64,000 bases of DNA from Chlorokybus atmophyticus (lineage: Eukaryota; Plantae; Mesostigma and Chlorokybus algae), in assembly GCA_009103225.1 (NCBI GenBank), contig RHPI01001428.1, forward strand, positions 432,158 through 496,157, given 5' to 3'. Both the position numbers and the translations under genes were made by a program. This document shows positions 1 to 64,000 of the stretch, in pieces (position 1 is the first letter of the stretch; each line of letters opens with the position of its first letter). Under the pieces are notes generated by a model. The model did not search any database. It saw only the letters and a program-made list of their open reading frames with translations, and was not told the origin of the DNA.

Positions 1-738
1 ACACCCACCAACAACCCCACCACCATCTCCAACCCGCTGCAGCACCTCGAGCGTCTGTGGAGGCGGTTTGCGGGCGAGGGCGGCAACTCAAGTCAACGCG
101 GGTACGTGCGTGGACTGTTTGGGCCGCGCGAAGGGTCCGTGTGCCGTGCGTGCGAGGGGACAGGACGCGTGGTTTGCTCCAACTGTGGCGGACGCGGACG
201 CCACCCTGTGCAGGTGAGCTGGGGAATCTGGTTTCTGTTGTGCCTTCATTGGTGGTTTAGTTTTGAATGAGACATGCAATTGTCCATTCTAGTTGAGTAA
301 CTTGGAACTGGGGTACTTGTCAGAGTAAGACAGCCACGCGTGGTTGTTTGTTGGCAATTGCTATCCAGATGTTAACAACGTCTGCAGTTGACATAGAGAC
401 AGTAGCAAGTTTCTTGATCGTGTGTATATACGGTTGGCAGGTATCATCAGGCGACTTTTGGCAGCGCCGTTCTCATCAGGACCCGTACGCAAGGTGCGTT
501 GGGGTTGTTGTACCGCTGCTCACGAGTGACGATGACTGCTTTGGGATGCATGAGATTATCAGAACAACGTGACAGGTGCGGGGAGAGTTGCATGGAGCAG
601 GCGTCAGGGCCCTCGCCATACTCGACCAAGTACGTGTCCTGCCCGTACTGCATCGGGGAGGTGCCGGGCCTGCGCTTTCCCGGGAACACCGGTATGAGGG
701 CGTGCCCACACTGCGCCAGCGGCACTCTCGTTGCTTGA
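1..738 (+). CDS. 5'-truncated spliced gene, DnaJ-type cysteine-rich (CxxCxGxG) zinc-finger protein, possibly organelle-targeted
   Basis: Splicing GT-AG exons at <1-100, ~164-213, 369-~408, ~451-493 and ~576-738 gives ...RARAATQVNAGRVVCSNCGGRGRHPVQ-MLTTSAVDIET..DFWQRRSHQDPYARCGESC...CPYCIG...CPHCASGTLVA*. It has three CxxC(xG) motifs and a Ser/Thr/Arg/Ala-rich upstream segment. Internal splice choices are ambiguous. Confidence 0.45.
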
Positions 739-1430
739 AACAGACATCGAGTGAGAGAAAGCAACTTTGTGCGACAGTTGGCTGGTGTTGACTAGTTGTT
801 GTGTCACCTGCTGGTCGCGATCAGCTGACATGGCCTCTGTAGACATGCATGATGAGACATGCGCAAGGTTGGAAGCAAGTCTGAACATGGGCTTATGCAC
901 CTTCTGGTCGTCTTGCAACTGGTGTCAAGGTGTTGCGAATTGGAGACGTGCCATACAACCCGTTAGGCAACTGTCAAGCGGTTAGTTCGCTCAACAAAAC
1001 ATGAGTGCATCAACAGTTTTTCACACAGGGCTTCACTTGTGTCATGCAGGGCATCGCAGCCCATCATTTGTGGCACCCGTGTGGATCTTCATTAGGTACC
1101 TTTTGCTTCAGTGTGATGCATACCTGCATGCCTTACGGGGAGGTCTAGACTAGTGTAGTGTAGTGTAGTGAGGTTGGAACAAACAGTGTGTGTAGCCTGG
1201 TGGTTGTGTTGCAATGTGCTTGCACGCTGGTTGGCACGCGGTTGAGTGATGTCAGGCATATCTACAACTGCTAGCGACATACCCTGTGCATTTAGCCTTG
1301 ATGCATGCATTTCAATTGCTTGTTGATCTCAAGAATTTAAGTGCATGATTGCACTCCCTGTCAGTTTTTTTGTAAATTTGCTGTGTTGTTTGTAAGTGTT
1401 GGCAGTACACCTGCTTGATTATTAGGCGGG

Positions 1431-1674
1431 NNNNNNNNNNNNNNNNNNNNNNNNNNNNNNNNNNNNNNNNNNNNNNNNNNNNNNNNNNNNNNNNNNNNNN
1501 NNNNNNNNNNNNNNNNNNNNNNNNNNNNNNNNNNNNNNNNNNNNNNNNNNNNNNNNNNNNNNNNNNNNNNNNNNNNNNNNNNNNNNNNNNNNNNNNNNNN
1601 NNNNNNNNNNNNNNNNNNNNNNNNNNNNNNNNNNNNNNNNNNNNNNNNNNNNNNNNNNNNNNNNNNNNNNNNNN
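1431..1674. other. assembly gap (N run)
   Basis: 244 N, flanked by G runs. Confidence 0.99.
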
Positions 1675-2211
1675 GGGGGGGCGCACTCTGCAAGCTCAGT
1701 CCAGGTTGTAGACTGGGCTGACAGCTGTTTTACATACCAATGCAAAACGTCCGCGGCATGCAGCACGCAAAAGGCTGCACCTTTCACGGGTGTGTCTTTA
1801 CCCCGACTCACAGCCTCTGAATGGACAGCACGGCCATGGATCTCAGTGCCGAACCTCACAGCGGAGTCTGAACTGCCTGGCGTGCTACCAGACAATTCCA
1901 TGCAGTAACACTGTGTTGTCATGCCAGCGCCTTGACAACAGGAGACCGTCAATGCGAGACTCACCACAATACAGCTCTGAAACAGCACGCCATCCCAATG
2001 CTTTGTTAACAACCGTGTACTGGATGCAACTATGGCGCATGTGTCCAGAACACAGACATAGTGCATCCCCGCAGCCGGGCATGGCAGGTGCGTCAAGTAT
2101 ACTGGGCAAGAGTGACGCGAGCTGCGGTGTCGTGAAGGTGTTGGTGGTATACCTGGTAAACTGTGCTTGCTTCTGTTGGAGTGAGCCAACCGGCTGGACC
2201 GCCAGGAGCAA

Positions 2212-5200
2212 CTACTCGGCATCTGCCTTGTCTTCAGCTCCCTCTCCATTCCTTTCCTCCGTCTCAGCTTCACCAGCTTCCGCGGCTTCACCGGCCTTCT
2301 TGGCTGCAAGATCACAATTGCACTCGTGAGTGTGCGAGGCATGCTTATCAACAAGGGCTTGGGAGCCATGGCGGATATAATACTGCTATATCTGCTCGCG
2401 TATGCCCACGCATGCACGTGCGTTTGAGGACAATAGCACCTTTCTTCTTCTTCCCGCCACCCTTCTTCTTTGTCTTGGTTGAAAGCGCCAATATTGCCTT
2501 CAGTTCTGGGTCGTCTACCGCAATCTCAGTCTTGAAAGGCTGCAACGCTTGGCCAGTAACCTTGTCTGAACCGTTTGGCATCAGCAGCACAGTGGACTTC
2601 AGGTGCACCACCACCTCGCCTGCAAGGGAGGGTCATGATAGAGTATCAGCAACACAAGGTGCATCAACAACTATGCACGCAATGGCACTGCAACTGTGAA
2701 AGCGGACTACAGCTCCACTTGGAGCATACCTTGCTTCTCGTACAACACTGGATAAGGATGAAGGAGCTCATGATTGATGCATTCAACAAGCCCCAGTCGT
2801 CCGCGCTTCTCATCTAGCCACCTGATCAAGCATATGATGATGCAACCAAACGCAAGCAGTCCACGTCGTCTTTGATAGCAACAGCCTTTAAACCTGATTG
2901 TGAAAGGGTTGATGGGAAATCGTTGGTTGATCTCGCTGAACACAAACCGTGACGCTTTCATCTTCAAGCTATAGTTGCGGTCCACAGCTCGTTTGTACAC
3001 AGTGGTCTGCTTCTCATCCAGCAACTTGGGCTGCACGAGCACAACACTTTGTCAGGTTGTGGTGCCCTGTGTACCGCTTTGATAAAGCAACTGACCTTTC
3101 CTTCTCCTGTGCTGATGACAATGTCGAGACCATAAACTTCATTTTCTTCAAACTCAAAGTCGTCAACTTTTGTATCAGCATCACTCTTGCTAATGATGGT
3201 CTTGTTGCCATCTATAACAAACTGCTTCATCTGGTGGCTCAACACGCCCTCAACGAGCGAGCAGTTGTGTGCCTTGGCAGCCTTTTGTAGGGCCTCCGTC
3301 ACATCCGCATTCTGTGTCAGTGATTGTTGATGGTCACATTGCATGTTTGCTGATTGTTGAAAATCTGCCGCAACCTAATGATGCTTCTAGCTATTAACCT
3401 CAAACAGCTTTCAACAGACTTGCCATCACGGGTGTATCAACCCTTAAGTGACACAATTCATTGACGTACCTTCTTCCCAGGACGGGCCAAGCGCAAAGCA
3501 ATCTCGTGTGCCAGCTGTGCAGCGGCCATGGCATCTGCAATTCTGCCAGTAATTGGCGCGGCTGCATCCTCTTGCACCACCAGCGTATGGGCGACAACAG
3601 CTATGAAGCCATCAATCTGCACACCTAGATCACTGCAGACGCACAGCCCGTGAGCCAGCACCCAAACAACAAGATCAACAGCATCATGAGAGCTTCTAGC
3701 GACTTGTCCCCNNNNNNNNNNNNNNNNNNNNNNNNNNNNNNNNNNNNNNNNNNNNNNNNNNNNNNNNNNNNNNNNNNNNNNNNNNNNNNNNNNNNNNNNN
3801 NNNNNNNNNNNNNNNNNNNNNNNNNNNNNNNNNNNNNNNNNNNNNNNNNNNNNNNNNNNNNNNNNNNNNNNNNNNNNNNNNNNNNNNNNNNNNNNNNNNN
3901 NNNNNNNNNNNNNNNNNNNNNNNNNNNNNNNNNNNNNNNNNNNNNNNNNNNNNNNNNNNNNNNNNNCCCCCCCAAGTCACCACAACATATCACGCACATC
4001 TTCACCACATCGTTGGTTTGCACGGTGGTCTCGTCTGCAACATTGGGAGAAAAGTGGCAAACGCAGTTGTTCAGCGAAACACATGTTGGGAAAGCAATGC
4101 CCTTGTCGATTTTCTTTCCTTTAACGGCCTTGTTGAATACGCTTCCCAATTGCCTGTTCCGAGCAACAGTTCATTAACGAAGGTTAGCAATTTCCAAAGC
4201 AGGTGTACAACAACGGCCATCGCAGCACCATGCAAGGGCCAAGGAATGCTTTTGTCACATGGGTGATACATAGCGACAAGCTGCGTGTTGAGACCTACAA
4301 CTGCAGCCGCGTGCAATAGAAAACAGCGTGCAGAGAGCACACCCATCGGCAGTAGGTGCCTCGTCTCTGCATGATCTACTAACCAGAGCAGCTCTGCCAT
4401 CATGCGGAACCAGTGCATGCCACAAAGTTGCTTGCAGCCCAACATTTGCAGCCCAAGGTGAGCTGTGATACGCTGACCAAAATTGCATGCCGTACGCATG
4501 CACTTACTGGTTGACTGAGGCGTCTCCTTTGTCGCACAGATCAACAACCTTTGCGCCTGCTTTGCATTCCGCAATCACGGCTGCCAAAGCCTCTGCATCA
4601 CAACAAGGTGGTCATCCACTGTGACGCGAGTATTTCATCCGCTGGAAGTGCACCATGCGTCTTAGCAAAGCCACTGTACTGGCCAACCCTGGCAGCCAAG
4701 AACTCAAATTTGCGTAGGAGGAAGCGAACAAGTAGCTACTGCTAGTGTTGCCGTGTAGTGGCCAGCTCCTGGTCAACCCAAGTAGCTAAAAACTCAAACA
4801 AACTCGTACAGGAAACGAACAAACACCTACTTCTAATGTTGCCAGGTTGCCGACCTCATGGACCAAAAGCACGTACATTGCGACAGCTAGTCGCATTTCT
4901 TACAAAAGAAGCACTGCCTGCCAAGTGCAAACCCACACCCAAAAGCCTTTTGGATCGCAATGTCAAGCACGACAAGCTTAACATGGCAGCCAGCCTGCCC
5001 GCGCATGCTGATGGTGCCTGCACCAACCTCATCAGCAAATTCAGGAACCGCATTGCATCAACTTGATCTGCTACGTAGTTGGCGAATTCACTAACTGCAA
5101 GAAGGTGCGGCTGCTGAATTCCGCACAAGCAGCGAAGACGGACAGTTAGCGAATGCACACTTACTGTTGGCAATCTCAGCAGCAACTTTGTACTTGGTGA

Positions 5201-5270
5201 CCACATCCGGAATGCTGAGGTCCAACTCCTGCTGCTCCTCCTCTCCTTCGCGCTCGTCCTCGGAAGACAT
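2212..5270 (-). CDS. EBP1: ErbB3-binding protein 1 / proliferation-associated 2G4 (M24 peptidase fold), multi-exon
   Basis: Exon 1 (5270-5165) [35 protein letters not shown]. Later exons: [101 protein letters not shown], Lys-rich [10 protein letters not shown] and an acidic tail. TAG at 2214-2212; GT-AG junctions. Confidence 0.95.
3713..3966. other. assembly gap inside an EBP1 intron
   Basis: 254 N, flanked by C runs. Confidence 0.99.
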
Positions 5271-5928
5271 AGCACCTCAACTGCGTAACGACCTAATCCC
5301 AGTGGTCAGTGACCACGACACTCGCCAACACCACCACAACCGCCGCCGCCCACCGGACCAGCGGAGAAAGACCTCTGCATGGTGATCGCCAAAGCCTTTA
5401 GCTGACATGGCGGCGCACCTCGGTCACATCTAACCGCTGCGTAGCGTTTTCCCCGGACATCATGTCCGTTAGAGTCCGACCGGATTTGGCTGGGTCCCAC
5501 CGAGTTTGTGCCTTGCATTTGCGGTTTATCACAGTCGCATTTGCAGCACCTAACGAGACTGGGAGGCTTGTCTAACCGCGCAGGCGACCAAGTTCAATTT
5601 ACTTAGTAAGTTTTGTGAGTCGGTCGGGTGCTAAACCAATGATCCAGTTTGTTGAGTCGTTCAGCTTGCATGTACTAAGCTTGTGAAATCTATTGGTTGA
5701 ATCACATTTGCAAGGACCCTTTGCTAACGAGTGAGTCAATCACTGAATCAAAGCGCTGCTCAGCTGCCCTGCTAGGGTTTGCCCAGGCGGCGGCGGTGGA
5801 GTCTACATGGTGGTCGTCGTTGCTTAGGAGAAGCGCTATGGCGCATACCTGCTGGAGAGGACGTGACAGGAAATTATTGATAGCCTCCTATCCTGCGGCG
5901 GCATTGGCTTGAGGTGGAGCATGTCGTG
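5271..5928. promoter_or_regulatory. divergent (head-to-head) promoter region of EBP1 and the MATH gene, with telo-box and GGNCCCAC-like motifs
   Basis: The start codons at 5270 (-) and 5929 (+) are 658 bp apart. GGTCCCAC at 5493-5500; TAGGGTTT (reverse complement AAACCCTA, telo-box) at 5773-5780. Confidence 0.4.
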
Positions 5929-8900
5929 ATGCAGACCAGCGGAGGCAGCACCGCCGTCGGCGGGGAAGCGATGGAGGAGGTGCGTGGCAGCGCAGGCGGA
6001 GGTGACGCTGCCGAGGAGCTCCGTGATGGCAGGGAGGAGGCTGTCATGGTTGAGCAGCGGGGAGATCACTCCGCCGTTTGCCGCTGGACTCTTGCTGGGT
6101 TTTCCAGGGTGAAGGCCCGAGCGCTATGGAGCCGCTACTTTGCAGTCGGAGGCTACGACTGCCGGTATGGTCAACACAACACATGTCAGATGGATTGGGT
6201 GTGCCTGGACGATGCATCTTATGCAATTCAAGCGTAAAGTGTTGTCGACTGAACTCAGCATAGTACACGCTCAACGTGCTTGTGCAAAGCGATCAATGTT
6301 CTTAATTGCGTGCATGCAACCTCACGACAGAATAGGGTTGTTTATTCTTGCAACCCTTTCATGTCAGGTTAACTGTCTCCCATATTACAATAGAAAGGAC
6401 GCTCTGTGGTTGCCGCAATTGTCCGCTTGCAAACAGCACAGTTTGTTCTCAACATACCCGTAGCAACGCCTAATTGGTGATCAAGCTCTGCACTAGCTAT
6501 CATCATGTGCATGTTGCTAATGGATGTTTGTTGGTGCGCAGTCAGTGCATGTTTCAATTCAGTTGCATGATCTGAGCTTGCATGCCATGCTTGAGACGCA
6601 TAGGCAATGTTGATTGTTCTTGGACTGTCCTGTGATGTGTTTCTTAGAACAGCAGTAAGTATGTTGTAGGTGTTTGCATGTGACGCAGTACGACTTGACA
6701 GGTCGCTAGAGGTGTTGCCATCCAAGCTGATTAATGAGAACTCACCAGCACTGCTCTTTTTTTGTCCACTGTCAACTCGTAGCTCACTTTGTGCACAATA
6801 TGACATGCTGCACGACACCCTGGTACAAGGTCGTGGAAACTAATGCATGGACACCACACTTTGCGTTGCGCAGTATTGAGTGCCAAACACGAGTAATGGC
6901 ATTGTGGGTCTGGTACACGTTTCCTACGGTTATGTAATGATGGTCGGCTGCAGGTTGCTGGTGTATCCGCGCGGTGATTCCCAGGCATTGCCGGGGTATC
7001 TTTCAGTATACCTACAAGTAACCGATCCTCGAGGCGCTTCTGCTAAGTGGGATTGTTTTGCCAGCTACCGCCTGTGCATAGTCAACCAGAGAGATGATAG
7101 CAAGTCAATACAGCGGGACAGTTGGCACAGATTTTCGGGAAAAAAGAAATCACATGGGTGGTGCGACTTCACTCCGGCTTCAGCATTGCTGGATGCACGC
7201 TCTGGGTTTCTTGTGAACGATGGGCTGCTGATTACCGCGGAGATATTGCTGTTGCACGAGTCTATTCAGTTTTCTCGTGAACCTGAACCATCAAGCAGCG
7301 GCTTAGGAGTTGCGACCAGCAACACAGTACCCAGTGAGTCCTTGGGTGGCAAGTTTACATGGCGCGTCCACAATTTACCACTGTTTAAGGAGATGATCAA
7401 GACGCAGAAGATCATGAGCCCAGTATTTCCTGCAGGCGAATGTAATCTTCGGCTGAGCGTCTATCAGTCCTCCGTGTCATCTGTGGAGTACCTCTCAATG
7501 TGTTTGGAAAGCAAGGATACGGATAAGTCATCACAAGTCTCTGCCAATGGTAGTGCCAATGAGCGGAGCTGTTGGTGCCTGTTCCGAATGTCGGTTCTGA
7601 ACCAGGTGCGTTTTGGTGCTTGTTGCGTTTAGTAGTCTACTGAATACAGCGTTCACTTGCTGGTCTCTAATCAATACAGCCTTGTGCATCAGAAAGCGTT
7701 TCAGCTTATTATCTATGCGCTACTGACTAACGGACTTTGCTAGGGTGGAAAGAACCACATGCATCGAGATTCGTATGGCCGGTTTGCCGCTGACAACAAG
7801 AGTGGTGACAACACCAGTTTGGGCTGGAACGACTACATGAAGATGTCAGACTTCCTGGCAGCTGAGTCCGGTTATTTGGCGGAAGACGGTACAGCTGTGT
7901 TTTGCGCTTCCTTCCATATTATAAGGGAGCATAGCAGCACGTCAAAGACACTAAGTGGCCACATTCCACGAGCACCAACATCCAAGAAGCATGGCGGCGA
8001 GATTTATCAGGGCAAGTTTGTGTGGCGCATTGATAACTTCACTAAGTTGAAGGACTTGCTGAAGAAGCGCAAGATTACTGGTCTCTGCATTAAAAGCAGA
8101 AGGTTTCAAGTTGGTGGCAGAGACTGTAGGCTGATTGTGTACCCACGAGGGCAGTCACAGCCACCTTGCCATCTCTCCATGTTTCTGGAGGTAACAGATC
8201 CGCGCGCATCGGAGAAAGAGTGGAGCTGTTTTGTGAGTCATAAGCTGTCCGTGGTTAACCAAAAGGCCGAAGAGCGATCTGTCAGCAAAGAGTCTCAGAA
8301 CAGATACTCCAAAGCTGCGAAAGACTGGGGCTGGCGCGAGTTCGTCACACTGACCAGTCTCTTTGATCAAGATGCGGGTTTTCTGGTCAACGACGCCTGT
8401 GTTTTCTCAGCAGAAGTACTAATACTGAAGGAAACTGCAGAAGTTCTGACCCTCAAGGACACAAGCGCCTTTGGGGAGCAGTGCTTCACCTGGCGTGTTG
8501 AGAACTTCATGGCCTTTAAGGACATCATGGAAACCCGCAAAATTTTCAGCAAGTACTTCCTGGCTGCTGGCTCTTGTGAGCTGCGCATTGGTGTATATGA
8601 GTCCTTTGACACGCTCTGCATCTATTTGGAAAGCGACGGCAATGCCGGACTTCCGGACAATCAGCTGGACAAGAACTACTGGGTGCGATACCGCATTGCT
8701 GTGGTCAACCAGCGGCATCCAGAGCGGACTGCTTGGAAGGAGTCCTCTATCTGCACGCGCACGTGGAACAACAGCGTTTTGCAATTTATGAAGGTGTCAG
8801 ACCTGTTGGAAGCAGACGCTGGCTTCCTTGTTCGTGACACAGTGGTGTTCACGTGTGAGGTGCTGGATTGCTGCCCATGGTTCGACTTTGCAGATCTGGA

Positions 8901-11900
8901 TGGGCTCGCGGGGTCTTCTGACGATGAGCCAGACGTGCTTAGCACTGACCCTGAGGAGTTGCTGGATGATGACAGTGAGGAAGACGACAGTGAGGATGAC
9001 CTGCATGAGGACCTCAATGAGCCTCAGGAGATTTTCCGCAGCTTGCTGGCACGGGCTGGGTTCAGTCTCGGAGGTTACAGTGGGGAACAGGATGGTGCAC
9101 CTGCTTTGTTGGACCCATCACAGCTGCAGGCTGCTTTGCGTGAGCGGTTGCTGATGGACGCTGGCGCTGTAGCAGCTTTCCTTGCAGGCTTGCGTGTGTA
9201 TCTGGATGACCCAGCTCGCGTACGGCGGCTGCTTCTTCCAACTGTCACGCCAAGCAGATCTGGTAGCGGCCTGCATCTGTCAGAGGAGGACGATGATGAG
9301 CTGCCACTGGACGTGGAGGAAGACACTTCGCCAAGTGTTATGCACTTGTTGATGGGCGTTAAGGTTCTGCAGCAGGCTATAGTTGACCTGCTTCTCGACA
9401 TTATGTTAGAGTGTTGTACAAAGCGCACAGCCCCGGCAGCAGAGGATGCAAGGTCCCCTAGCGCATCCAGCCAAGCAACCAGAGAGCACCCTCAAGCACG
9501 CGTACGCAGTAGCAGTACCACCAGCACGCATGATTATTGCGACGCAGCACGCATCAGTCGCAACAGTGACACCTGCAGCAGTAGCAACGATGCAATGCGC
9601 TCCGATGCCACCAGCCTGCCCTACCTGCCCACAGGCGTGGATTGCATGCGAGTACGTGGCGATGCGTCTGCTGTCACAAGCTCAACTTCTAATGCACTTC
9701 CTCCGCCATTGCCACCGCCACCACCAGCCCGCTCATCACAGTCACACAGCATGGCACCTGGTGGTGATCACTTGCATTCTCCATCTGGCAAGGTGAGTCT
9801 GTTGTCAGCCTGCTTTCTGGATGCTTGTTTGGTCATACCACGAGCGGTACCATTTCACATTGCTGCACCATGTTCAGCAATCGTGTTGGCCAGCTTGATT
9901 GTTTGTGATGTCGGGCGGTCTGGAAAATCGCTATGCCCAGCTTGTGTATCTCAACTGAGTGGTTGTATGCACTGCAGACGCTGCCACGTTGGCCTGAACA
10001 ACCAGATGAGTTGTTGGGGTTGATAGTCGATTCCCTGAGAGCATTGGACAACGGGGTAGCACCCATGCCCTCTGCAGTTGGCTGCTCTGAGCCCCGGCGA
10101 CGGCCTCAATCAGCCAGCAAAGTTGCAGCCATTCTCGCCAGTGCGCCTACACACCTGCAAAGGGACATTGCTGCCTTGGTGCCTAAACTGGTGGACCCGC
10201 TGGAGCATCCAGCCGTAGCCGGCGCCTTGCTAGAGCGGATGCATGCAGCTTCTCCTGGCGACTTGCCGCTGCGCATGACACTGCTGTGCTCCCTAGCACA
10301 GCTGCATCTGCCACCAGGTCCGCTGCCCGGCTTCTCCCAGGGTGCCGGTGCAGACACCATTGCGCTAACAACAGCTTTGGAGGTTCTTCCTTGGTACGAG
10401 TCAGAGGCGGAGCTTGCAGCTGTCATTGCCTTGCTGCTGCGTGCTGCAGCTGCCGCCGACCGCAGCACACGCACCGCGATGGTGCGCGCTGTTCGCACAC
10501 AGCTCAAGAGAACAGGTGGTTCCGTAAGAGTCCTTGCAGTTGTTGGCTTCGCCTTGTGCACGCCACCTTGGGAAGTCGCACAAGCCATGCTCAGGGAGAT
10601 TGAGGCTGATGGGTCAGCATTGGAGAATGAGCAAGAACAGGATTTGAATAGCCACAGGTTTGAGAGGGTGTCGGACGTGGCCATGCTTCTGGATCTGATG
10701 GCTGCGGATGCTGCACCGCCCCATACCCAACGCGAAGCAGAGCGTGTGTTTGAGGCTGCTGTTGCACATGGTGGTCTGGATGAGCAGACGATTGTAATGG
10801 TGCTGGAACGGCGCAGGGCACAGCATCAACATCATTACCAGCACATTCATCAGCAGTACCATCAACTCCAGGACTACGACTTTCCAGCTGTGTTGCGGTT
10901 GGCAGAGGTTCTGGCGCAATCTGTTGAGCCTCGAGTGCGTGAGTTTGTGCGCAGCCTGTATGTGGTGCTCTTCAAGCTGTACAGCAGTGATGCATGTCGC
11001 GACCGGATCCTTCATGGTTTGGTGGACAAGGTCACGCGCTGTTTGGAAGGAGCTGCAACTCCTCAACAGCTGCAGATGCTGCACAATGAAGCTGAGCTGG
11101 GCATGGAGATCCTCGCCTTCCTTGTGCAAGATGAGGATGGCATAGCAGGGCCTGTTCTAGCGTTGATGCGTGAGGCTGTGCAGGGAGCACTTCTTAGCAG
11201 GGATGCCCTAGCGCAGACACTAGCAGCAACAGCAGATGCACTGGCTCATACTCGGGCGGATGCCTCTGTGAATATCCAGCGCCTGACGCGAGAAGCAGCT
11301 TCCATATCTCTGCACGTTTCTGAAGCCGAAGCCAATGTTGCAAGATTGAAGGTATGTACACGCCCATTTGCACATGCAGGCATTACAGCTGGCATGACAG
11401 TGCATCTGAATGCAACTGTGTGTTGCTTGCAGGCGGAGAACAAAACTCTGCTGGATACTGCGGCACGAGAGCGGCGAGAAGCTTCAGAACGCATCAGGGA
11501 CATGGACGGGCAACTAGAGTGGGTGCGAGCGGAAAGAGAGGAGGAAGCCGCCAAATCGGCAAAAGCGCTGCGTGAGGTTACGCAACGGCTGCGAGAAGCC
11601 GAGACACAGCTTGCCCAATTAAAGAACCGCAAGCGCGAAGAGCTTAAACGCGTCATGAAGGAGAAGCACGTGCTCGCTGAGCGTCTAAAATCCGCAGAAG
11701 CTGCTCGCAAAAGGTTTGACGAGGAGTTGAAGCGGTTTGCATCTGAGAATGTGGGTCGTGAGGAGGTTCGGCTCAGCCTGGAGAATGAGGTCAGGCGCCT
11801 GAGGGACGAAGTTGGCCAAAGCGAAGGCGGCCTGCGTGAGAAAGAGCAGCAAGTTCAGCGATGCGAGGCCTACATTGACGGCATGGAGTCCAAGCTGCAT

Positions 11901-12323
11901 GCGCATCAAGACTACATCCAAACCCTAGAGCAGTCACTGCAGGAGGAGATGGCGCGGCACGCTCCTCTATATGGTGCTGGCCTGGATCAGCTCTCCCTCC
12001 AGGAGCTGGAAACACTCGCTCGCATACATGACGAGGGGTTGCGACAGGTGCGTGCCATGATGCAGCAGCGGCATCACCAGCAGGTCGCGCAACAGCTCTC
12101 TCCCCCATCACCATCGCCCCCTACCCCGCAGCCGCCTCAACCGCAGGCCAACGGCATGATGTCAGGTAGCGGCCACCCTGTGCCGCCCTTGCCACATACC
12201 CTCAGCAATGGCCAGCTGAGTCATGGGCCTCCATCGAGGGGCAACAGCAGCAGTCAGTTGAACGGCACGCACATGTCGTCACTGAATGGCGTGCATGTAG
12301 CAGCCTGGTATGGTCAGACATAG
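5929..12323 (+). CDS. TRAF-like protein with four MATH domains, an acidic linker and a C-terminal coiled coil (At2g25320-like)
   Basis: Exons 5929-6164, 6954-7605, 7744-9792, 9978-11351 and 11433-12323 splice in frame. Repeated MATH motifs: CRWTLAGFS, GKFTWRVHN, GKFVWRIDNF, FTWRVENF, GWCDF, GWNDY, WGWREF. Conserved C-terminal RHAPLYGAGLDQLSLQELETLARIHDEGLRQV. Confidence 0.92.
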
Positions 12324-13006
12324 TAACTGTCATTGGTGATCAATTCAATTGTGACAGTGTTGCATATGTCCTGGAGCCCGACATGTGCGTTTTGCGTCAG
12401 CAAGTCAACAAGCATGTCACGTCCGCGTATTGTGCATGACACTTGTGTATCACGTGCTCTGCACAAAAAGTCAACACAGCGCAATCTGCACGGCCCTTAC
12501 CCTAACCCGCATTGCTTTCTGCGGTTTGCCAAGTGTTGCACCCATTGCCTTCCGCATTTACTGTACAAGCTATGGTTCTGCTGGGTTGAACTCCGTACCA
12601 CTGTGAACGCGGGCACAGTCTCAGCTGTGACAGGGTCACTCCCCAAGTAATACCAGCATCAACTTGCATTGCTGCGCGGCTCATCGAAGCAGGGGTGGTT
12701 GCGCAGGCAATGCCAGGCAAATAGCCTGCCTCGCACCTGCTGCAATGCATCACACGTGTATCAGCTTGATCAATTGCAGACTATGAACGTTGATACTACA
12801 CGGTAGTATGCATGTGCATGTTGCATATGTATGCGTGTGTCTCACACAGCACTTTACATATCCTATACACGTAGTGACTACCAAGAATTTTCATCCCGTG
12901 CAAAGCAATGCACAATATTTTACAACATGCATGCTTGTGTGAACTAAAGGGGTAGGGGTTAGTGCATTAGGTAGCAGTTAGGAGTAGCCTGGTGGTATGA
13001 AATATT

Positions 13007-13087
13007 GCATGTGCCTTGTGCTGAGTGTGGTGTTTGCTGTGCTGCCACTGCTGTGCTGTGCTGCCACACTCAGCACAAGGCACATGC
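13007..13087. repeat. perfect 24-bp inverted repeat with a 33-nt spacer
   Basis: GCATGTGCCTTGTGCTGAGTGTGG (13007-13030) and CCACACTCAGCACAAGGCACATGC (13064-13087) are exact reverse complements. Confidence 0.95.
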
Positions 13088-13388
13088 GTTGCATATAATG
13101 TAGAGTTCGGTAGGTGGTGCACAGTCATGCACACCCACGCATACATTTGGCAAGACAACAAGACAACATGGGCAAGCTCAATTACACCCAGGACCTAGGC
13201 TGCATGTGCGTGACACCTTGCATGCTATCCGCATCCTCAACTTGCTGGCGTGCACTTAGCTAGCCAGCCTCCTTAGCGCTAGGGTTTGTGTCCCCATTTA
13301 AACTGTTTGTTGTGCGTGATGATGTGCCGTGCGCTTGCTGGTATCCTTGCTTGTTGTTGCTGATGCTGGGGGACCCTCTTCTTTTCCA

Positions 13389-13608
13389 TATGCTACTAAT
13401 GTAGCATACTGTCTCTTATACACTCAGCGCAAGGGTGGTACATGCTGAGCACACGTCACGCAAACGTTTTGCGTGTGCTACTCCAAGCACATAACAGTGT
13501 GTTGCTTGCTTGTCACAACCTGCTACTGCATTAGCTTGAGGGTCTCTACGTCTAGTTGCGGTGGTGTTAGCACCACCACATCGTTGTTACTCACCGAGTA
13601 GGTGTAAC
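13389..13608. repeat. intergenic cluster of short hairpins
   Basis: TATGCTAC/GTAGCATA (13389-13408), CACGCAAA/TTTGCGTG (13457-13475), GGTGGTG/CACCACC (13560-13577), GTTA..CACC/GGTG.TAAC (13586-13608). Confidence 0.8.
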
Positions 13609-14867
13609 TCTGTCTTGGCCCCCACGTAATTATGTGTGCTGGCTGGCTGGCTGGCTTGCTTTGCTTGTGCATGGTTACCTTTGCTATACTGCTGAGTTTG
13701 CAACATGCAACTCTTGTGTGTTATATATGGCAGTAATGTGCAATATGGTTGCCTGCAAGTATTAGTTCGTTGCATGGATCCGGTTGGATTGCAACAACGG
13801 GAGTCACGGAAGCGCGAAGACTCAACATGTAGGCTTTTCTGAAGCCCAGATGCATTACCAATAGCAAAATAGCAGCTAATATAGCAAAGCACACATCTGT
13901 GCTTTTTTGAACAAGCACAGTAAGGACTTTATTATAACAGGGGCAATGCAAGGCTAAAGCTATGTACATTGTCTAAGTGCGTGCAAATGGGGCGGAAAGG
14001 CGTGAGGCAGCAGCAGGCAGTAGGCTAGCAACAACCAATCAACATGTTGCAAGCAGTGCTATGGTAAAGAGCGGTGGGAGCAGTGCAGAGCACGACATGG
14101 TCGGAGGAGCGCAGCAACAACAGGCAACGGCAGCAAGGCGTGTGAGTAGGATACGGTGCTGTGCGGTGCTATGTATATGTTGTACATCACCGTACCATTG
14201 CTGCACATCGCAATTTTATGGGGTTGATGCACGTGCGACAGCGTAAACGAAGAAACGCAAGCATGCTGATTATGACATGCACGACAACTTTGTGCGTGTT
14301 GATCAAAAACACACACGATACCGATAGCGTTGGGAGAGCCCTTAAAGGAACCAAGTTTCAATTTCGTGCAACTCTTCTTTTAAGACGCATCTTAGTTTTG
14401 AACATCTACAAGCATACATTAATGCTTGTATATCGAGCACATGATTACGAGATAACTTGATAATGTTTTTTTCAGGCCTGAAGACAGAGCGCAATACTAC
14501 TTTATTGGTTAAGGCTATAAACTTCACAGCTTTCACAACTGCATAATGGGTTTCATACATTATACACATTTATGTAATCACGCAGCATTAATCCCACACA
14601 TGTACGTCATCGCACTTTAAGTCTTGTGACCGTATGCCATAATTGTCTACATGCACATGCGAGCCTTGTAGTGAAGGCCGCTTGAATGTTAGTACCTACA
14701 AGTTTACTCTTTAAACTACAAGGTATGCAGGACTTCACTGTACCTTGTGATTCAATGACTTATACTTGCAGTCAGAGGGCTGAGCACTCGACCATGTGCT
14801 CGTTGAACAGTGCCAGGCACTGAGACACAGTCTGAGAAGGCACTGCCTAGCTCCTGCTATTCCGCAG

Positions 14868-17800
14868 ATGGCGGTGCCACGCGGCGCCCTGTGGCGGCTG
14901 CCGACAGCGGCGGCATGGTTGCTGCTGCTGGCTGAGGTTTTAGGGCCGCAGGCAGCCACAGCGGGCAAAGGCGAGTGCCCATGGAAGCTGGTTTGGAGCG
15001 ACGAGTTCGACGGGGACGCTCTTGACCTCAGCAAGTGGGACGTGGAGGTGAGGGGGAGGTAGTTAGTGGGCAGGAAATGTTATGCTTGACTGAATGCCCA
15101 GCTGATTTGTGACTGTGTATGATGTGCTCTTGTGTGCATGTCGCCATTGCTGCGGGCATAGTTGCACTCACCGCTGCATGATGCTCCCGTTGTAATACTG
15201 CCTTTCCAGTATGAGACTTGATGTTGATCATGTTGTCAGTTTGTTACTGTCGAGAAGAGAAGGATAAAAAGAAGCAGCAAGCCTACCATGGGTGGTGTGA
15301 ATTACAAGCACACCAACCTTGGTGTGCTTGTACTTCTCAGTATCTACAATTACAGACCAATGCACTACGCTATCTAGCAAAGCAAAACCGTCAACATATA
15401 TCAGTTACTGCTTCTTGGGGTTTGGCTACTGGGAAATATCTGCATTACGGCACTAAGCGTTTTGTGTTGCAACTGTAGAGTATTCTTGAATGTATGGGTT
15501 GACCTTGCGCAGGTGGATTGCCATGGAGGTGGAAATGGAGAGAAGCAGTGCTACACAGCCCGCAAGGAAAACCTGTACATAAGTAATGTAAGGTGTTCAG
15601 GTCATAGTTACACTTATACAAGCATGCTTACAACAACACTCTGTGACGCTTGTTGGTTGATGCATGCAGGGGAATCTGGTCCTCCATGCCATCAATGAGT
15701 TTTACACCGGTAGCCTGGCAGACTGCACAAGCAAAGACAAACAAGACTGCCTTGCAATTAGGTAAGAATCAGCTGTCACTTCTGTCTCAGCTTCTCACCC
15801 GCTTAACTTGGTGCTCGTCATCAAAGGCGGTACACGTCGGCACGGGTGCGCACGCTGCAGGGGGGAGCGGCGGCGTCCTCGTGGCTGCACGGGAGGGTGG
15901 CGGTGCGGGCGAGGGTGCCGTCGGGGCGCGGCCTCTGGCCCGCCATCTGGATGCTGCCCTCCGACTGGGAGTATGGCGGCTGGGCTGCCAGCGGGGAGGT
16001 TGATATACTTGAGATGAGGTTGGTGTGTGCGTGTGTTTCCGTGCACGTTCACGTGAATGTACATGAGTGTGCACGGCATGTGATCTTGCGCATGCCTGTT
16101 TTAAGTGTGGAATGGGAGTGTGAATGTTGGGTTGAGCGCAGGGGTCAGGAGGTGGACAGGGTTCAGGGGACAATATGGTATGGGGACCAATGGCCAAATC
16201 AAGAGGGAAGCGGCTCAGGACCCACGTCATTCCAGTGCATCACAGATTTCTCTCAGGTAAGCATAGCATTCACGCAGTGTCAATGCTCACAATGGTGTAT
16301 TTAACAACCAGACAGTCTCACCTGAGGGCTCTTACGACAGGACTTTCATGAGTTTGCGCTGGAGTGGGGTGAGAAGGAGCTTGTATGGTACGTGGATGGC
16401 GTGCCATACCACCGCGAGAGTCTCGACCGCTCATTCAACAACCCGCAAACAATGGTCGACCATTACAACGGCGCGAAGGCCGCTCCCTTCGACCGGCGCT
16501 TCCATCTGCTCGTCAACCTGGCCGTTGGTGGCAACTTCCTCATGGGTCCCGGCCCCTTTGATGCGTGGTCCTGGACCCGGCCCCGCCTCGAGGTGGACTG
16601 GGTCCGGGTCTACCAGCGTGAGGACCTTCGCGTGTCTGATCCCAACGAGCTCGAGTCCTGCTTCGGGTTTGATGCGGCTGCTGCGGGTGCTGTCGGAAAT
16701 GCTTCGCGTGCGGTGTGCCGTGCGAAGACAGATGCGACCACGCACGACCTTTGCAACGCCCTCCATTGGGCTTGCAATGAAGGTAAAAACAGTTGTGCCA
16801 GTGCGTGCGTGCAGTTGATCCAAGGTCACGGAGAATGTGACTACACAAGATAGCACATCATCCGTAGTGCATTCAAGTGCTTCATGATACCGCGTTTGCA
16901 GTGGCACGACTGCGGCATTGGGCTTGGTAATAGTAGCTTTTTTCTTTTTGCTCTCGCTCCTACCACTTTCTGGTAGCTTTTTACAACTGCGTTAGAGTCT
17001 TTGTGATCTTACCACTGCTACAGAGTTTCCGAATAGATCAGCTGATAATCAATTTTATTCTAGCCTTATCAGTCCAGCTGCGCACCTGCTGCTTATTGTG
17101 TCTCGCATGTTGCAGTGTACTGTTGAGTCGGTGACCATTAATGAAGTCGCTTTCGTCAGTGTTTGACAAGTACCTTGCACACAGGTGGCGTCTCGTGCGA
17201 TGCAGCGCAGTTGTCATGTGACGCAGCACATGTGCGGCCAAATGCAGACCGCGCGTTCGACATCTACTACAAAGGCCACAAGGAGCAAGGGCCTCACGGA
17301 TGCGAATTTGGCGGCGTCGCAGCGTTGTCTCAAGACACACTTCCCCCTGCCGATTGTGGTACGCAGAAAGGGTTAAGTAAGACTCGATAATCATGCGTTG
17401 CAATCCGTAAAGTTGAGGCATATAAATAACCGCTTGCGCACATGGCAGCCATTTGCCTCATACATGTGTCCCTTTTTACAATCGAAGGTCATGACTATCA
17501 TCTTGTGTATTCCTTTTGATTAACTTGCAGTTTGTGTTCAGCTCGCGGTCCCGGTTTACCAATTTACAGGCCGGACGCACCGTTTGCGTCTTGGAAGATA
17601 ATACTAATATCCGCGGCATCTGCATGCGTGGTGCTGGCGGCGGTCTGCGTGTGTGTTGCGTGGCGGCACAAGCGCGCGGCAGCACACCGCAAGCACGGCC
17701 ACAAGGCGCGCAAGGATGCTCATGCGCGCCACGGGCAGGTAGGTACGTACTTACAAGTCAGCCAACTCCTGGATGAGGAGAGACTCATTGATAGTAGCGA

Positions 17801-18378
17801 TTCTGCATGTATTTGTCATCAAGAAGCACAAATGTTGAGTTCACAAGTTGTGACATACAACCCTGGCTGCTGGTGCATAAGTTGTGAGCGAGCTTTTCTG
17901 ACAGGGGGCTCAAAGGGGGGATATACCGCTCTCGTTGAACGCGCTGGCCGTGATGCGAGCGTCGCCGACGAATGACGATTGGGACTCCGCTGCTGTTGAT
18001 GTTGAAGAGCAAAACGATAGCAACCAGCAACGTGACAAGAAGAAAGCGCACGCGGCGACAACCTCAGCGGGCGTGCAGTGGAAGGGCATGGAGATGGCGC
18101 GCGATCTGTATCCCAACCTGAGACCCCTCAATAGCAAGAGACAGAAGAAGAACGCAAAGACAGTCACCGAGAAGCGGCCATTGACGGGAGGGACGTCAAG
18201 CCCGGATGCATCGCCCACATCAAGCCCCTTTTCAGCAGCATCTTCTCCTTTGTCGTCTTCATCACCACACCGGGGTGCGAGTGTTGTGGCGAGCCTGCTG
18301 CAACGTGTGTTCACAGCAGAAGATAGGCGACAGCCGTACCTGGAACAAAATGACACAAAACCCGCTTCACCTTCTTAG
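14868..18378 (+). CDS. membrane-anchored beta-1,3-glucanase: signal peptide + GH16 (laminarinase-type) + X8/CBM43 + TM helix + cytosolic tail
   Basis: Hydrophobic N-terminus, then WKLVWSDEFDG, GGGNGEKQCY, GRGLWPAIWMLP, catalytic SGEVDILEM, FHEFALEW, APFDRRFHLLVNLAVGG and VDWVRVYQ. X8 motifs CRAK..ALHWAC and NADRAFDIYY...CEFGGVA. TM segment IILISAASACVVLAAVCVCVAW followed by RHKR. A Ser/Pro-rich last exon ends at 18378. Some small internal exons are unresolved. Confidence 0.85.
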
Positions 18379-19404
18379 GTGTATATTGCGATGACTGCGT
18401 CAAACTTGTCGTGGCAAGTGTTGAAGCAGTGTGCGCAAGCAGCTTGTGTCTTTTCCAACAAGTGACTTTGTTGTTCAGCAGACGCAGCAATGTGTGGTTG
18501 AGCGGTAGGCTGTCCGCTGAAAGTGTGTACCTGTGCATACCACAGAAGAAGTTGATGTTTCGTGATCTGCGATATGTCTTGTAAGGTCTAGTGACATGAG
18601 TAGCTATGTTGAACGTGTTCATAAAAGTTTGCCAGCTTCGCCTAACAAATGCGACTATGCTGTATGCATCGATGGCATTGTTCACAGTCTGCACTCACAG
18701 GCGGAACAGCAACAACACCTAGACAAATAGAGCTCAAGAGGGCAAGATGCGTGCATGTGAAAGCGAAGCAGTCCGCACAAGAACAGGCGAAGTACACAGC
18801 AGTGCACAATGGCAAAGCAACGAGACAAATGCAGGGAGCCAGAGCAGCGCTCAACAGAACTGCAAAGCTAGGTAGACCTAAGCTAATCCAATGCACAAGC
18901 AATAGGCACGCAGGCAGGCAGGCAGGGCAAGGCAACGAAGGACCAGGTGTACCACTTGCGCAGCAGAGGCGCGGGTGTCAGGGTCTTGTGGTCACCACAG
19001 CAGCAACCAAAGTCTAACACATTGACATGCAAGCGTTAAGCTGTCAGCGCAGCTACAATGCCTATCACACATGCATCACATACATCACGCACGGGCACCA
19101 CCCTACTCTACGCTAGTGCCACGTCTGCCTCGGTCGGGTGGGGCGTTCTGACCAGGACTCCTGGCGCCACTGATGTCCACCCCGGCATCGCCGCCACAAC
19201 CGCTCCTCGCTCCATAAGTGCCATGGCCTACGCTGCAACGCATAGGCGACTTGATGACGGGCTAGACGCACGAACCCCTCAAAGCAACAGACGACGGTGA
19301 CCAGGACGGCGACAACAATTGACTGAGCCACGCCGGCGACGGCCGCCGCCACACGTCCGCTGGCAGCGGCTACACAACAACCAGTCACAACGCCTGCAGC
19401 ATAC

Positions 19405-19457
19405 AGGGAGGTCTAGGCCCTAGACCTCCCTCTATGCCGTACACTATCGAATAGTGT
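19405..19457. repeat. two adjacent hairpins
   Basis: AGGGAGGTCTAGG-C-CCTAGACCTCCCT (19405-19431, 13-bp arms) and ACACTAT-CGA-ATAGTGT (19441-19457). Confidence 0.9.
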
Positions 19458-19559
19458 GGCGCATTGAGTAGGAACAACAAGTGAATTCTAGCCCTTTGGT
19501 GATGCGCTTAAGCGTGCTTGCATGTGGTTTGGTATGCGCTTGTGTGCGTAATGCATGCC

Positions 19560-19830
19560 TACAACTGCCTCGCGCTTATCCTGGACATATGTACATAGGC
19601 TTTCAAGAAGTAACGATGCAAAGGTACAACCACACGACCCACAAGCACAGAAACACTCAAGCGCACGCAGCAGGCAGGCAGGCAGAACTGTTGAGACAAG
19701 GGCAGGAGCTTGCTTAACTATGTGCTTTGCCTAGTGAGTGCGGTGTTGAAGGCGGTGAGGTGGGCAGGGAAGTTGCAGGGCAGTGTTGTAAGCAAAGGGC
19801 TAGCGACCAGACCTGAGCAACAGGGGGAGT
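19560..19830. repeat. diverged dispersed repeat, copy 1 (similar to 47500-47760)
   Basis: Colinear shared blocks: ACATAGGCTTTC.AG, ATGCAA(A)GGT..CAACCAC, CTATGTGCT, GAAGGCGG, CTAGC.A.CAGACCTGAGCAACA.GGG. Confidence 0.7.
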
Positions 19831-19905
19831 GAGAGGCCAGCGCCTTGGTTGGACTCACGGTAGACAAGCAGCACTAGGGCGAGGGGTGAGGGAAGGGGGG
19901 GGGCG

Positions 19906-20112
19906 NNNNNNNNNNNNNNNNNNNNNNNNNNNNNNNNNNNNNNNNNNNNNNNNNNNNNNNNNNNNNNNNNNNNNNNNNNNNNNNNNNNNNNNNNNNNNNN
20001 NNNNNNNNNNNNNNNNNNNNNNNNNNNNNNNNNNNNNNNNNNNNNNNNNNNNNNNNNNNNNNNNNNNNNNNNNNNNNNNNNNNNNNNNNNNNNNNNNNNN
20101 NNNNNNNNNNNN
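19906..20112. other. assembly gap (N run)
   Basis: 207 N, flanked by G runs. Confidence 0.99.
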
Positions 20113-20740
20113 GGGGGGGGGGGGGGGGGGGGGTATATGCGGCACTGTGCTTGTGCAAATGGCGCAGCTATGGTGGCCGCCACGCCTTATTCATCTTGTG
20201 CAAAATATTGCAGGGCCTGCCACGCTTTGAGATCATCATGCATAACACTCAAAGCACGTCGCAAACCCCAAAATAAATGGCAATAGGCAAGACAGGCAAG
20301 ACAAGCATGCAGTCATATGATTACATGGGGGCCAAGGCAGAGCTATGCACAGCTTACTTATATGCGGAGAAAGTGTTATATGCGATTCAGAGAACACGCA
20401 CTTGAAGTGCAACACATTTGTAAAAGAGAGCAAAGCTCATGTGCACAAACAGCTGCGACGACCTCGTTGTCGCAATGAAAGCAACATCCCGTCAGGATTA
20501 AGATATCTCTTATGATGTACAACCCAGCTCTAGTTATTGGTACTGTGCCCTGCTATCCTTGGCAAACTACCACAACCTTACCTGTCATCAAATATCACAC
20601 TGTTCCTACCAACCCAGTACAAACAACATCAACCGGGGGTTGGTTCACACCATCAGCAACAGGCACAGCTATCCGCTTGGCCTGGCAGGTTGGGCGATTC
20701 TGTAATTGGGGAGCATCTAGCATCACGACCAGGAAGCCAG

Positions 20741-23700
20741 CTAGCCAGTGTTGCGCATGTTGCTGGCGATGGCCTTGATAGATCTCAGCAGCGGCATTTC
20801 CCACTGTTGTCGCTCGGCCTCCTCTAGAGTCATGTCGCGACGCCTGCCCAGGAGGATGACCTGGATGTGGTTCAACGGGTCAAGGTAGCGGTTACGAGAG
20901 TCGAGGGACTGCTCAAGGGCAGGGTTGTCTTCGAGTAGACTGCTGAGCTGCGTAACCATCAGCAGCTGCGACTTGGTGCGGAGGTACTCCTCCTTCATGA
21001 GATCAAACACCAGCTGCTGCGTGATGCGGTCCTTGCAGAGGCGCGCATACTCGCGACAGATCTCCATGTCCGCCTTGTACAGGGACATCTGCACGTTGCT
21101 CAGGAAGTTGCGGAAGAAAGGCCAGTCGCGGTACATCTTCTGGAGCTCGAGGATGCGGTCCGGGTTGTTCTCGGTGTAGCCGAGGATGGCGCTACCCACG
21201 CCATACCACGCGGGGATAACTGCGCGACTCTGGGCCCAGCCAAAAACCCACGGGATAGCTCTCAGCGAAGACTTGTCGCGCACAGCAGCCTTTCTGCGGG
21301 CTGGACGGCTGCCGATGTTCATGAGGCCAATCTCCTCAACAACTGTTGCTTCATAGAAAAAGTCATAAAAGCCCTCTGTTTGGTCGGTAAGCTCTCGGTA
21401 CGCCTTCTCTCCAGCAGCGGCCATGTGCTTGAGAATCTCCATGTGCGCAGGGTTGTCCTCAGACAGCAACTGCGTCTGCTTCAAACTGGCCTTCAGCAGG
21501 GCAGTAACGCCTACAGTCAACTCATAGACGGCGGTCTCAGCATTGCCGTATCGGTAGGTGATGACTTCTCCCTGCTCAGTGAACTTGATGGTACCGTCCA
21601 CGCTGCCCGGGGGTTGACCCATGATGCTCTGATGCGTGGGTCCGGCGCCGCGACCAAACGTGCCGCCTCGACCATGGAAGATGCGGGGCCGCAGTCCCTC
21701 TTCTTTGCACAGTGCCATGATCACCTGCTGAGCCTGGTACAGGCTGGTGGCGCTGCTGATGATGCCGCCGTCTTTACATGAGTCTGAGTACCCAAGCATG
21801 ACCTCCTGTACATTACCCACAGCCGCAAGGTATTTGCGATATGTGCCGTTGTTCATCAACAGACGAAGGGCCCTGGGCATCGCCGCCAAGTCGGGGATGG
21901 TCTCGAAAAGTGGCGTCACATGGTATTGGGCGTAGAACGTGCCGTCCTCTCGCACACCCAGCAAGTTGCGTGCAACGAGCCAGGACAGGAACAGCACTTC
22001 CATGACATTGCTGGCCTGCTTGGTCATGGAGATGACATACGACGCAACCGCCTCTCGCCCGATAATCTCCAAGTTGTTACCGACGCTCACAAAGGTGTTG
22101 AGCACAAGCCTTGTGGACTCGCTGACGGATGCCAGGATCTGTTCCACGCGTTCGCGCGACAGAGGCGACATCTCAATCTGCTCAGCAAGCAATTCAAGGC
22201 GTTCATCATCTGACAAGTCAGCGTAATTGTCGCAGACGCCCAGCTGCTCAGAGCTCAACAACTCTGCAACAGCCTCGCTGTGTGTCGTGGACTCCTGCCT
22301 GATATCAAGCGCCATGAGATGGAAGCCGAAGGTCTCCCCGAGCCGCAGCAGATCATTGACCTTAGTGAGGGCAAGGCGATAGTTGTTATCTGCAATCAGG
22401 GATTCCCGGATGGCACGCAGGTCCCTAAGGAACTCTGAAACAGACTCGTATGCATTCTCTTTTGGGTCCAGACCGGGAATGTCATCAAGGTTGAACTCAA
22501 TGTCCACCAGAATGTCCTCCCGCGCAAAGGACTGCTGAGCCGCTATCAACTTCAGCTGGTTGTTCACAATGCGGATCATCTGCTCTAGCCGGTGTCGCAT
22601 CACGCGCAGCTTCTTGCGGTACGGCTCTGTGGCGAACAGATCCGGATCTTGTTGGAAGGCTGGGATATTCTTGATGATCTCCTCATCTCCTGACAAGCTA
22701 TCCATCAGGATGGAACTCACGGGGCTGATGAGGCTGGAGTGCGTGAGCACGTTTGTGGCTGCGCGCACGCGGCGGATGTACTCTGCAAGGATGAGACGGC
22801 TCTGTAGCAAGGCCGCAAGCTCGGTTGTTTCAGGTGTGACATACGGATTGCCGTCGCGATCTCCACCAATCCATGACCCAAACTGAATAAAGCTGGGCAC
22901 GGTGACAGGCACGCCGTTGTTCAGCGCCTTCAACTCTTCGCCATACACGCGCATGAGACTGCTATCAGCGTAGGCGTACGTTGTGCACACGGCATCGAAT
23001 AAACTGAGTCTGAAGTAGTTCAACCCCGTCTGGATCTCCTCAACAACTGTTGGCCGTCTGGACCGCATCTCATCTGTCTTCCACAGAATCTCAACCTCTC
23101 CTCTGATTGCCTCAACCACGCCCTGGCGTGCCACCTCGCTCAACCGAGGGTCTTCCCGCTTCTCGGTGAACTCAAATATGCGGTGCAGACACTGCAGTAT
23201 GACGCGACGCCTTGCTTCTGTTGGATGGGCTGTAAAGACTGGCATGTACTGCACGCCAAGGCAAGTAAGCAGACGCACCGAATGCTACCTGTGGCATATG
23301 TGTACCAATCAAGTGTGCGCTACTGATACAAATCAGTTGCATACCTCTGCTTTTCCAAACAGAGTCACAATATCTTCGGCCTTCACCCCCTTTGACTTCA
23401 TTCGGCGGTATGTGTCGTCAAAGGAAGCATACCAGAGCGGATCCGTAACATTGCTGTCGCGCACCTGTAGAGAGTTCTTGGTGTTAATCTATGCGCCTTA
23501 CAGCCAGCCAGCTGTTTGCCAACATAAATGCAAGGGTGCACTTGCAGAAAGTGTTCTCACCTGCTGCCTCCGCTTTCGATGCAAGTAGGACTCTTCAGCA
23601 ATGTTCAACAACGATGAATAGCAGTAGAACGAGCGCACCACGGCAGTGATCTGCAGATTATTAAAATAAACGTAAGGACATACAACAAACAAACCTGCAT

Positions 23701-25868
23701 GGCCAGCGGCGAAACAGTACTAGTAGTAGTACCGACAGCAACTATGACAACGTATTTACAATAATAATGATAGGCCTAATATAGCTGTCAACAATGTACA
23801 ACGTAACTAGTAATCACAGCAACACCAGCCATTATCATACTCATACCAAGACACACCACTACAACGAAGGAACTGTAATTGCCAACCAGCAACACTGAAT
23901 CCGCTGGTGTTGGTTCTACTGGCAGCGCCAACAAAGTATCTACATTGAACCACCCCCGAAACGGCAGCTGCCCCAAACCTTGTGTACATGTTGTGTTACA
24001 GTTCTCAGCACGTGGTAAAAGGTAACAGACCATGCACGCAAGCAGCACAGGCACAGTATGCGGGCACAAAGCTGGCACACATGACTGCAACTGCATGCAG
24101 GACAGCTTGACTGAGCTGTACCGTATCAACATCCATCTTCTCAATGAAGCGCAGCAGCGATGCTCGCGCTCGAGGGTCTTCCTGCTGTCGCATAGAAGCA
24201 AACCCATCCCGCAAATGCATCACCTTCGCAAGACAACGTCATCAGCCAGCCTGCTTTATGTTGACAGAAATGGTTGGAACTTCTGTTTTGCAATGTGCAA
24301 TGTGCAAAGTGGCCAACACAAAGCTCCTACAGTACCCGGCTGTGCAAAGTGGCAAACATAAGCCCACCTTGTCCAACAACCCTTCAGGTCCGTGTTCTGC
24401 AATCACGTCATCCAAGATCTGAGCCAAGAAAGCTTTCTGCGGAACGGAACCAATCAAGTTGTGAGAAGCAGCCTATACACAAAAGAAAATCATGAACTGC
24501 TAGCGTGTGAGGAATCTGCACTCGTACAAGGCTACATGTTGATATGCATTGTGAGAACCATGAACTCCAACTCCTGTGGAATGAAGCCTACAGATGCTAT
24601 CACATGGAAAACCACTTAGCACCACAAGTACCTGGTCCTCAAGCTCCTCGTCTACGTCAATCACATTGGCTGCTTGATGCGCGAGGCCAACAGAGGACCG
24701 CAACTCATCCCTTATGCGAGGCCATTCGTTCTCATCAATCTGCTTGCCCTTATCTGCGACGAGAAAGATGTCCACAACGCGGTCGCCTTCTGTCCTAATC
24801 TCTGCGTTGAGCACTCTGCCGTATGGGAAACACCAGCAGGTTAGCAAAACGACATGTCCAAAGGGAAGCACCCAGTACTCAATTCGATAGAATAACCATC
24901 TTGGGTTGGTCACCAAGCATAACCCACAGCCCATGCGTACGTGAGGTTCAAACTTGTAAAAGCTTGCGTGACATCGCGGAGAAGGTTGGCCTGGTCTGCG
25001 GCTTGTATGGTCACGACTGTTCCCTTTTTTACACTGCTGTTGTCAAACTGCACAACAAACTGTCCGGGAGCTGACACAGTGGAAGTGGTCGCTCCATCTG
25101 TCACGATCACGTCTGTGTCGTTCAACACTGCCGGCGTCCTGTCTGAAGCAACACACTGCACTGGCACCCTGCCAACCACAGTAATATTCTCACTGCAAGC
25201 CAGAGAAGCGTCATTCAGTTCACTGTCAGTAGGCTTCAAGCATCATACCTTTGGACTCGGCTCTGTTGCTGAGTGCATGGCCATCGACAACACTGCTCGA
25301 CGGTTGTGGGTTTCCCTCGCAAGCCACCCCGAATGGCGCTGGAGGCCTGACAACCAAACATTACCTGATTGACATGGATTGCCAGCTGCAGACGACTAGC
25401 AAGCAGCACACGACACAGGCATGCAGGTTTTGCACATGACACACCTGCTTTGCAGGCTTGGAGGGCCCCGCAGACACGCCTGGAGTTTGCAGGGCGAGTC
25501 TGCAGGAAACCGAGATTGGTTGCTTGCAACCAAAGCATTCTCCCTTGCTTGCAATGCAGACCAGGGGCAACCGTGCATGCAAGTTTGCTTGAAGGCGTGT
25601 CGTGTGTCTTTGGTGGCACACACAATTCTTTCACCAGGTCACTCAAGAGGCATTTTGGTTGTGCAATGCTGAATTGACAGACAACACGCAAGCAGTTGTG
25701 TGTTGTCGACCAATTGCGAATTGTCATGACTACACGACAAACTACTTGTAATTCCACAGAAGTTTTTTGTGTACAAAGGAACGTGCCAGCATAGCTACTC
25801 CCTCAACACCATGTTGGCAGCTGCAGTGGGACAACGTACCTTGAGACAGAGCAGATGGATGCAGCCAT
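20741..25868 (-). CDS. ppc: phosphoenolpyruvate carboxylase, bacterial-type core, with an N-terminal transit-peptide-like leader and an ACT domain (1180 aa)
   Basis: Ten exons, all GT-AG and phase-compatible: 25868-25840, 25499-25445, 25346-25249, 25192-24941, 24815-24632, 24472-24368, 24223-24122, 23650-23561, 23464-23345, 23248-20741 (3543 nt). An in-frame TGA lies 12 codons upstream of the ATG. Motifs: VFTAHPTE, GSWIGGDRDGNP, QEVMLGYSDSCKDGG, FHGRGGTFGRG, LRAIPWVF, C-terminal RNTG. Confidence 0.95.
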
Positions 25869-26739
25869 CCCGGAAGAACGCGTTCCCAGCTCAGTGAGCT
25901 GTCACGAGGCACTCTTAGCAAGAACGCAGGTATGTGCAGTGCCGCAGGCAACAGCCATGAATATGAAATTGAGCTTGCAGCTGTTCAACAGACATGTCAG
26001 CCGAAACTTCCAACTGACACCCTACACCGTGCTTGATGCAGTGCATTGCTCAGGACTTCAAGCGCAACGTCAGGGCGCAAGCCATTGACAACAGCAGAAT
26101 ACATGTTGCATGGTGAAACAACTCCCAGCTGGAGTGACTTAGACCCGCTGACCAGAGCATGGACAAGAAGAATCGTGCCACAAGCCGCAAGGGGCCGCCC
26201 GGCAATTACATGCAAATCTACAACTTGACCGCACCTCAGCAAGCTGACAGCACGCGCCTCAGCAGCAATACGTCCGCAGCAAGCCTCTCCGCAAGGAAGC
26301 GCGAGCTACCGCCGGCTTCGCCGCATGCCATACAGACCGCCAGCTGGCAATGTAGGCCTCCGCTGGAGCAAAGTCTGCCGCCAGACGTTTACTCTCGTCC
26401 GGATGCCGTAACTCGGTGTCGCTCTCGGCAGCGATGCCCAAGCGCGTGTTGGTGAAAGCGAATTGCATGGCGCGATCAACCTTGATGCGCTTTTCGAGTT
26501 ACAATGGAGCTACGAGTTACGTGTCAAGAGCCGGCCCAGAGCCGTAACCTCCTCGCGGCCGCTGGTGGCTCGCGGTGTTGAGAGAGGTCGTCGAGGGAAT
26601 CATGCGCGCACGGACAATTCTGCCAGCTGGCACCGGACAGAATCCTTTAAGTGGCTCATCACCTGATGAAGCTGATGCATTCATCAGCTTCATCAGGTGA
26701 TGAGGCTTTGTTTTTTTCATTCACACCAACACCTTGGCT

Positions 26740-29200
26740 CGCTATAACGCTATAACGAGAGGCATGTGCCATAACACGCGTGAGCTACAAGTGGTAAAAA
26801 CGATCTTACTTCTGCTTGTTAAATAAAGTTTATTATATAATATAATTTTATATTTATGTATATATATATATAATATTTAATATGCAAAATATCCAAGCAA
26901 AAACGTCCCCTCTGCTTCCTCCCCCCCAACAGAGTGTCACTCAAAGCTTCCTAACGTCTGTAACATGATATGCAACGGGAGTGATCGAAGCAGCTAATGA
27001 ACCGGGCAATGTGGCATAGGCATTGCTTAAAGCAGCTGCACTATCTTCGTTGTCGTGTTTACGCAGTTGTGAACTGCAGTGACGCCATAAGGCATAAGGC
27101 ATATGCAGCATGCAGGTTGAAAAGAAAGATTATCATCTTTCTTCAAATCCCAAACCATAACAAGAATTGCGGAGTACAAACTCATGTTGGGTGTTGGGTT
27201 CAAGACTACTATTGCCATACATGATTATCAGCGTTGTGTGCCAGAAACGTCACATTGTCATTAACAAAAAACTGCGCAATCGCGTAACCGGGAGGTGAGA
27301 TGATCCAACCCGGCTATGAGTGCGCATGCTGCGGCTGATTGACCACATGTATAAACAGCTCCATCCCTTGAATTTGCCACTCTAGTAGAATAGCCGCACC
27401 ATTGACATATACTGATAGTACGCGGTCACCATGCTTGCTGAGATACAATTGAATGGCTGCCTGCAGATGTACATAAACGGCACGTTAAAGCGCACATGTC
27501 AGTGTGAGTTGCAGTTGTAATCCTGTCTTAAACTACATGTCACATTTATGCATAAATACAAACACAACGTTACACCGTGACGCAATGTATAATCATTGCG
27601 CGTTGAAGCAAAGATCTTCTTACGAATCAGTTGCTCCATCTTATTATCATAATAAGTTACCACACAAATGTTGCAATACGCAAAAATGCAAGCATGCGAT
27701 GCTTCACATACAAAAGCAATGATTATATATGATGTTGCACATGCCGTATATTGCAACTTGATATATGCAAATCCGTCATTCATAAGCCTTTGCATGAAAA
27801 AGTATTTTTATTTGAAAGTAATGCTTATTTTATGCAGCATATATACTCTGTAAACTATGCCTATAGTGTATAAAGCAAAATGTATAACACATTATGATAT
27901 AGTAATAATGGCTCATCCACCTAATTGAATGTTGTATTGTAAATCACATAAACTTGGCATGCTGAACTATCAAAATCATGTCAATATAAGCATGTCATGT
28001 TTGTATGACTTTTACAAAGATATTTTGCGCGCTGACCCAATTGAATAATGCATATGATAAATCTATTACTATTGCAGTAACGTGACAAGCTTGTCGAGAC
28101 GGACAATAAATCTAATTGTATCGCAGATTTGATAATGCCTTGCATTTAAATTAGCGCATTTTCCTGAAAAGTCAAGTTCTTATTTATTGATAAAATTGGG
28201 TGCATTGTCTTGTGTGAGTTGCGAGATATTAGATAGCATGTAATGTGCAAAACACAACATTAACTCAAAAGGCCACCGCACTTTGATGCTTGTTTGGCCG
28301 CATGCATATTCATGTTAAATCAATGTTGGCTTGATGTAAATACATCTGAAAATGAAGGTTTATGTGACCATGATTACCAGGTCTCTCATACGACGCACAA
28401 TGTAAAATCTACTCATAACAAGATCAAGAGTTGCGCAAAGCATACTTTGATAGTTGGGTGTGCTTATACCTAGGCTAATAAACGTAGCAAAACCAAGCAC
28501 ACACGGAGCAGGGAGAGATGGGGCATCAATGGTTTACAATTACGCACACACAGTCGCACCACGCATGCTCATGATAGCCGCGCTCAGCTAGCATAAGACT
28601 CATTTAATGCTATTGTACTCCCACGTGATAACAAGCAGTGCAATAAATACAGTAGCAGCAGACATAGTAGCAATCAACTAAGCACGGATTAACAGAGTTA
28701 GAGTTTTGTTATCAATGTTGACTTAACCTAGTTTAAGGCATGACTTTGGACTAGACCAGACCCTTAACATCTGCGTTCAATCAATATATTTAAATACGGC
28801 ATGAATAATAGACTTGAAGAAAAGAATGCGGTATATACTTTAACGTGTTATCGTTGTTACAATGATAACAAGTTAAAGTATGGACTGCGTTTAAGCAAAG
28901 AACTCTTCGTTCAATGGCATTTATGTGCAAAACTCGTATAAGACAAAAAATGTACACATATAATATATGTGAATGTGCCACAATGTCATGCCTGACATGC
29001 AAGTCATGCTCACTCCCATGCTACTATGTTGACATAATGACTATATGGGAGATCAGCTCCTTAAGCGTGTGCGGAATTAAAGAGGTTCGCTGATAAACTC
29101 AGCCGTTAAGCTTACAAGCCTTGCGCAACATGAACCTTTTAAGGCACTTATGAGTTGCTTGCACAGAGGTGATCATGGTACATGCCATCAATTTGTTGCT
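26740..29200. mobile_element. AT-rich, CpG-poor non-coding block, probably a decayed transposable element
   Basis: Abrupt compositional shift relative to the flanking genes, many CATG/TGCA/TATA words and no long ORF. Possible degenerate helicase motifs near 28168-28310. Boundaries are approximate. Confidence 0.4.
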
Positions 29201-29346
29201 TATGAATAGCACGAATACACGCACGCATCCCCATTGTAACGTCCCCATCCTGTTGTAATATGGGGTATGAACATGAGGTGTGACGTCATCACCCACCCAC
29301 CCACTCACGTTCTCAACCGTCTTCTACGCAAGGTTTTTACGCTTAA

Positions 29347-29384
29347 AACTCCAACCGCACGCTTTTAAGCGTGCGGTTGGAGTT
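29347..29384. repeat. perfect 18-bp inverted repeat with a 2-nt centre
   Basis: AACTCCAACCGCACGCTT-TT-AAGCGTGCGGTTGGAGTT. Confidence 0.95.
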
Positions 29385-30166
29385 GACTGCGATCGGTGGA
29401 GGGTATTGGTGTTAGAGACTCTTGTGTCATGTTTGTGTATTGGCATGTTGTGTCACAAGGGAAGTGAAGTGTTGCACGTGTGGTGAAATCGTTGTGTACC
29501 AATGCTGGGTAACGGGTGCTCTGCCTGTAGATGGTCAACGCGCACGTGCTTGCATGTATGCTTGCATGTATGCTTGTATGCATGCTTGCTGCAGACGATG
29601 GCGTTGTTGGGGTTGATGCCGACAAACGCCGTCATTCAAGCACGTGTCCATGGCGCTCGCCGCCAGGATTGAAGATTTTCCCACAACCAACACAACTAGC
29701 AACAAGAAGGCCACAGCACCCGTTCTGCTGCCATCAACCTGCTTGTTGGTTACTGCAAGTGTCAGGCTGAGCCATTGTATGGTGATGCCTGGTGCTGGCA
29801 TGCATGTAGGTATATGGCTCTGTGTGTGTCTATTTGTGTCAACGTGATAGCATCGACTGTCTGTATGTGTCCGTCTCCAGGCAAAGGGTTGGGTAACCGT
29901 CCTCGGCCAGGACGACAACCAATAGGGATTGTTGACCAGGACCTTTTCCTGGGGGGGAGGGGGGGGACTCCCACTCTCGAGACGAGACGGATGATAGATC
30001 TCGTATCAGTCACAGGGTCTCTGTGCGTACATATCTACGATGAGGGCACAACTTCCCTGCTAGTAACCCATTCCATTGCTAACCACACCCTGCACAGAGC
30101 ACATATGCACTTGGCAACCAATGGACGATATACGCGTGCTTCAAGTAGTCAGATATTCCAACTCTA

Positions 30167-33100
30167 CTACAACTGCCCAGTTACCTCTGCACAGGCTCTT
30201 GGTCAGATACAACATAATTGAGTGCAACACATCAGCATGCAACCAAGGCCATGAAGAGGTATCGGGGAGCACTCACATGCACAGCACGTGGCGTGTGACC
30301 TTGAACAGAAGGCTTACCAGGGTACATTAGTGGTAGCTGAGAGATGGCTCCATTGACATCAACAATGCTGGCAGGCTTCGCAGGATGCGGCCAATGCGCG
30401 CGCAACATACCAAACACTTGCGTGTTCTGCCTCTGTACTTGCCGTGCTGTTTGTAAAAAAGCCTGTGTTGCCTGTTCAAGAGGCAAGTTTGAAACATATG
30501 TACAGAATGCATAGCTTACGCGGCTATGCCATGCTACTGTTCAGACGCGTTATGCCAGTTGCACAGGAGGAAGTCATCACCTCATCAAGTGGCACAGTGT
30601 TGCGAGTGGCCTCTTCAACCCTCAACACATGGTACGAGAAGTCGAACAGCTCAAACATGCCTTGCTGGTCCAGTAGATGCATGGCGACACAGCCAAACCA
30701 CTGGAAGCCATCACCGAACCAATCCTGGTTGGTTGGACTGCCAGCAGCAGGTCCCGAACAGTATACCTGCATGAAGTGGGCCAGTGAGTGGTGAGCCACA
30801 CGATCACAATGTGGCAAGAAGTGAGGAGACTTACAAACTGCAAGGCGCTCCACAGCCGATGAAAAGCCCTTGAGCCATACGTGTCCGTGATTTGGCTTAA
30901 TGATGCCGGTGGTGCCCATGTGGTGCGCACCGCAGCCAGCTGCTTATGCGTGTGGTGGAGCACAGCGCACAACAAAGAACTAGACTGCGCTGCTGCCTCA
31001 TATACACTGCCTGCAATGGACGTCAACTGACTATGTCCCTTGCATCCAAGAGTGTAAACACAGCAATGATGCCTGCATGTGATAAGCTTTACCTGCAGAT
31101 GCCACTGTGGAGCTCAGGTTGCCAGCAGTGTTATGTACAGTGCTGTATGAACTGGCAGCCAGGGACTGCAAAGGTTCTCCGCCTGTGCGCCTGATGCCAT
31201 CCTCAGTGCAAGAGATGCCAAACAGGGAGGCGTTCTGGATGAATGTACTGAGCTCTTCGGTTCGCTGCAAGACACACGATACTCATCAGCTACCATCCAC
31301 GACAGTCGCTGCTCACACTACATCATTGTATGTTACGTACCGCGACTGAGTCCAGCAGAGCAAATAATGCCAGCAGGTTGCCCATCTCCCTCAAGCATTG
31401 CATGACTTCAGTGTATAACGCTGGATACTCTAGCAAGTGCTGGAGCTGAGCTTGGAAGTAGCCAATGCAGCCAACAACACCATAATCGTAAAGAGGGAGA
31501 AAAACGTTCTGTGGCATGCCTGCATGTGACATGGACTTCACTTCAAAGCCAAAGTGTCTGCAATGCATGCAAGCACAACTTGCAGTTGACTGCAGATACC
31601 GGTATGGTCACCTGTCATAAGCTCCGAAGCATATGGCACAAAGTACTGCAGCTGGTTGTCAAGATGGGTGAGAAGTTCCTGGCAGAGCCAAGTGAGGTTC
31701 CCATCTTTGATCAGGCTGATGCACGCTTCCAAGTGACTCGCGCCAAAGTGCTGCGATTGCAGCTCCGCCCATCGGTGAAAGACAGCATTCAACGAGCGGC
31801 TACCATATAGGAAAGACGGCTTCGGGAGTTGTGGAGGTGCTGGTCTATGAGAGAGGTCCACCGGCTGGCGCACTCCTGGCACGAAGCGCTGCGTAGTAGC
31901 ATTGTAGATGAAGTTAGGCAAGATGTCGCTGCAAAGCTCCTGCACCACCTGCAAGAATACACACTGTCAAGATTGAAAAGCATGGTTGAGGTGATGATGC
32001 TGATCAACATCAGCTGTATTGATGGATACTGAGGAAAACAGCAGTCACACAATCAAAGCACAGCAATAAATTGGGCAAAAGACATGCTGATGACAAGACC
32101 AAACCGCGCGATGGGTTTTGCAAAGGTACCTGCGTTGCTAAGCGTCCTGCAGCATCGGCCATCACTTCAGATAAGGGGTCTCTAGTTTCAGACATGAGGG
32201 CGTCCCAGCTGTCTAAGGGCAGGTCTTGTAGCAGCTGCTTGTGTGCTGCATGCAGCGCTCGCAGGAGGCTTTGCAACTCTAAAACGCTTGTCAAACTGCC
32301 AGCCTCGAACCTTTCGATGATGTACTCCACATTGTTACAAAACAAGCGGTTCAGCCTGTGTGTGAGCAGGCTCGACATATCAATGGACCTGCCCAACAGG
32401 TCAAACCGCTGATGAATAAGCGCAGCGTAGCGCTTGGGTGCCAATGAAAGTTTCACAACGCTTTCTACCTGTGCGCAACAGCAAGAATGCAATCTCAGAA
32501 AGGATTTGTCTCAGAAGTTATGTCCACAAGAACACGTAAGACAGGATTACCTGACCCCGGAACTCATCATCGAGCTGCGCATGGGCGGCGTGCATCTTGG
32601 CATGAGTGAACATATGCTCGCTGAGCTTGAAGATCAGCTGCTCAAAGCAGAGGTCAACCTCCGCCTCCACTTCATCATACAAGAACCGCTGTTGCAGGTC
32701 AGTGAGCGCGCGGTCGGAGGCATCGTTGTAGATGTCAAACAACAGCAAGGTGTGCTCCACCAATGAAGGATCACCGGATGTGATGACATGGTCTATCAGA
32801 AGCCATGGCAGCGACATGTGGATGGGAAACTGGATGGTGTTCTCTATATCCAGGTAGAACTCCCTATACCACAGGTTGGACAAGTCCGAGGATGCTTGCA
32901 CGATGGCTTGATAGTCCAGGACAGGCTCAAAGAAGAAAGACATGTGATAGAAGTCCTCCAGCTTCCTGAGCTTGTTGGTGGAGAACTCCTTGATTTCAAA
33001 GAAGCCTGTTTTCTGGTTGGCGGCACCAGCCAGCAGCTCAGAGAGCAAATGTTGTATGCACTGCAGCTGCGCTTGTGTTGGCGCGCATGCACGTGCATTG

Positions 33101-36100
33101 AATGAGTATGGATCTCCGGACTTGGCCTTCTTTGTCAACTCTGGCGGCTCTGCTTTCTGCAACCAGTCCGCTGAGCTGGCTCGCATGGACAGGAGCATGC
33201 TGCAAACAATCACTGTCATTAGTGACTTGGTGTAGCATGCTCCACATGCATAGTCAAGTAGTGTCTCAAAACGTGCTGAGATGTGAACTCCTGTGCATGC
33301 ATAATGTAGGGACACGATGCGTAGGCAGATTCATCAGTACCAGTGGATCTCTCGTTTCTTTTTCTTTCCTATACTTCGTATCATGTTGGCCAAGGTGTTC
33401 TGTAAGAACTGCTGCTCCTCTTGATGTACCGCCTATCAACGCAGCATGATAAGCATAAGTAACAGCAGCCAACGTCAATCAACTGTCTATACCTGCTGTA
33501 ATATTGGCTGCAGAAAAGTGGATGACCGCAACATTAGAGCAGACACGCCTTTAATGAACCCGATGACTTCCGTGAGAGCCTTTTTCTCTGCAGGCTGATA
33601 GTTGTACCGAATGACTCTTTCATAGATGGTTGCGTTAGCCGGAACCGTGTATTCTGTTGAGCCGGTTCCCTCTGCGGTTGTGGCAGCTGGTCTTGCATAT
33701 TTCCAGGCGCACTGCTCAATCACTCGGCCGGACCAATCATTCAGCAAACCAATGCCCTCCAACACCTGCAGGCCCAAAACCACTCCACTGTGACAACGTT
33801 GCTTCCAACCTCAGAGCAGCTGCACAATGATTGAATGAACTTACCACAGCAAACACTGTGGTCGCATCTTCAACAGATACATCTTGGCCGGAGCTCTGTG
33901 CAGCCTCAGCGCGCGCACTAACAGCCCCAAAGCGTGCCACAAAGTCGTCATGGGCTTGCGACAGATTGAGCATGTGAGGCAGGAGCTCATAGTTTCGTGC
34001 ACACTCTGCTAGAGCTGAATCATTCATCTCGGAAACCGCTGCTGCATCAAGCTTTCCTTCCTTCTGCAGCTTGACAAAGAAGGGCGAAAGCGGCAGCAAG
34101 GTTGCGGGCGCCATGTGCATATCCGCATACACAGCAATAGCAGGGTTCTTCCTCACAACCCTGCCATATATACGCCAAGCGCTGTTGGCTCTGTGCATGC
34201 ACCATCAGTGCGCACAGTAGTGCCTAGCACAAGTGTAGCTTACCTGAGATACTTCTCCAACTTCAACTTTCTGGTCTTTATGACTTGCTCTGCATCACGC
34301 TCCCTAGTGCAGAAGTAATATTAGTGAGACTGTGGGTATGCTTGGACTGCATTCCAACTTGACTACTTTGTGTGCCGACCTTGGTAGCAACAGCACCAGC
34401 AGCAATGGCAAGCATCTCAGCAGCATGTGGCGCTGTTGATACAGCAGGGCGCGTCCTGTCTCCAGCATCTCCATGCAGAAGCCCAGTAAGATAGCGATGG
34501 CCTCTTCACAGCTGCCCACAATATAGGTTGGTGACTGGGTCATGTGATGACAGGTTCTGGCTGAGTGCAATTCTTGTGGTCACATACGTGGTAACCCTGT
34601 CGACCTCTGTTTGGAGGTTGTGCAGTATACTCCAGCGGTCAATGAGGAAGAAATGTAGCTGGTTCAGTGCTTCTGCGAGCTCATCCCCACCTGAGACCTT
34701 GCACAACTGTTCAGAGGGCACACCAGGAATCTATGAATCTGTGCAATGGTTGAAAAGAGCCAATGCTTGTAGCTCAGCAACGCATCACAAGTCAAATGGA
34801 CAAGCCTACCTGTAACGTGCTGAGTGGTGCGCTTGTACCACGAGAAGTCGTTCACTAAACTTGTGCGCAAGTTCTTCATTACATCCAGCCGGATCAGCGT
34901 GTCCAATGTTGCCAACACCGTCATGAGGTGCTTTGGCGAGGCCGTGAGAAGGCGCCTGGTGGCAGACCATCTGTCAGTCCCGGCTGCTGCCAGGATACTA
35001 GAACATGCTTGCATACTTGTCCGGACGGCCGAGCTGTTTCAGGCTGCTGCACACTTGTGTGGTGGCATCCTCTTTGAACAGGTTCAAGTCGCTCAAGCAA
35101 CGCATATCTGCATCCAGCACCTGGCAGCAAGTAGAATGATCAGGGAACATCTGGCAAGCGCCATGAAGACAACATCACTACAGCATGATACACGGCAAAC
35201 ACGGCAGCCTACCTGAAAGGTTGTGCTGTACATCTCTTGCTGCTGAGCCGCATTCATACTGTCCATCTGCGGCAGATGTCATGACTTACAGCTGCGTTGC
35301 CAACCAGAAGGTGGAGAAATTGTTTTGCTGAGTCCAATAGCTGTATACTTACTTGTGGGATGGCTCTTGAACAGCTGCGATGCGTGTAAAGGGTGGCCAG
35401 CAGGGATGTTCCCTGCTTAATGCATTGCTCCTGCTCTCCACCACCGTCAGTACCACCACACCATCTAGCTGCATCACACAACGTTGGCCATGTCACATAC
35501 CAGCTTGACAATTGCCGCTGCATCCTCGAGAAGCAGTGGCGTGCTATAAGCTGCAAGGTCACCAAACTCTGCCAGCAGACAACTTTGTAAGATTGACTGC
35601 TTGCAGCGAAACCTATTACTCACGTAGCGCAGCATGCTCAAAGCTTACCGTAGTCATCACCATGAATGCCTGTCTGAAGTTCAACAGGCAGGGCAGTGAG
35701 CGAGTCAAAGTCCTGTTTATACAAAGACGTCAACTGCATGCAATTGACAGGCTCAACACGGTTACAGGGCTACTGCATGTAATTCAGGAATTCATTGCAA
35801 GTGTACAAGCGTGAAACTTGCCAAGAACTGCTTCAAACAAACTGAGTGGCCATGCAGCACTCCGAAGGATTTGAAGGATCGATTACCTGAGCGACTTGGA
35901 CAGAAGACAGTTGGGCCAGTGGGTCTGGCGCCCTGTTTGCAACAGCAGCTGCCGACATAATGAGCAGCCAAGTTCACCTACCAATGATTGTCTACCCCAC
36001 GTAGGCTTAACAGAACAACCTAATTCAGTTGAACTACGCTAGGATACAGCTGCAAAGTTGAGACAACAGTGACATTCACCATCTAACAATCAACCGTATT

Positions 36101-36248
36101 CGGTTGACACTTATTATGTTGAAACAGTTTATGTGTACTATGCTAGATTGAGTTGGACGCAAGTTGTGTCGGGTGCAAGATGTTTCAAACCATGCTTTGA
36201 TCCCTGCTGAAACGTTCAAGCACGTGTACTGTCGAGTGTACATGCCAT
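30167..36248 (-). CDS. PIR: PIR121/SRA1/CYFIP subunit of the SCAR/WAVE complex, multi-exon
   Basis: Exons: [164 protein letters not shown]. Both termini (ATG 36248, TAG 30167) are tentative. Confidence 0.92.
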
Positions 36249-36952
36249 TGAACAAATTCCCCGCCTCCTCACACCCTCCGCCGCCGCCGACCACATTGAC
36301 GAGCCTAGCCACTGCAGCACACAGGTGAGCAGAGAGCATGCTCGCCTCAGTGCCTTAACGACATGCCGTTTGGAGGCCATTAAGACACTGAACGCCCCAC
36401 TCTCCATTCTTAACTCTGAACCTAGCGCCACGTCAATGCGTTGCTTTCCTCAGCGCGGCGGATTCCAAACGTCGCCGTCACGCGCTACGTACTTACGCCC
36501 TCGTCGGAATCTGCGTGACGCTTACGATTACGCTGCGCCGAATTGGCCCGGTCGCGCTGCGGACCGGCAAGTTGCCGGCGGCAATGACACAATGGCCAGC
36601 CTTTGACCGAATGTATCGTGGTTATGTCAGCTCGCATTTTGCAACTGATCGAGAAAATGTGACCGGTTGTTGCTGCCCGTATTACGTATCGTTAAACAAC
36701 CAGGCTTACAAAGCTGCGTCGCCGGAGATTGGAGTGCGCGATGCCGAAGGCGCGCGCTGTAGGAAGACGGGTGCAGACGGGGCCGGGCAGCAAGATGCAG
36801 TGCTCGCTTGCGTGCATCTTGCCAGCGCTCTGCGCTAGTGCATGGTGAGAGACATAGTCACAGTGTTTGCGACGGCGGCGGCGTTGAAGGAGGGGGTTGT
36901 CTGGTAGTGGAAGTGCAGCTGCTGGTTGTGGACGTGGCTGCGAAGAGGGGAC

Positions 36953-39359
<2,407 letters not shown>

Positions 39360-40172
39360 GATTCCCCACTATCCTTGTTTATATACGCCAGACATATGTC
39401 CTAGCCATTGGTGCTCAACAACATTGCTATAATGATAACACTGAGGGTCTCTTGTGTGCTGCGGCAAGCATTCGTGTGTGCAGCTTCTGCTACTGCACTG
39501 TGCAATATCGATGCGCCATTGCGCTTTTCCTGCTTGGCCTGCCTTGCAAATATTTACGGTTGTATGGTGGCTAATGTTAAATGAATTTGGACACATCGAC
39601 ACTGCAGATTGATGCCATGGAGAGTGGATGACTTGCACCAACCACTGTGCATCCACACACATGCATGCCTCCCGTTGCATGCACCACTGCCGACAGGGAC
39701 CAACATGCAGAAGGCCAAGCACCATCATACAGGTGTACACATGTCACAGACCCAACAACACAGACACTGTAGGCTGCGTGAGCTGTTGCAGTTCATCAGC
39801 CACCAATCTGTCACTTATTGGTTGAAGTGCCTCATGTCGGACCTGGAACTGCACCATGTTCGCAGTTGTAGACTACAACCAACCGATAAGAGATCAACAC
39901 ATGCACTGTCCGGTGCTGCAAGAGTGCCGAACCACCAGCCAAAACACAATTGCATTCCAGCATAACAGACATGGCAGTGCATCACCAAGTTGCATGCTAC
40001 AGCTGCCACACCGCTCCAGTTGGAAGTACTCAAAGATGAGAGGAGTGAGGCCGATCGCAACGTCAGCATGGACACGCAAGACCTACTCCGCCACCTTTCA
40101 TGCATTTCACCAATGGTTTCAGTGCTAGCGCCACAACTTCTTCATACATACATGCCATTGGCGTTCTACACC

Positions 40173-43100
40173 CTAAACGTCTGGCACTTCCAGCAGCTTG
40201 GGCAGGTACCATCGCCTCTTGCTTCCAAGCTGCATGCGCTCGCGCGGGTCCGAAGCCTGCCTCAGCGTCGTCAACAGCTGTGCGGGCTTGCATTTCCTGT
40301 TCAATGTTGTTGTGTTAGTGTCAACAAGGTTCTATACAGTCGCGCGTGTGGCCCCCCACACACCACCCACACACACGTTGGAGTGTACCATTGCATCATG
40401 ACTCTATACTCACCGCGAGTGCAATATGTCGTATAGAGTCTGCAGTATCGGCAGGTAGCTGATTGGCTGCGTGCCCTCGTGGTGTTGGTGGTTGTTATCA
40501 TCATCGGTGTCGTCCTCATCGACGCGCACGCGCTTGTCGCTCAGGACGCTGTGGAAGGCCGCCACCGCCGACACGCCCTGGATAAGACCCTTGCCCTTCA
40601 CCATGTCGCCGTCGTCAAGACTCAACGCACCACTGCCGATCTGAACGCCGTACCTGCAATGGAAAGGTTGGGTGTGGGTGTGGGTTGTAAAGTCAGTCAT
40701 GTGGGTATGTGGGTATGTGGACATACCATCAATTGGTCACCAGTTTTGTGTACATACCAGGCGTTTCGACCTTTCAGCAGCGTCACGTATATGTCCGCCA
40801 TTAACGGCCCCGCCACCACTTCAGGCTCTTTCATCACATGATGAGACTAACTGTTAGCACACAACGCAATGTACGTGTACACTGTACCACACATGTGTGT
40901 GTGTTGCTGTGCCCACCTGGTGAGAGTAGGTGCGTGATGAAGACCATCTCCGACGTGCAATGCGAGAAGTACACGGACTTGCTCGTCGCGCTGTCGTTGG
41001 TGACGGCGGCTACTATGCCCGCACCGATCGCGTACACGTTCTTCAAACCTCCCATCATCTGCATGCAACACGCTGATGAGCAAGTAGAAATTCGTTGTGT
41101 TTGCACAATCAAGACCATCAACCTAATCCTCAAGCGTGGAAGACAGTGCTGCAGTCTGTGTGTGCCTGCGTGCGTGCGTGCGCGCATCAAGCATGTGTGC
41201 ATGAGTGTGTGTACGCGCGTCCGTGTGCTTTACCAACTCCATGATCGCAGTTACAAGGCACGAGAAATAGTGCTCACCTCATGGGTGACCAGGTCTTTGT
41301 TGTCCCACACCATGAAGTTGGGGTCTTTTAGAAAGGCCGCGAGGGTGGACCTCCACTTGTCCGCCCCGCAGATCCTCGCGTTCGCGTACTCACGCGCGTA
41401 CACCTCGCTGGCTATGTTGGGCCCGCCCAAGTACAACAAATTCTCCTGCGTACGATCAACACGCAGGCACAGGCTTGAAGTCAGGCCCATGTGCGCAAGT
41501 GACATAACACAGTCAGGCGCACACAGGCACATTTGCGCATACAGAGACATGCGCGTGCGCGTGCGCGCGTGCGCACGTGTAGGTGTGCATGTGCACGTGT
41601 GCGTGCCTGCGCGCGCACGCATACTGCAAGATGACCCACCCACCCACCCACCCACACGCACGCACACGCACACACACGCACACGCACACGCACACGCACA
41701 CCATCACCCCCCTCACCCCCCCCTCCCCACCTCCGGCACCCCCGTCTCTTTCCCAATAATCGTCGTCGGCGTGATGATATGCGGGTGCGGTTCCAGCGCT
41801 GCCTCGACCCCCTTCGACAGCGACACGATCACGGCGGGCGGCTTCGACCGCTCGCGCCAGATCTGGCCGATCTCGGAGAAGACGGCGCGGGTGGCGGGGG
41901 AGGGGAGGGAGTTGATCAGGAGGTCGGCGTCCCAACAGGCGGCGGGGAGGGAGGTGACCACCTGCCGGGGGGGGGGGAGTACGTTGGACTACTACAACTA
42001 TCTCAAATTGGCCATGCGCACGTGCGTGCGTGCGTGCGTGTGCGTGCACGGGCGAGTGCTTAGCCGCGGATGTTTAAGTGTATGTACACGCACACATGCA
42101 CACGCACACACACACGCACACGCACACACGCACACATGCACGCACACACGCACACATGCACGCACGCGCACACACGCACACACGCACACATGCACAAACT
42201 TGTGCGCGCACGCATGTGGGTGTGGGTGCATGAACGACACGCAAGCACGCGCACGCATATGTACGCGTGCATGCGCGTGCGTGTGCTTGCGCACACATGC
42301 GCGTGCATACCTTCAGCGGTGTCATGGGTGTCTCCAGCATGTTCTGGCAGAACCCGTCGCGGAGGACTTCTTCCGGGAACAGCTGTCGGTCACCCAGCCG
42401 CGCATCCACGTACCTGCATATGTGTATGAAACACCACATATGAGTCACGGTGAGGGTCCGTCTTGAACAAGTATAGACAAACATGTAACAATGCAGCACT
42501 CACTTGAAATATGCGAGGCTTTGTTGCAGGCGCCGCATGACGTCTTCCCTGCTGTTGATGATCTGCGTGTGAAAACAAAGTGCGTGTGCGCGTGTGCACA
42601 CACACTTCAACACAGATGCATACAGCATACGCAATAGACTCGGACGGAAAGTGCCTTCTAAGCTATGTGATGCGAGTGAGGCACAACAACAATGACAACA
42701 ACAACAACTGTGATGAAGGGACGCACATAGCACGTGCCTGGAAGAGTTTCTCTGCAGTGCTCTTGTCGAGAGCTTTGCCTGGCCTTCGCCATATGCGAAC
42801 GTCGATCTTGTCACGGAGATGCCCATACCTGCGCGAGTACAAGGTTGGGCAACTGTCACAACAAGAACTCACTGCACACGCATGCCTTGCGCACGTGGTG
42901 GCGCGCGCACGTACGCATATACGCGCACGCGCGCACATGCATGCGCATGCACAACAGCACCTGACACATATCCTACACGCACACATGCGCCCATGCAGAC
43001 GACCAACTCTCGCGTATGCCCACATGCAGCACCTTTCCTGCAACAACGCGATGAACACGCTTCCCCACGCTCCCGCGCCGATCCCAGTCACCACCAACGG

Positions 43101-43372
43101 CCTCCCTTCCTTGATCTACACAACACACGCGCACACACACGCACACATACGCATTCACATTTGTGCACTCGCATCAAGCGTTGTCACGAGGAAGTTGATC
43201 ACACCTGCAGTCGGCGTCGCAGCTCGTCGAGGCGGGCTTCGGCGCTCGTCCGACTGATGCTGTCCGAACGCTGAAACATTCTGATATCATCATCATTGAG
43301 ACCAGACCCTGCAGGGGACTCTACTGTCTCTGTGGAGTCCCCGTCGATGACAGCGCCGCCGCTTCTCTCCAT
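40173..43372 (-). CDS. GPDH: NAD-dependent glycerol-3-phosphate dehydrogenase, plant cytosolic (GPDHC1-like) type
   Basis: [10 protein letters not shown], Rossmann [71 protein letters not shown] and C-terminal DPRERMQ...[12 protein letters not shown]. No transit peptide is evident. Confidence 0.93.
41540..42310. repeat. intronic alternating purine-pyrimidine microsatellites (CA/CACG/TGCG) within GPDH
   Basis: Long imperfect (CACACG)n and (GTGC)n tracts at about 41540-41700 and 42015-42310. Confidence 0.9.
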
Positions 43373-45140
43373 GGCAACCGGTCCGTGCAGGAGTGATTCA
43401 GCTTTGATTGCTTGCTACTTGGTGGCCTTTGGTAGCCTCAGTCGTTTAAGAGAGGAGTCCTGATTAGAGTAGTTGAAGCACGGACAAATAAAGAAGCAGA
43501 TTTTACAAAGTGAACGCGACACGACATCCACTTTGCGAGTCAGATTGATTGGGTGAGGGTTTGACTGCTGCATGCATGCAGATTGTGTGCGGGCAGCAGG
43601 TCACTATGTGGACTTGTTATTCCACACATGAGCTGTCGGTTGTGGCTTTCTGTCTGCTAGTTCAGACAAGTGCAATATACATCAGCAGTCATGGTCAATT
43701 GCTGCGTGCGTACAGGACTTGTCTGCATGCATACTTGCACGTGCACACGCATGATAAATTGATTCAATGGCGGCGCGTGTGTGCGAAGCAAATCGCATGC
43801 ACGAGAGTAGCAGGAGGACGTGCACGCCATGTGTGCACCTGCCTTCAATGCTTCAGCCAACTTCAACAAGCCGATGTCAGCCAAACACTCACGCACGCAC
43901 CGCCGTCGGTGTCGTTTAACGTCGGCGAGTGTGTACAAGAACGCCGCCGCCGACAACAACCAACACCGCCGCGGTCCGACAAGGACTGAGATGGATGGTG
44001 ATTGAAGAGAAAGGGAAAAAAGCCTGGCGACCAGATTGGAGAGAGTAAGTCCACACCAACGAAGACTGCACAATAATGGAGAAACAAATGATAAAGCAGA
44101 GTGCTGCGCGCGCCGGTCAGAGTCGTGTCGCGGACCTGTGTAACGCAACATACAACGCCAGTCGTATACAGCCGTGCTCGATGGTCCGTACACCGGTTCC
44201 TACAGTGTGTTAACCGGTAGTTCTCGGCCGCGACGCAGCAGCACACAGCTCACTGCTGAGTTGTTTTTGCATCCATTTTTGCACTTTGGCGCCTGCAGAG
44301 TCGCATTGCTTGGCTGACTAACTGGTTGGCGGGCTCGCCGGCGGCGGCGGCGGCGGCGAGGGGTGGTGGCGCATGCGCGTCGTCGTCGTCGTCGTCTTTT
44401 GGGCAAGTGCATATGCAATGCACCAACTCGCCCGAGGGCAGTGTCGTGCGAGCTCGGTGGTTACTGTGTGCTGCCGTTGAGCAGCAGACCGTTACTGCTT
44501 GGTTGTGAGAGCTTTCAAAGCCTTGCTGCTGTTCTTTCGTTCATGGCAACTTTTGACATGAAGAGGTTGTTGTTTGAAAGGCATGTTTGGGGATGGCTGA
44601 GTCGAGTGTCAGCACGAGAATGCACATGTGCAAGCTTGCGCATTCTCGATGGTCGCCTAGGTTTAGATTTTTTTTCGGTGTGGTTGTCCTTTGCACCACA
44701 TGCCGATAGTAACAGACATAGGCACACACACACACACACACACACGATCACATGCACATGCACATGCACACGCACACACAAGAGTGCTTCCGCACGAACA
44801 ACAACAGTACTTACGGCAGCAGTTGTAACTGCAGGCGTGAGTGCAGAACAATGTGCGTGTGTGCCAAGGCGTGTACGCATTCCACTCCGTCATGCATGCA
44901 GCAATGACAGTTAGCTACTGGGTGTACTTGTCAGCTCTGTTGTAGAGCTCGTTGTTGGATTGAGCTTTGCATGTTGTGTGCTCTTATACCATGTACCGCA
45001 TGTCTGCAGTGCATTGCCACTTATGAGGAGACCGCTCGTCGCATGAAGACATGTCGTCAGCGTGAATAAATAGATCGGCCGAAAGTGCCACTTACCCAAC
45101 CCTTACCCAACAACCCAACACCAACAACCACCCACCCAAC

Positions 45141-46883
45141 ATGGCTGCCGCTTTGGCTCACTCCTCCTTCCGCGGCATGTCCTTACTCCTCGGCACGCGG
45201 TCCCCCTTACGTGTCGCCGTCGCTTCCCATCGCTGCGTGGCACAAACCAACACAACAAACACGATGCAATCGAAAACACATGCGGGGTCAATTAGAACGC
45301 GCTCCGCTTCCGCGGCTGTTGTGAGGGGCGTCCCGTCCTCGTTCGCGCACTGCCTGAAGTTCGACGACTCCGCCGTTATTGATTACGAAAACGCCGTCAA
45401 ACAGCACGCGGCATACGTCAAGTGCCTGCAACGTGCGTGTTGTTCGTGTTGCTGCGGGTGTTTGTAAGTGTGTGTTTAGGTGTGTTGCGCATGTGTACGT
45501 CCATGGGCACACGCGAGTACACATGCGCGCGTACACGTGCACGCACACATGTTGTCTCATAAGCGTACCTTGAACACATGCGTGTACTTGTATGTGTATA
45601 TGACTGTGTATGTGTATGTGTACGTGTATTCTCATGCGTGTGTGTTGTCTCAACAAGCGTGCTTTTGCAGAAAAGGTCCCGAAGATCATCGAGCTTCCCG
45701 CAGACGATCGCTTCCCCGACTGCAGTTTCGTGGAGGACACGGCGGTGGTTATCGGGGACAGGGCAATGATCGCGCGGCCGGTGTGTGTCGTGTGTGATGT
45801 CGTTGGGTATGTTGTTTTGAGGAGTGCTGTTGGGTCTCAGCAGTGCAATCAACCAATAGGGTGCTCGGGAGCGGCAAGGCGAGGAGGCGGACGTGAAAGA
45901 GGCGCTAAAGCACTGCGGGTTGAGGATATACGAGGCGAAGCCGCCAGCTTGCATTGATGGAGGGGACGTGCTGGTCACTGATGAACACATCTTTGTTGGC
46001 AGGAGCAGGTACAGTGTGTGCATATGCATGGGTGAGCGCTTGTCCACGCATGTGTGTCGTGGGTATGTGTCCGTGTGCATGTGGGAGTGAGCGCATGCAT
46101 ATGCAACTTGCGTGCACCTGTGGTTGTGCGTGCATGCTTGCCGTTAAATGGATACCACTTGTAAGCAGTAGACAAGTGGCTTTGATGCTCAGTAACCAGC
46201 CCTTCTTGTTCAACACTTCTTTCTAGACCACAAGCAAATAACCTTACTGGTTGCAGACGAACAAATCACGAGGGCATCGCTGCGTTGCAGGCCGCTTTCC
46301 CTGACATCCCAGTCTTCACCATACCCGTATTGACAGGACTCCACCTCAAATCAGGCATGAAGTAGTTGTTACTCATTCATGCAATCACTCACTTGCATTT
46401 GGTCAGTCCTTCGATCCTATACTCATTTACTCACCCGCTCACTCACTTTGTCACTCAATCAGTAAGGTAGTAACTCAAGCGCCGATGCATACGTTTTTCA
46501 TTCAACACTCCAGCACCTGTACGCTCTCGCGCACGCATCCGTACATCACAATGGCAACCGCGTTAATGTTGTATCCGGCAGTCATGACGTGGGTGGAAGG
46601 CAACACGCTCCTCGTGGAGGACTCCCCTGGCGCACTCGAGATGTTTGAGGCTTTGCGTCAGATGGCTTTATCCGGTGGGCGGGAGTACGAGAGCGTGCTT
46701 GTGCCGGACGCGGGCGGGGCCAACGCGCTGGTTGTCGACGACACGGTGTTCTACCCCGCCGCGTACTCGCCCGACACAGCCGCCGTTTATCAATCTCTTA
46801 AGGGCAAGCGCGCTGTTGCAGTGGATATATCGGAGTTCCATAAAGGGGATGGCGGGCTCACGTGCTTGTCGGTACTCGTGTGA
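45141..46883 (+). CDS. DDAH: N(G),N(G)-dimethylarginine dimethylaminohydrolase (amidinotransferase superfamily) with an N-terminal transit-peptide-like extension
   Basis: AVVRGVPSSF, QHAAYVKCL, LPADDRFPDCSFVEDTAVV, IDGGDVL, VGRSRRTNHEG, LHLKS and terminal SEFHKGDGGLTCLSVLV with the catalytic Cys. The ~55-aa leader is Ala/Ser/Thr/Arg-rich and has no acidic residues. Confidence 0.9.
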
Positions 46884-47499
46884 TGGTAGGTAGTGGGTGT
46901 TGATAATACTGCTGACTTTGTGCAGTGCTTTTTTGTGTGATGACGGGCTATATGTTGAAATACAGAAATCACTTCCGTAGTATGCATGTGCAGCTAATGC
47001 TCACAATTTGATTGTCTGCATGGGTTTCGACACTAAGTCACTTTTGACCTGTTTCGACAACATGCGGTTTCGCGCATGAATATTGATGTTAACAAGTAGT
47101 ATTTCTTGCACTACGACCTTGGCTCGAGCAATTGAACTTTTCCTCTGTCTATGTTACCAACTGACCATGGTAAGGACAGATAGCAGCTTGCTCAGCTGCT
47201 TCGTGTCAACAGTCTCAATGTCGTAACAACTTCACAGAATGTGGGAGGGTTTGCATTAGTAGCAGTGTTTGCTTTAGTATTAGTCGTACACTCACCCGCT
47301 ATCATTACCACAGCATGCCAAAGTCCGCTAACAACCTGACCGTGCCTAACACACACAGCACCCCAGCAAACACGCGTGCAATGTCATCTGCACTGCGCCA
47401 CCAACACAAGTACAAGTCAGCTAGACACCGACGCCGCAACCATGGTGACATCCGCCTCCGACGCCAGCGCCGCCCCGTCTGCAGCGGGCAAGTCATGTA

Positions 47500-47760
47500 C
47501 AGACCTGCACAAGGCACATAGGCTTTCCAGTGATACGGATGCAAGGTGGCAACCACGCAACACACGCCCAAGCGCAAGCACACACACACTCACAGCAGCA
47601 ATGGGTAAACAAGGACAATTATGAAGACAAGGGCAAGGGCATGGGCATGCATGGCTATGTGCTGGCGCTAGCTACGTGCTTGTGCGTGGGTGAAGGCGGG
47701 GTGTGCAGTCAAGTAGCAGGCAGCTAGCAAGCAGACCTGAGCAACAAGGGCGTTGCACAC
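47500..47760. repeat. diverged dispersed repeat, copy 2 (similar to 19560-19830)
   Basis: Same colinear blocks as copy 1. Upstream, 47305-47335 also resembles 18990-19020. Confidence 0.7.
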
Positions 47761-48463
47761 GCGTGAGTTGGAAACAAAAAGGCAGCAAGACCAGACCCAT
47801 GTGCAGTTCCCAGCTAGCGAGGGGAAACTGTCGCGCTATAGCTGAGCTGGTTGCAATTTCAATCGCTACAAGCAGAGGATAGCAACTTGAGTTGCCTCTT
47901 TGGTTGCTGCCTGTTGCCTAACTGTTGTGTTAGCGCTTAGCTATATGTGGCGTTGACAAAGGAGTTGACAACTCGGCACAGCAGCACAGCAAGGGTTGTG
48001 CACTGTTCAGCCAATGCTCCCAAGTTATCCAAAGCGTCGTATATGACAGGACACCAGTTCTTTCTGGTGCGTTGCCACAGATCCACATAAAAGATCGCCA
48101 GTAGCGGTCCACGCCCATGCGAGGCATTCACAAGGGCAGACCTCTCAGAAAGGGCACCATGCAAGGCACGGTTTGAATGCGTGTACAGGCAAATGCACCA
48201 TTTGTTGGTTAACAGATAGAGTAAGAAAGTTCTACCAATGTAACAACAGTACACGGCATCCTCATAGCTAGCACTAACCTACAGCAACTACCCGTAGCCA
48301 GCAACAGATGCGCCTCGACATTCGCTGTCAAGGGCACCTTGTCGAGCGGGTAGCGCCTTTACAATGCAGAATTGTGCGCTTGATTAGGTGCGCATTTTAT
48401 GTATAGCACACGTAGATAACCCCGTATACAATCAATGAAGGTGAAATGACACTCCCAATCAGT

Positions 48464-51400
48464 TTACGTGACATCCTTGCGAGCACGAGCGAGAGCAGCG
48501 AAGGCGCCGTTCGGCCTTGAAATGAGTTCCTCGTGCGTGCCCTCCTCAATGATGACGCCGCGCTGTACAACGGCTATGCGGTTGCAGTGTCTGATTGTTG
48601 ACAAGCGATGCGCCACAACCACTGTAGTGCGCCCAACCATGAGACGGTCAAGAGCCTGCCATTGAAATGAGCGTCATTACCAACGACGGAGGTGTATACT
48701 ACTGTGGAAAACAGTGATATAGTAAGCGTATTTCTCAGTGCCTCACCTCCTGAACAATGGCCTCTGACTCTGTGTCCAATGCTGAAGTTGCTTCGTCCAA
48801 GAGTAATATGCGAGGGTCTTTGATGACAGCACGTGCTATGGCAATTCTGATTTACCACAGAGTCAGCCCCTGTTTACACGGCAGTTCAACCAGGAGGCTA
48901 CTGCAGTGTTATTACCTTTGTTTCTGGCCACCGGACATCTGAACACCCCTCTCACCGACCTGGCAACAACAACCACGTTGAGAAGGAAAGCAGTAAACTA
49001 CCATACAGAACTGTTTCAGACAAGTGAGGGGCTTACATGGGTGTCATAGCCGTTGGGCAGGCGCGAGATGAAGTCATGCGCATTCGCAGCCCTTGAAGCT
49101 GCCTCCACCTCGTGCTGAGTGGCGTCCTCCCTTCCATACAAGATGTTTTGCCGAATGGTTGTAGCAAACAACACGGGCTCCTGAACGAAAACAAAAGAGT
49201 TGTGAGAGCGGATGCGGGAAGGAAGTGACAGAGGCATGAGAAGCTTACGGATCTGCCTTGTAATCTGACCTGAGAGACAAGCCCAATGTTCATGCGCAGC
49301 CAACGCAGGTTGAAGGTCTTTATGTTCACACCATCAAGGAGGACTTCACCATCAACGGGGTCGTAGAAGCGCTCCACCAGGCTAACGACGGTAGACTTAC
49401 CTGACCCGGATTCTCCGACCAGAGCGATCGACTCGCCGGCCTTAACCGACAGCGATAGGTTGCGGAAGACAATCGCGTTGGGCCGGGATGGGTAGACAAA
49501 GGTGACGTTCTTGAGGTCGATGTTGCCTTGGATGTGGGGTAATTTGACTCCGTTGGGGTCATCCATGTCCATGGCGGGCTGACGATCAACAATGTCAAAC
49601 GTGCTCTCCATAGCAGCTTGACCCTGAGAAAACGCAAAACGAGTACGGTAAGCATCTGCTCGTAATCAGTCCTGGTTGCTTCTTTCCTATTGCCATCCAC
49701 ACTACCAAGGTCGTTAATCACTGCTGTTACCAGTACCATGAAAAATGTTCATCTACTAGTATTGATATCAACTACGTCACGCTAATAGCAGTAGTAGCAT
49801 CATTGATGTTATGGACAACAATACGGTACCTTGGCGACATCTGGTGCAAGCTGGGAGGCCTCTCCGACGCCGAGGGCGCTGAAGATGATGGCGAAGAACG
49901 TGCGCAGCACCTCATCAAATGTCATGTGGCACTGCTTGGCCATAATGCCTCCAAACCAGAACGCAAGCGAATACGCAGAGTACATCATGAACTGGCTGTA
50001 GCCAAAACCGATGCCAGAGACGTGAGATCTGCGTCTGCCGAGCTGCACAAGTTTGGTTGACATTAGCAAAAGCCAAATGGACACCATGCACACAACACAT
50101 GCACACTTGCACTACGTATAGAGTTTACCTGGGTGGGCTTCTTCAGCTGCTCCGAGTACAACTCCAGCATCTTATCCTCTGCACCGAATGCTGCCACAGT
50201 ACGGATGTTGCCCACAGCTTCGCTTGCAACCTGCACAGATTGTTTGTCAACCCGCGTACGCTCATGCATAAGCGTCATTGCATGCTGATTGGAACACGCA
50301 CCCCGTTGGCCTTCTCCTGTAGTTTCTGCGCTTCACCAGTGAAGCCCTTGAAGAACTCCATCTGCAGGTAGCCTCCAATGGCAATGAGGGGGAAGATCGC
50401 GAGCACCACCAGGGCAAGCCGCCAGCCCGTTATAAAGGCGATGATGATACCGGCAATCAATGTTGTGACGTTCTGCACGAACAAACCCAGCCTGTCGCCA
50501 AGCACCGCCTTGACCAGGGCAGCGTCGGACTCCAACCGTCCCGTGATACCTCCACTGGAGTTGCTGCAAGATTATACAAACACACAGATGCATGAACATT
50601 GCCTCCCAGTCATGCACTTTCACATGAGCTGCCAACATTACAAACCAGTTGGCTTACTTGTCACTATCAAACCAGGCGACTTCCTGGCGCAGAACAGCTT
50701 TGAAGGCTAACTCTCGGATTCGGCGCGTCAAGTAGCTGCCGCTGGTGATGAAGCCCCACAATTGCCAGAAGTTGGCGTTGAACGACGCCACCGCAATCAC
50801 AACAAACATGAGCGACCAGAAGCGCGCATCGTCCGCCAGCTGATTGGGAGGTTCATAGAAAACTGTGATGATCTGGGCAAAAACAATTGCAAACGCCGGG
50901 TATATGCAGCCGTTCAGACCGGCCGCAGCAGCACCCAGAGCGGTGCGCCACCACTCTGGCTCACTCATCTTCACTACTCTCCAGGCTGAGACAGGAGCGT
51001 ACTTCTTCTTCTTCTTCTCCTCCTCTACCCCGTCAGCTTTCTGTCATAATGGTGGATCAGTCTTCCACAACACACAAGAAGATACAGTATCTCAGTGATT
51101 GTCCATGTGCAAACCTGCTTTTTGAAGCGAGCGAAGAAGCCCTTCTTCTGTGGTACTGTTGCACCTGTTTACATCAACTGATCAGTGTTTGTCATGGAGG
51201 TTGGTAAACACCATGCATCACGTAATGGTGCATATGCAAAGACTGCGGTCTAATGGTGCTCACCCATACCCTTAACAGGATCTTCAAGTTCTGGTTCCAC
51301 GGCTTGCGCAGAGTTGCGCCGCACAATGCCGGTACTGTGCAACTGTTGGGAACCAGATTCAGACACACGTTTTATCAGCCCGCGCGAGTCCAGTTCAGCC

Positions 51401-54400
51401 AACACCTTCGCCTCTTCCTGAGCATTGACACAGCAGCAGTGAGACATTGACTGCATCATTGTCATGACCAAAGAGGCACCATTTTCGCATGTTGTGCAAG
51501 CACCCCTGGCACGTTGACTACCTGAGCTGCAGATTCAGCAGCTTCCAAAGCAGCTCGGTTCTTTTCAGCAGAAGCCTCTTGCAACCGCACCAGCGCTGAG
51601 TAAGCACTGTCTGGGCGGGAGATGAGCTCGTGATGGGTGCCCTGAGGCACGACATGGGAAATCCACAGTCAGCCCGCACGCCTACAGACCTGGTCTCAAG
51701 ATTGCCTGAGATGGTATTTATACCTCCTCAATGATGCTGCCACGCTGCACGACGCAGATACGAGATGCCGTGCGAATGGTGCTCAGCCTGTGTGCGATGA
51801 CGATGGTTGTGCGTCCCACCATGAGCTTGTCAAGGGCCTCTTGCACAACGCGCTCCGACTCTGCACGTCAGGTGTAACACCTGTTAGTGATGTGAAAGTA
51901 ATATGATCACATGTGCTTAGCTGGCTGGTGTGTGTACCTGTATCAAGTGCTGAAGTGGCTTCATCAAGCAGGAGGATGCGTGGATCCTTCAAAACGGCGC
52001 GAGCGATAGCAATCCTGCAAGCAGAGATTGTTCGGCAACGGTTGTACGTGTACAAATAAACATAGAGCTAACCATCAACCATCTGCCTACCTTTGCTTCT
52101 GTCCTCCTGACAGCTGCACGCCACGCTCACCGACCTGGGTCTCATACCTATCACATGAAGTACTCATTGTCAGTACCTGTTGAGTTGTGTTCGTTGCAGG
52201 CTCTTAAGAGCAAACCCACTCACCCGTCTGGCAATGAGGAGATAAAGTTATGCGCATTTGCTGACTTGCAAGCTGAGATGATCTCGTCCATAGTGGCTGC
52301 AGGCTTGCCAAACTCAATGTTTTTGCGGATCGTGGTTGCAAACAGCGCTGGTTCTTGACTGACCAGACCAATGTGCTCCCGGAGCCACTTTAACTGCAAC
52401 CTCTTCAGCTCCACTCCATCCAACATAACTGAGCCCTCGAGCGGGTCATAGAAGCGCTCCACCAAGCTTACTACCGTGCTCTGCATGAGGGTCACTCACT
52501 CACTCACTAACTCAACCACTACAAGCAGAGCGACAACTGTGTCATAACAAGCAGGGGGTAGCTCACCTTGCCACTGCCGCTCTCCCCGACCAGAGCCACA
52601 GTTTCACCCGGCTTGACCACCAGATTGAAGTTGTTGAAGATGACCTGTTCGGGTCGCGAAGGGTACGCAAACCTGATGTTCGTCAGGGTGACTTCGCCGC
52701 GAACCGCTGCCGGTGTTTCCCCGCTAAGGTCGGACACATCGATGACGGCGTGTCGCTCAATAGTCTGGAACACATTGTATGCGGCAGCTTGGGCTGCAGC
52801 AAACTTTCCAAGATGAGGGGTGCCTTGCCCAATGCCAAACCCAGCGATCAGGACCGCAAAGAAGGTGGCGAGGATGTCTCCACCGGTTTGGCCATCATCA
52901 ATGATCAACTTGGAGCCATACCACAGAGCCAGCGCACAAGTACCATAGAACGTGAAGTAAGTGAACGCCAAGCCGAAACCGGACTGCCAAGCATTCCGTT
53001 TGCCAGACTGCAAAGACTTTGCAAGAGCGTCGGAGTATGACTGCCATGCTTTCTGTTCACCGCCAAAGGCCTTGACTGTGCGAATACAGCTGATGCTCTG
53101 CTCCGCAACACCTCCTGCCTCCGCATATGCTTCCTGTGGGCAGCAAGTAAGTTGTGTTGCAGTTTTGTGACAACCTTACTCACTGTACACGCATACCTGT
53201 CCTTTCTTGGCACTTGATGTTAGAGCCACAGCCATGATCGATCCAGCAAATGCTATGAGAGGAGTAATCGCAATCATGACAAATGTCAACTTCCAGGCGT
53301 ATATCTGCAGACATTGACAAACCATGGGTCAAGAGGCTCTTACTGAGGCAGTGGCACACTGTTATCTAGTACTTACAAAACCGACGGAGTAGCCGGTTAC
53401 AAAAGTTGTAAGATGATGCAGGAAGTTTCCAACCTGTGAGCCAACAACTGTGAGCAAGAGGCCATGCATGTTGTGCCGACAGAAACAAGAGTGCACACTG
53501 CTGCATGCTTACTTTTTCTCCTAGGCCATCTTGAATCGTGATGGTGTCACCAGTTATGTGGCTCACGAGGGAACCGGTGTTCACCTCTGTATCAAAGTAC
53601 CCAACATCTTGACGAAGCACAGCCTGCGAAGGTTGACGATTATAATTGAGTGGAAAACGCAAGGCACACTCTGTCCCTTGGCACATGATGCAATTGCAAA
53701 CTCTGCCTGCCAAAGAGAATCAATAAATGCAATACCTGTAAATACTTTTGTCGAATTCTTGCTGATTGACGCTCGCCAGTCAACATCCAGAAGCCAACTT
53801 CAAGGTACGACACAATCCACGTGACAATCGCCAATAGGAATAGAATGAGGGCATACTGAAGGAGGCAACCATTTGTCAGTTTATATTATCAATCTCACTT
53901 GAAAATTGCAATGCATGCATGGGTGTTGCCTGTCCACATGCGCTGCACCCGAAGTCCTCTACACAACACACACGCACAATCACTAAACCCGCCCACCCAC
54001 GTCGCCACGCGCTCACCCATACGCGCATATGCTCACACACCCATGCGCGCATGCGTGCCGCAGACCTTGTTGACATCATGAACGAGGTTCCCCAAAGTGT
54101 CCTGGCCTTCCGGAGAGGAGCACGCAACTCCGTCTTTTAGGGCGTTACTGCCAAAGCTGTCGGAGAGTCTACCAAAGAGAATTGCAAATGAGGGCATGGT
54201 TGCTCCAGCGAGAATGGCACCGATGGACCCCAGGAGCATCAGCAGCTTGTCTGTGTTGTCGGCATATCTAAACAGCTGGAAGAACGGCACAGCCTTGGAC
54301 TTTTCCTGCAAGGCGGCATTTGCATTACATGCGCTGAGCAGTGCAAAATACACTGCAGCACACGGCAGAGCACCGCACACCACAACGAAATGCAATGCAC

Positions 54401-54688
54401 AGACACAATGCCAGCTGTTCACAATACCGTGGCCTTACGAACCTTCTTAGGCTTGTTGAACAAGGAGTCGTAGAATCCTAGCAGGCCCTTGCGCTTGACA
54501 GGCACGTCATTGTTGGAGTCAGCATGGCCATTGGCAACCACGGGGGCGTCGGCGATAACAGTCGCAGCCAGCTTGCCGCCGGTGGGGGCGGGCTGATGGG
54601 CGGCAACATCCTCGACCACCTCCTTAGCTACACCATTCAAGTGCACGTGCCCATTCTCGCCCGCCCCCGCGGGCGGCTGGGCATTCAT
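48464..54688 (-). CDS. ABCB: full-size ABC transporter, subfamily B (MDR/P-glycoprotein), TMD-NBD-TMD-NBD, multi-exon
   Basis: [24 protein letters not shown], two Walker A motifs ([12 protein letters not shown]), Q-loops GLVSQEP, signatures (L/M)SGGQKQR, Walker [13 protein letters not shown] and H-loops AHRLSTIR. Stop TAA at 48466-48464. Confidence 0.95.
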
Positions 54689-55092
54689 GCCGCCCCTAGC
54701 AGGCGGGGGGCGTCACCCCGGTGCCGCCGTGCCTCAACCAGCAGCGCAGCACACACAGAGTCAGCCCAGAGTCTGCCCAAGCAAGGCGTCAACAATTGAG
54801 AAAAAACGAATGCCTAGCGCGACAATGCCGCCGACCCCACCAACACCGTCCACCCCTTCGCCGCCGACGTCGGCCGCGGCGCTGCCTTAGAGACAGTGGT
54901 GTGTCTCAGTGTCCGAACAAACCGTGGTGTGGAAGGTTAGAGGCGCGAAACCTCAGCACAGTGTCCAGTCGTTCCAAATGCAAGGTCTAGTGCTGCCAGT
55001 TGTGTACACTGCCCAGATTTTCCTTACAGGGAGCCAGTACGCATTGTTTCTGTAATGTGCGGCAAATGTATGTTTGCATTCTGCACACGTTT

Positions 55093-55135
55093 AATGTGCT
55101 GTACCCGTACAGGCAATGCACGGGTACAGCACATT
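55093..55135. repeat. perfect 16-bp inverted repeat upstream of ABCB
   Basis: AATGTGCTGTACCCGT-(11 nt)-ACGGGTACAGCACATT. Confidence 0.93.
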
Positions 55136-55422
55136 GAACCTGACGCCTTGGTACGCGCAAAACGGATGCAACGGTTGACTTTCATCATGACGCCGTGCGA
55201 ACGGTTCTCGTCTGAAATAAACCCGTGGTCGTCGTTGAGCTACAAGGTGAGACAACTCAGGCATCAAAACTTACGAGTCATATTCCACAAATCATACCGT
55301 GTTTGTGCGACATACAACCCCTCACAAGCCCCCCCCCCCCCCAAAAGTAACAATGAGGGGTGTTGTGTTAGGGCTGCATTTTGTTTAGAAAAAGGGGGTA
55401 ACAAACCCCCGCCCCCCCCCCC

Positions 55423-55432
55423 NNNNNNNNNN
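55423..55432. other. assembly gap (N run)
   Basis: 10 N between C runs. Confidence 0.99.
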
Positions 55433-55545
55433 CCCCCCCCCCCCCCCCCCCTCCCGCCAAAAAAAGCAAAATCAACGGAGGGTGTTGTGATAGTGGTGGT
55501 GGGGGCATTTGCAGAGATACAGCAATCTACAAGTTATGACTCATG

Positions 55546-56454
55546 ATCCATGGGCCATTTCATGATGACAATAACTTACACCACTCAACATGATAAGTAC
55601 ATATGGTCGTCTCTCTGTCACTTGACTACGGCTGCGCAAAGTTGTTTTATTTATAAATCAAGTCTCATCATTGGTATAAGGGGTTGTGTGCACAATCACT
55701 TTAGGTCATGACTTGTGCATGCTTTATTAAAAAGCCTTCATGTCAATGAAGCAACGTGTGCACTTTGCCTACATGTAGGCAAAGTAGTAGAGATTGTGCA
55801 TTTGCGTGCTTATTGATTGGCTCACGTATGTGCTAAAATACACTTAACATAAATAAAGGTGTATATATTGTACAAAAGCCAAGCTGATACTGAGTTTATG
55901 CATATACATAATTCAAGATGCATCACGCGAACATTCTCATAAATTAAAGCATTCTTGGTTTTGTAAGTTGCTAAAATTACCGTTTTACGGCATGCTGCCA
56001 TGATGTATTATACCATAAATACAACAATTAACGTTAATTGTTACCGTCATACAATATGAATGACAGACGCCACGCAATGGCACTACATGGCTTTTATTAT
56101 TGTTTAAATAACATGTTGCATGTTTCAAAGCATGCATCATAATCTGTGCATATTACGCATCTTGTAAGAACATCACAGTGTGTCCAATCATTCATAAAAG
56201 CAACGCCATAATTCATGGTTGCACACTTTACACCCCTCCATACCACTCCTCTTATTAAACAATAACATTCACCGCACATTGTGCATGCCACACTCATGTG
56301 ATTATAAGAACGATAAGTACCATGCGTGAGGATTAACACTGTCACAGCCCACTCGACCACAAAAGACTTGGTGCTTTTATGGTCGATTTGTGGTAACTTA
56401 ATGTACCTTCCCGTTACATTCCCCCCACTTAAGAACGCTGACGTCCTCGGCAGC
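55546..56454 (-). mobile_element. 3' end of a second, minus-strand Ty3/gypsy-type element: AGGA hairpin + PPT + LTR starting at 56418 (far end of LTR undefined)
   Basis: The minus strand reads GAGGACGTCAGCGTTCTTAAGTGGGGGGAA|TGTAACGG, matching GAGGACATTGAAACCTAAGTGGGGGGGAA|TGTAACGG of the intact element. The sequences diverge beyond TGTAACGG. The left coordinate is only the approximate edge of the AT-rich block. Confidence 0.7.
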
Positions 56455-56927
56455 TGGCGCCCATCAGCTGGGGAATCTTCCCAGGGGTCTGATTTAGGTC
56501 GGTCACCGGCCCCACCACCCAAGGACCGGCTAATTTAGGCCCATACCGGTCAACGCGCGCATACCGCACCTCTGCCGGCCCCACAGGTCGCATCACGACA
56601 GGCAGGTCGCGTCCTGCCGCGCCGACTGAACTGGTCAGTCCAACGCGACTGCCATTACAGCCGGAAAGCCCAGCGGCCTGTTTTGGTGAGCATTGGATGT
56701 GGCCGTGCGATCTATATGTGCTGTGTGTGGCCTCGATCTCGTGTGACGAGTTGCGAGCCGCGTGATATGCCGCTGACCAACAAGTGACTGGTGTTGTATA
56801 GATTTGGGTCAGTTTTTGTGACTCGTTTTTGGTATCGTGTTCGTCAGCTGGTCCAGCCGCCATTCACAGTGATGCGCTTCCGGGGCGCTGTGACTCGTGA
56901 AACTTTGGCGCCCTGGCCGGCGGCGGG

Positions 56928-59900
56928 ATGGGCGACGCTGACGCTGAGGGTGGCGGCGGTGTGCTTGAGCCTGCAAATGCGGTGGGAGGGGGGTGTAGTC
57001 AGGTTTAGATGTCGCAGGTCCCGGCAGTTGATGAGCTTGAGCAGGTGGCGACGGCGCCGCCTGTGCATCAGAAGAAGACCAAGCGGAAGTCTCATGCCAG
57101 CGCCACGAAGCAGCTGCTGAGCGCAGCCCAGAAACGCACGGCCCACGCCACTGCCCAGAAGCTGTCTCTGGCAAGGTGCAAGGAGCGTCAGGATGCAATG
57201 TGGGGTACGGTGCGTAGAGACTGCAAGCTCAGTAGCTTGCAGTCTGTGTATACTGTGCAGTTGTATGCGTTGACGCATGGCCTGATGTGGCGCCTCAATC
57301 CTGACGATGACTCGCTAACCAAGGTTGAGGTAAGTGCTGTTCCTGACCTACAAATGTGCTCATGCTGGGTGCGCACCCCTAGCGAATTTATTCACGTATT
57401 TGTAACTGTGCGCAGGGCGAGTTTGTGGAGCGTGCACCTGCAGCCGTTGTAGCTACTGCAACTTCTGCACCAGAGCGCCTGAGTGCTCCAGAGTCATCGC
57501 TGCCCGTGCCAGCAACCACCCCTTCCCCCAATTCGGTTCAGCCCAGCATGCAGGAGGGGGGTATGTGCTCTGATTCTTTCCCCACGCAGCAGATCTCTGA
57601 GTCCCCCCCTGTTCTACCCCTGCAAGCGCCAGTGCAGCCCCATGTCATGTACATCCAGACGCCTGATGTGAGTAGCTTCTGACTGCTGAACATGTACTAT
57701 GTTGGGGTCAACTATGCGACACAATGCATCTGCTGGCAGGGGGAGTATGTAGCTGTGCAGCCTGTGGCGAGGCCTGTGTGTTCGCAGCAGGGCAACCGTC
57801 CAGGCACCAGTGCACCAAGCATGAATGGAGTGTCCAGAGGGTTAGGCCAGCCGGGTAGTAGATCAGTACCGGGATTGGTTGGTGGTAGCAGCCAAGGGTC
57901 TCAGTACTCAACAGGCACCACAGGTGTGCCTATGTATAATCGTCGCTTCCCATCCAGCTATTCATGAACACTTGATGTAACATATACTTGTCGTCGCGTA
58001 TGTACAGCAGAAGAAGCCTTGATTGTAATGTTTGTTGGTTTGTGCAGGCATTTCAGTGGGAATGCGCACGCGTGTGAGAACATGCAGGTCTTGCATGCGC
58101 ACTCGGAACGAGCTACGTGCATGCCTTGATAGGAATATAGAGTTGGAATCGCAACTAGCAGAATTGCAATTGTACATATCTCAAATAGAATCAGTGGAAT
58201 ATTTGCAAGCTGAGCGACCCACGCATGTGAGTGGGTCAGGGGTGTCAGAGACGCGAGACTCCACACCTCTTCACAATGATGATGAATACGCTTGCGAAGA
58301 CCATTCCAGGATTGGTGGATTGATGGATCACAACAATGTGCAGAGGCAATTTGAAGAGGCTGCATGCGAGGTGGGATTGCATGTACTTTCTTAGGGTATA
58401 TGCTCAGTGGCTGCTTGCAATGTATGGATAGAACAATGGCTGTTATGTACTGTCTTAACTATGAGTCTAACATTTAGTGAAACAGCATAACACGGTTGAG
58501 CATTTCGAGGAAGAAGCGGACAAGCTTCGCACGGAGATTCATGCCTTGACTGTCGTGTGTTCGGTGCGCTGCCTTGGCTGCGTAGAACACCAGTGCTGTT
58601 TAAAACCCCAGCGCCTGTAATAAGCGAAGGTGTTGACTGAAAGTGGAGTGCCAGGAACTAGAAGACTTGATAGAGGCCCATCAAATGCAGGCCTCGCAGC
58701 ATACAATTGTTGTAACCAATCTACGGGAACAGGTAAGGAGACTGGGTGAGGACTGTGATCTGGGCAAGCACCAACACGCAGAGAACGAAGCACATTGGCA
58801 TACCCAGTGTGACTTGCTGCTGACAGACAAACAGGCAAGCCATTGTGCAGCATGCATCTTGTAGGTCACTCGCTGACCCATGTTGCCTACTGCCGCAGAG
58901 TTTGAGTGCTAGAGTTGTGGTATTGGAGTCACAACTAGCAGCAGCAGAGTGCTTGCAGCAAAATTCTGCAGCTGGCCGGTCACAAGCTGAGGCAGACATA
59001 GAGGTCTTGAAACGAAGGATCCATGCTTTGGAAGCTGCTGCAGGACAAGCACCATATACTCCATCCAGATCTGAGCAGACAAATAATTCTCGTGAGGGGG
59101 GGCACGAGTCGCAATACATGCCGCGAACACCAGAGTTGCTTGCAAAATGGAGAGCGCGGGCTTCTGCTATAATTGGCAACTCACCTCTGGACTTGGCTGC
59201 CAAGCATGTCGCAGACGAGTTGACTCCTGCAGATGCATGTGTACTGCTGGGTGAGGTTGCAGCAGTCTTTAGTGTCGAGAGGAGACACCTGATGAACCTG
59301 TGTAAGAGTGTATTTGGTGATCTGTTGCGAGTGCACACTTCAAGTAGGCGATTGGGCTCTCTGCTGCTAGTTGTGTGGTCAGACCCTATCAGTTGCCTGA
59401 TGCAGCGAGTACAGACAACCAAGGACTCTGTCACGCGCAATTGAGCCCATGGGGCCAGCGTGGACGCACCTGTTCATGAGCTCAGCAATCAAGTGCTGGA
59501 CCACATTGCCAAGCTCATGACAATGGAGACTAGGCAGCGGGCCAAGTTGAATGCAGTCGGTGTTGTGGACTTGAGGACGCTTAAGATCTATGAAGACTTG
59601 AAGCCCTTGAGTGCTGATGTAGAGCAACTGTTTGCTGCCTTATGTGGCCTCCGGAGCCTGCTGAAAAGGCCATCAACCTCGTCAAATCCCGCACAAAGGG
59701 TGCACTCTTTGCGCGTGCAGTCAGCGTACCTGTTTGCTTCTGCTCTCTACATGCGCAACAACAAAGCGCACTCCAAACTGCATGTCTCGCTGGCCGATGC
59801 GACTGATGGCCTCAGCCATTCGTCACTGTTAATGAAGTTGCTCAACCACCTGAGCATTTGTGTCAGCAAGCCCACCCTGAATCGGTTAGCGCCAACACAG

Positions 59901-60178
59901 TCATTGCATGCAGTACCTTCTGCTTTCACTTCATGAGCTTTGCATCACGCAGGCACATATCTTCTAGGGCCAACATAGTGCTGAGCAACCCAGCTCCTGT
60001 GGATATTCACAGTGGGGACTTTGTGCTGGCCTCAATTGACAATTGGGACTGCAAAAGCTCACATTCCCTCAGGTTCAATGGCCGTCTCGACCAAGACCTG
60101 CATTGCACCACCACACAAGTGGTCATTCCACAACCCTTATGCGATGTGCAGCTGCCAGCATTCCCGTCACAAGTGCAG
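56928..60178 (+). mobile_element. spliced putative DNA-transposon gene (coiled-coil N-part, DUF6589/Academ-like transposase segment), interrupted by the LTR element and possibly pseudogenised
   Basis: Several GT-AG exons with basic and coiled-coil segments. The C-proximal part reads ALYMRNNK..KLHVSLAD...LMKLLNHLSICVSKPTLNR|...FVLASIDNWD...LHCTTTQVV, which I recall as resembling uncharacterised DUF6589-type transposase-like proteins (not verified). An in-frame TGA at 59442-59444 is unresolved. Confidence 0.45.
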
Positions 60179-60241
60179 GTGGGTGCAGTATGCAATGATA
60201 CCTATGTGTGTACATACACTCTTGTTGTTGACATGCTGTGC

Positions 60242-60587
60242 TGTAACGGTGTGCTACCTCCATAGAGGTTCCCCGCCCTTATTTAGGATTAAATAAGGGT
60301 CCCAACGGGATTATACAGTCTATTAAGCCATATTAGGGCCGTTAACCTAGTGTTAAGGCCCTAATGTAGTGTTACTTAATTGTAACACTGATATCGACAT
60401 GAGACATGAGTCTCATGTCGATATCAGCCGTATGGCGGCGCTGCTAACGCAGCGGCCGCCATAGCCAGGGGATCTTCTGCTCCGGCGGATTCCCCTGGCG
60501 GCGGCGGCGGTGGCGTCGTGGCTGGTGGTGGTGTTGGGGTAGGGGATTAAAGGGAGGAGGGGGCACACCCCCTCTAGTCTCTTTACA
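60242..60587 (+). repeat. 5' LTR (346 bp)
   Basis: TG...CA termini with a TGTAA/TTACA terminal inverted repeat. Direct repeat at 63774. Confidence 0.95.
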
Positions 60588-60588
60588 T

Positions 60589-60600
60589 TGGTATCGGAGC
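60589..60600 (+). promoter_or_regulatory. primer-binding site for initiator tRNA-Met
   Basis: TGGTATCGGAGC one nt after the LTR, versus canonical TGGTATCAGAGC (the change is G-U compatible). Confidence 0.9.
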
Positions 60601-63600
60601 TTGGATACTGGTGCACGGTTGTGCACAGTGAAAAAGGGTCGTAAGCGTGTAACGTTGTCTGTAAAAGGGTCGCATAGCTTGGAACACAAGCAAACAGACC
60701 CTGCGCTTCTCAGTGCACTTCAGGTGAAGCGTGCGTTGCGTAAAAACACACCGGCTTTCCTTGTGCACTTAACGTCATCTGATGACTTTGTGCCAGGCAG
60801 TACGGCAGGTGTTGCAGACATCATTGAAAAGTATCAGGACATATTCTCAGATGAGTTGCCAGGCTTACCCCCTGATCGAGGTGTCGGACACACCATACCA
60901 CTGATTCCTGATAGTGAGCCTCCATTTCGGCCAATATATAGGCTGAGCCCCAATGAGAGGGGGGAAATGGAAACTCAAATCAAAGAGTTATTGGAAAAGG
61001 GATTGATTAAACCGAGTTCTTCACCCTTTGGCGCACCCATCTTGTTTGTGATAAAAAAGAATGGGAAATTGCGCATGTGTGTAGATTATCGTGCTCTAAA
61101 CAAGATTACGGTAAAGAATCGATACCCGTTACCTCGGATTGATGATGTGTTTGATAAACTGTCGGGTAATGCGTACTTCAGTACGCTAGACTTGACAAGC
61201 GGTTACCATCAAATCCGTATTCACCCTTCTGATGTTTACAAGACAGCATTCAGAACACCTTCAGGTCATTATCAATACAAAGTGTTACCTTTTGGATTGA
61301 CAAATGCACCTGCGGTGTTTCAGAAGGAAATGAATAAGATCTTTGATAACATGCTTGGCAAGCATGTTATGGTTTACTTGGATGACATCATTGTCTTCAG
61401 TAAAACAAAAGAGGAGCACAGAAAGCATCTGGAAGCGGTGTTTGCTTTACTGCGAACACATCGCTTGTTTGCCAACTTGCCAAAGTGTGACTTTGGCAAG
61501 ACAGAGTTGCCATTCTTGGGGCATATTGTGAGTGGTGCGGGTGTCAAACCTGACCCTCGCAAAGTGCAAGTGGTAAAGGATTGGCCTCAACCAAAGAATA
61601 TCCATCAGTTGCGATCATTCTTGGGGTTGGCAAACTATTTTCGCAAGTTTATGATGGGGTACTCTACGGCTGTGATGCCCTTAACAAAACTATTGCGAAA
61701 AGATGCCCCATTCTCTTGGACAGCAGCACAGGAAGCTGCTATGCAACAAGTGAAGCTGGCTTTAACCTCAGCACCAGTGTTGGCACTGCCAAATTGGGAT
61801 AAGCGCTTCACTGTGGTGAGCGATGCCTCCACCCTAGGGTGTGGTGCAGTATTGCTACAGGATAGCAGGCCATGTGCTTATGAGAGTAGAAAATTCATCC
61901 CAGCAGAGGTGAATTACACTACTACTGAGCAAGAGTTGCTGGGTATAGTGCATGCTCTTGAAACTTGGCGATGCTACTTGGAAGGAGTTCAGTTCACAGT
62001 AGTGACTGATCACAACCCATTGGTGTACTTCTCAACACAGCTAAACTTGTCGCGTAGGCAAGCTCGCTGGAATGAGTTTCTGTCGCGGTTTACTTTTGAA
62101 TGGGTATACCGGCCGGGCAAAACCAATGTGGCAGATCCTTTGAGTCGCTGTCCGTCATTGTTGGCAGTTATGCGTGCGCACTTGCTTGCGACGCAAGGTA
62201 CATTGCCTCCTAATGATGAGTTTGTACAAGCTGTTTTACAGGGGTATATTTTGGACCCATGGTTCTCGATGCAAGGGAATGTGCAACAGCTTAACAAACG
62301 AGACAACTTGTATTATATGGGCGCCTGCTTGGTGATACCTAACCATGCTGGGTTGCGCATGAAATGCATAGCTGAAGTACACGATCCACCGTACGCTGGG
62401 CACTTTGGGGGTCGCAAGACTACTAAGGCAGCGCAACAGTTGTACTGGTGGCCATCGTTGCCTGTTGACGTAAAGCAATATGTTGACACGTGTGACAAAT
62501 GTCAGCGTGACAAACCGTTACGTCAGAAACCCGCTGGGTTGCTGCGACCTTTGCCTGTTCCTGATGGCAAGTGGGAAAGTGTGAGTATGGACCTGATTGT
62601 TGAGCTCCCTGAGACAGCATTTGGGCACACAGCGGTTGCAGTTTTTGTGGACCGTTTAACAAAAATGGTTCACATCGTCCCTTGCCGCACGGAAATAGGC
62701 TCCCGTGAGTTAGCGATGGTTTTTGTCGCCTCTGTGTTTAAGTTGCATGGTTTGCCTCGCAACTTTGTGTCTGATCGCGATCCGCGATTTGTGTCTCAGT
62801 TCTGGAAGTCGCTATGCAGCTTCTTACATATTCAGCAGAACATGAGCACAGCTTATCATCCACAAACGGATGGTCAGACAGAGCGCGCCAATCAAGTGAT
62901 TGAGGAAACCATTCGGCATTATGTGAGTCCAAACCAGTCTGACTGGGATATCTATCTCCCAATGGCTGAGTTTGCGATTAACAATGCTTGGCAAGAGAGT
63001 GTGCAGGAAACTCCGTTTTTCTTGAACTACGGAGTGCATCCACTAAGTCCTGCGAACATCAAGTTGCCCGCTACCGACATAACTCGCGTACCTGCAGCAC
63101 GCGAGATGGCTTCGGCCATGCAGGATAGGCTAGCGCTGGCAAAGGACTGTCTGCGCGCAGCGCAAGACAGACAAAAAGCCCATGCTGATGCGCATCGTAG
63201 AGAGGCCAGCTACGATGTGGGCTGTTCGGTGCTTTTAAGTACCAAAAACATATCCATTAAGGGAGTGGGTACCCGCAAGTTTTTCCCTCGCTGGATAGGC
63301 CCTTTCAAGGTAATTGATCGGGTCGGCACTCACGCGTATCGTTTGGAATTGCCAAAGTCAATACGCATTCACAATGTGTTTCACGTGAGTGTAATGAAAC
63401 CGTATCGTTCTGACGGTCGGGTTCAACCTCCTCCACCCCCCGTTGCAGTGGATGGCGACGATACTTTCGAGTATGAGGTGGAAGCAGTCCTAAGTCATCG
63501 TAAGCCTCGGCGCGGACGCGCGCCGTCTTACTTGGTGAAATGGAAAGGGTATGGTGTTGAACACAATACATGGGAGCCCGAAAGGAATCTTACCAACTGC

Positions 63601-63651
63601 CAAAAGATTCTTCGGGGGTACTGGAGTACGGTGTCCACACGCGAACGGTAA
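60601..63651 (+). CDS. pol: pol polyprotein: RT, RNase H, integrase (HHCC, DDE, GPY/F) and chromodomain
   Basis: RT: LRMCVDYRALN, YPLPRID, YHQIRI, PFGLTNAP, VYLDDI. RNase H: SDAS, EQELL, TDH. Integrase: H..H..CDKC, SMD, VSDRD, QTDGQTERAN, PRWIGPF. Chromodomain: YEVEAVL...YLVKWKGY...TWEP. No internal stop; the ORF opens at TTG and has no ATG until 60968. Confidence 0.97.
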   Translation: MDTGARLCTVKKGRKRVTLSVKGSHSLEHKQTDPALLSALQVKRALRKNTPAFLVHLTSSDDFVPGSTAGVADIIEKYQDIFSDELPGLPPDRGVGHTIPLIPDSEPPFRPIYRLSPNERGEMETQIKELLEKGLIKPSSSPFGAPILFVIKKNGKLRMCVDYRALNKITVKNRYPLPRIDDVFDKLSGNAYFSTLDLTSGYHQIRIHPSDVYKTAFRTPSGHYQYKVLPFGLTNAPAVFQKEMNKIFDNMLGKHVMVYLDDIIVFSKTKEEHRKHLEAVFALLRTHRLFANLPKCDFGKTELPFLGHIVSGAGVKPDPRKVQVVKDWPQPKNIHQLRSFLGLANYFRKFMMGYSTAVMPLTKLLRKDAPFSWTAAQEAAMQQVKLALTSAPVLALPNWDKRFTVVSDASTLGCGAVLLQDSRPCAYESRKFIPAEVNYTTTEQELLGIVHALETWRCYLEGVQFTVVTDHNPLVYFSTQLNLSRRQARWNEFLSRFTFEWVYRPGKTNVADPLSRCPSLLAVMRAHLLATQGTLPPNDEFVQAVLQGYILDPWFSMQGNVQQLNKRDNLYYMGACLVIPNHAGLRMKCIAEVHDPPYAGHFGGRKTTKAAQQLYWWPSLPVDVKQYVDTCDKCQRDKPLRQKPAGLLRPLPVPDGKWESVSMDLIVELPETAFGHTAVAVFVDRLTKMVHIVPCRTEIGSRELAMVFVASVFKLHGLPRNFVSDRDPRFVSQFWKSLCSFLHIQQNMSTAYHPQTDGQTERANQVIEETIRHYVSPNQSDWDIYLPMAEFAINNAWQESVQETPFFLNYGVHPLSPANIKLPATDITRVPAAREMASAMQDRLALAKDCLRAAQDRQKAHADAHRREASYDVGCSVLLSTKNISIKGVGTRKFFPRWIGPFKVIDRVGTHAYRLELPKSIRIHNVFHVSVMKPYRSDGRVQPPPPPVAVDGDDTFEYEVEAVLSHRKPRRGRAPSYLVKWKGYGVEHNTWEPERNLTNCQKILRGYWSTVSTRER

Positions 63652-63760
63652 AAGGGTGCTGGCAGACATCTTTACCGTTTCGGCCCTGGTTCTCTCACTG
63701 CTTTCGTTTCTTTACTCGTGGTGGGGCTTTGCTAACCCTTCAATGAGGACATTGAAACCT

Positions 63761-63773
63761 AAGTGGGGGGGAA
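63761..63773 (+). promoter_or_regulatory. polypurine tract
   Basis: AAGTGGGGGGGAA immediately before the 3' LTR. Confidence 0.9.
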
Positions 63774-64000
63774 TGTAACGGTGTGCTACCTCCATAGAGG
63801 TTCCCCGCCCTTATTTAGGATTAAATAAGGGTCCCAACGGGATTATACAGTCTATTAAGCCATATTAGGGCCGTTAACCTAGTGTTAAGGCCCTAATGTA
63901 GTGTTACTTAATTGTAACACTGATATCGACATGAGACATGAGTCTCATGTCGATATCAGCCGTATGGCGGCGCTGCTAACGCAGCGGCCGCCATAGCCAG
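63774..64000 (+). repeat. 3' LTR (partial, truncated by the window edge)
   Basis: Identical to 60242-60468. Confidence 0.97.

What the first reader, a model, noticed from the sequence alone, without database searches (positions are those of the whole stretch)
20741..25868. ACT-domain-fused PEP carboxylase: a possible amino-acid-sensing PEPC
Seen: upstream exons splice in frame onto the PEPC core and encode VVQFDNSSVKKGTVVTIQAADQANLLRDVTQAFTSLNLTVLNAEIRTEGDRVVDIFLVADKGKQIDENEWPRIRDELRSSV (exons 25192-24941 and 24815-24632). Known: this fits the GlnD/ACR-type ACT consensus (TVxxVxAxDRPGLLxxI...AxIxTxG...DxFxV). Characterised plant, algal and bacterial PEPCs that I know have no such domain, and the plant-type SIDAQ phosphorylation site is absent here. 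Inference: allosteric or protein-partner control via ACT may replace PEPC-kinase control and tie anaplerotic OAA supply to N status. The ligand loop reads DQANLL instead of DRPGLL, so specificity may be altered.
Basis: partly seen in the sequence, partly recalled or inferred. Interest (0 to 1): 0.85.

Follow-up and report, generated by a model that had tools for sequence, protein, structure and literature searches.

The report
ACT-domain PEP carboxylase, a third green clade
This Chlorokybus gene really does make one protein that joins an amino-acid-sensor-type (ACT) domain to a bacterial-like PEP carboxylase, and the same fusion is conserved from prasinophyte algae to mosses and clubmosses as a PEPC lineage that the literature I could search does not describe.

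Summary
The window is Chlorokybus atmophyticus. A spliced transcript contig matches the window without a mismatch and joins ten exons (25868-20741, minus strand, nine GT..AG introns) into one mRNA. Its translation is identical to the JGI model of 1160 aa.

The protein has three parts:
- Residues 1-95 are disordered and look like a transit peptide.
- Residues 98-180 form an ACT domain. [quoted passage not shown] A profile of the domain retrieves plant ACR proteins and GlnD first.
- Residues 195-1160 are a complete PEPC core. Its catalytic and aspartate-site residues are intact, and it is about 49% identical to PEPCs of sulfur-oxidising gammaproteobacteria.

The fusion is not unique. It forms one clade with members in Pterosperma, Mesostigma, Spirogloea, liverworts, mosses and Diphasiastrum, and intron positions are shared with Marchantia. 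Spirogloea, and by inference Marchantia and Anthoceros, also carry separate plant-type and bacterial-type PEPCs, so this is a third lineage. No paper found describes it.

Ligand sensing is inferred only. The loop DQANLL departs from the DRPGLL consensus at its two best-conserved positions.

The parts
20525..25999 (-). Approximate extent of the mRNA. 5' UTR of at least 131 nt, CDS 25868-20741, 3' UTR of at least about 215 nt.
   Evidence: The X1 contig is 3829 nt. Its laid pieces and record coordinates imply about 160 nt in the first exon and about 175 nt beyond 20700.
25066..25868 (-). Codons 1-95 (exons 1-3 and the start of exon 4: 25868-25840, 25499-25445, 25346-25249, 25168-...). A non-conserved N-terminal presequence that looks like a transit peptide.
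   Evidence: AF2 pLDDT is about 25 over aa 1-95. The first 60 aa hold 1 acidic residue, 8 K/R and 19 S/T/A, and orthologs show the same bias. The region does not align between orthologs. Targeting itself was not tested.
24941..25059 (-). First half of the ACT domain (aa 98-136, in exon 4 = 25168-24941). Includes the FDN strand and the loop DQANLL at 24996-24979.
24816..24940 (-). Intron 4 (125 nt, GT..AG), which splits the ACT domain between aa 136 and 137. Marchantia paleacea has an intron at the same position.
   Evidence: Joint 24815|24941 in X1 and X2. Position mapping to P0004 179|180.
24686..24815 (-). Second half of the ACT domain (aa 137-180, in exon 5 = 24815-24632). The rest of exon 5 encodes the linker, and the exon ends in phase 0 at aa 198.
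24437..24631 (-). Intron 5 (195 nt, phase 0) at the border between the ACT-linker and the PEPC homology. Marchantia has an intron at the same position.
   Evidence: Joint 24436|24632 in X1 and X2. The Pfam PEPcase match starts at aa 195. Mapping to P0004 242|243.
20744..24643 (-). PEPC catalytic core, aa 195-1160. It runs over the end of exon 5 and exons 6-10: 24436-24368, 24223-24122, 23650-23561, 23464-23345, 23248-20741. The last exon is 2508 nt. Stop codon TAG at 20743-20741.
   Evidence: PF00311 scores 896 bits over the full profile. Catalytic and aspartate-site residues are conserved. pLDDT is mostly above 90.

Best explanation
What is shown:
- This is a nuclear Chlorokybus atmophyticus gene for a three-part protein. 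[quoted passage not shown]
- The core is closest to PEPCs of sulfur-oxidising gammaproteobacteria.
- The gene belongs to an old, vertically inherited green-lineage clade, which I call ACT-PEPC. It is distinct from plant-type PEPC. The evidence also indicates it is distinct from the AtPPC4-type bacterial-type PEPC.

What is inferred:
- The ACT domains of neighbouring subunits of the PEPC oligomer pair up, as in ACT-regulated enzymes such as phosphoglycerate dehydrogenase and Chlamydomonas alpha-amylase AMA2.
- The paired domains transmit the binding of an amino acid to the catalytic core. Glutamine is the leading candidate, by analogy with GlnD and AMA2. This would couple oxaloacetate supply to nitrogen assimilation, probably inside the plastid.
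- This control is added to the retained aspartate/malate inhibitor site and does not replace it.
For: One mRNA:
- A single spliced contig with 0 mismatches and nine GT..AG joints, confirmed in part by a second study and by a relative about 95% identical.
- The spliced CDS translates exactly to P0001.

ACT domain:
- The isolated domain passes the curated cut-offs of PF22754, PF24931 and PF01842, and 16 of 17 orthologs hit PF24931.
- The AF2 model has core pLDDT of about 80-89.
- Foldseek and VIA-align top hits are nearly all ACT domains: 9c7n Z 9.5, 9c7o Z 9.4, 6mx1 Z 8.8, 2nyi Z 8.7, and 6lxg.
- The profile hits the Rel ACT domain in the PDB at E = 5.6e-7.
- In 1.8 billion representatives the top hits are four-ACT ACR proteins and GlnD.

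PEPC core:
- 896 bits to PF00311.
- Counterparts of E. coli H138, R396, E506, D543, R581 and R713, and of the aspartate-site residues K773, R832, N881 and R587, are all conserved.
- 35 of the 40 listed differences from the related strain fall on third codon positions.

Clade:
- 21 eukaryotic sequences form one clade with SH-aLRT 100, and its branching follows the species tree.
- Named members are Physcomitrium, Sphagnum, Ceratodon, Marchantia, Riccia, Calypogeia, Diphasiastrum, Spirogloea, Mesostigma and Pterosperma.
- At least three intron positions, and probably a fourth, are shared with Marchantia. They include the intron inside the ACT domain and the one at the domain border.

Third lineage:
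- In the CDD table of PMC8784020, Spirogloea holds PTPCs, BTPCs (PRK00009) and SM000126S26288 and SM000312S11989. The last two are my P0012 and P0015, and the table lists them only as 'PEPcase superfamily'.
- Marchantia, Anthoceros and Physcomitrella show the same extra gene of about 1150-1190 aa.

Mechanistic precedent: the N-terminal GlnD/ACR-like ACT domain of Chlamydomonas AMA2 has the same topology and is required for glutamine activation (PMC11190351). The AMA2 residues D106, L110 and F141 have counterparts at the same spacing here.
Against: - No binding, kinetic or localisation data exist for any member.
- The beta1-alpha1 loop reads DQANLL. The R and G of the DRPGLL consensus are each present in more than 75% of 385 GlnD/ACR ACT domains and are replaced here by Q and N, found in 3.7% and 1.6%. 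Canonical ligand binding may therefore be altered or lost in Chlorokybus and bryophytes.
- The best structural matches over the whole domain are plant bHLH ACT-like domains, which serve as dimerisation modules.
- I could not examine the full-length model's coordinates, so ACT-core contacts and oligomer geometry are unknown.
- The relation to BTPC rests on co-occurrence and similarity ranking, not on a joint tree.
Confidence: 0.6

Rival explanations
1. The domain has the ACT fold but binds no ligand. It acts as a dimerisation or partner-binding module that sets the oligomeric state of the PEPC or docks another protein. The plant bHLH ACT-like domains work this way.
For: The top Pfam hit for the Chlorokybus domain is PF22754, the bHLH ACT-like family (30.2 bits). 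The best whole-domain structural matches are the GL3 and maize R ACT-like domains (Z 9.5 and 9.4). The R and G of the loop are lost in Chlorokybus, Spirogloea and bryophytes.
Against: The profile's strongest sequence relatives are ACR and GlnD domains. Prasinophyte members and Mesostigma keep N/D-R/K-x-G-L-L. The derived DQxNLL loop is itself conserved from Chlorokybus to mosses, which points to constraint on that loop. An ACT domain of the same topology mediates glutamine activation in AMA2.
Confidence: 0.27
2. The protein is simply the algal and bryophyte ortholog of the known bacterial-type PEPC (AtPPC4 type). Seed plants lost the ACT domain, so there is no third lineage.
For: It shares the RNTG C-terminus, the lack of an N-terminal phosphorylation motif and the general 'proteobacterial-like' character with BTPC.
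Against: Spirogloea carries both this gene and separate PRK00009-type BTPCs of 1126 aa. By matching lengths, Marchantia and Anthoceros do as well. No seed-plant BTPC appears among the 120 best hits, although such proteins fall inside the length window. Gammaproteobacterial PEPCs score about 810-830 bits, against about 360 bits for plant and E. coli PEPCs in the PDB.
Confidence: 0.08
3. The fusion is an artefact: two neighbouring genes merged by gene prediction, or a chimeric assembly.
For: Nothing beyond the prior that long N-terminal extensions in automatic gene models are often wrong.
Against: Spliced contigs from two independent studies cross the ACT-internal and the ACT-PEPC junctions. The same architecture and shared intron positions occur in more than 15 species, including chromosome-scale assemblies.
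Confidence: 0.02

Closest known systems
Gammaproteobacterial PEPC (Thiohalobacter, Sulfurivermis, Thiomicrorhabdus, Ectothiorhodospira type, about 930-940 aa)
   Same: The core is about 49% identical over its full length, scoring 806-827 bits for the listed bacterial hits. It has the same catalytic and aspartate-site residues and the same RNTG end.
   Different: The bacterial enzymes have no ACT domain, no presequence and no introns. With E. coli as outgroup, the eukaryotic clade is sister to the sampled bacteria, not nested within them.
Plant bacterial-type PEPC (BTPC, AtPPC4/RcPPC4) and plant-type PEPC (PTPC)
   Same: Same enzyme family (PF00311). Like BTPC, it ends in RNTG and lacks the N-terminal Ser phosphorylation motif.
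   Different: It has an N-terminal ACT domain and presequence. It co-occurs with separate PTPC and BTPC genes in Spirogloea and, by inference, in Marchantia and Anthoceros. It scores only about 366 bits against solved plant-type PEPCs. It was not found in seed plants. The literature read states that plants have two PEPC clades (PMC8566536, PMC5854131).
Chlamydomonas alpha-amylase AMA2, and starch phosphorylase STA4, with an N-terminal ACT domain
   Same: [quoted passage not shown] In AMA2 the domain is needed for glutamine activation, and modelling suggests it forms the dimer interface (PMC11190351).
   Different: The catalytic domain is different. I did not make a direct sequence comparison with AMA2. 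No biochemistry exists for ACT-PEPC.
GlnD (PII uridylyltransferase) and plant ACR proteins such as ACR11
   Same: These are the closest sequence relatives of the ACT domain. The shared signature is xDN...T-V/I...D-x-x-x-L-L...A-x-I-x-T...D-x-F. According to the papers read, GlnD's ACT domains are required for its response to glutamine, and ACR11 acts on plastid GS2 and Fd-GOGAT.
   Different: Here there is one ACT domain per chain, not two to four. The loop is DQANLL, not DRPGLL.
E. coli D-3-phosphoglycerate dehydrogenase (SerA)
   Same: A tetrameric enzyme with one ACT domain per subunit. By established knowledge, the ACT domains pair across subunits and bind the effector at their interface. 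It is among the structural matches of the model.
   Different: [quoted passage not shown] The analogy concerns mechanism only.

Membership tests
Phosphoenolpyruvate carboxylase (Pfam PF00311, EC 4.1.1.31) | Full-length match to the PEPcase profile | tested here: met
   896 bits, profile positions 1-919 of 919, aa 195-1160.
Phosphoenolpyruvate carboxylase (Pfam PF00311, EC 4.1.1.31) | Catalytic His and Arg residues, metal ligands, the Gly-rich loop and the C-terminal NTG | tested here: met
   Counterparts of E. coli H138, R396, E506, D543, R581 and R713 are present, as are the loop FHGRGGTFGRGAGP and the end RNTG. The residue list is recalled from the E. coli structure papers.
Phosphoenolpyruvate carboxylase (Pfam PF00311, EC 4.1.1.31) | PEP carboxylation activity | not testable with these tools
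   Needs an enzyme assay.
ACT domain (Pfam ACT clan) | Profile match at or above the curated cut-off | tested here: met
   For the isolated domain P0001:88-200, PF22754 scores 30.2 against a cut-off of 27.6, PF24931 scores 28.7 against 27, and PF01842 scores 27.2 against 27. Sixteen of 17 orthologs hit PF24931. In the full-length protein the scores fall just below the cut-offs.
ACT domain (Pfam ACT clan) | Four-stranded antiparallel sheet with two helices on one face | tested here: met
   [quoted passage not shown] It matches solved ACT domains at Z 7-9.5 and Foldseek probability 1.0. This rests on a predicted structure, not a solved one.
ACT domain (Pfam ACT clan) | Binds a small-molecule effector | not testable with these tools
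   Needs binding assays.
GlnD/ACR-type ACT subgroup | The nearest sequence relatives are GlnD and ACR ACT domains | tested here: met
   The top hits of the profile search are four-ACT proteins and proteins with GlnD_UR_UTase, HD and ACT domains. A GlnD is the only non-self hit of the region search.
GlnD/ACR-type ACT subgroup | The loop D-R-P-G-L-L between strand 1 and helix 1 | tested here: not met
   Chlorokybus has D-Q-A-N-L-L. D, L and L are kept, and R and G are replaced. Mesostigma (DKPGLL) and the prasinophyte group (NR-x-GLL) do meet the feature.
Plant-type PEPC (PTPC) | An N-terminal phosphorylation motif of the SIDAQ type and a QNTG C-terminus | tested here: not met
   No SIDAQ, IDAQ or QNTG is present, and the C-terminus is RNTG. 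The score against solved PTPCs is only about 366 bits.
Plant bacterial-type PEPC (BTPC, AtPPC4 type) | Orthology with AtPPC4 (monophyly with BTPC; specific CDD hit PRK00009) | tested here: inconclusive
   Orthologs P0012 and P0015 are listed as 'PEPcase superfamily', not PRK00009, and they co-occur with PRK00009-type genes in the same genome. No BTPC is among the best 120 hits. I could not build a joint tree because no BTPC sequence was obtainable with these tools.

The most novel reading that the evidence does not exclude
ACT-PEPC is a third, plastid-targeted PEPC lineage of the green plants. It would have been built before chlorophytes and streptophytes diverged, by joining a gammaproteobacterial-type PEPC to a GlnD/ACR-type sensor domain. 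It would be gated directly by glutamine or another nitrogen-status amino acid, and it would have been lost in the lineage leading to seed plants. If so, early plants had a hard-wired link between carbon and nitrogen metabolism that PEPC research has not seen.
Probability: 0.3. Interest if true: 0.78.

Novelty: new variant of a known kind. Interest (0 to 1): 0.62.

Why it matters
PEPC supplies the carbon skeletons for nitrogen assimilation, and its control has been studied intensively. The plant literature I read recognises only two lineages, plant-type and bacterial-type. It knows regulation by phosphorylation, ubiquitination, metabolite effectors and hetero-oligomers, but no dedicated sensor domain.

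A conserved PEPC with its own ACT domain is present in the tractable models Marchantia and Physcomitrium. That gives a directly testable route to learn how early green plants matched oxaloacetate supply to nitrogen status. It also raises the question of why seed plants dispensed with it.

It corrects PEPC family surveys as well. At least one survey detected these genes and set them aside as unclassified 'PEPcase superfamily' hits.

Tried and rejected
- Scanning the two ACT half-exons separately against Pfam gave only weak hints (E 0.05-0.1). The joined protein was needed.
- A word-based search with the N-terminal region found only the protein itself and two GlnDs, because the region is too divergent for shared words.
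- A search seeded with the Pterosperma-cluster protein found no named core chlorophyte such as Chlamydomonas, Micromonas or Ostreococcus. The method is not sensitive enough to call them absent.
- The protein-atlas search on aa 88-400 returned nothing usable.
- I could not obtain a BTPC or PTPC sequence as a usable reference, so there is no joint PTPC/BTPC/ACT-PEPC tree. The tree I built holds only this clade, its bacterial neighbours and E. coli. It was a quick search under LG+G4, and the tool warned that long branches meet: the E. coli outgroup, and P0014 with P0019.
- Model coordinates are not exposed, so I could not measure how the ACT domain docks on the core or model the tetramer.
- The supplements of the Marchantia plastid-proteome preprint are not held, so I found no proteomic evidence on localisation.
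- Gene-model artefact was considered and rejected.
- 'ACT replaced the PEPC-kinase site' was rejected as a framing, because the core belongs to a separate proteobacterial-like lineage that is not expected to carry that plant-type motif.
Full report
**What is there**

The region lies on the minus strand of a eukaryotic, intron-bearing genome. The 845-aa open frame at 20741-23278 is a PEPC (PF00311). Its best database hit is the JGI model Chlat1/4695 of Chlorokybus atmophyticus (P0001, 1160 aa), so the window is Chlorokybus.

**Transcript evidence**

Four public runs hold the stretch. When laid on window 20700-25900, one contig of run X1 (3829 nt, no mismatch) covers every exon and skips nine segments, all with GT..AG ends.

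- A second study (X2) independently shows the joints 24436|24632, 24815|24941 and 23248|23345.
- X3 is a relative about 95% identical, presumably another Chlorokybus strain or species. It has the same exon structure.
- After resolving the ambiguous cut positions, the exons are 25868-25840, 25499-25445, 25346-25249, 25168-24941, 24815-24632, 24436-24368, 24223-24122, 23650-23561, 23464-23345 and 23248-20741.
- Their translation is identical to P0001.
The protein therefore has 1160 residues, not 1180.
- The quoted peptide is residues 99-179.

The ACT exons and the PEPC core are on one mRNA. A contig that lacks all nine canonical introns can only derive from spliced RNA, although the run's record does not state that it is RNA.

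**Domain anatomy**

- Residues 1-95 are predicted disordered (pLDDT about 25) and do not align between orthologs. They are rich in Ser, Thr, Ala and basic residues, with one acidic residue in the first 60. The same bias is seen in Ceratodon, Mesostigma and others. This fits an organellar transit peptide, probably plastidial. No targeting predictor or proteome was available, so this is an inference.
- Residues 98-180 are an ACT domain. In the full-length protein five ACT-clan Pfam families hit the same stretch just under their cut-offs. When the domain is scanned alone, PF22754, PF24931 and PF01842 pass their curated cut-offs, and 16 of 17 orthologous segments hit PF24931. In Mesostigma PF01842 reaches 37.6 bits.
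[quoted passage not shown] The full-length model reproduces it.
- Foldseek against the PDB returns almost only ACT domains, at probability 1.0 and E about 1e-3. An independent all-against-representatives structural search gives the GL3 and maize R ACT-like domains (Z 9.5 and 9.4, covering 77-79 of about 80 residues). Aspartokinase, 2nyi, SerB, PGDH, Rel and phenylalanine hydroxylase ACT domains follow at Z 7-8.8.
- At sequence level the A1 profile hits the Rel ACT domain in the PDB (E 5.6e-7).
- In 1.8 billion representative proteins the profile gives 3276 hits below 1e-10. The top ones are 400-620-aa proteins with four matched stretches and 850-930-aa proteins with two C-terminal stretches. 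Pfam identifies these as ACR-type ACT-repeat proteins and GlnD uridylyltransferases.

**The loop**

I aligned 385 ACT domains from the 149 best ACR/GlnD hits to the profile. The loop between strand 1 and helix 1 reads D (78%) or N (15%), then R (76%), P (40%), G (78%), L (80%) and L (74%).

Chlorokybus has D-Q-A-N-L-L. Q occurs at the R position in 3.7% of these domains and N at the G position in 1.6%.

- Bryophytes and Spirogloea share DQ-x-N-LL. Diphasiastrum has DQEGLL.
- Mesostigma has DKPGLL.
- The prasinophyte group has NR-x-GLL.

The departure is real, lineage-wide and itself conserved. It may mean changed specificity, or loss of canonical ligand binding.

**The PEPC core**

Aligned with E. 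coli Ppc (taken from NC_000913), the residues I recall as catalytic are all conserved in Chlorokybus and eight orthologs. These are H138, R396, E506, D543, R581 and R713. So are the residues recalled as forming the aspartate inhibitor site: K773, R832, N881 and R587.

- The core is 31% identical to E. coli Ppc.
- It is about 49% identical to the 930-940-aa PEPCs of Thiohalobacter, Sulfurivermis, Thiomicrorhabdus and Ectothiorhodospira.
- Against solved structures it scores about the same for plant PTPCs (366 bits) and for E. coli (357 bits).
- There is no SIDAQ-type motif, and the C-terminus is RNTG.
- Between the window and the related strain X3, 35 of the 40 listed core differences fall on third codon positions. 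This indicates purifying selection.

**Distribution and age**

Proteins of 1100-1215 aa with the same architecture occur in the following taxa:

- Mesostigma viride
- Spirogloea muscicola (two copies)
- Marchantia paleacea, Riccia and Calypogeia
- Ceratodon (two copies), Physcomitrium patens (XP_024391121) and several Sphagnum species
- the lycophyte Diphasiastrum
- the prasinophyte Pterosperma
- several marine transcriptomes and metatranscriptomes

In a maximum-likelihood tree of 56 sequences rooted on E. coli, all of them form one clade (SH-aLRT 100), and its internal order follows the species tree.

In Marchantia paleacea the gene spans 20 kb with many more introns. The Chlorokybus intron positions 136|137 (inside the ACT domain), 198|199 (the ACT-linker/PEPC border, phase 0) and 221|222 coincide with Marchantia exon ends. 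The position 285|286 probably does too.

The fusion therefore predates the split of Chlorokybus from the land-plant line. Given Pterosperma, it probably predates the chlorophyte-streptophyte split. No fern or seed-plant protein appears among the best hits.

**Relation to known plant PEPCs**

The papers I read state that plants have two PEPC clades, plant-type and bacterial-type (PMC8566536; PMC5854131).

The supplementary CDD table of PMC8784020 lists three groups for Spirogloea: PTPCs, PRK00009-type BTPCs of 1126 aa, and separately SM000126S26288 and SM000312S11989. Those two are exactly my P0012 and P0015, and they appear only as 'PEPcase superfamily'.

The same pattern holds elsewhere:

- Marchantia polymorpha has PTQ45560 (PTPC), PTQ41595 (BTPC) and PTQ42341, whose hit ends at 1191.
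- Anthoceros has AANG007402.
- Physcomitrella has Pp3c12_10250, whose hit ends at 1179.

That study kept only the first two classes for its tree. The genes have thus been seen but not recognised.

Searches for ACT together with PEPC, for these gene identifiers, and for related wordings found no description of the architecture. I could not put BTPC into my own tree, so 'third lineage' rests on co-occurrence and similarity ranking.

**How it probably works**

Shown: one polypeptide with an intact PEPC core and a GlnD/ACR-type ACT fold in front of it, conserved over several hundred million years.

Inferred: the ACT domains pair between subunits of the PEPC oligomer and pass an amino-acid signal to the core. 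The best precedent is Chlamydomonas alpha-amylase AMA2. It has an N-terminal ACT domain of the same unusual topology, similar to GlnD and ACR11, and that domain is required for activation by glutamine (PMC11190351). The three conserved AMA2 residues tested there (D106, L110, F141) have counterparts at the same spacing in the Chlorokybus domain.

Glutamine is therefore the leading candidate ligand, but the atypical loop weakens the case. The main rival is a ligand-free dimerisation or docking role, as in the bHLH ACT-like domains that are the best structural matches.

**Verdict**

The feature is an undescribed but widespread variant of a known enzyme, with good model organisms available for testing.

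Noticed in passing
window 19900-20130: A run of N (an assembly gap, seen as X in all frames) lies about 600 nt beyond the stop codon of the PEPC gene. It is flanked by C-rich sequence that reads as proline runs.
   Followed up: no
window 20736-25345 (run X3): A contig from a second Chlorokybus-like organism is about 95% identical and has the same nine-intron structure. Most of the listed core differences are at third codon positions. This fits the several cryptic Chlorokybus species described in recent years (from memory).
   Followed up: partly
window 20741-23248 compared with L002:3001-23279: In Chlorokybus all introns sit in the first 28% of the coding sequence, and the last exon is 2508 nt. 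The Marchantia ortholog has introns throughout, with at least 18 exon pieces over 20 kb. Either Chlorokybus lost the 3' introns or land plants gained them.
   Followed up: partly
L003:942-3845 (TARA Oceans metagenome scaffold): P0297/P0019 is an intronless relative of 967-1042 aa from marine metagenomes, on a scaffold with 69% GC. It groups inside the ACT-PEPC clade next to a 1215-aa MMETSP protein, yet no ACT-coding sequence is detectable in the 900 nt upstream. It could be a picoeukaryote gene with an uncalled upstream exon, or a true ACT-less member. The tree tool flagged its placement as a long-branch join.
   Followed up: partly
alignment A1 (P0001 aa 119-124 and orthologs): In the tree Mesostigma, with the canonical loop DKPGLL, is sister to Chlorokybus, with DQANLL. 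Spirogloea and bryophytes share the DQ-x-N-LL state with Chlorokybus. The derived loop therefore arose twice, or Mesostigma reverted.
   Followed up: no
P0012 (Spirogloea SM000126S26288), about aa 160-190: The public gene model carries a 28-residue insertion in the middle of the ACT domain, at the position of the conserved intron. It looks like an unspliced intron in the annotation. The paralog model P0015 instead lacks about 50 residues there.
   Followed up: no

What the first reader, a model, noticed from the sequence alone, without database searches (positions are those of the whole stretch)
25150..25868. Plastid-like transit peptide on the PEPC, assembled from four small exons
Seen: MAASICSVSRLALQTPGVSAGPSKPAKQASSAIRGGLRGKPTTVEQCCRWPCTQQQSRVQSENITVVGRVPVQCVAS. 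It starts MAAS, is rich in Ser/Ala/Thr/Arg, has only two acidic residues and ends in a V-x-C-V-A cleavage-like motif; an in-frame upstream stop fixes the start. Known: PEPC is normally cytosolic in green plants, and plastid PEPC is a rare exception. Inference: stromal HCO3- fixation, either for N assimilation or as part of a carbon-concentrating route.
Basis: partly seen in the sequence, partly recalled or inferred. Interest (0 to 1): 0.7.

Follow-up and report, generated by a model that had tools for sequence, protein, structure and literature searches.

The report
Transit-peptide-like leader on algal PEP carboxylase
The PEP carboxylase gene of this streptophyte alga (Chlorokybus) really does start with a transcribed, disordered, targeting-peptide-like leader of about 65 to 95 residues that most likely sends the enzyme to the chloroplast, but one exon boundary was misread and the location remains a prediction.

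Summary
The window is Chlorokybus DNA. The gene is the public model Chlat1/4695 (P0001, 1160 aa).

Two details of the observation are wrong:
The true join reads ...SRVQ-R-VPVQCVAS.
A different in-frame TGA (26259-26261) in the upstream non-coding exon does the same job.

Residues 1-93 are predicted disordered and match no Pfam family. An ACT domain starts near residue 98 and the PEPC core near 199. There is no Met between 1 and 223.

Orthologues from Mesostigma, Spirogloea, mosses, liverworts and a lycophyte all carry unconserved 100-165 aa leaders. Most begin MA, with net charge 0 to +1 and 3-7 Ser/Thr in the first 20 residues. That is plastid-type rather than mitochondrial-type. The moss orthologue is on published TargetP2 and WoLF PSORT plastid-predicted lists but in no experimental proteome list.

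The "VxCVA" cleavage motif carries no statistical weight.

Verdict: a real presequence. Plastid targeting is probable (about 0.6) but unproven. Other first-reader notes on this same window cover the ACT fusion. Nothing was found on other DNA.

The parts
26235..26334 (-). Non-coding first exon (5'UTR; the true 5' end may lie further upstream). It contains an in-frame TGA at 26259-26261 and two short upstream ORFs (ATG at 26331, 31 codons; ATG at 26326, 6 codons).
   Evidence: First 100 nt of transcript contig X1, joint 26235|25898. Translations. ATG contexts.
25899..26234 (-). 5'UTR intron (336 nt, GT..AG).
   Evidence: Joint 25898->26235 in X1. A matching loose end in X3. Stop seen.
25840..25898 (-). 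Exon holding 30 nt of 5'UTR and the start codon (ATG 25868-25866, context GGGATGG). Encodes MAASICSVS plus 2 nt.
25445..25499 (-). Coding exon 2 (55 nt). Completes R10 and encodes residues 11-28.
25249..25346 (-). Coding exon 3 (98 nt). Encodes residues 29-60 plus 2 nt of R61.
25169..25248 (-). Intron 3.
   Evidence: Joint 25249|25168 in X1 and X3. P0001 lacks these residues.
25153..25168 (-). Start of coding exon 4: last base of R61 and VPVQC (residues 62-66). This is the end of the basic, acid-poor part of the leader. The cleavage point is not determined.
25060..25152 (-). Residues 67-97: disordered Ser/Thr- and Asp-rich linker (29% S+T, 4 acidic, 1 basic) between the basic leader and the ACT domain.
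   Evidence: Composition. pLDDT below 50 up to residue 93.
24668..25059 (-). ACT domain, residues about 98-186. It is split by the intron 24816-24940 (exon 4 ends at 24941, exon 5 starts at 24815).
   Evidence: Pfam ACT-type hits at residues 100-177. AF2 beta-alpha-beta-beta-alpha fold over residues 99-186 with pLDDT about 90. Joints.
20741..24436 (-). PEPC core, residues 199-1160 plus the stop codon. Five exons, the last being 23248-20741. The protein ends in RNTG.
   Evidence: PF00311 E=1e-245. Exon map. C-terminus.

Best explanation
The first 65 to 95 residues of this ACT-domain PEP carboxylase are a cleavable N-terminal organelle-targeting presequence, most probably a chloroplast (stromal) transit peptide.

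Proposed layout:
- Exons 1-3 and the first bases of exon 4 encode a basic, acid-poor, Pro/Gly-rich, unstructured leader (residues 1 to about 66).
- A short acidic, hydroxylated linker follows (67-97).
- The folded protein begins with the ACT domain (about 98-186), followed by a PEPC core whose closest relatives are gammaproteobacterial.

Proposed mechanism, which is inferred and not shown: the precursor is made in the cytosol, recognised by the plastid import apparatus through the uncharged, Ser/Thr-bearing N-terminus, imported and trimmed. PEP carboxylation to oxaloacetate would then occur in the stroma under control of the ACT domain.

The same layout (variable leader + ACT + PEPC) is shared by orthologues from Mesostigma to mosses, liverworts and a lycophyte. 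The targeting would therefore be an old property of this PEPC clade, not a Chlorokybus peculiarity.
For: Shown here:
1. The leader is in the mRNA. Contig X1 has 0 mismatches, and every exon translates into P0001. A second Chlorokybus strain, X3, has the same joints with no indels.
2. The leader must be translated. An in-frame TGA lies 18 codons upstream in the spliced 5'UTR with no ATG between. The ATG context is good, GGGATGG. The next Met is residue 223, inside the PEPC core, so the ACT domain cannot be made without the leader.
3. Residues 1-93 have pLDDT below 50 and no secondary structure. The ACT fold starts at residue 99. No Pfam family matches residues 1-99.
4. Composition of residues 1-66 is 9 K+R against 1 D+E, with 17% Pro+Gly. 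The first 20 residues start MA, have net charge +1 and five Ser/Thr, and the first acidic residue is at position 45. The helical hydrophobic moment of the first 20 residues is low (0.22-0.26). The only high window (22-39) holds five Pro/Gly. There is no hydrophobic core for an ER signal.
5. Orthologues carry unconserved 100-165 aa leaders before a conserved ACT domain. Bacterial relatives start directly at the PEPC core.
6. Of the 13 named streptophyte models (Chlorokybus, Mesostigma, two Spirogloea, Physcomitrium, two Ceratodon, Sphagnum, two Marchantia, Calypogeia, Riccia, Diphasiastrum), 10 have net charge 0 or +1 with 3-7 Ser/Thr in the first 20 residues. The others are one Spirogloea model with net +3, one with only two Ser/Thr, and Riccia with none.

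From the literature:
- A charge of +4 or +5 in the first 20 residues is needed for mitochondrial import in Marchantia and Chlamydomonas. Replacing K/R by Ser redirects a Marchantia mitochondrial protein to plastids (PMC12531127).
- The Physcomitrium orthologue LOC112289779 (P0122) is listed among TargetP2 chloroplast/thylakoid-predicted proteins and WoLF PSORT plastid-predicted proteins (PMC11581415, S8 and S2 Data).
- A chloroplast PEPC has a precedent in rice Osppc4 and wheat Tappc4 (PMC9358456).
Against: - There is no experimental localisation for any member of this clade. The moss orthologue does not occur in the held (stored-cut) text of the supplement files that list the experimental plastid and mitochondrial proteomes.
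- In algae the first-20-residue features of plastid and mitochondrial peptides overlap (PMC12531127), and predictor reliability falls off outside angiosperms (PMC11581415).
- Ser+Thr over residues 1-66 is only 18%, and five Cys within residues 1-66 is unusual.
- The cleavage motif has no statistical weight, so neither cleavage nor its site is supported.
- The Pterosperma orthologue has an acidic N-terminus (net -5), and two unnamed algal relatives have net +3 or +4. Plastid-type leaders are therefore not universal in the wider family.
- I could not run TargetP, PredAlgo or any trained predictor on the Chlorokybus protein itself.
Confidence: 0.6

Rival explanations
1. The leader is a mitochondrial presequence, or a dual plastid and mitochondrial one, so that oxaloacetate is made in the matrix next to the TCA cycle.
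For: The net charge of residues 1-66 is positive (9 basic against 1 acidic). One window (22-39) has a helical moment of 0.58, which 2.7% of shuffles reach. Algal plastid and mitochondrial peptides overlap in simple features (PMC12531127). Two unnamed algal relatives have net +3 or +4 in their first 20 residues. From my own knowledge, not checked here: diatoms have a mitochondrial PEPC isoform.
Against: The first 20 residues have net charge of only +1 and a low moment (0.22-0.26). The high-moment window contains five Pro/Gly, and AF2 predicts no helix anywhere in residues 1-93. Mitochondrial import in Marchantia and Chlamydomonas needed +4 or +5 in the first 20 residues (PMC12531127). The moss orthologue sits on plastid-predicted lists, and no occurrence was found in the mitochondrial lists as far as those files are stored.
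Confidence: 0.15
2. The leader is not cleaved and is not a targeting signal. It would be a disordered N-terminal extension of a cytosolic enzyme, for example a regulatory or phosphorylated tail, or a spacer for the ACT domain.
For: Plant PEPCs are typically cytosolic and use a disordered N-terminus for regulation. The Pterosperma orthologue has an acidic, non-targeting-like N-terminus. The moss orthologue is absent from experimental organelle proteome lists. Disorder alone does not prove targeting.
Against: A regulatory tail would be expected to keep some motif, yet nothing before the ACT domain is conserved across orthologues. The plant-type phosphorylation motif is absent. The strong charge asymmetry, with acidic residues avoided for the first 44 residues, recurs in Mesostigma and several bryophytes despite no sequence similarity. 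That recurrence is the signature of targeting peptides.
Confidence: 0.2
3. The leader is an annotation or assembly artefact: a wrong start or wrong first exons.
For: The 5' end of the transcript is not fixed, because contig X1 simply stops at 26334. Two upstream ATGs lie in the 5'UTR. In strain X3 the in-frame TGA at 26259-26261 reads TGG (loose end).
Against: Two independent transcript assemblies give identical junctions. Both upstream ORFs stop before the main ATG and are out of frame. There is no alternative ATG before residue 223. Orthologues in more than ten genera have equivalent leaders.
Confidence: 0.03

Closest known systems
Rice Osppc4 (and wheat Tappc4), the chloroplast-targeted PEPC of grasses
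   Same: A PEP carboxylase carrying an N-terminal plastid transit peptide, an exception to the cytosolic rule (PMC9358456).
   Different: Osppc4 is a plant-type PEPC of about 1000 aa without an ACT domain, and its localisation was shown experimentally. The present protein ends in RNTG, lacks the plant-type phosphorylation motif, has an ACT domain, and finds gammaproteobacterial PEPCs (about 50% identity) as its nearest non-eukaryotic relatives. Its localisation is only predicted.
Uncharacterised ACT-PEPC orthologues of other green plants (Mesostigma Mv09723, Spirogloea, Physcomitrium LOC112289779, Marchantia MARPO_0030s0078, Sphagnum, Ceratodon, Diphasiastrum)
   Same: Same architecture of variable leader + ACT + PEPC, with 54-62% identity in the core. 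The leaders are of plastid type.
   Different: The leaders share no sequence and differ in length (about 100-165 aa). None has been studied: no paper was found under their accessions or under 'ACT domain' + PEPC.
Bacterial PEPC of sulfur-oxidising gammaproteobacteria (e.g. Thiohalobacter, Sulfurivermis)
   Same: Closest non-eukaryotic sequences to the catalytic core (48-50% identity over 99% of the large exon).
   Different: They are 917-1002 aa with no ACT domain and no N-terminal leader. The alignment starts at the PEPC core.
Chlamydomonas PEPC1/PEPC2
   Same: PEPCs of a green alga.
   Different: Reported as cytoplasmic complexes (PMC11548211). No relationship to the present clade was tested here.

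Membership tests
Chloroplast (stromal) transit peptide | N-terminal position, translated as part of the precursor | tested here: met
   The ATG at 25868 is the first in-frame ATG after a TGA in the spliced 5'UTR. The next Met is residue 223. The mRNA junctions are confirmed.
Chloroplast (stromal) transit peptide | Few acidic residues, net positive charge, hydroxylated residues, uncharged start (often MA-) | tested here: met
   Residues 1-66 have 9 K+R against 1 D+E. The first 20 residues read MAASICSVSR..., with net +1 and five S/T. The first acidic residue is at 45. S+T over residues 1-66 is a modest 18%.
Chloroplast (stromal) transit peptide | No stable structure and no sequence conservation among orthologues | tested here: met
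   pLDDT is below 50 with no helix or strand in residues 1-93. No conserved column precedes the ACT domain in alignment A1.
Chloroplast (stromal) transit peptide | Stromal processing site (V/I)-x-(A/C) followed by A | tested here: inconclusive
   The strict motif is absent. The loose motif occurs 3 times against 2.3 expected by chance.
Chloroplast (stromal) transit peptide | Import into plastids and removal of the peptide | not testable with these tools
   Only indirect support: the moss orthologue is on TargetP2 and WoLF PSORT plastid-predicted lists and in no experimental list.
Mitochondrial presequence | Amphipathic, strongly positive helix at the extreme N-terminus (+3 or more in the first 20 residues) | tested here: not met
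   Net charge +1 and moment 0.22-0.26 in the first 20 residues. AF2 predicts no helix. The criterion comes from PMC12531127.
ER signal peptide | Hydrophobic core of 7-15 residues near the N-terminus | tested here: not met
   No hydrophobic run of 5 or more residues. The best 10-residue window has mean hydropathy 1.37 and contains an Arg.
Plant-type PEPC (the family of rice Osppc4) | N-terminal Ser phosphorylation motif (SIDAQ-type) and C-terminal QNTG | tested here: not met
   No SIDAQ motif. The C-terminus is RNTG.
Plant bacterial-type PEPC (AtPPC4-like) | RNTG C-terminus and clade membership with plant BTPCs | tested here: inconclusive
   RNTG is present. No phylogeny with BTPC sequences was made. 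The nearest listed relatives outside the ACT-PEPC clade are gammaproteobacterial.

The most novel reading that the evidence does not exclude
An ancient, so far unstudied clade of plastid-targeted PEP carboxylases regulated by an ACT domain. It has a core like that of gammaproteobacterial PEPCs. Among the best hits listed it was seen from early streptophyte algae through bryophytes to a lycophyte, and not in seed plants. If so, stromal PEP carboxylation, feeding plastid aspartate-family amino-acid synthesis, a malate valve or a biochemical CO2 pump, would be an ancestral trait of the green lineage rather than a grass oddity.
Probability: 0.45. Interest if true: 0.6.

Novelty: new variant of a known kind. 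Interest (0 to 1): 0.42.

Why it matters
PEPC is treated as a cytosolic enzyme. The one well-known plastid form (rice Osppc4) is a recent plant-type derivative.

If this older ACT-PEPC clade is stromal, the carbon-nitrogen wiring of plastids in algae and bryophytes would include direct oxaloacetate synthesis under amino-acid-type (ACT) control. Its apparent loss in seed plants would then be an evolutionary event worth explaining.

The claim is directly testable with a reporter fusion in Marchantia or Physcomitrium.

The transit peptide itself is an ordinary kind of feature, and the gene model is already public.

Tried and rejected
- Pfam on single exons gave only sub-threshold ACT hits, because the domain is split by an intron. 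This was resolved by using P0001:1-200.
- Literature searches found nothing on this clade. I searched for an ACT-PEPC, for plastid PEPC in algae or bryophytes, and for the orthologues' accessions.
- A9SLH0 in PMC3521007 appears in a list that I read as the other, archaeal-type PEPC family.
- The Physcomitrella N-terminome supplements and the plastid/mitochondrial atlas supplements do not mention the protein.
- The Mueller 2014 moss organelle proteome paper is not held.
- The ESM Atlas search with residues 1-97 gave only scores below 0.8, to ACT-protein clusters, which is not usable.
- I looked in the window for marker organellar genes to calibrate Chlorokybus transit peptides. I found only MATH, CYFIP-like and ABC pieces, so no in-genome calibration was possible.
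- The bacterial promoter/terminator scan is irrelevant for a eukaryote. It only revealed a palindrome.
- No trained localisation predictor is available in these tools.
- Joined step left out: I did not concatenate exons into a typed or built sequence for any search. Exons were translated one by one by reference and matched to the stored protein P0001, which then served as the reference for the spliced product.

Full report
**Identity of the locus.** The large minus-strand ORF 20741-23278 is a PEP carboxylase (PF00311, E=1e-245). Its best database match, at 99% identity, is the public model jgi/Chlat1/4695 (Chrsp3S05624) of Chlorokybus, 1160 aa, held here as P0001. The window is therefore Chlorokybus nuclear DNA, and the gene is already annotated.

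**Checking the observation.** One search for public runs found four holders in two studies. When laid on 20700-26400:
- Run X1 gave a single 3829-nt contig with no mismatches that skips ten GT..AG introns, so it is a spliced transcript.
- Run X3 (95-99% identical, evidently another Chlorokybus strain or species) has matching joints, some placed 1 to 4 nt differently. It shows no insertions or deletions.
- The weak run X2 supports three of the joints.

The coding exons (high to low coordinate) are 25868-25840, 25499-25445, 25346-25249, 25168-24941, 24815-24632, 24436-24365, 24220-24122, 23650-23558, 23461-23345 and 23248-20741. I translated each exon separately in its phase, and each is found at the expected place in P0001. 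The lengths sum to 3483 nt, which is 1160 codons plus the stop. I did not build a joined sequence myself. P0001 is the stored reference for the spliced product.

1. The acceptor of the fourth coding exon is at 25168, not 25192. The unused AG is in frame, so contigs cannot exclude a minor isoform.
2. The transcript has a 5'UTR intron (25899-26234) and a non-coding first exon (26235 to at least 26334). The in-frame stop that "fixed the start" (25902-25904) is spliced out.

The start is still fixed:
- The upstream exon has an in-frame TGA at 26259-26261, and no ATG follows it before 25868.
- The ATG context is good, GGGATGG.
- The two upstream ATGs are out of frame and their ORFs end before the main ATG.
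- The next Met in the protein is residue 223, within the PEPC core. The conserved ACT domain therefore cannot be made unless the leader is translated.

**Anatomy of the N-terminus.** An AlphaFold2 model of residues 1-330, built with 20 aligned relatives, gives pLDDT below 50 and no secondary structure for residues 1-93. A confident beta-alpha-beta-beta-alpha fold follows over residues 99-186, then the helices of the PEPC core. Pfam finds ACT-type domains at residues 100-177 and nothing in 1-99.

| Region | Composition |
|---|---|
| Residues 1-66 | 9 basic, 1 acidic, 17% Pro+Gly, 18% Ser+Thr, five Cys |
| Residues 67-97 | Acidic and Ser/Thr-rich linker |
| First 20 residues | Start MA, net charge +1, five Ser/Thr |

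The helical hydrophobic moment is low (0.22-0.26) over the first 20 residues. Its single peak (0.58, residues 22-39) lies in a stretch with five Pro/Gly. There is no hydrophobic core that could serve as an ER signal.

The "V-x-C-V-A" site carries no weight. The loose motif is expected 2.3 times by chance in this composition, and the strict motif is absent.

**Relatives.** The word-based protein search and cluster look-up show an orthologous group of 1130-1215 aa proteins at 54-62% identity in the core. Members include Mesostigma, Spirogloea, Physcomitrium (LOC112289779), Ceratodon, Sphagnum, Marchantia (MARPO_0030s0078), Calypogeia, Riccia and the lycophyte Diphasiastrum. More distant algal members include Pterosperma. 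No seed-plant or fern member appears among the listed best hits, but only the best 120 of 8000 capped candidates were shown.

The next hits are gammaproteobacterial PEPCs at 48-50% identity. They lack both the ACT domain and the leader.

In the alignment of N-termini, conservation begins exactly at the ACT domain. Before it, the sequences are unalignable and 47-164 residues long. Two ACT-bearing models have essentially no leader: one (P0016) has a longer cluster member (P0149), and the other (P0021) may likewise be a truncated model.

Despite sharing no sequence similarity, 10 of the 13 named streptophyte models have net charge 0 or +1 and 3-7 Ser/Thr in the first 20 residues. Exceptions:
- One Spirogloea model has net +3, and the other has only two Ser/Thr.
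- Riccia has no Ser/Thr in its first 20 residues, and Diphasiastrum, like Riccia, has an acidic residue within its first six residues. The starts of both models look doubtful.
- Pterosperma has an acidic N-terminus (net -5).
- Two unnamed algal sequences have net +3 or +4.

**Bearing of the literature.**
- PEPC is regarded as cytosolic. The known chloroplast form is rice Osppc4 (also wheat Tappc4), a plant-type enzyme (PMC9358456). Chlamydomonas PEPCs are reported as cytoplasmic (PMC11548211).
- Raval et al. 2025 (PMC12531127) show experimentally that +4 or +5 in the first 20 residues is needed for mitochondrial import in Marchantia and Chlamydomonas. Replacing those charges by Ser sends a Marchantia mitochondrial protein to plastids. 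By that rule the Marchantia, moss and Chlorokybus leaders are plastid-type.
- The same paper finds that these features overlap in algae. PMC11581415 shows that predictors degrade outside angiosperms.
- That paper's source data list the moss orthologue ppp:112289779 among TargetP2 chloroplast/thylakoid predictions (S8 Data) and WoLF PSORT plastid predictions (S2 Data). It does not appear in the held text of those files, which also carry the experimental plastid and mitochondrial lists.
- I found no paper on this ACT-PEPC clade.

**Interpretation.** The leader has the properties that define a cleavable targeting peptide: position, obligatory translation, disorder, charge asymmetry, and no conservation alongside recurrent composition. 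Its N-terminal 20 residues fit plastid rather than mitochondrial import.

| Reading | Confidence |
|---|---|
| Chloroplast transit peptide | about 0.6 |
| Mitochondrial or dual presequence | 0.15 |
| Uncleaved disordered extension of a cytosolic enzyme | 0.2 |
| Artefact | about 0.03 |

Import, cleavage and any physiological role (N assimilation, aspartate-family synthesis, malate valve, CO2 concentration) are inferred, not shown.

**Novelty and score.** A transit peptide is an ordinary feature, and the gene model is public. What is not in the searchable literature is that a whole ACT-PEPC clade distinct from Osppc4 carries plastid-type leaders from early streptophyte algae to a lycophyte. That makes this a new variant of a known kind (plastid PEPC). 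It is moderately interesting and easily testable. Other first-reader notes on this same window (s1-190552, s1-190766) concern the ACT fusion and the proteobacterial-like core. Nothing comparable was reported from other DNA.

Noticed in passing
window 26235-26334 (-): The 5'UTR exon carries two upstream ATGs. One opens a 31-codon ORF that ends 1 nt before the exon's 3' end. The other opens a 6-codon ORF (MRRSRR). Both are out of frame with the PEPC ORF, so they may affect its translation.
   Followed up: partly
window 26259-26261 (-), compared with run X3: In the second Chlorokybus strain or species (X3), the loose end of the contig reads CCA where this genome has TCA on the + strand. The in-frame TGA of the 5'UTR exon is therefore TGG there. 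Whether that strain has a longer ORF upstream could not be seen (only 25 letters).
   Followed up: no
window 25169-25194 (-): An in-frame alternative acceptor AG lies 24 nt upstream of the one used. No contig uses it. Raw reads would be needed to see a minor isoform.
   Followed up: partly
window 26656-26703: A 48-nt inverted repeat with a 20-bp stem, about 320 nt upstream of the known 5' end of the PEPC transcript. It sits at the edge of an AT-rich stretch (about 26.7-29.5 kb, GC about 0.44).
   Followed up: no
window about 19900-20100: A run of N (an assembly gap) flanked by proline-codon repeats, a few hundred bases beyond the 3' end of the PEPC gene.
   Followed up: no
window 24668-25059 (-), P0001 residues 98-186: An ACT domain is fused in front of the PEPC core and conserved across the orthologous clade. 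The ESM Atlas neighbours of the N-terminal part were about 290-aa ACR-type ACT proteins, but at scores below 0.8.
   Followed up: partly
P0001 residues 47-66: Four cysteines within 20 residues (CC..C......C) at the end of the leader, which is unusual for a transit peptide. Not seen in orthologues.
   Followed up: no
window 6880-10023 (+), 32518-33315 (-), 49033-49611 (-): Other gene pieces in the window: two MATH-domain ORFs, a CYFIP/FragX_IP-family exon and an ABC-transporter ATPase fragment.
   Followed up: no
P0147/P0148 (Pterosperma): The prasinophyte member of the ACT-PEPC family has an acidic, non-targeting-like N-terminus (net -5 in the first 20 residues), with no upstream Met in a longer transcript. 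The family may therefore not be organellar in all green algae.
   Followed up: no
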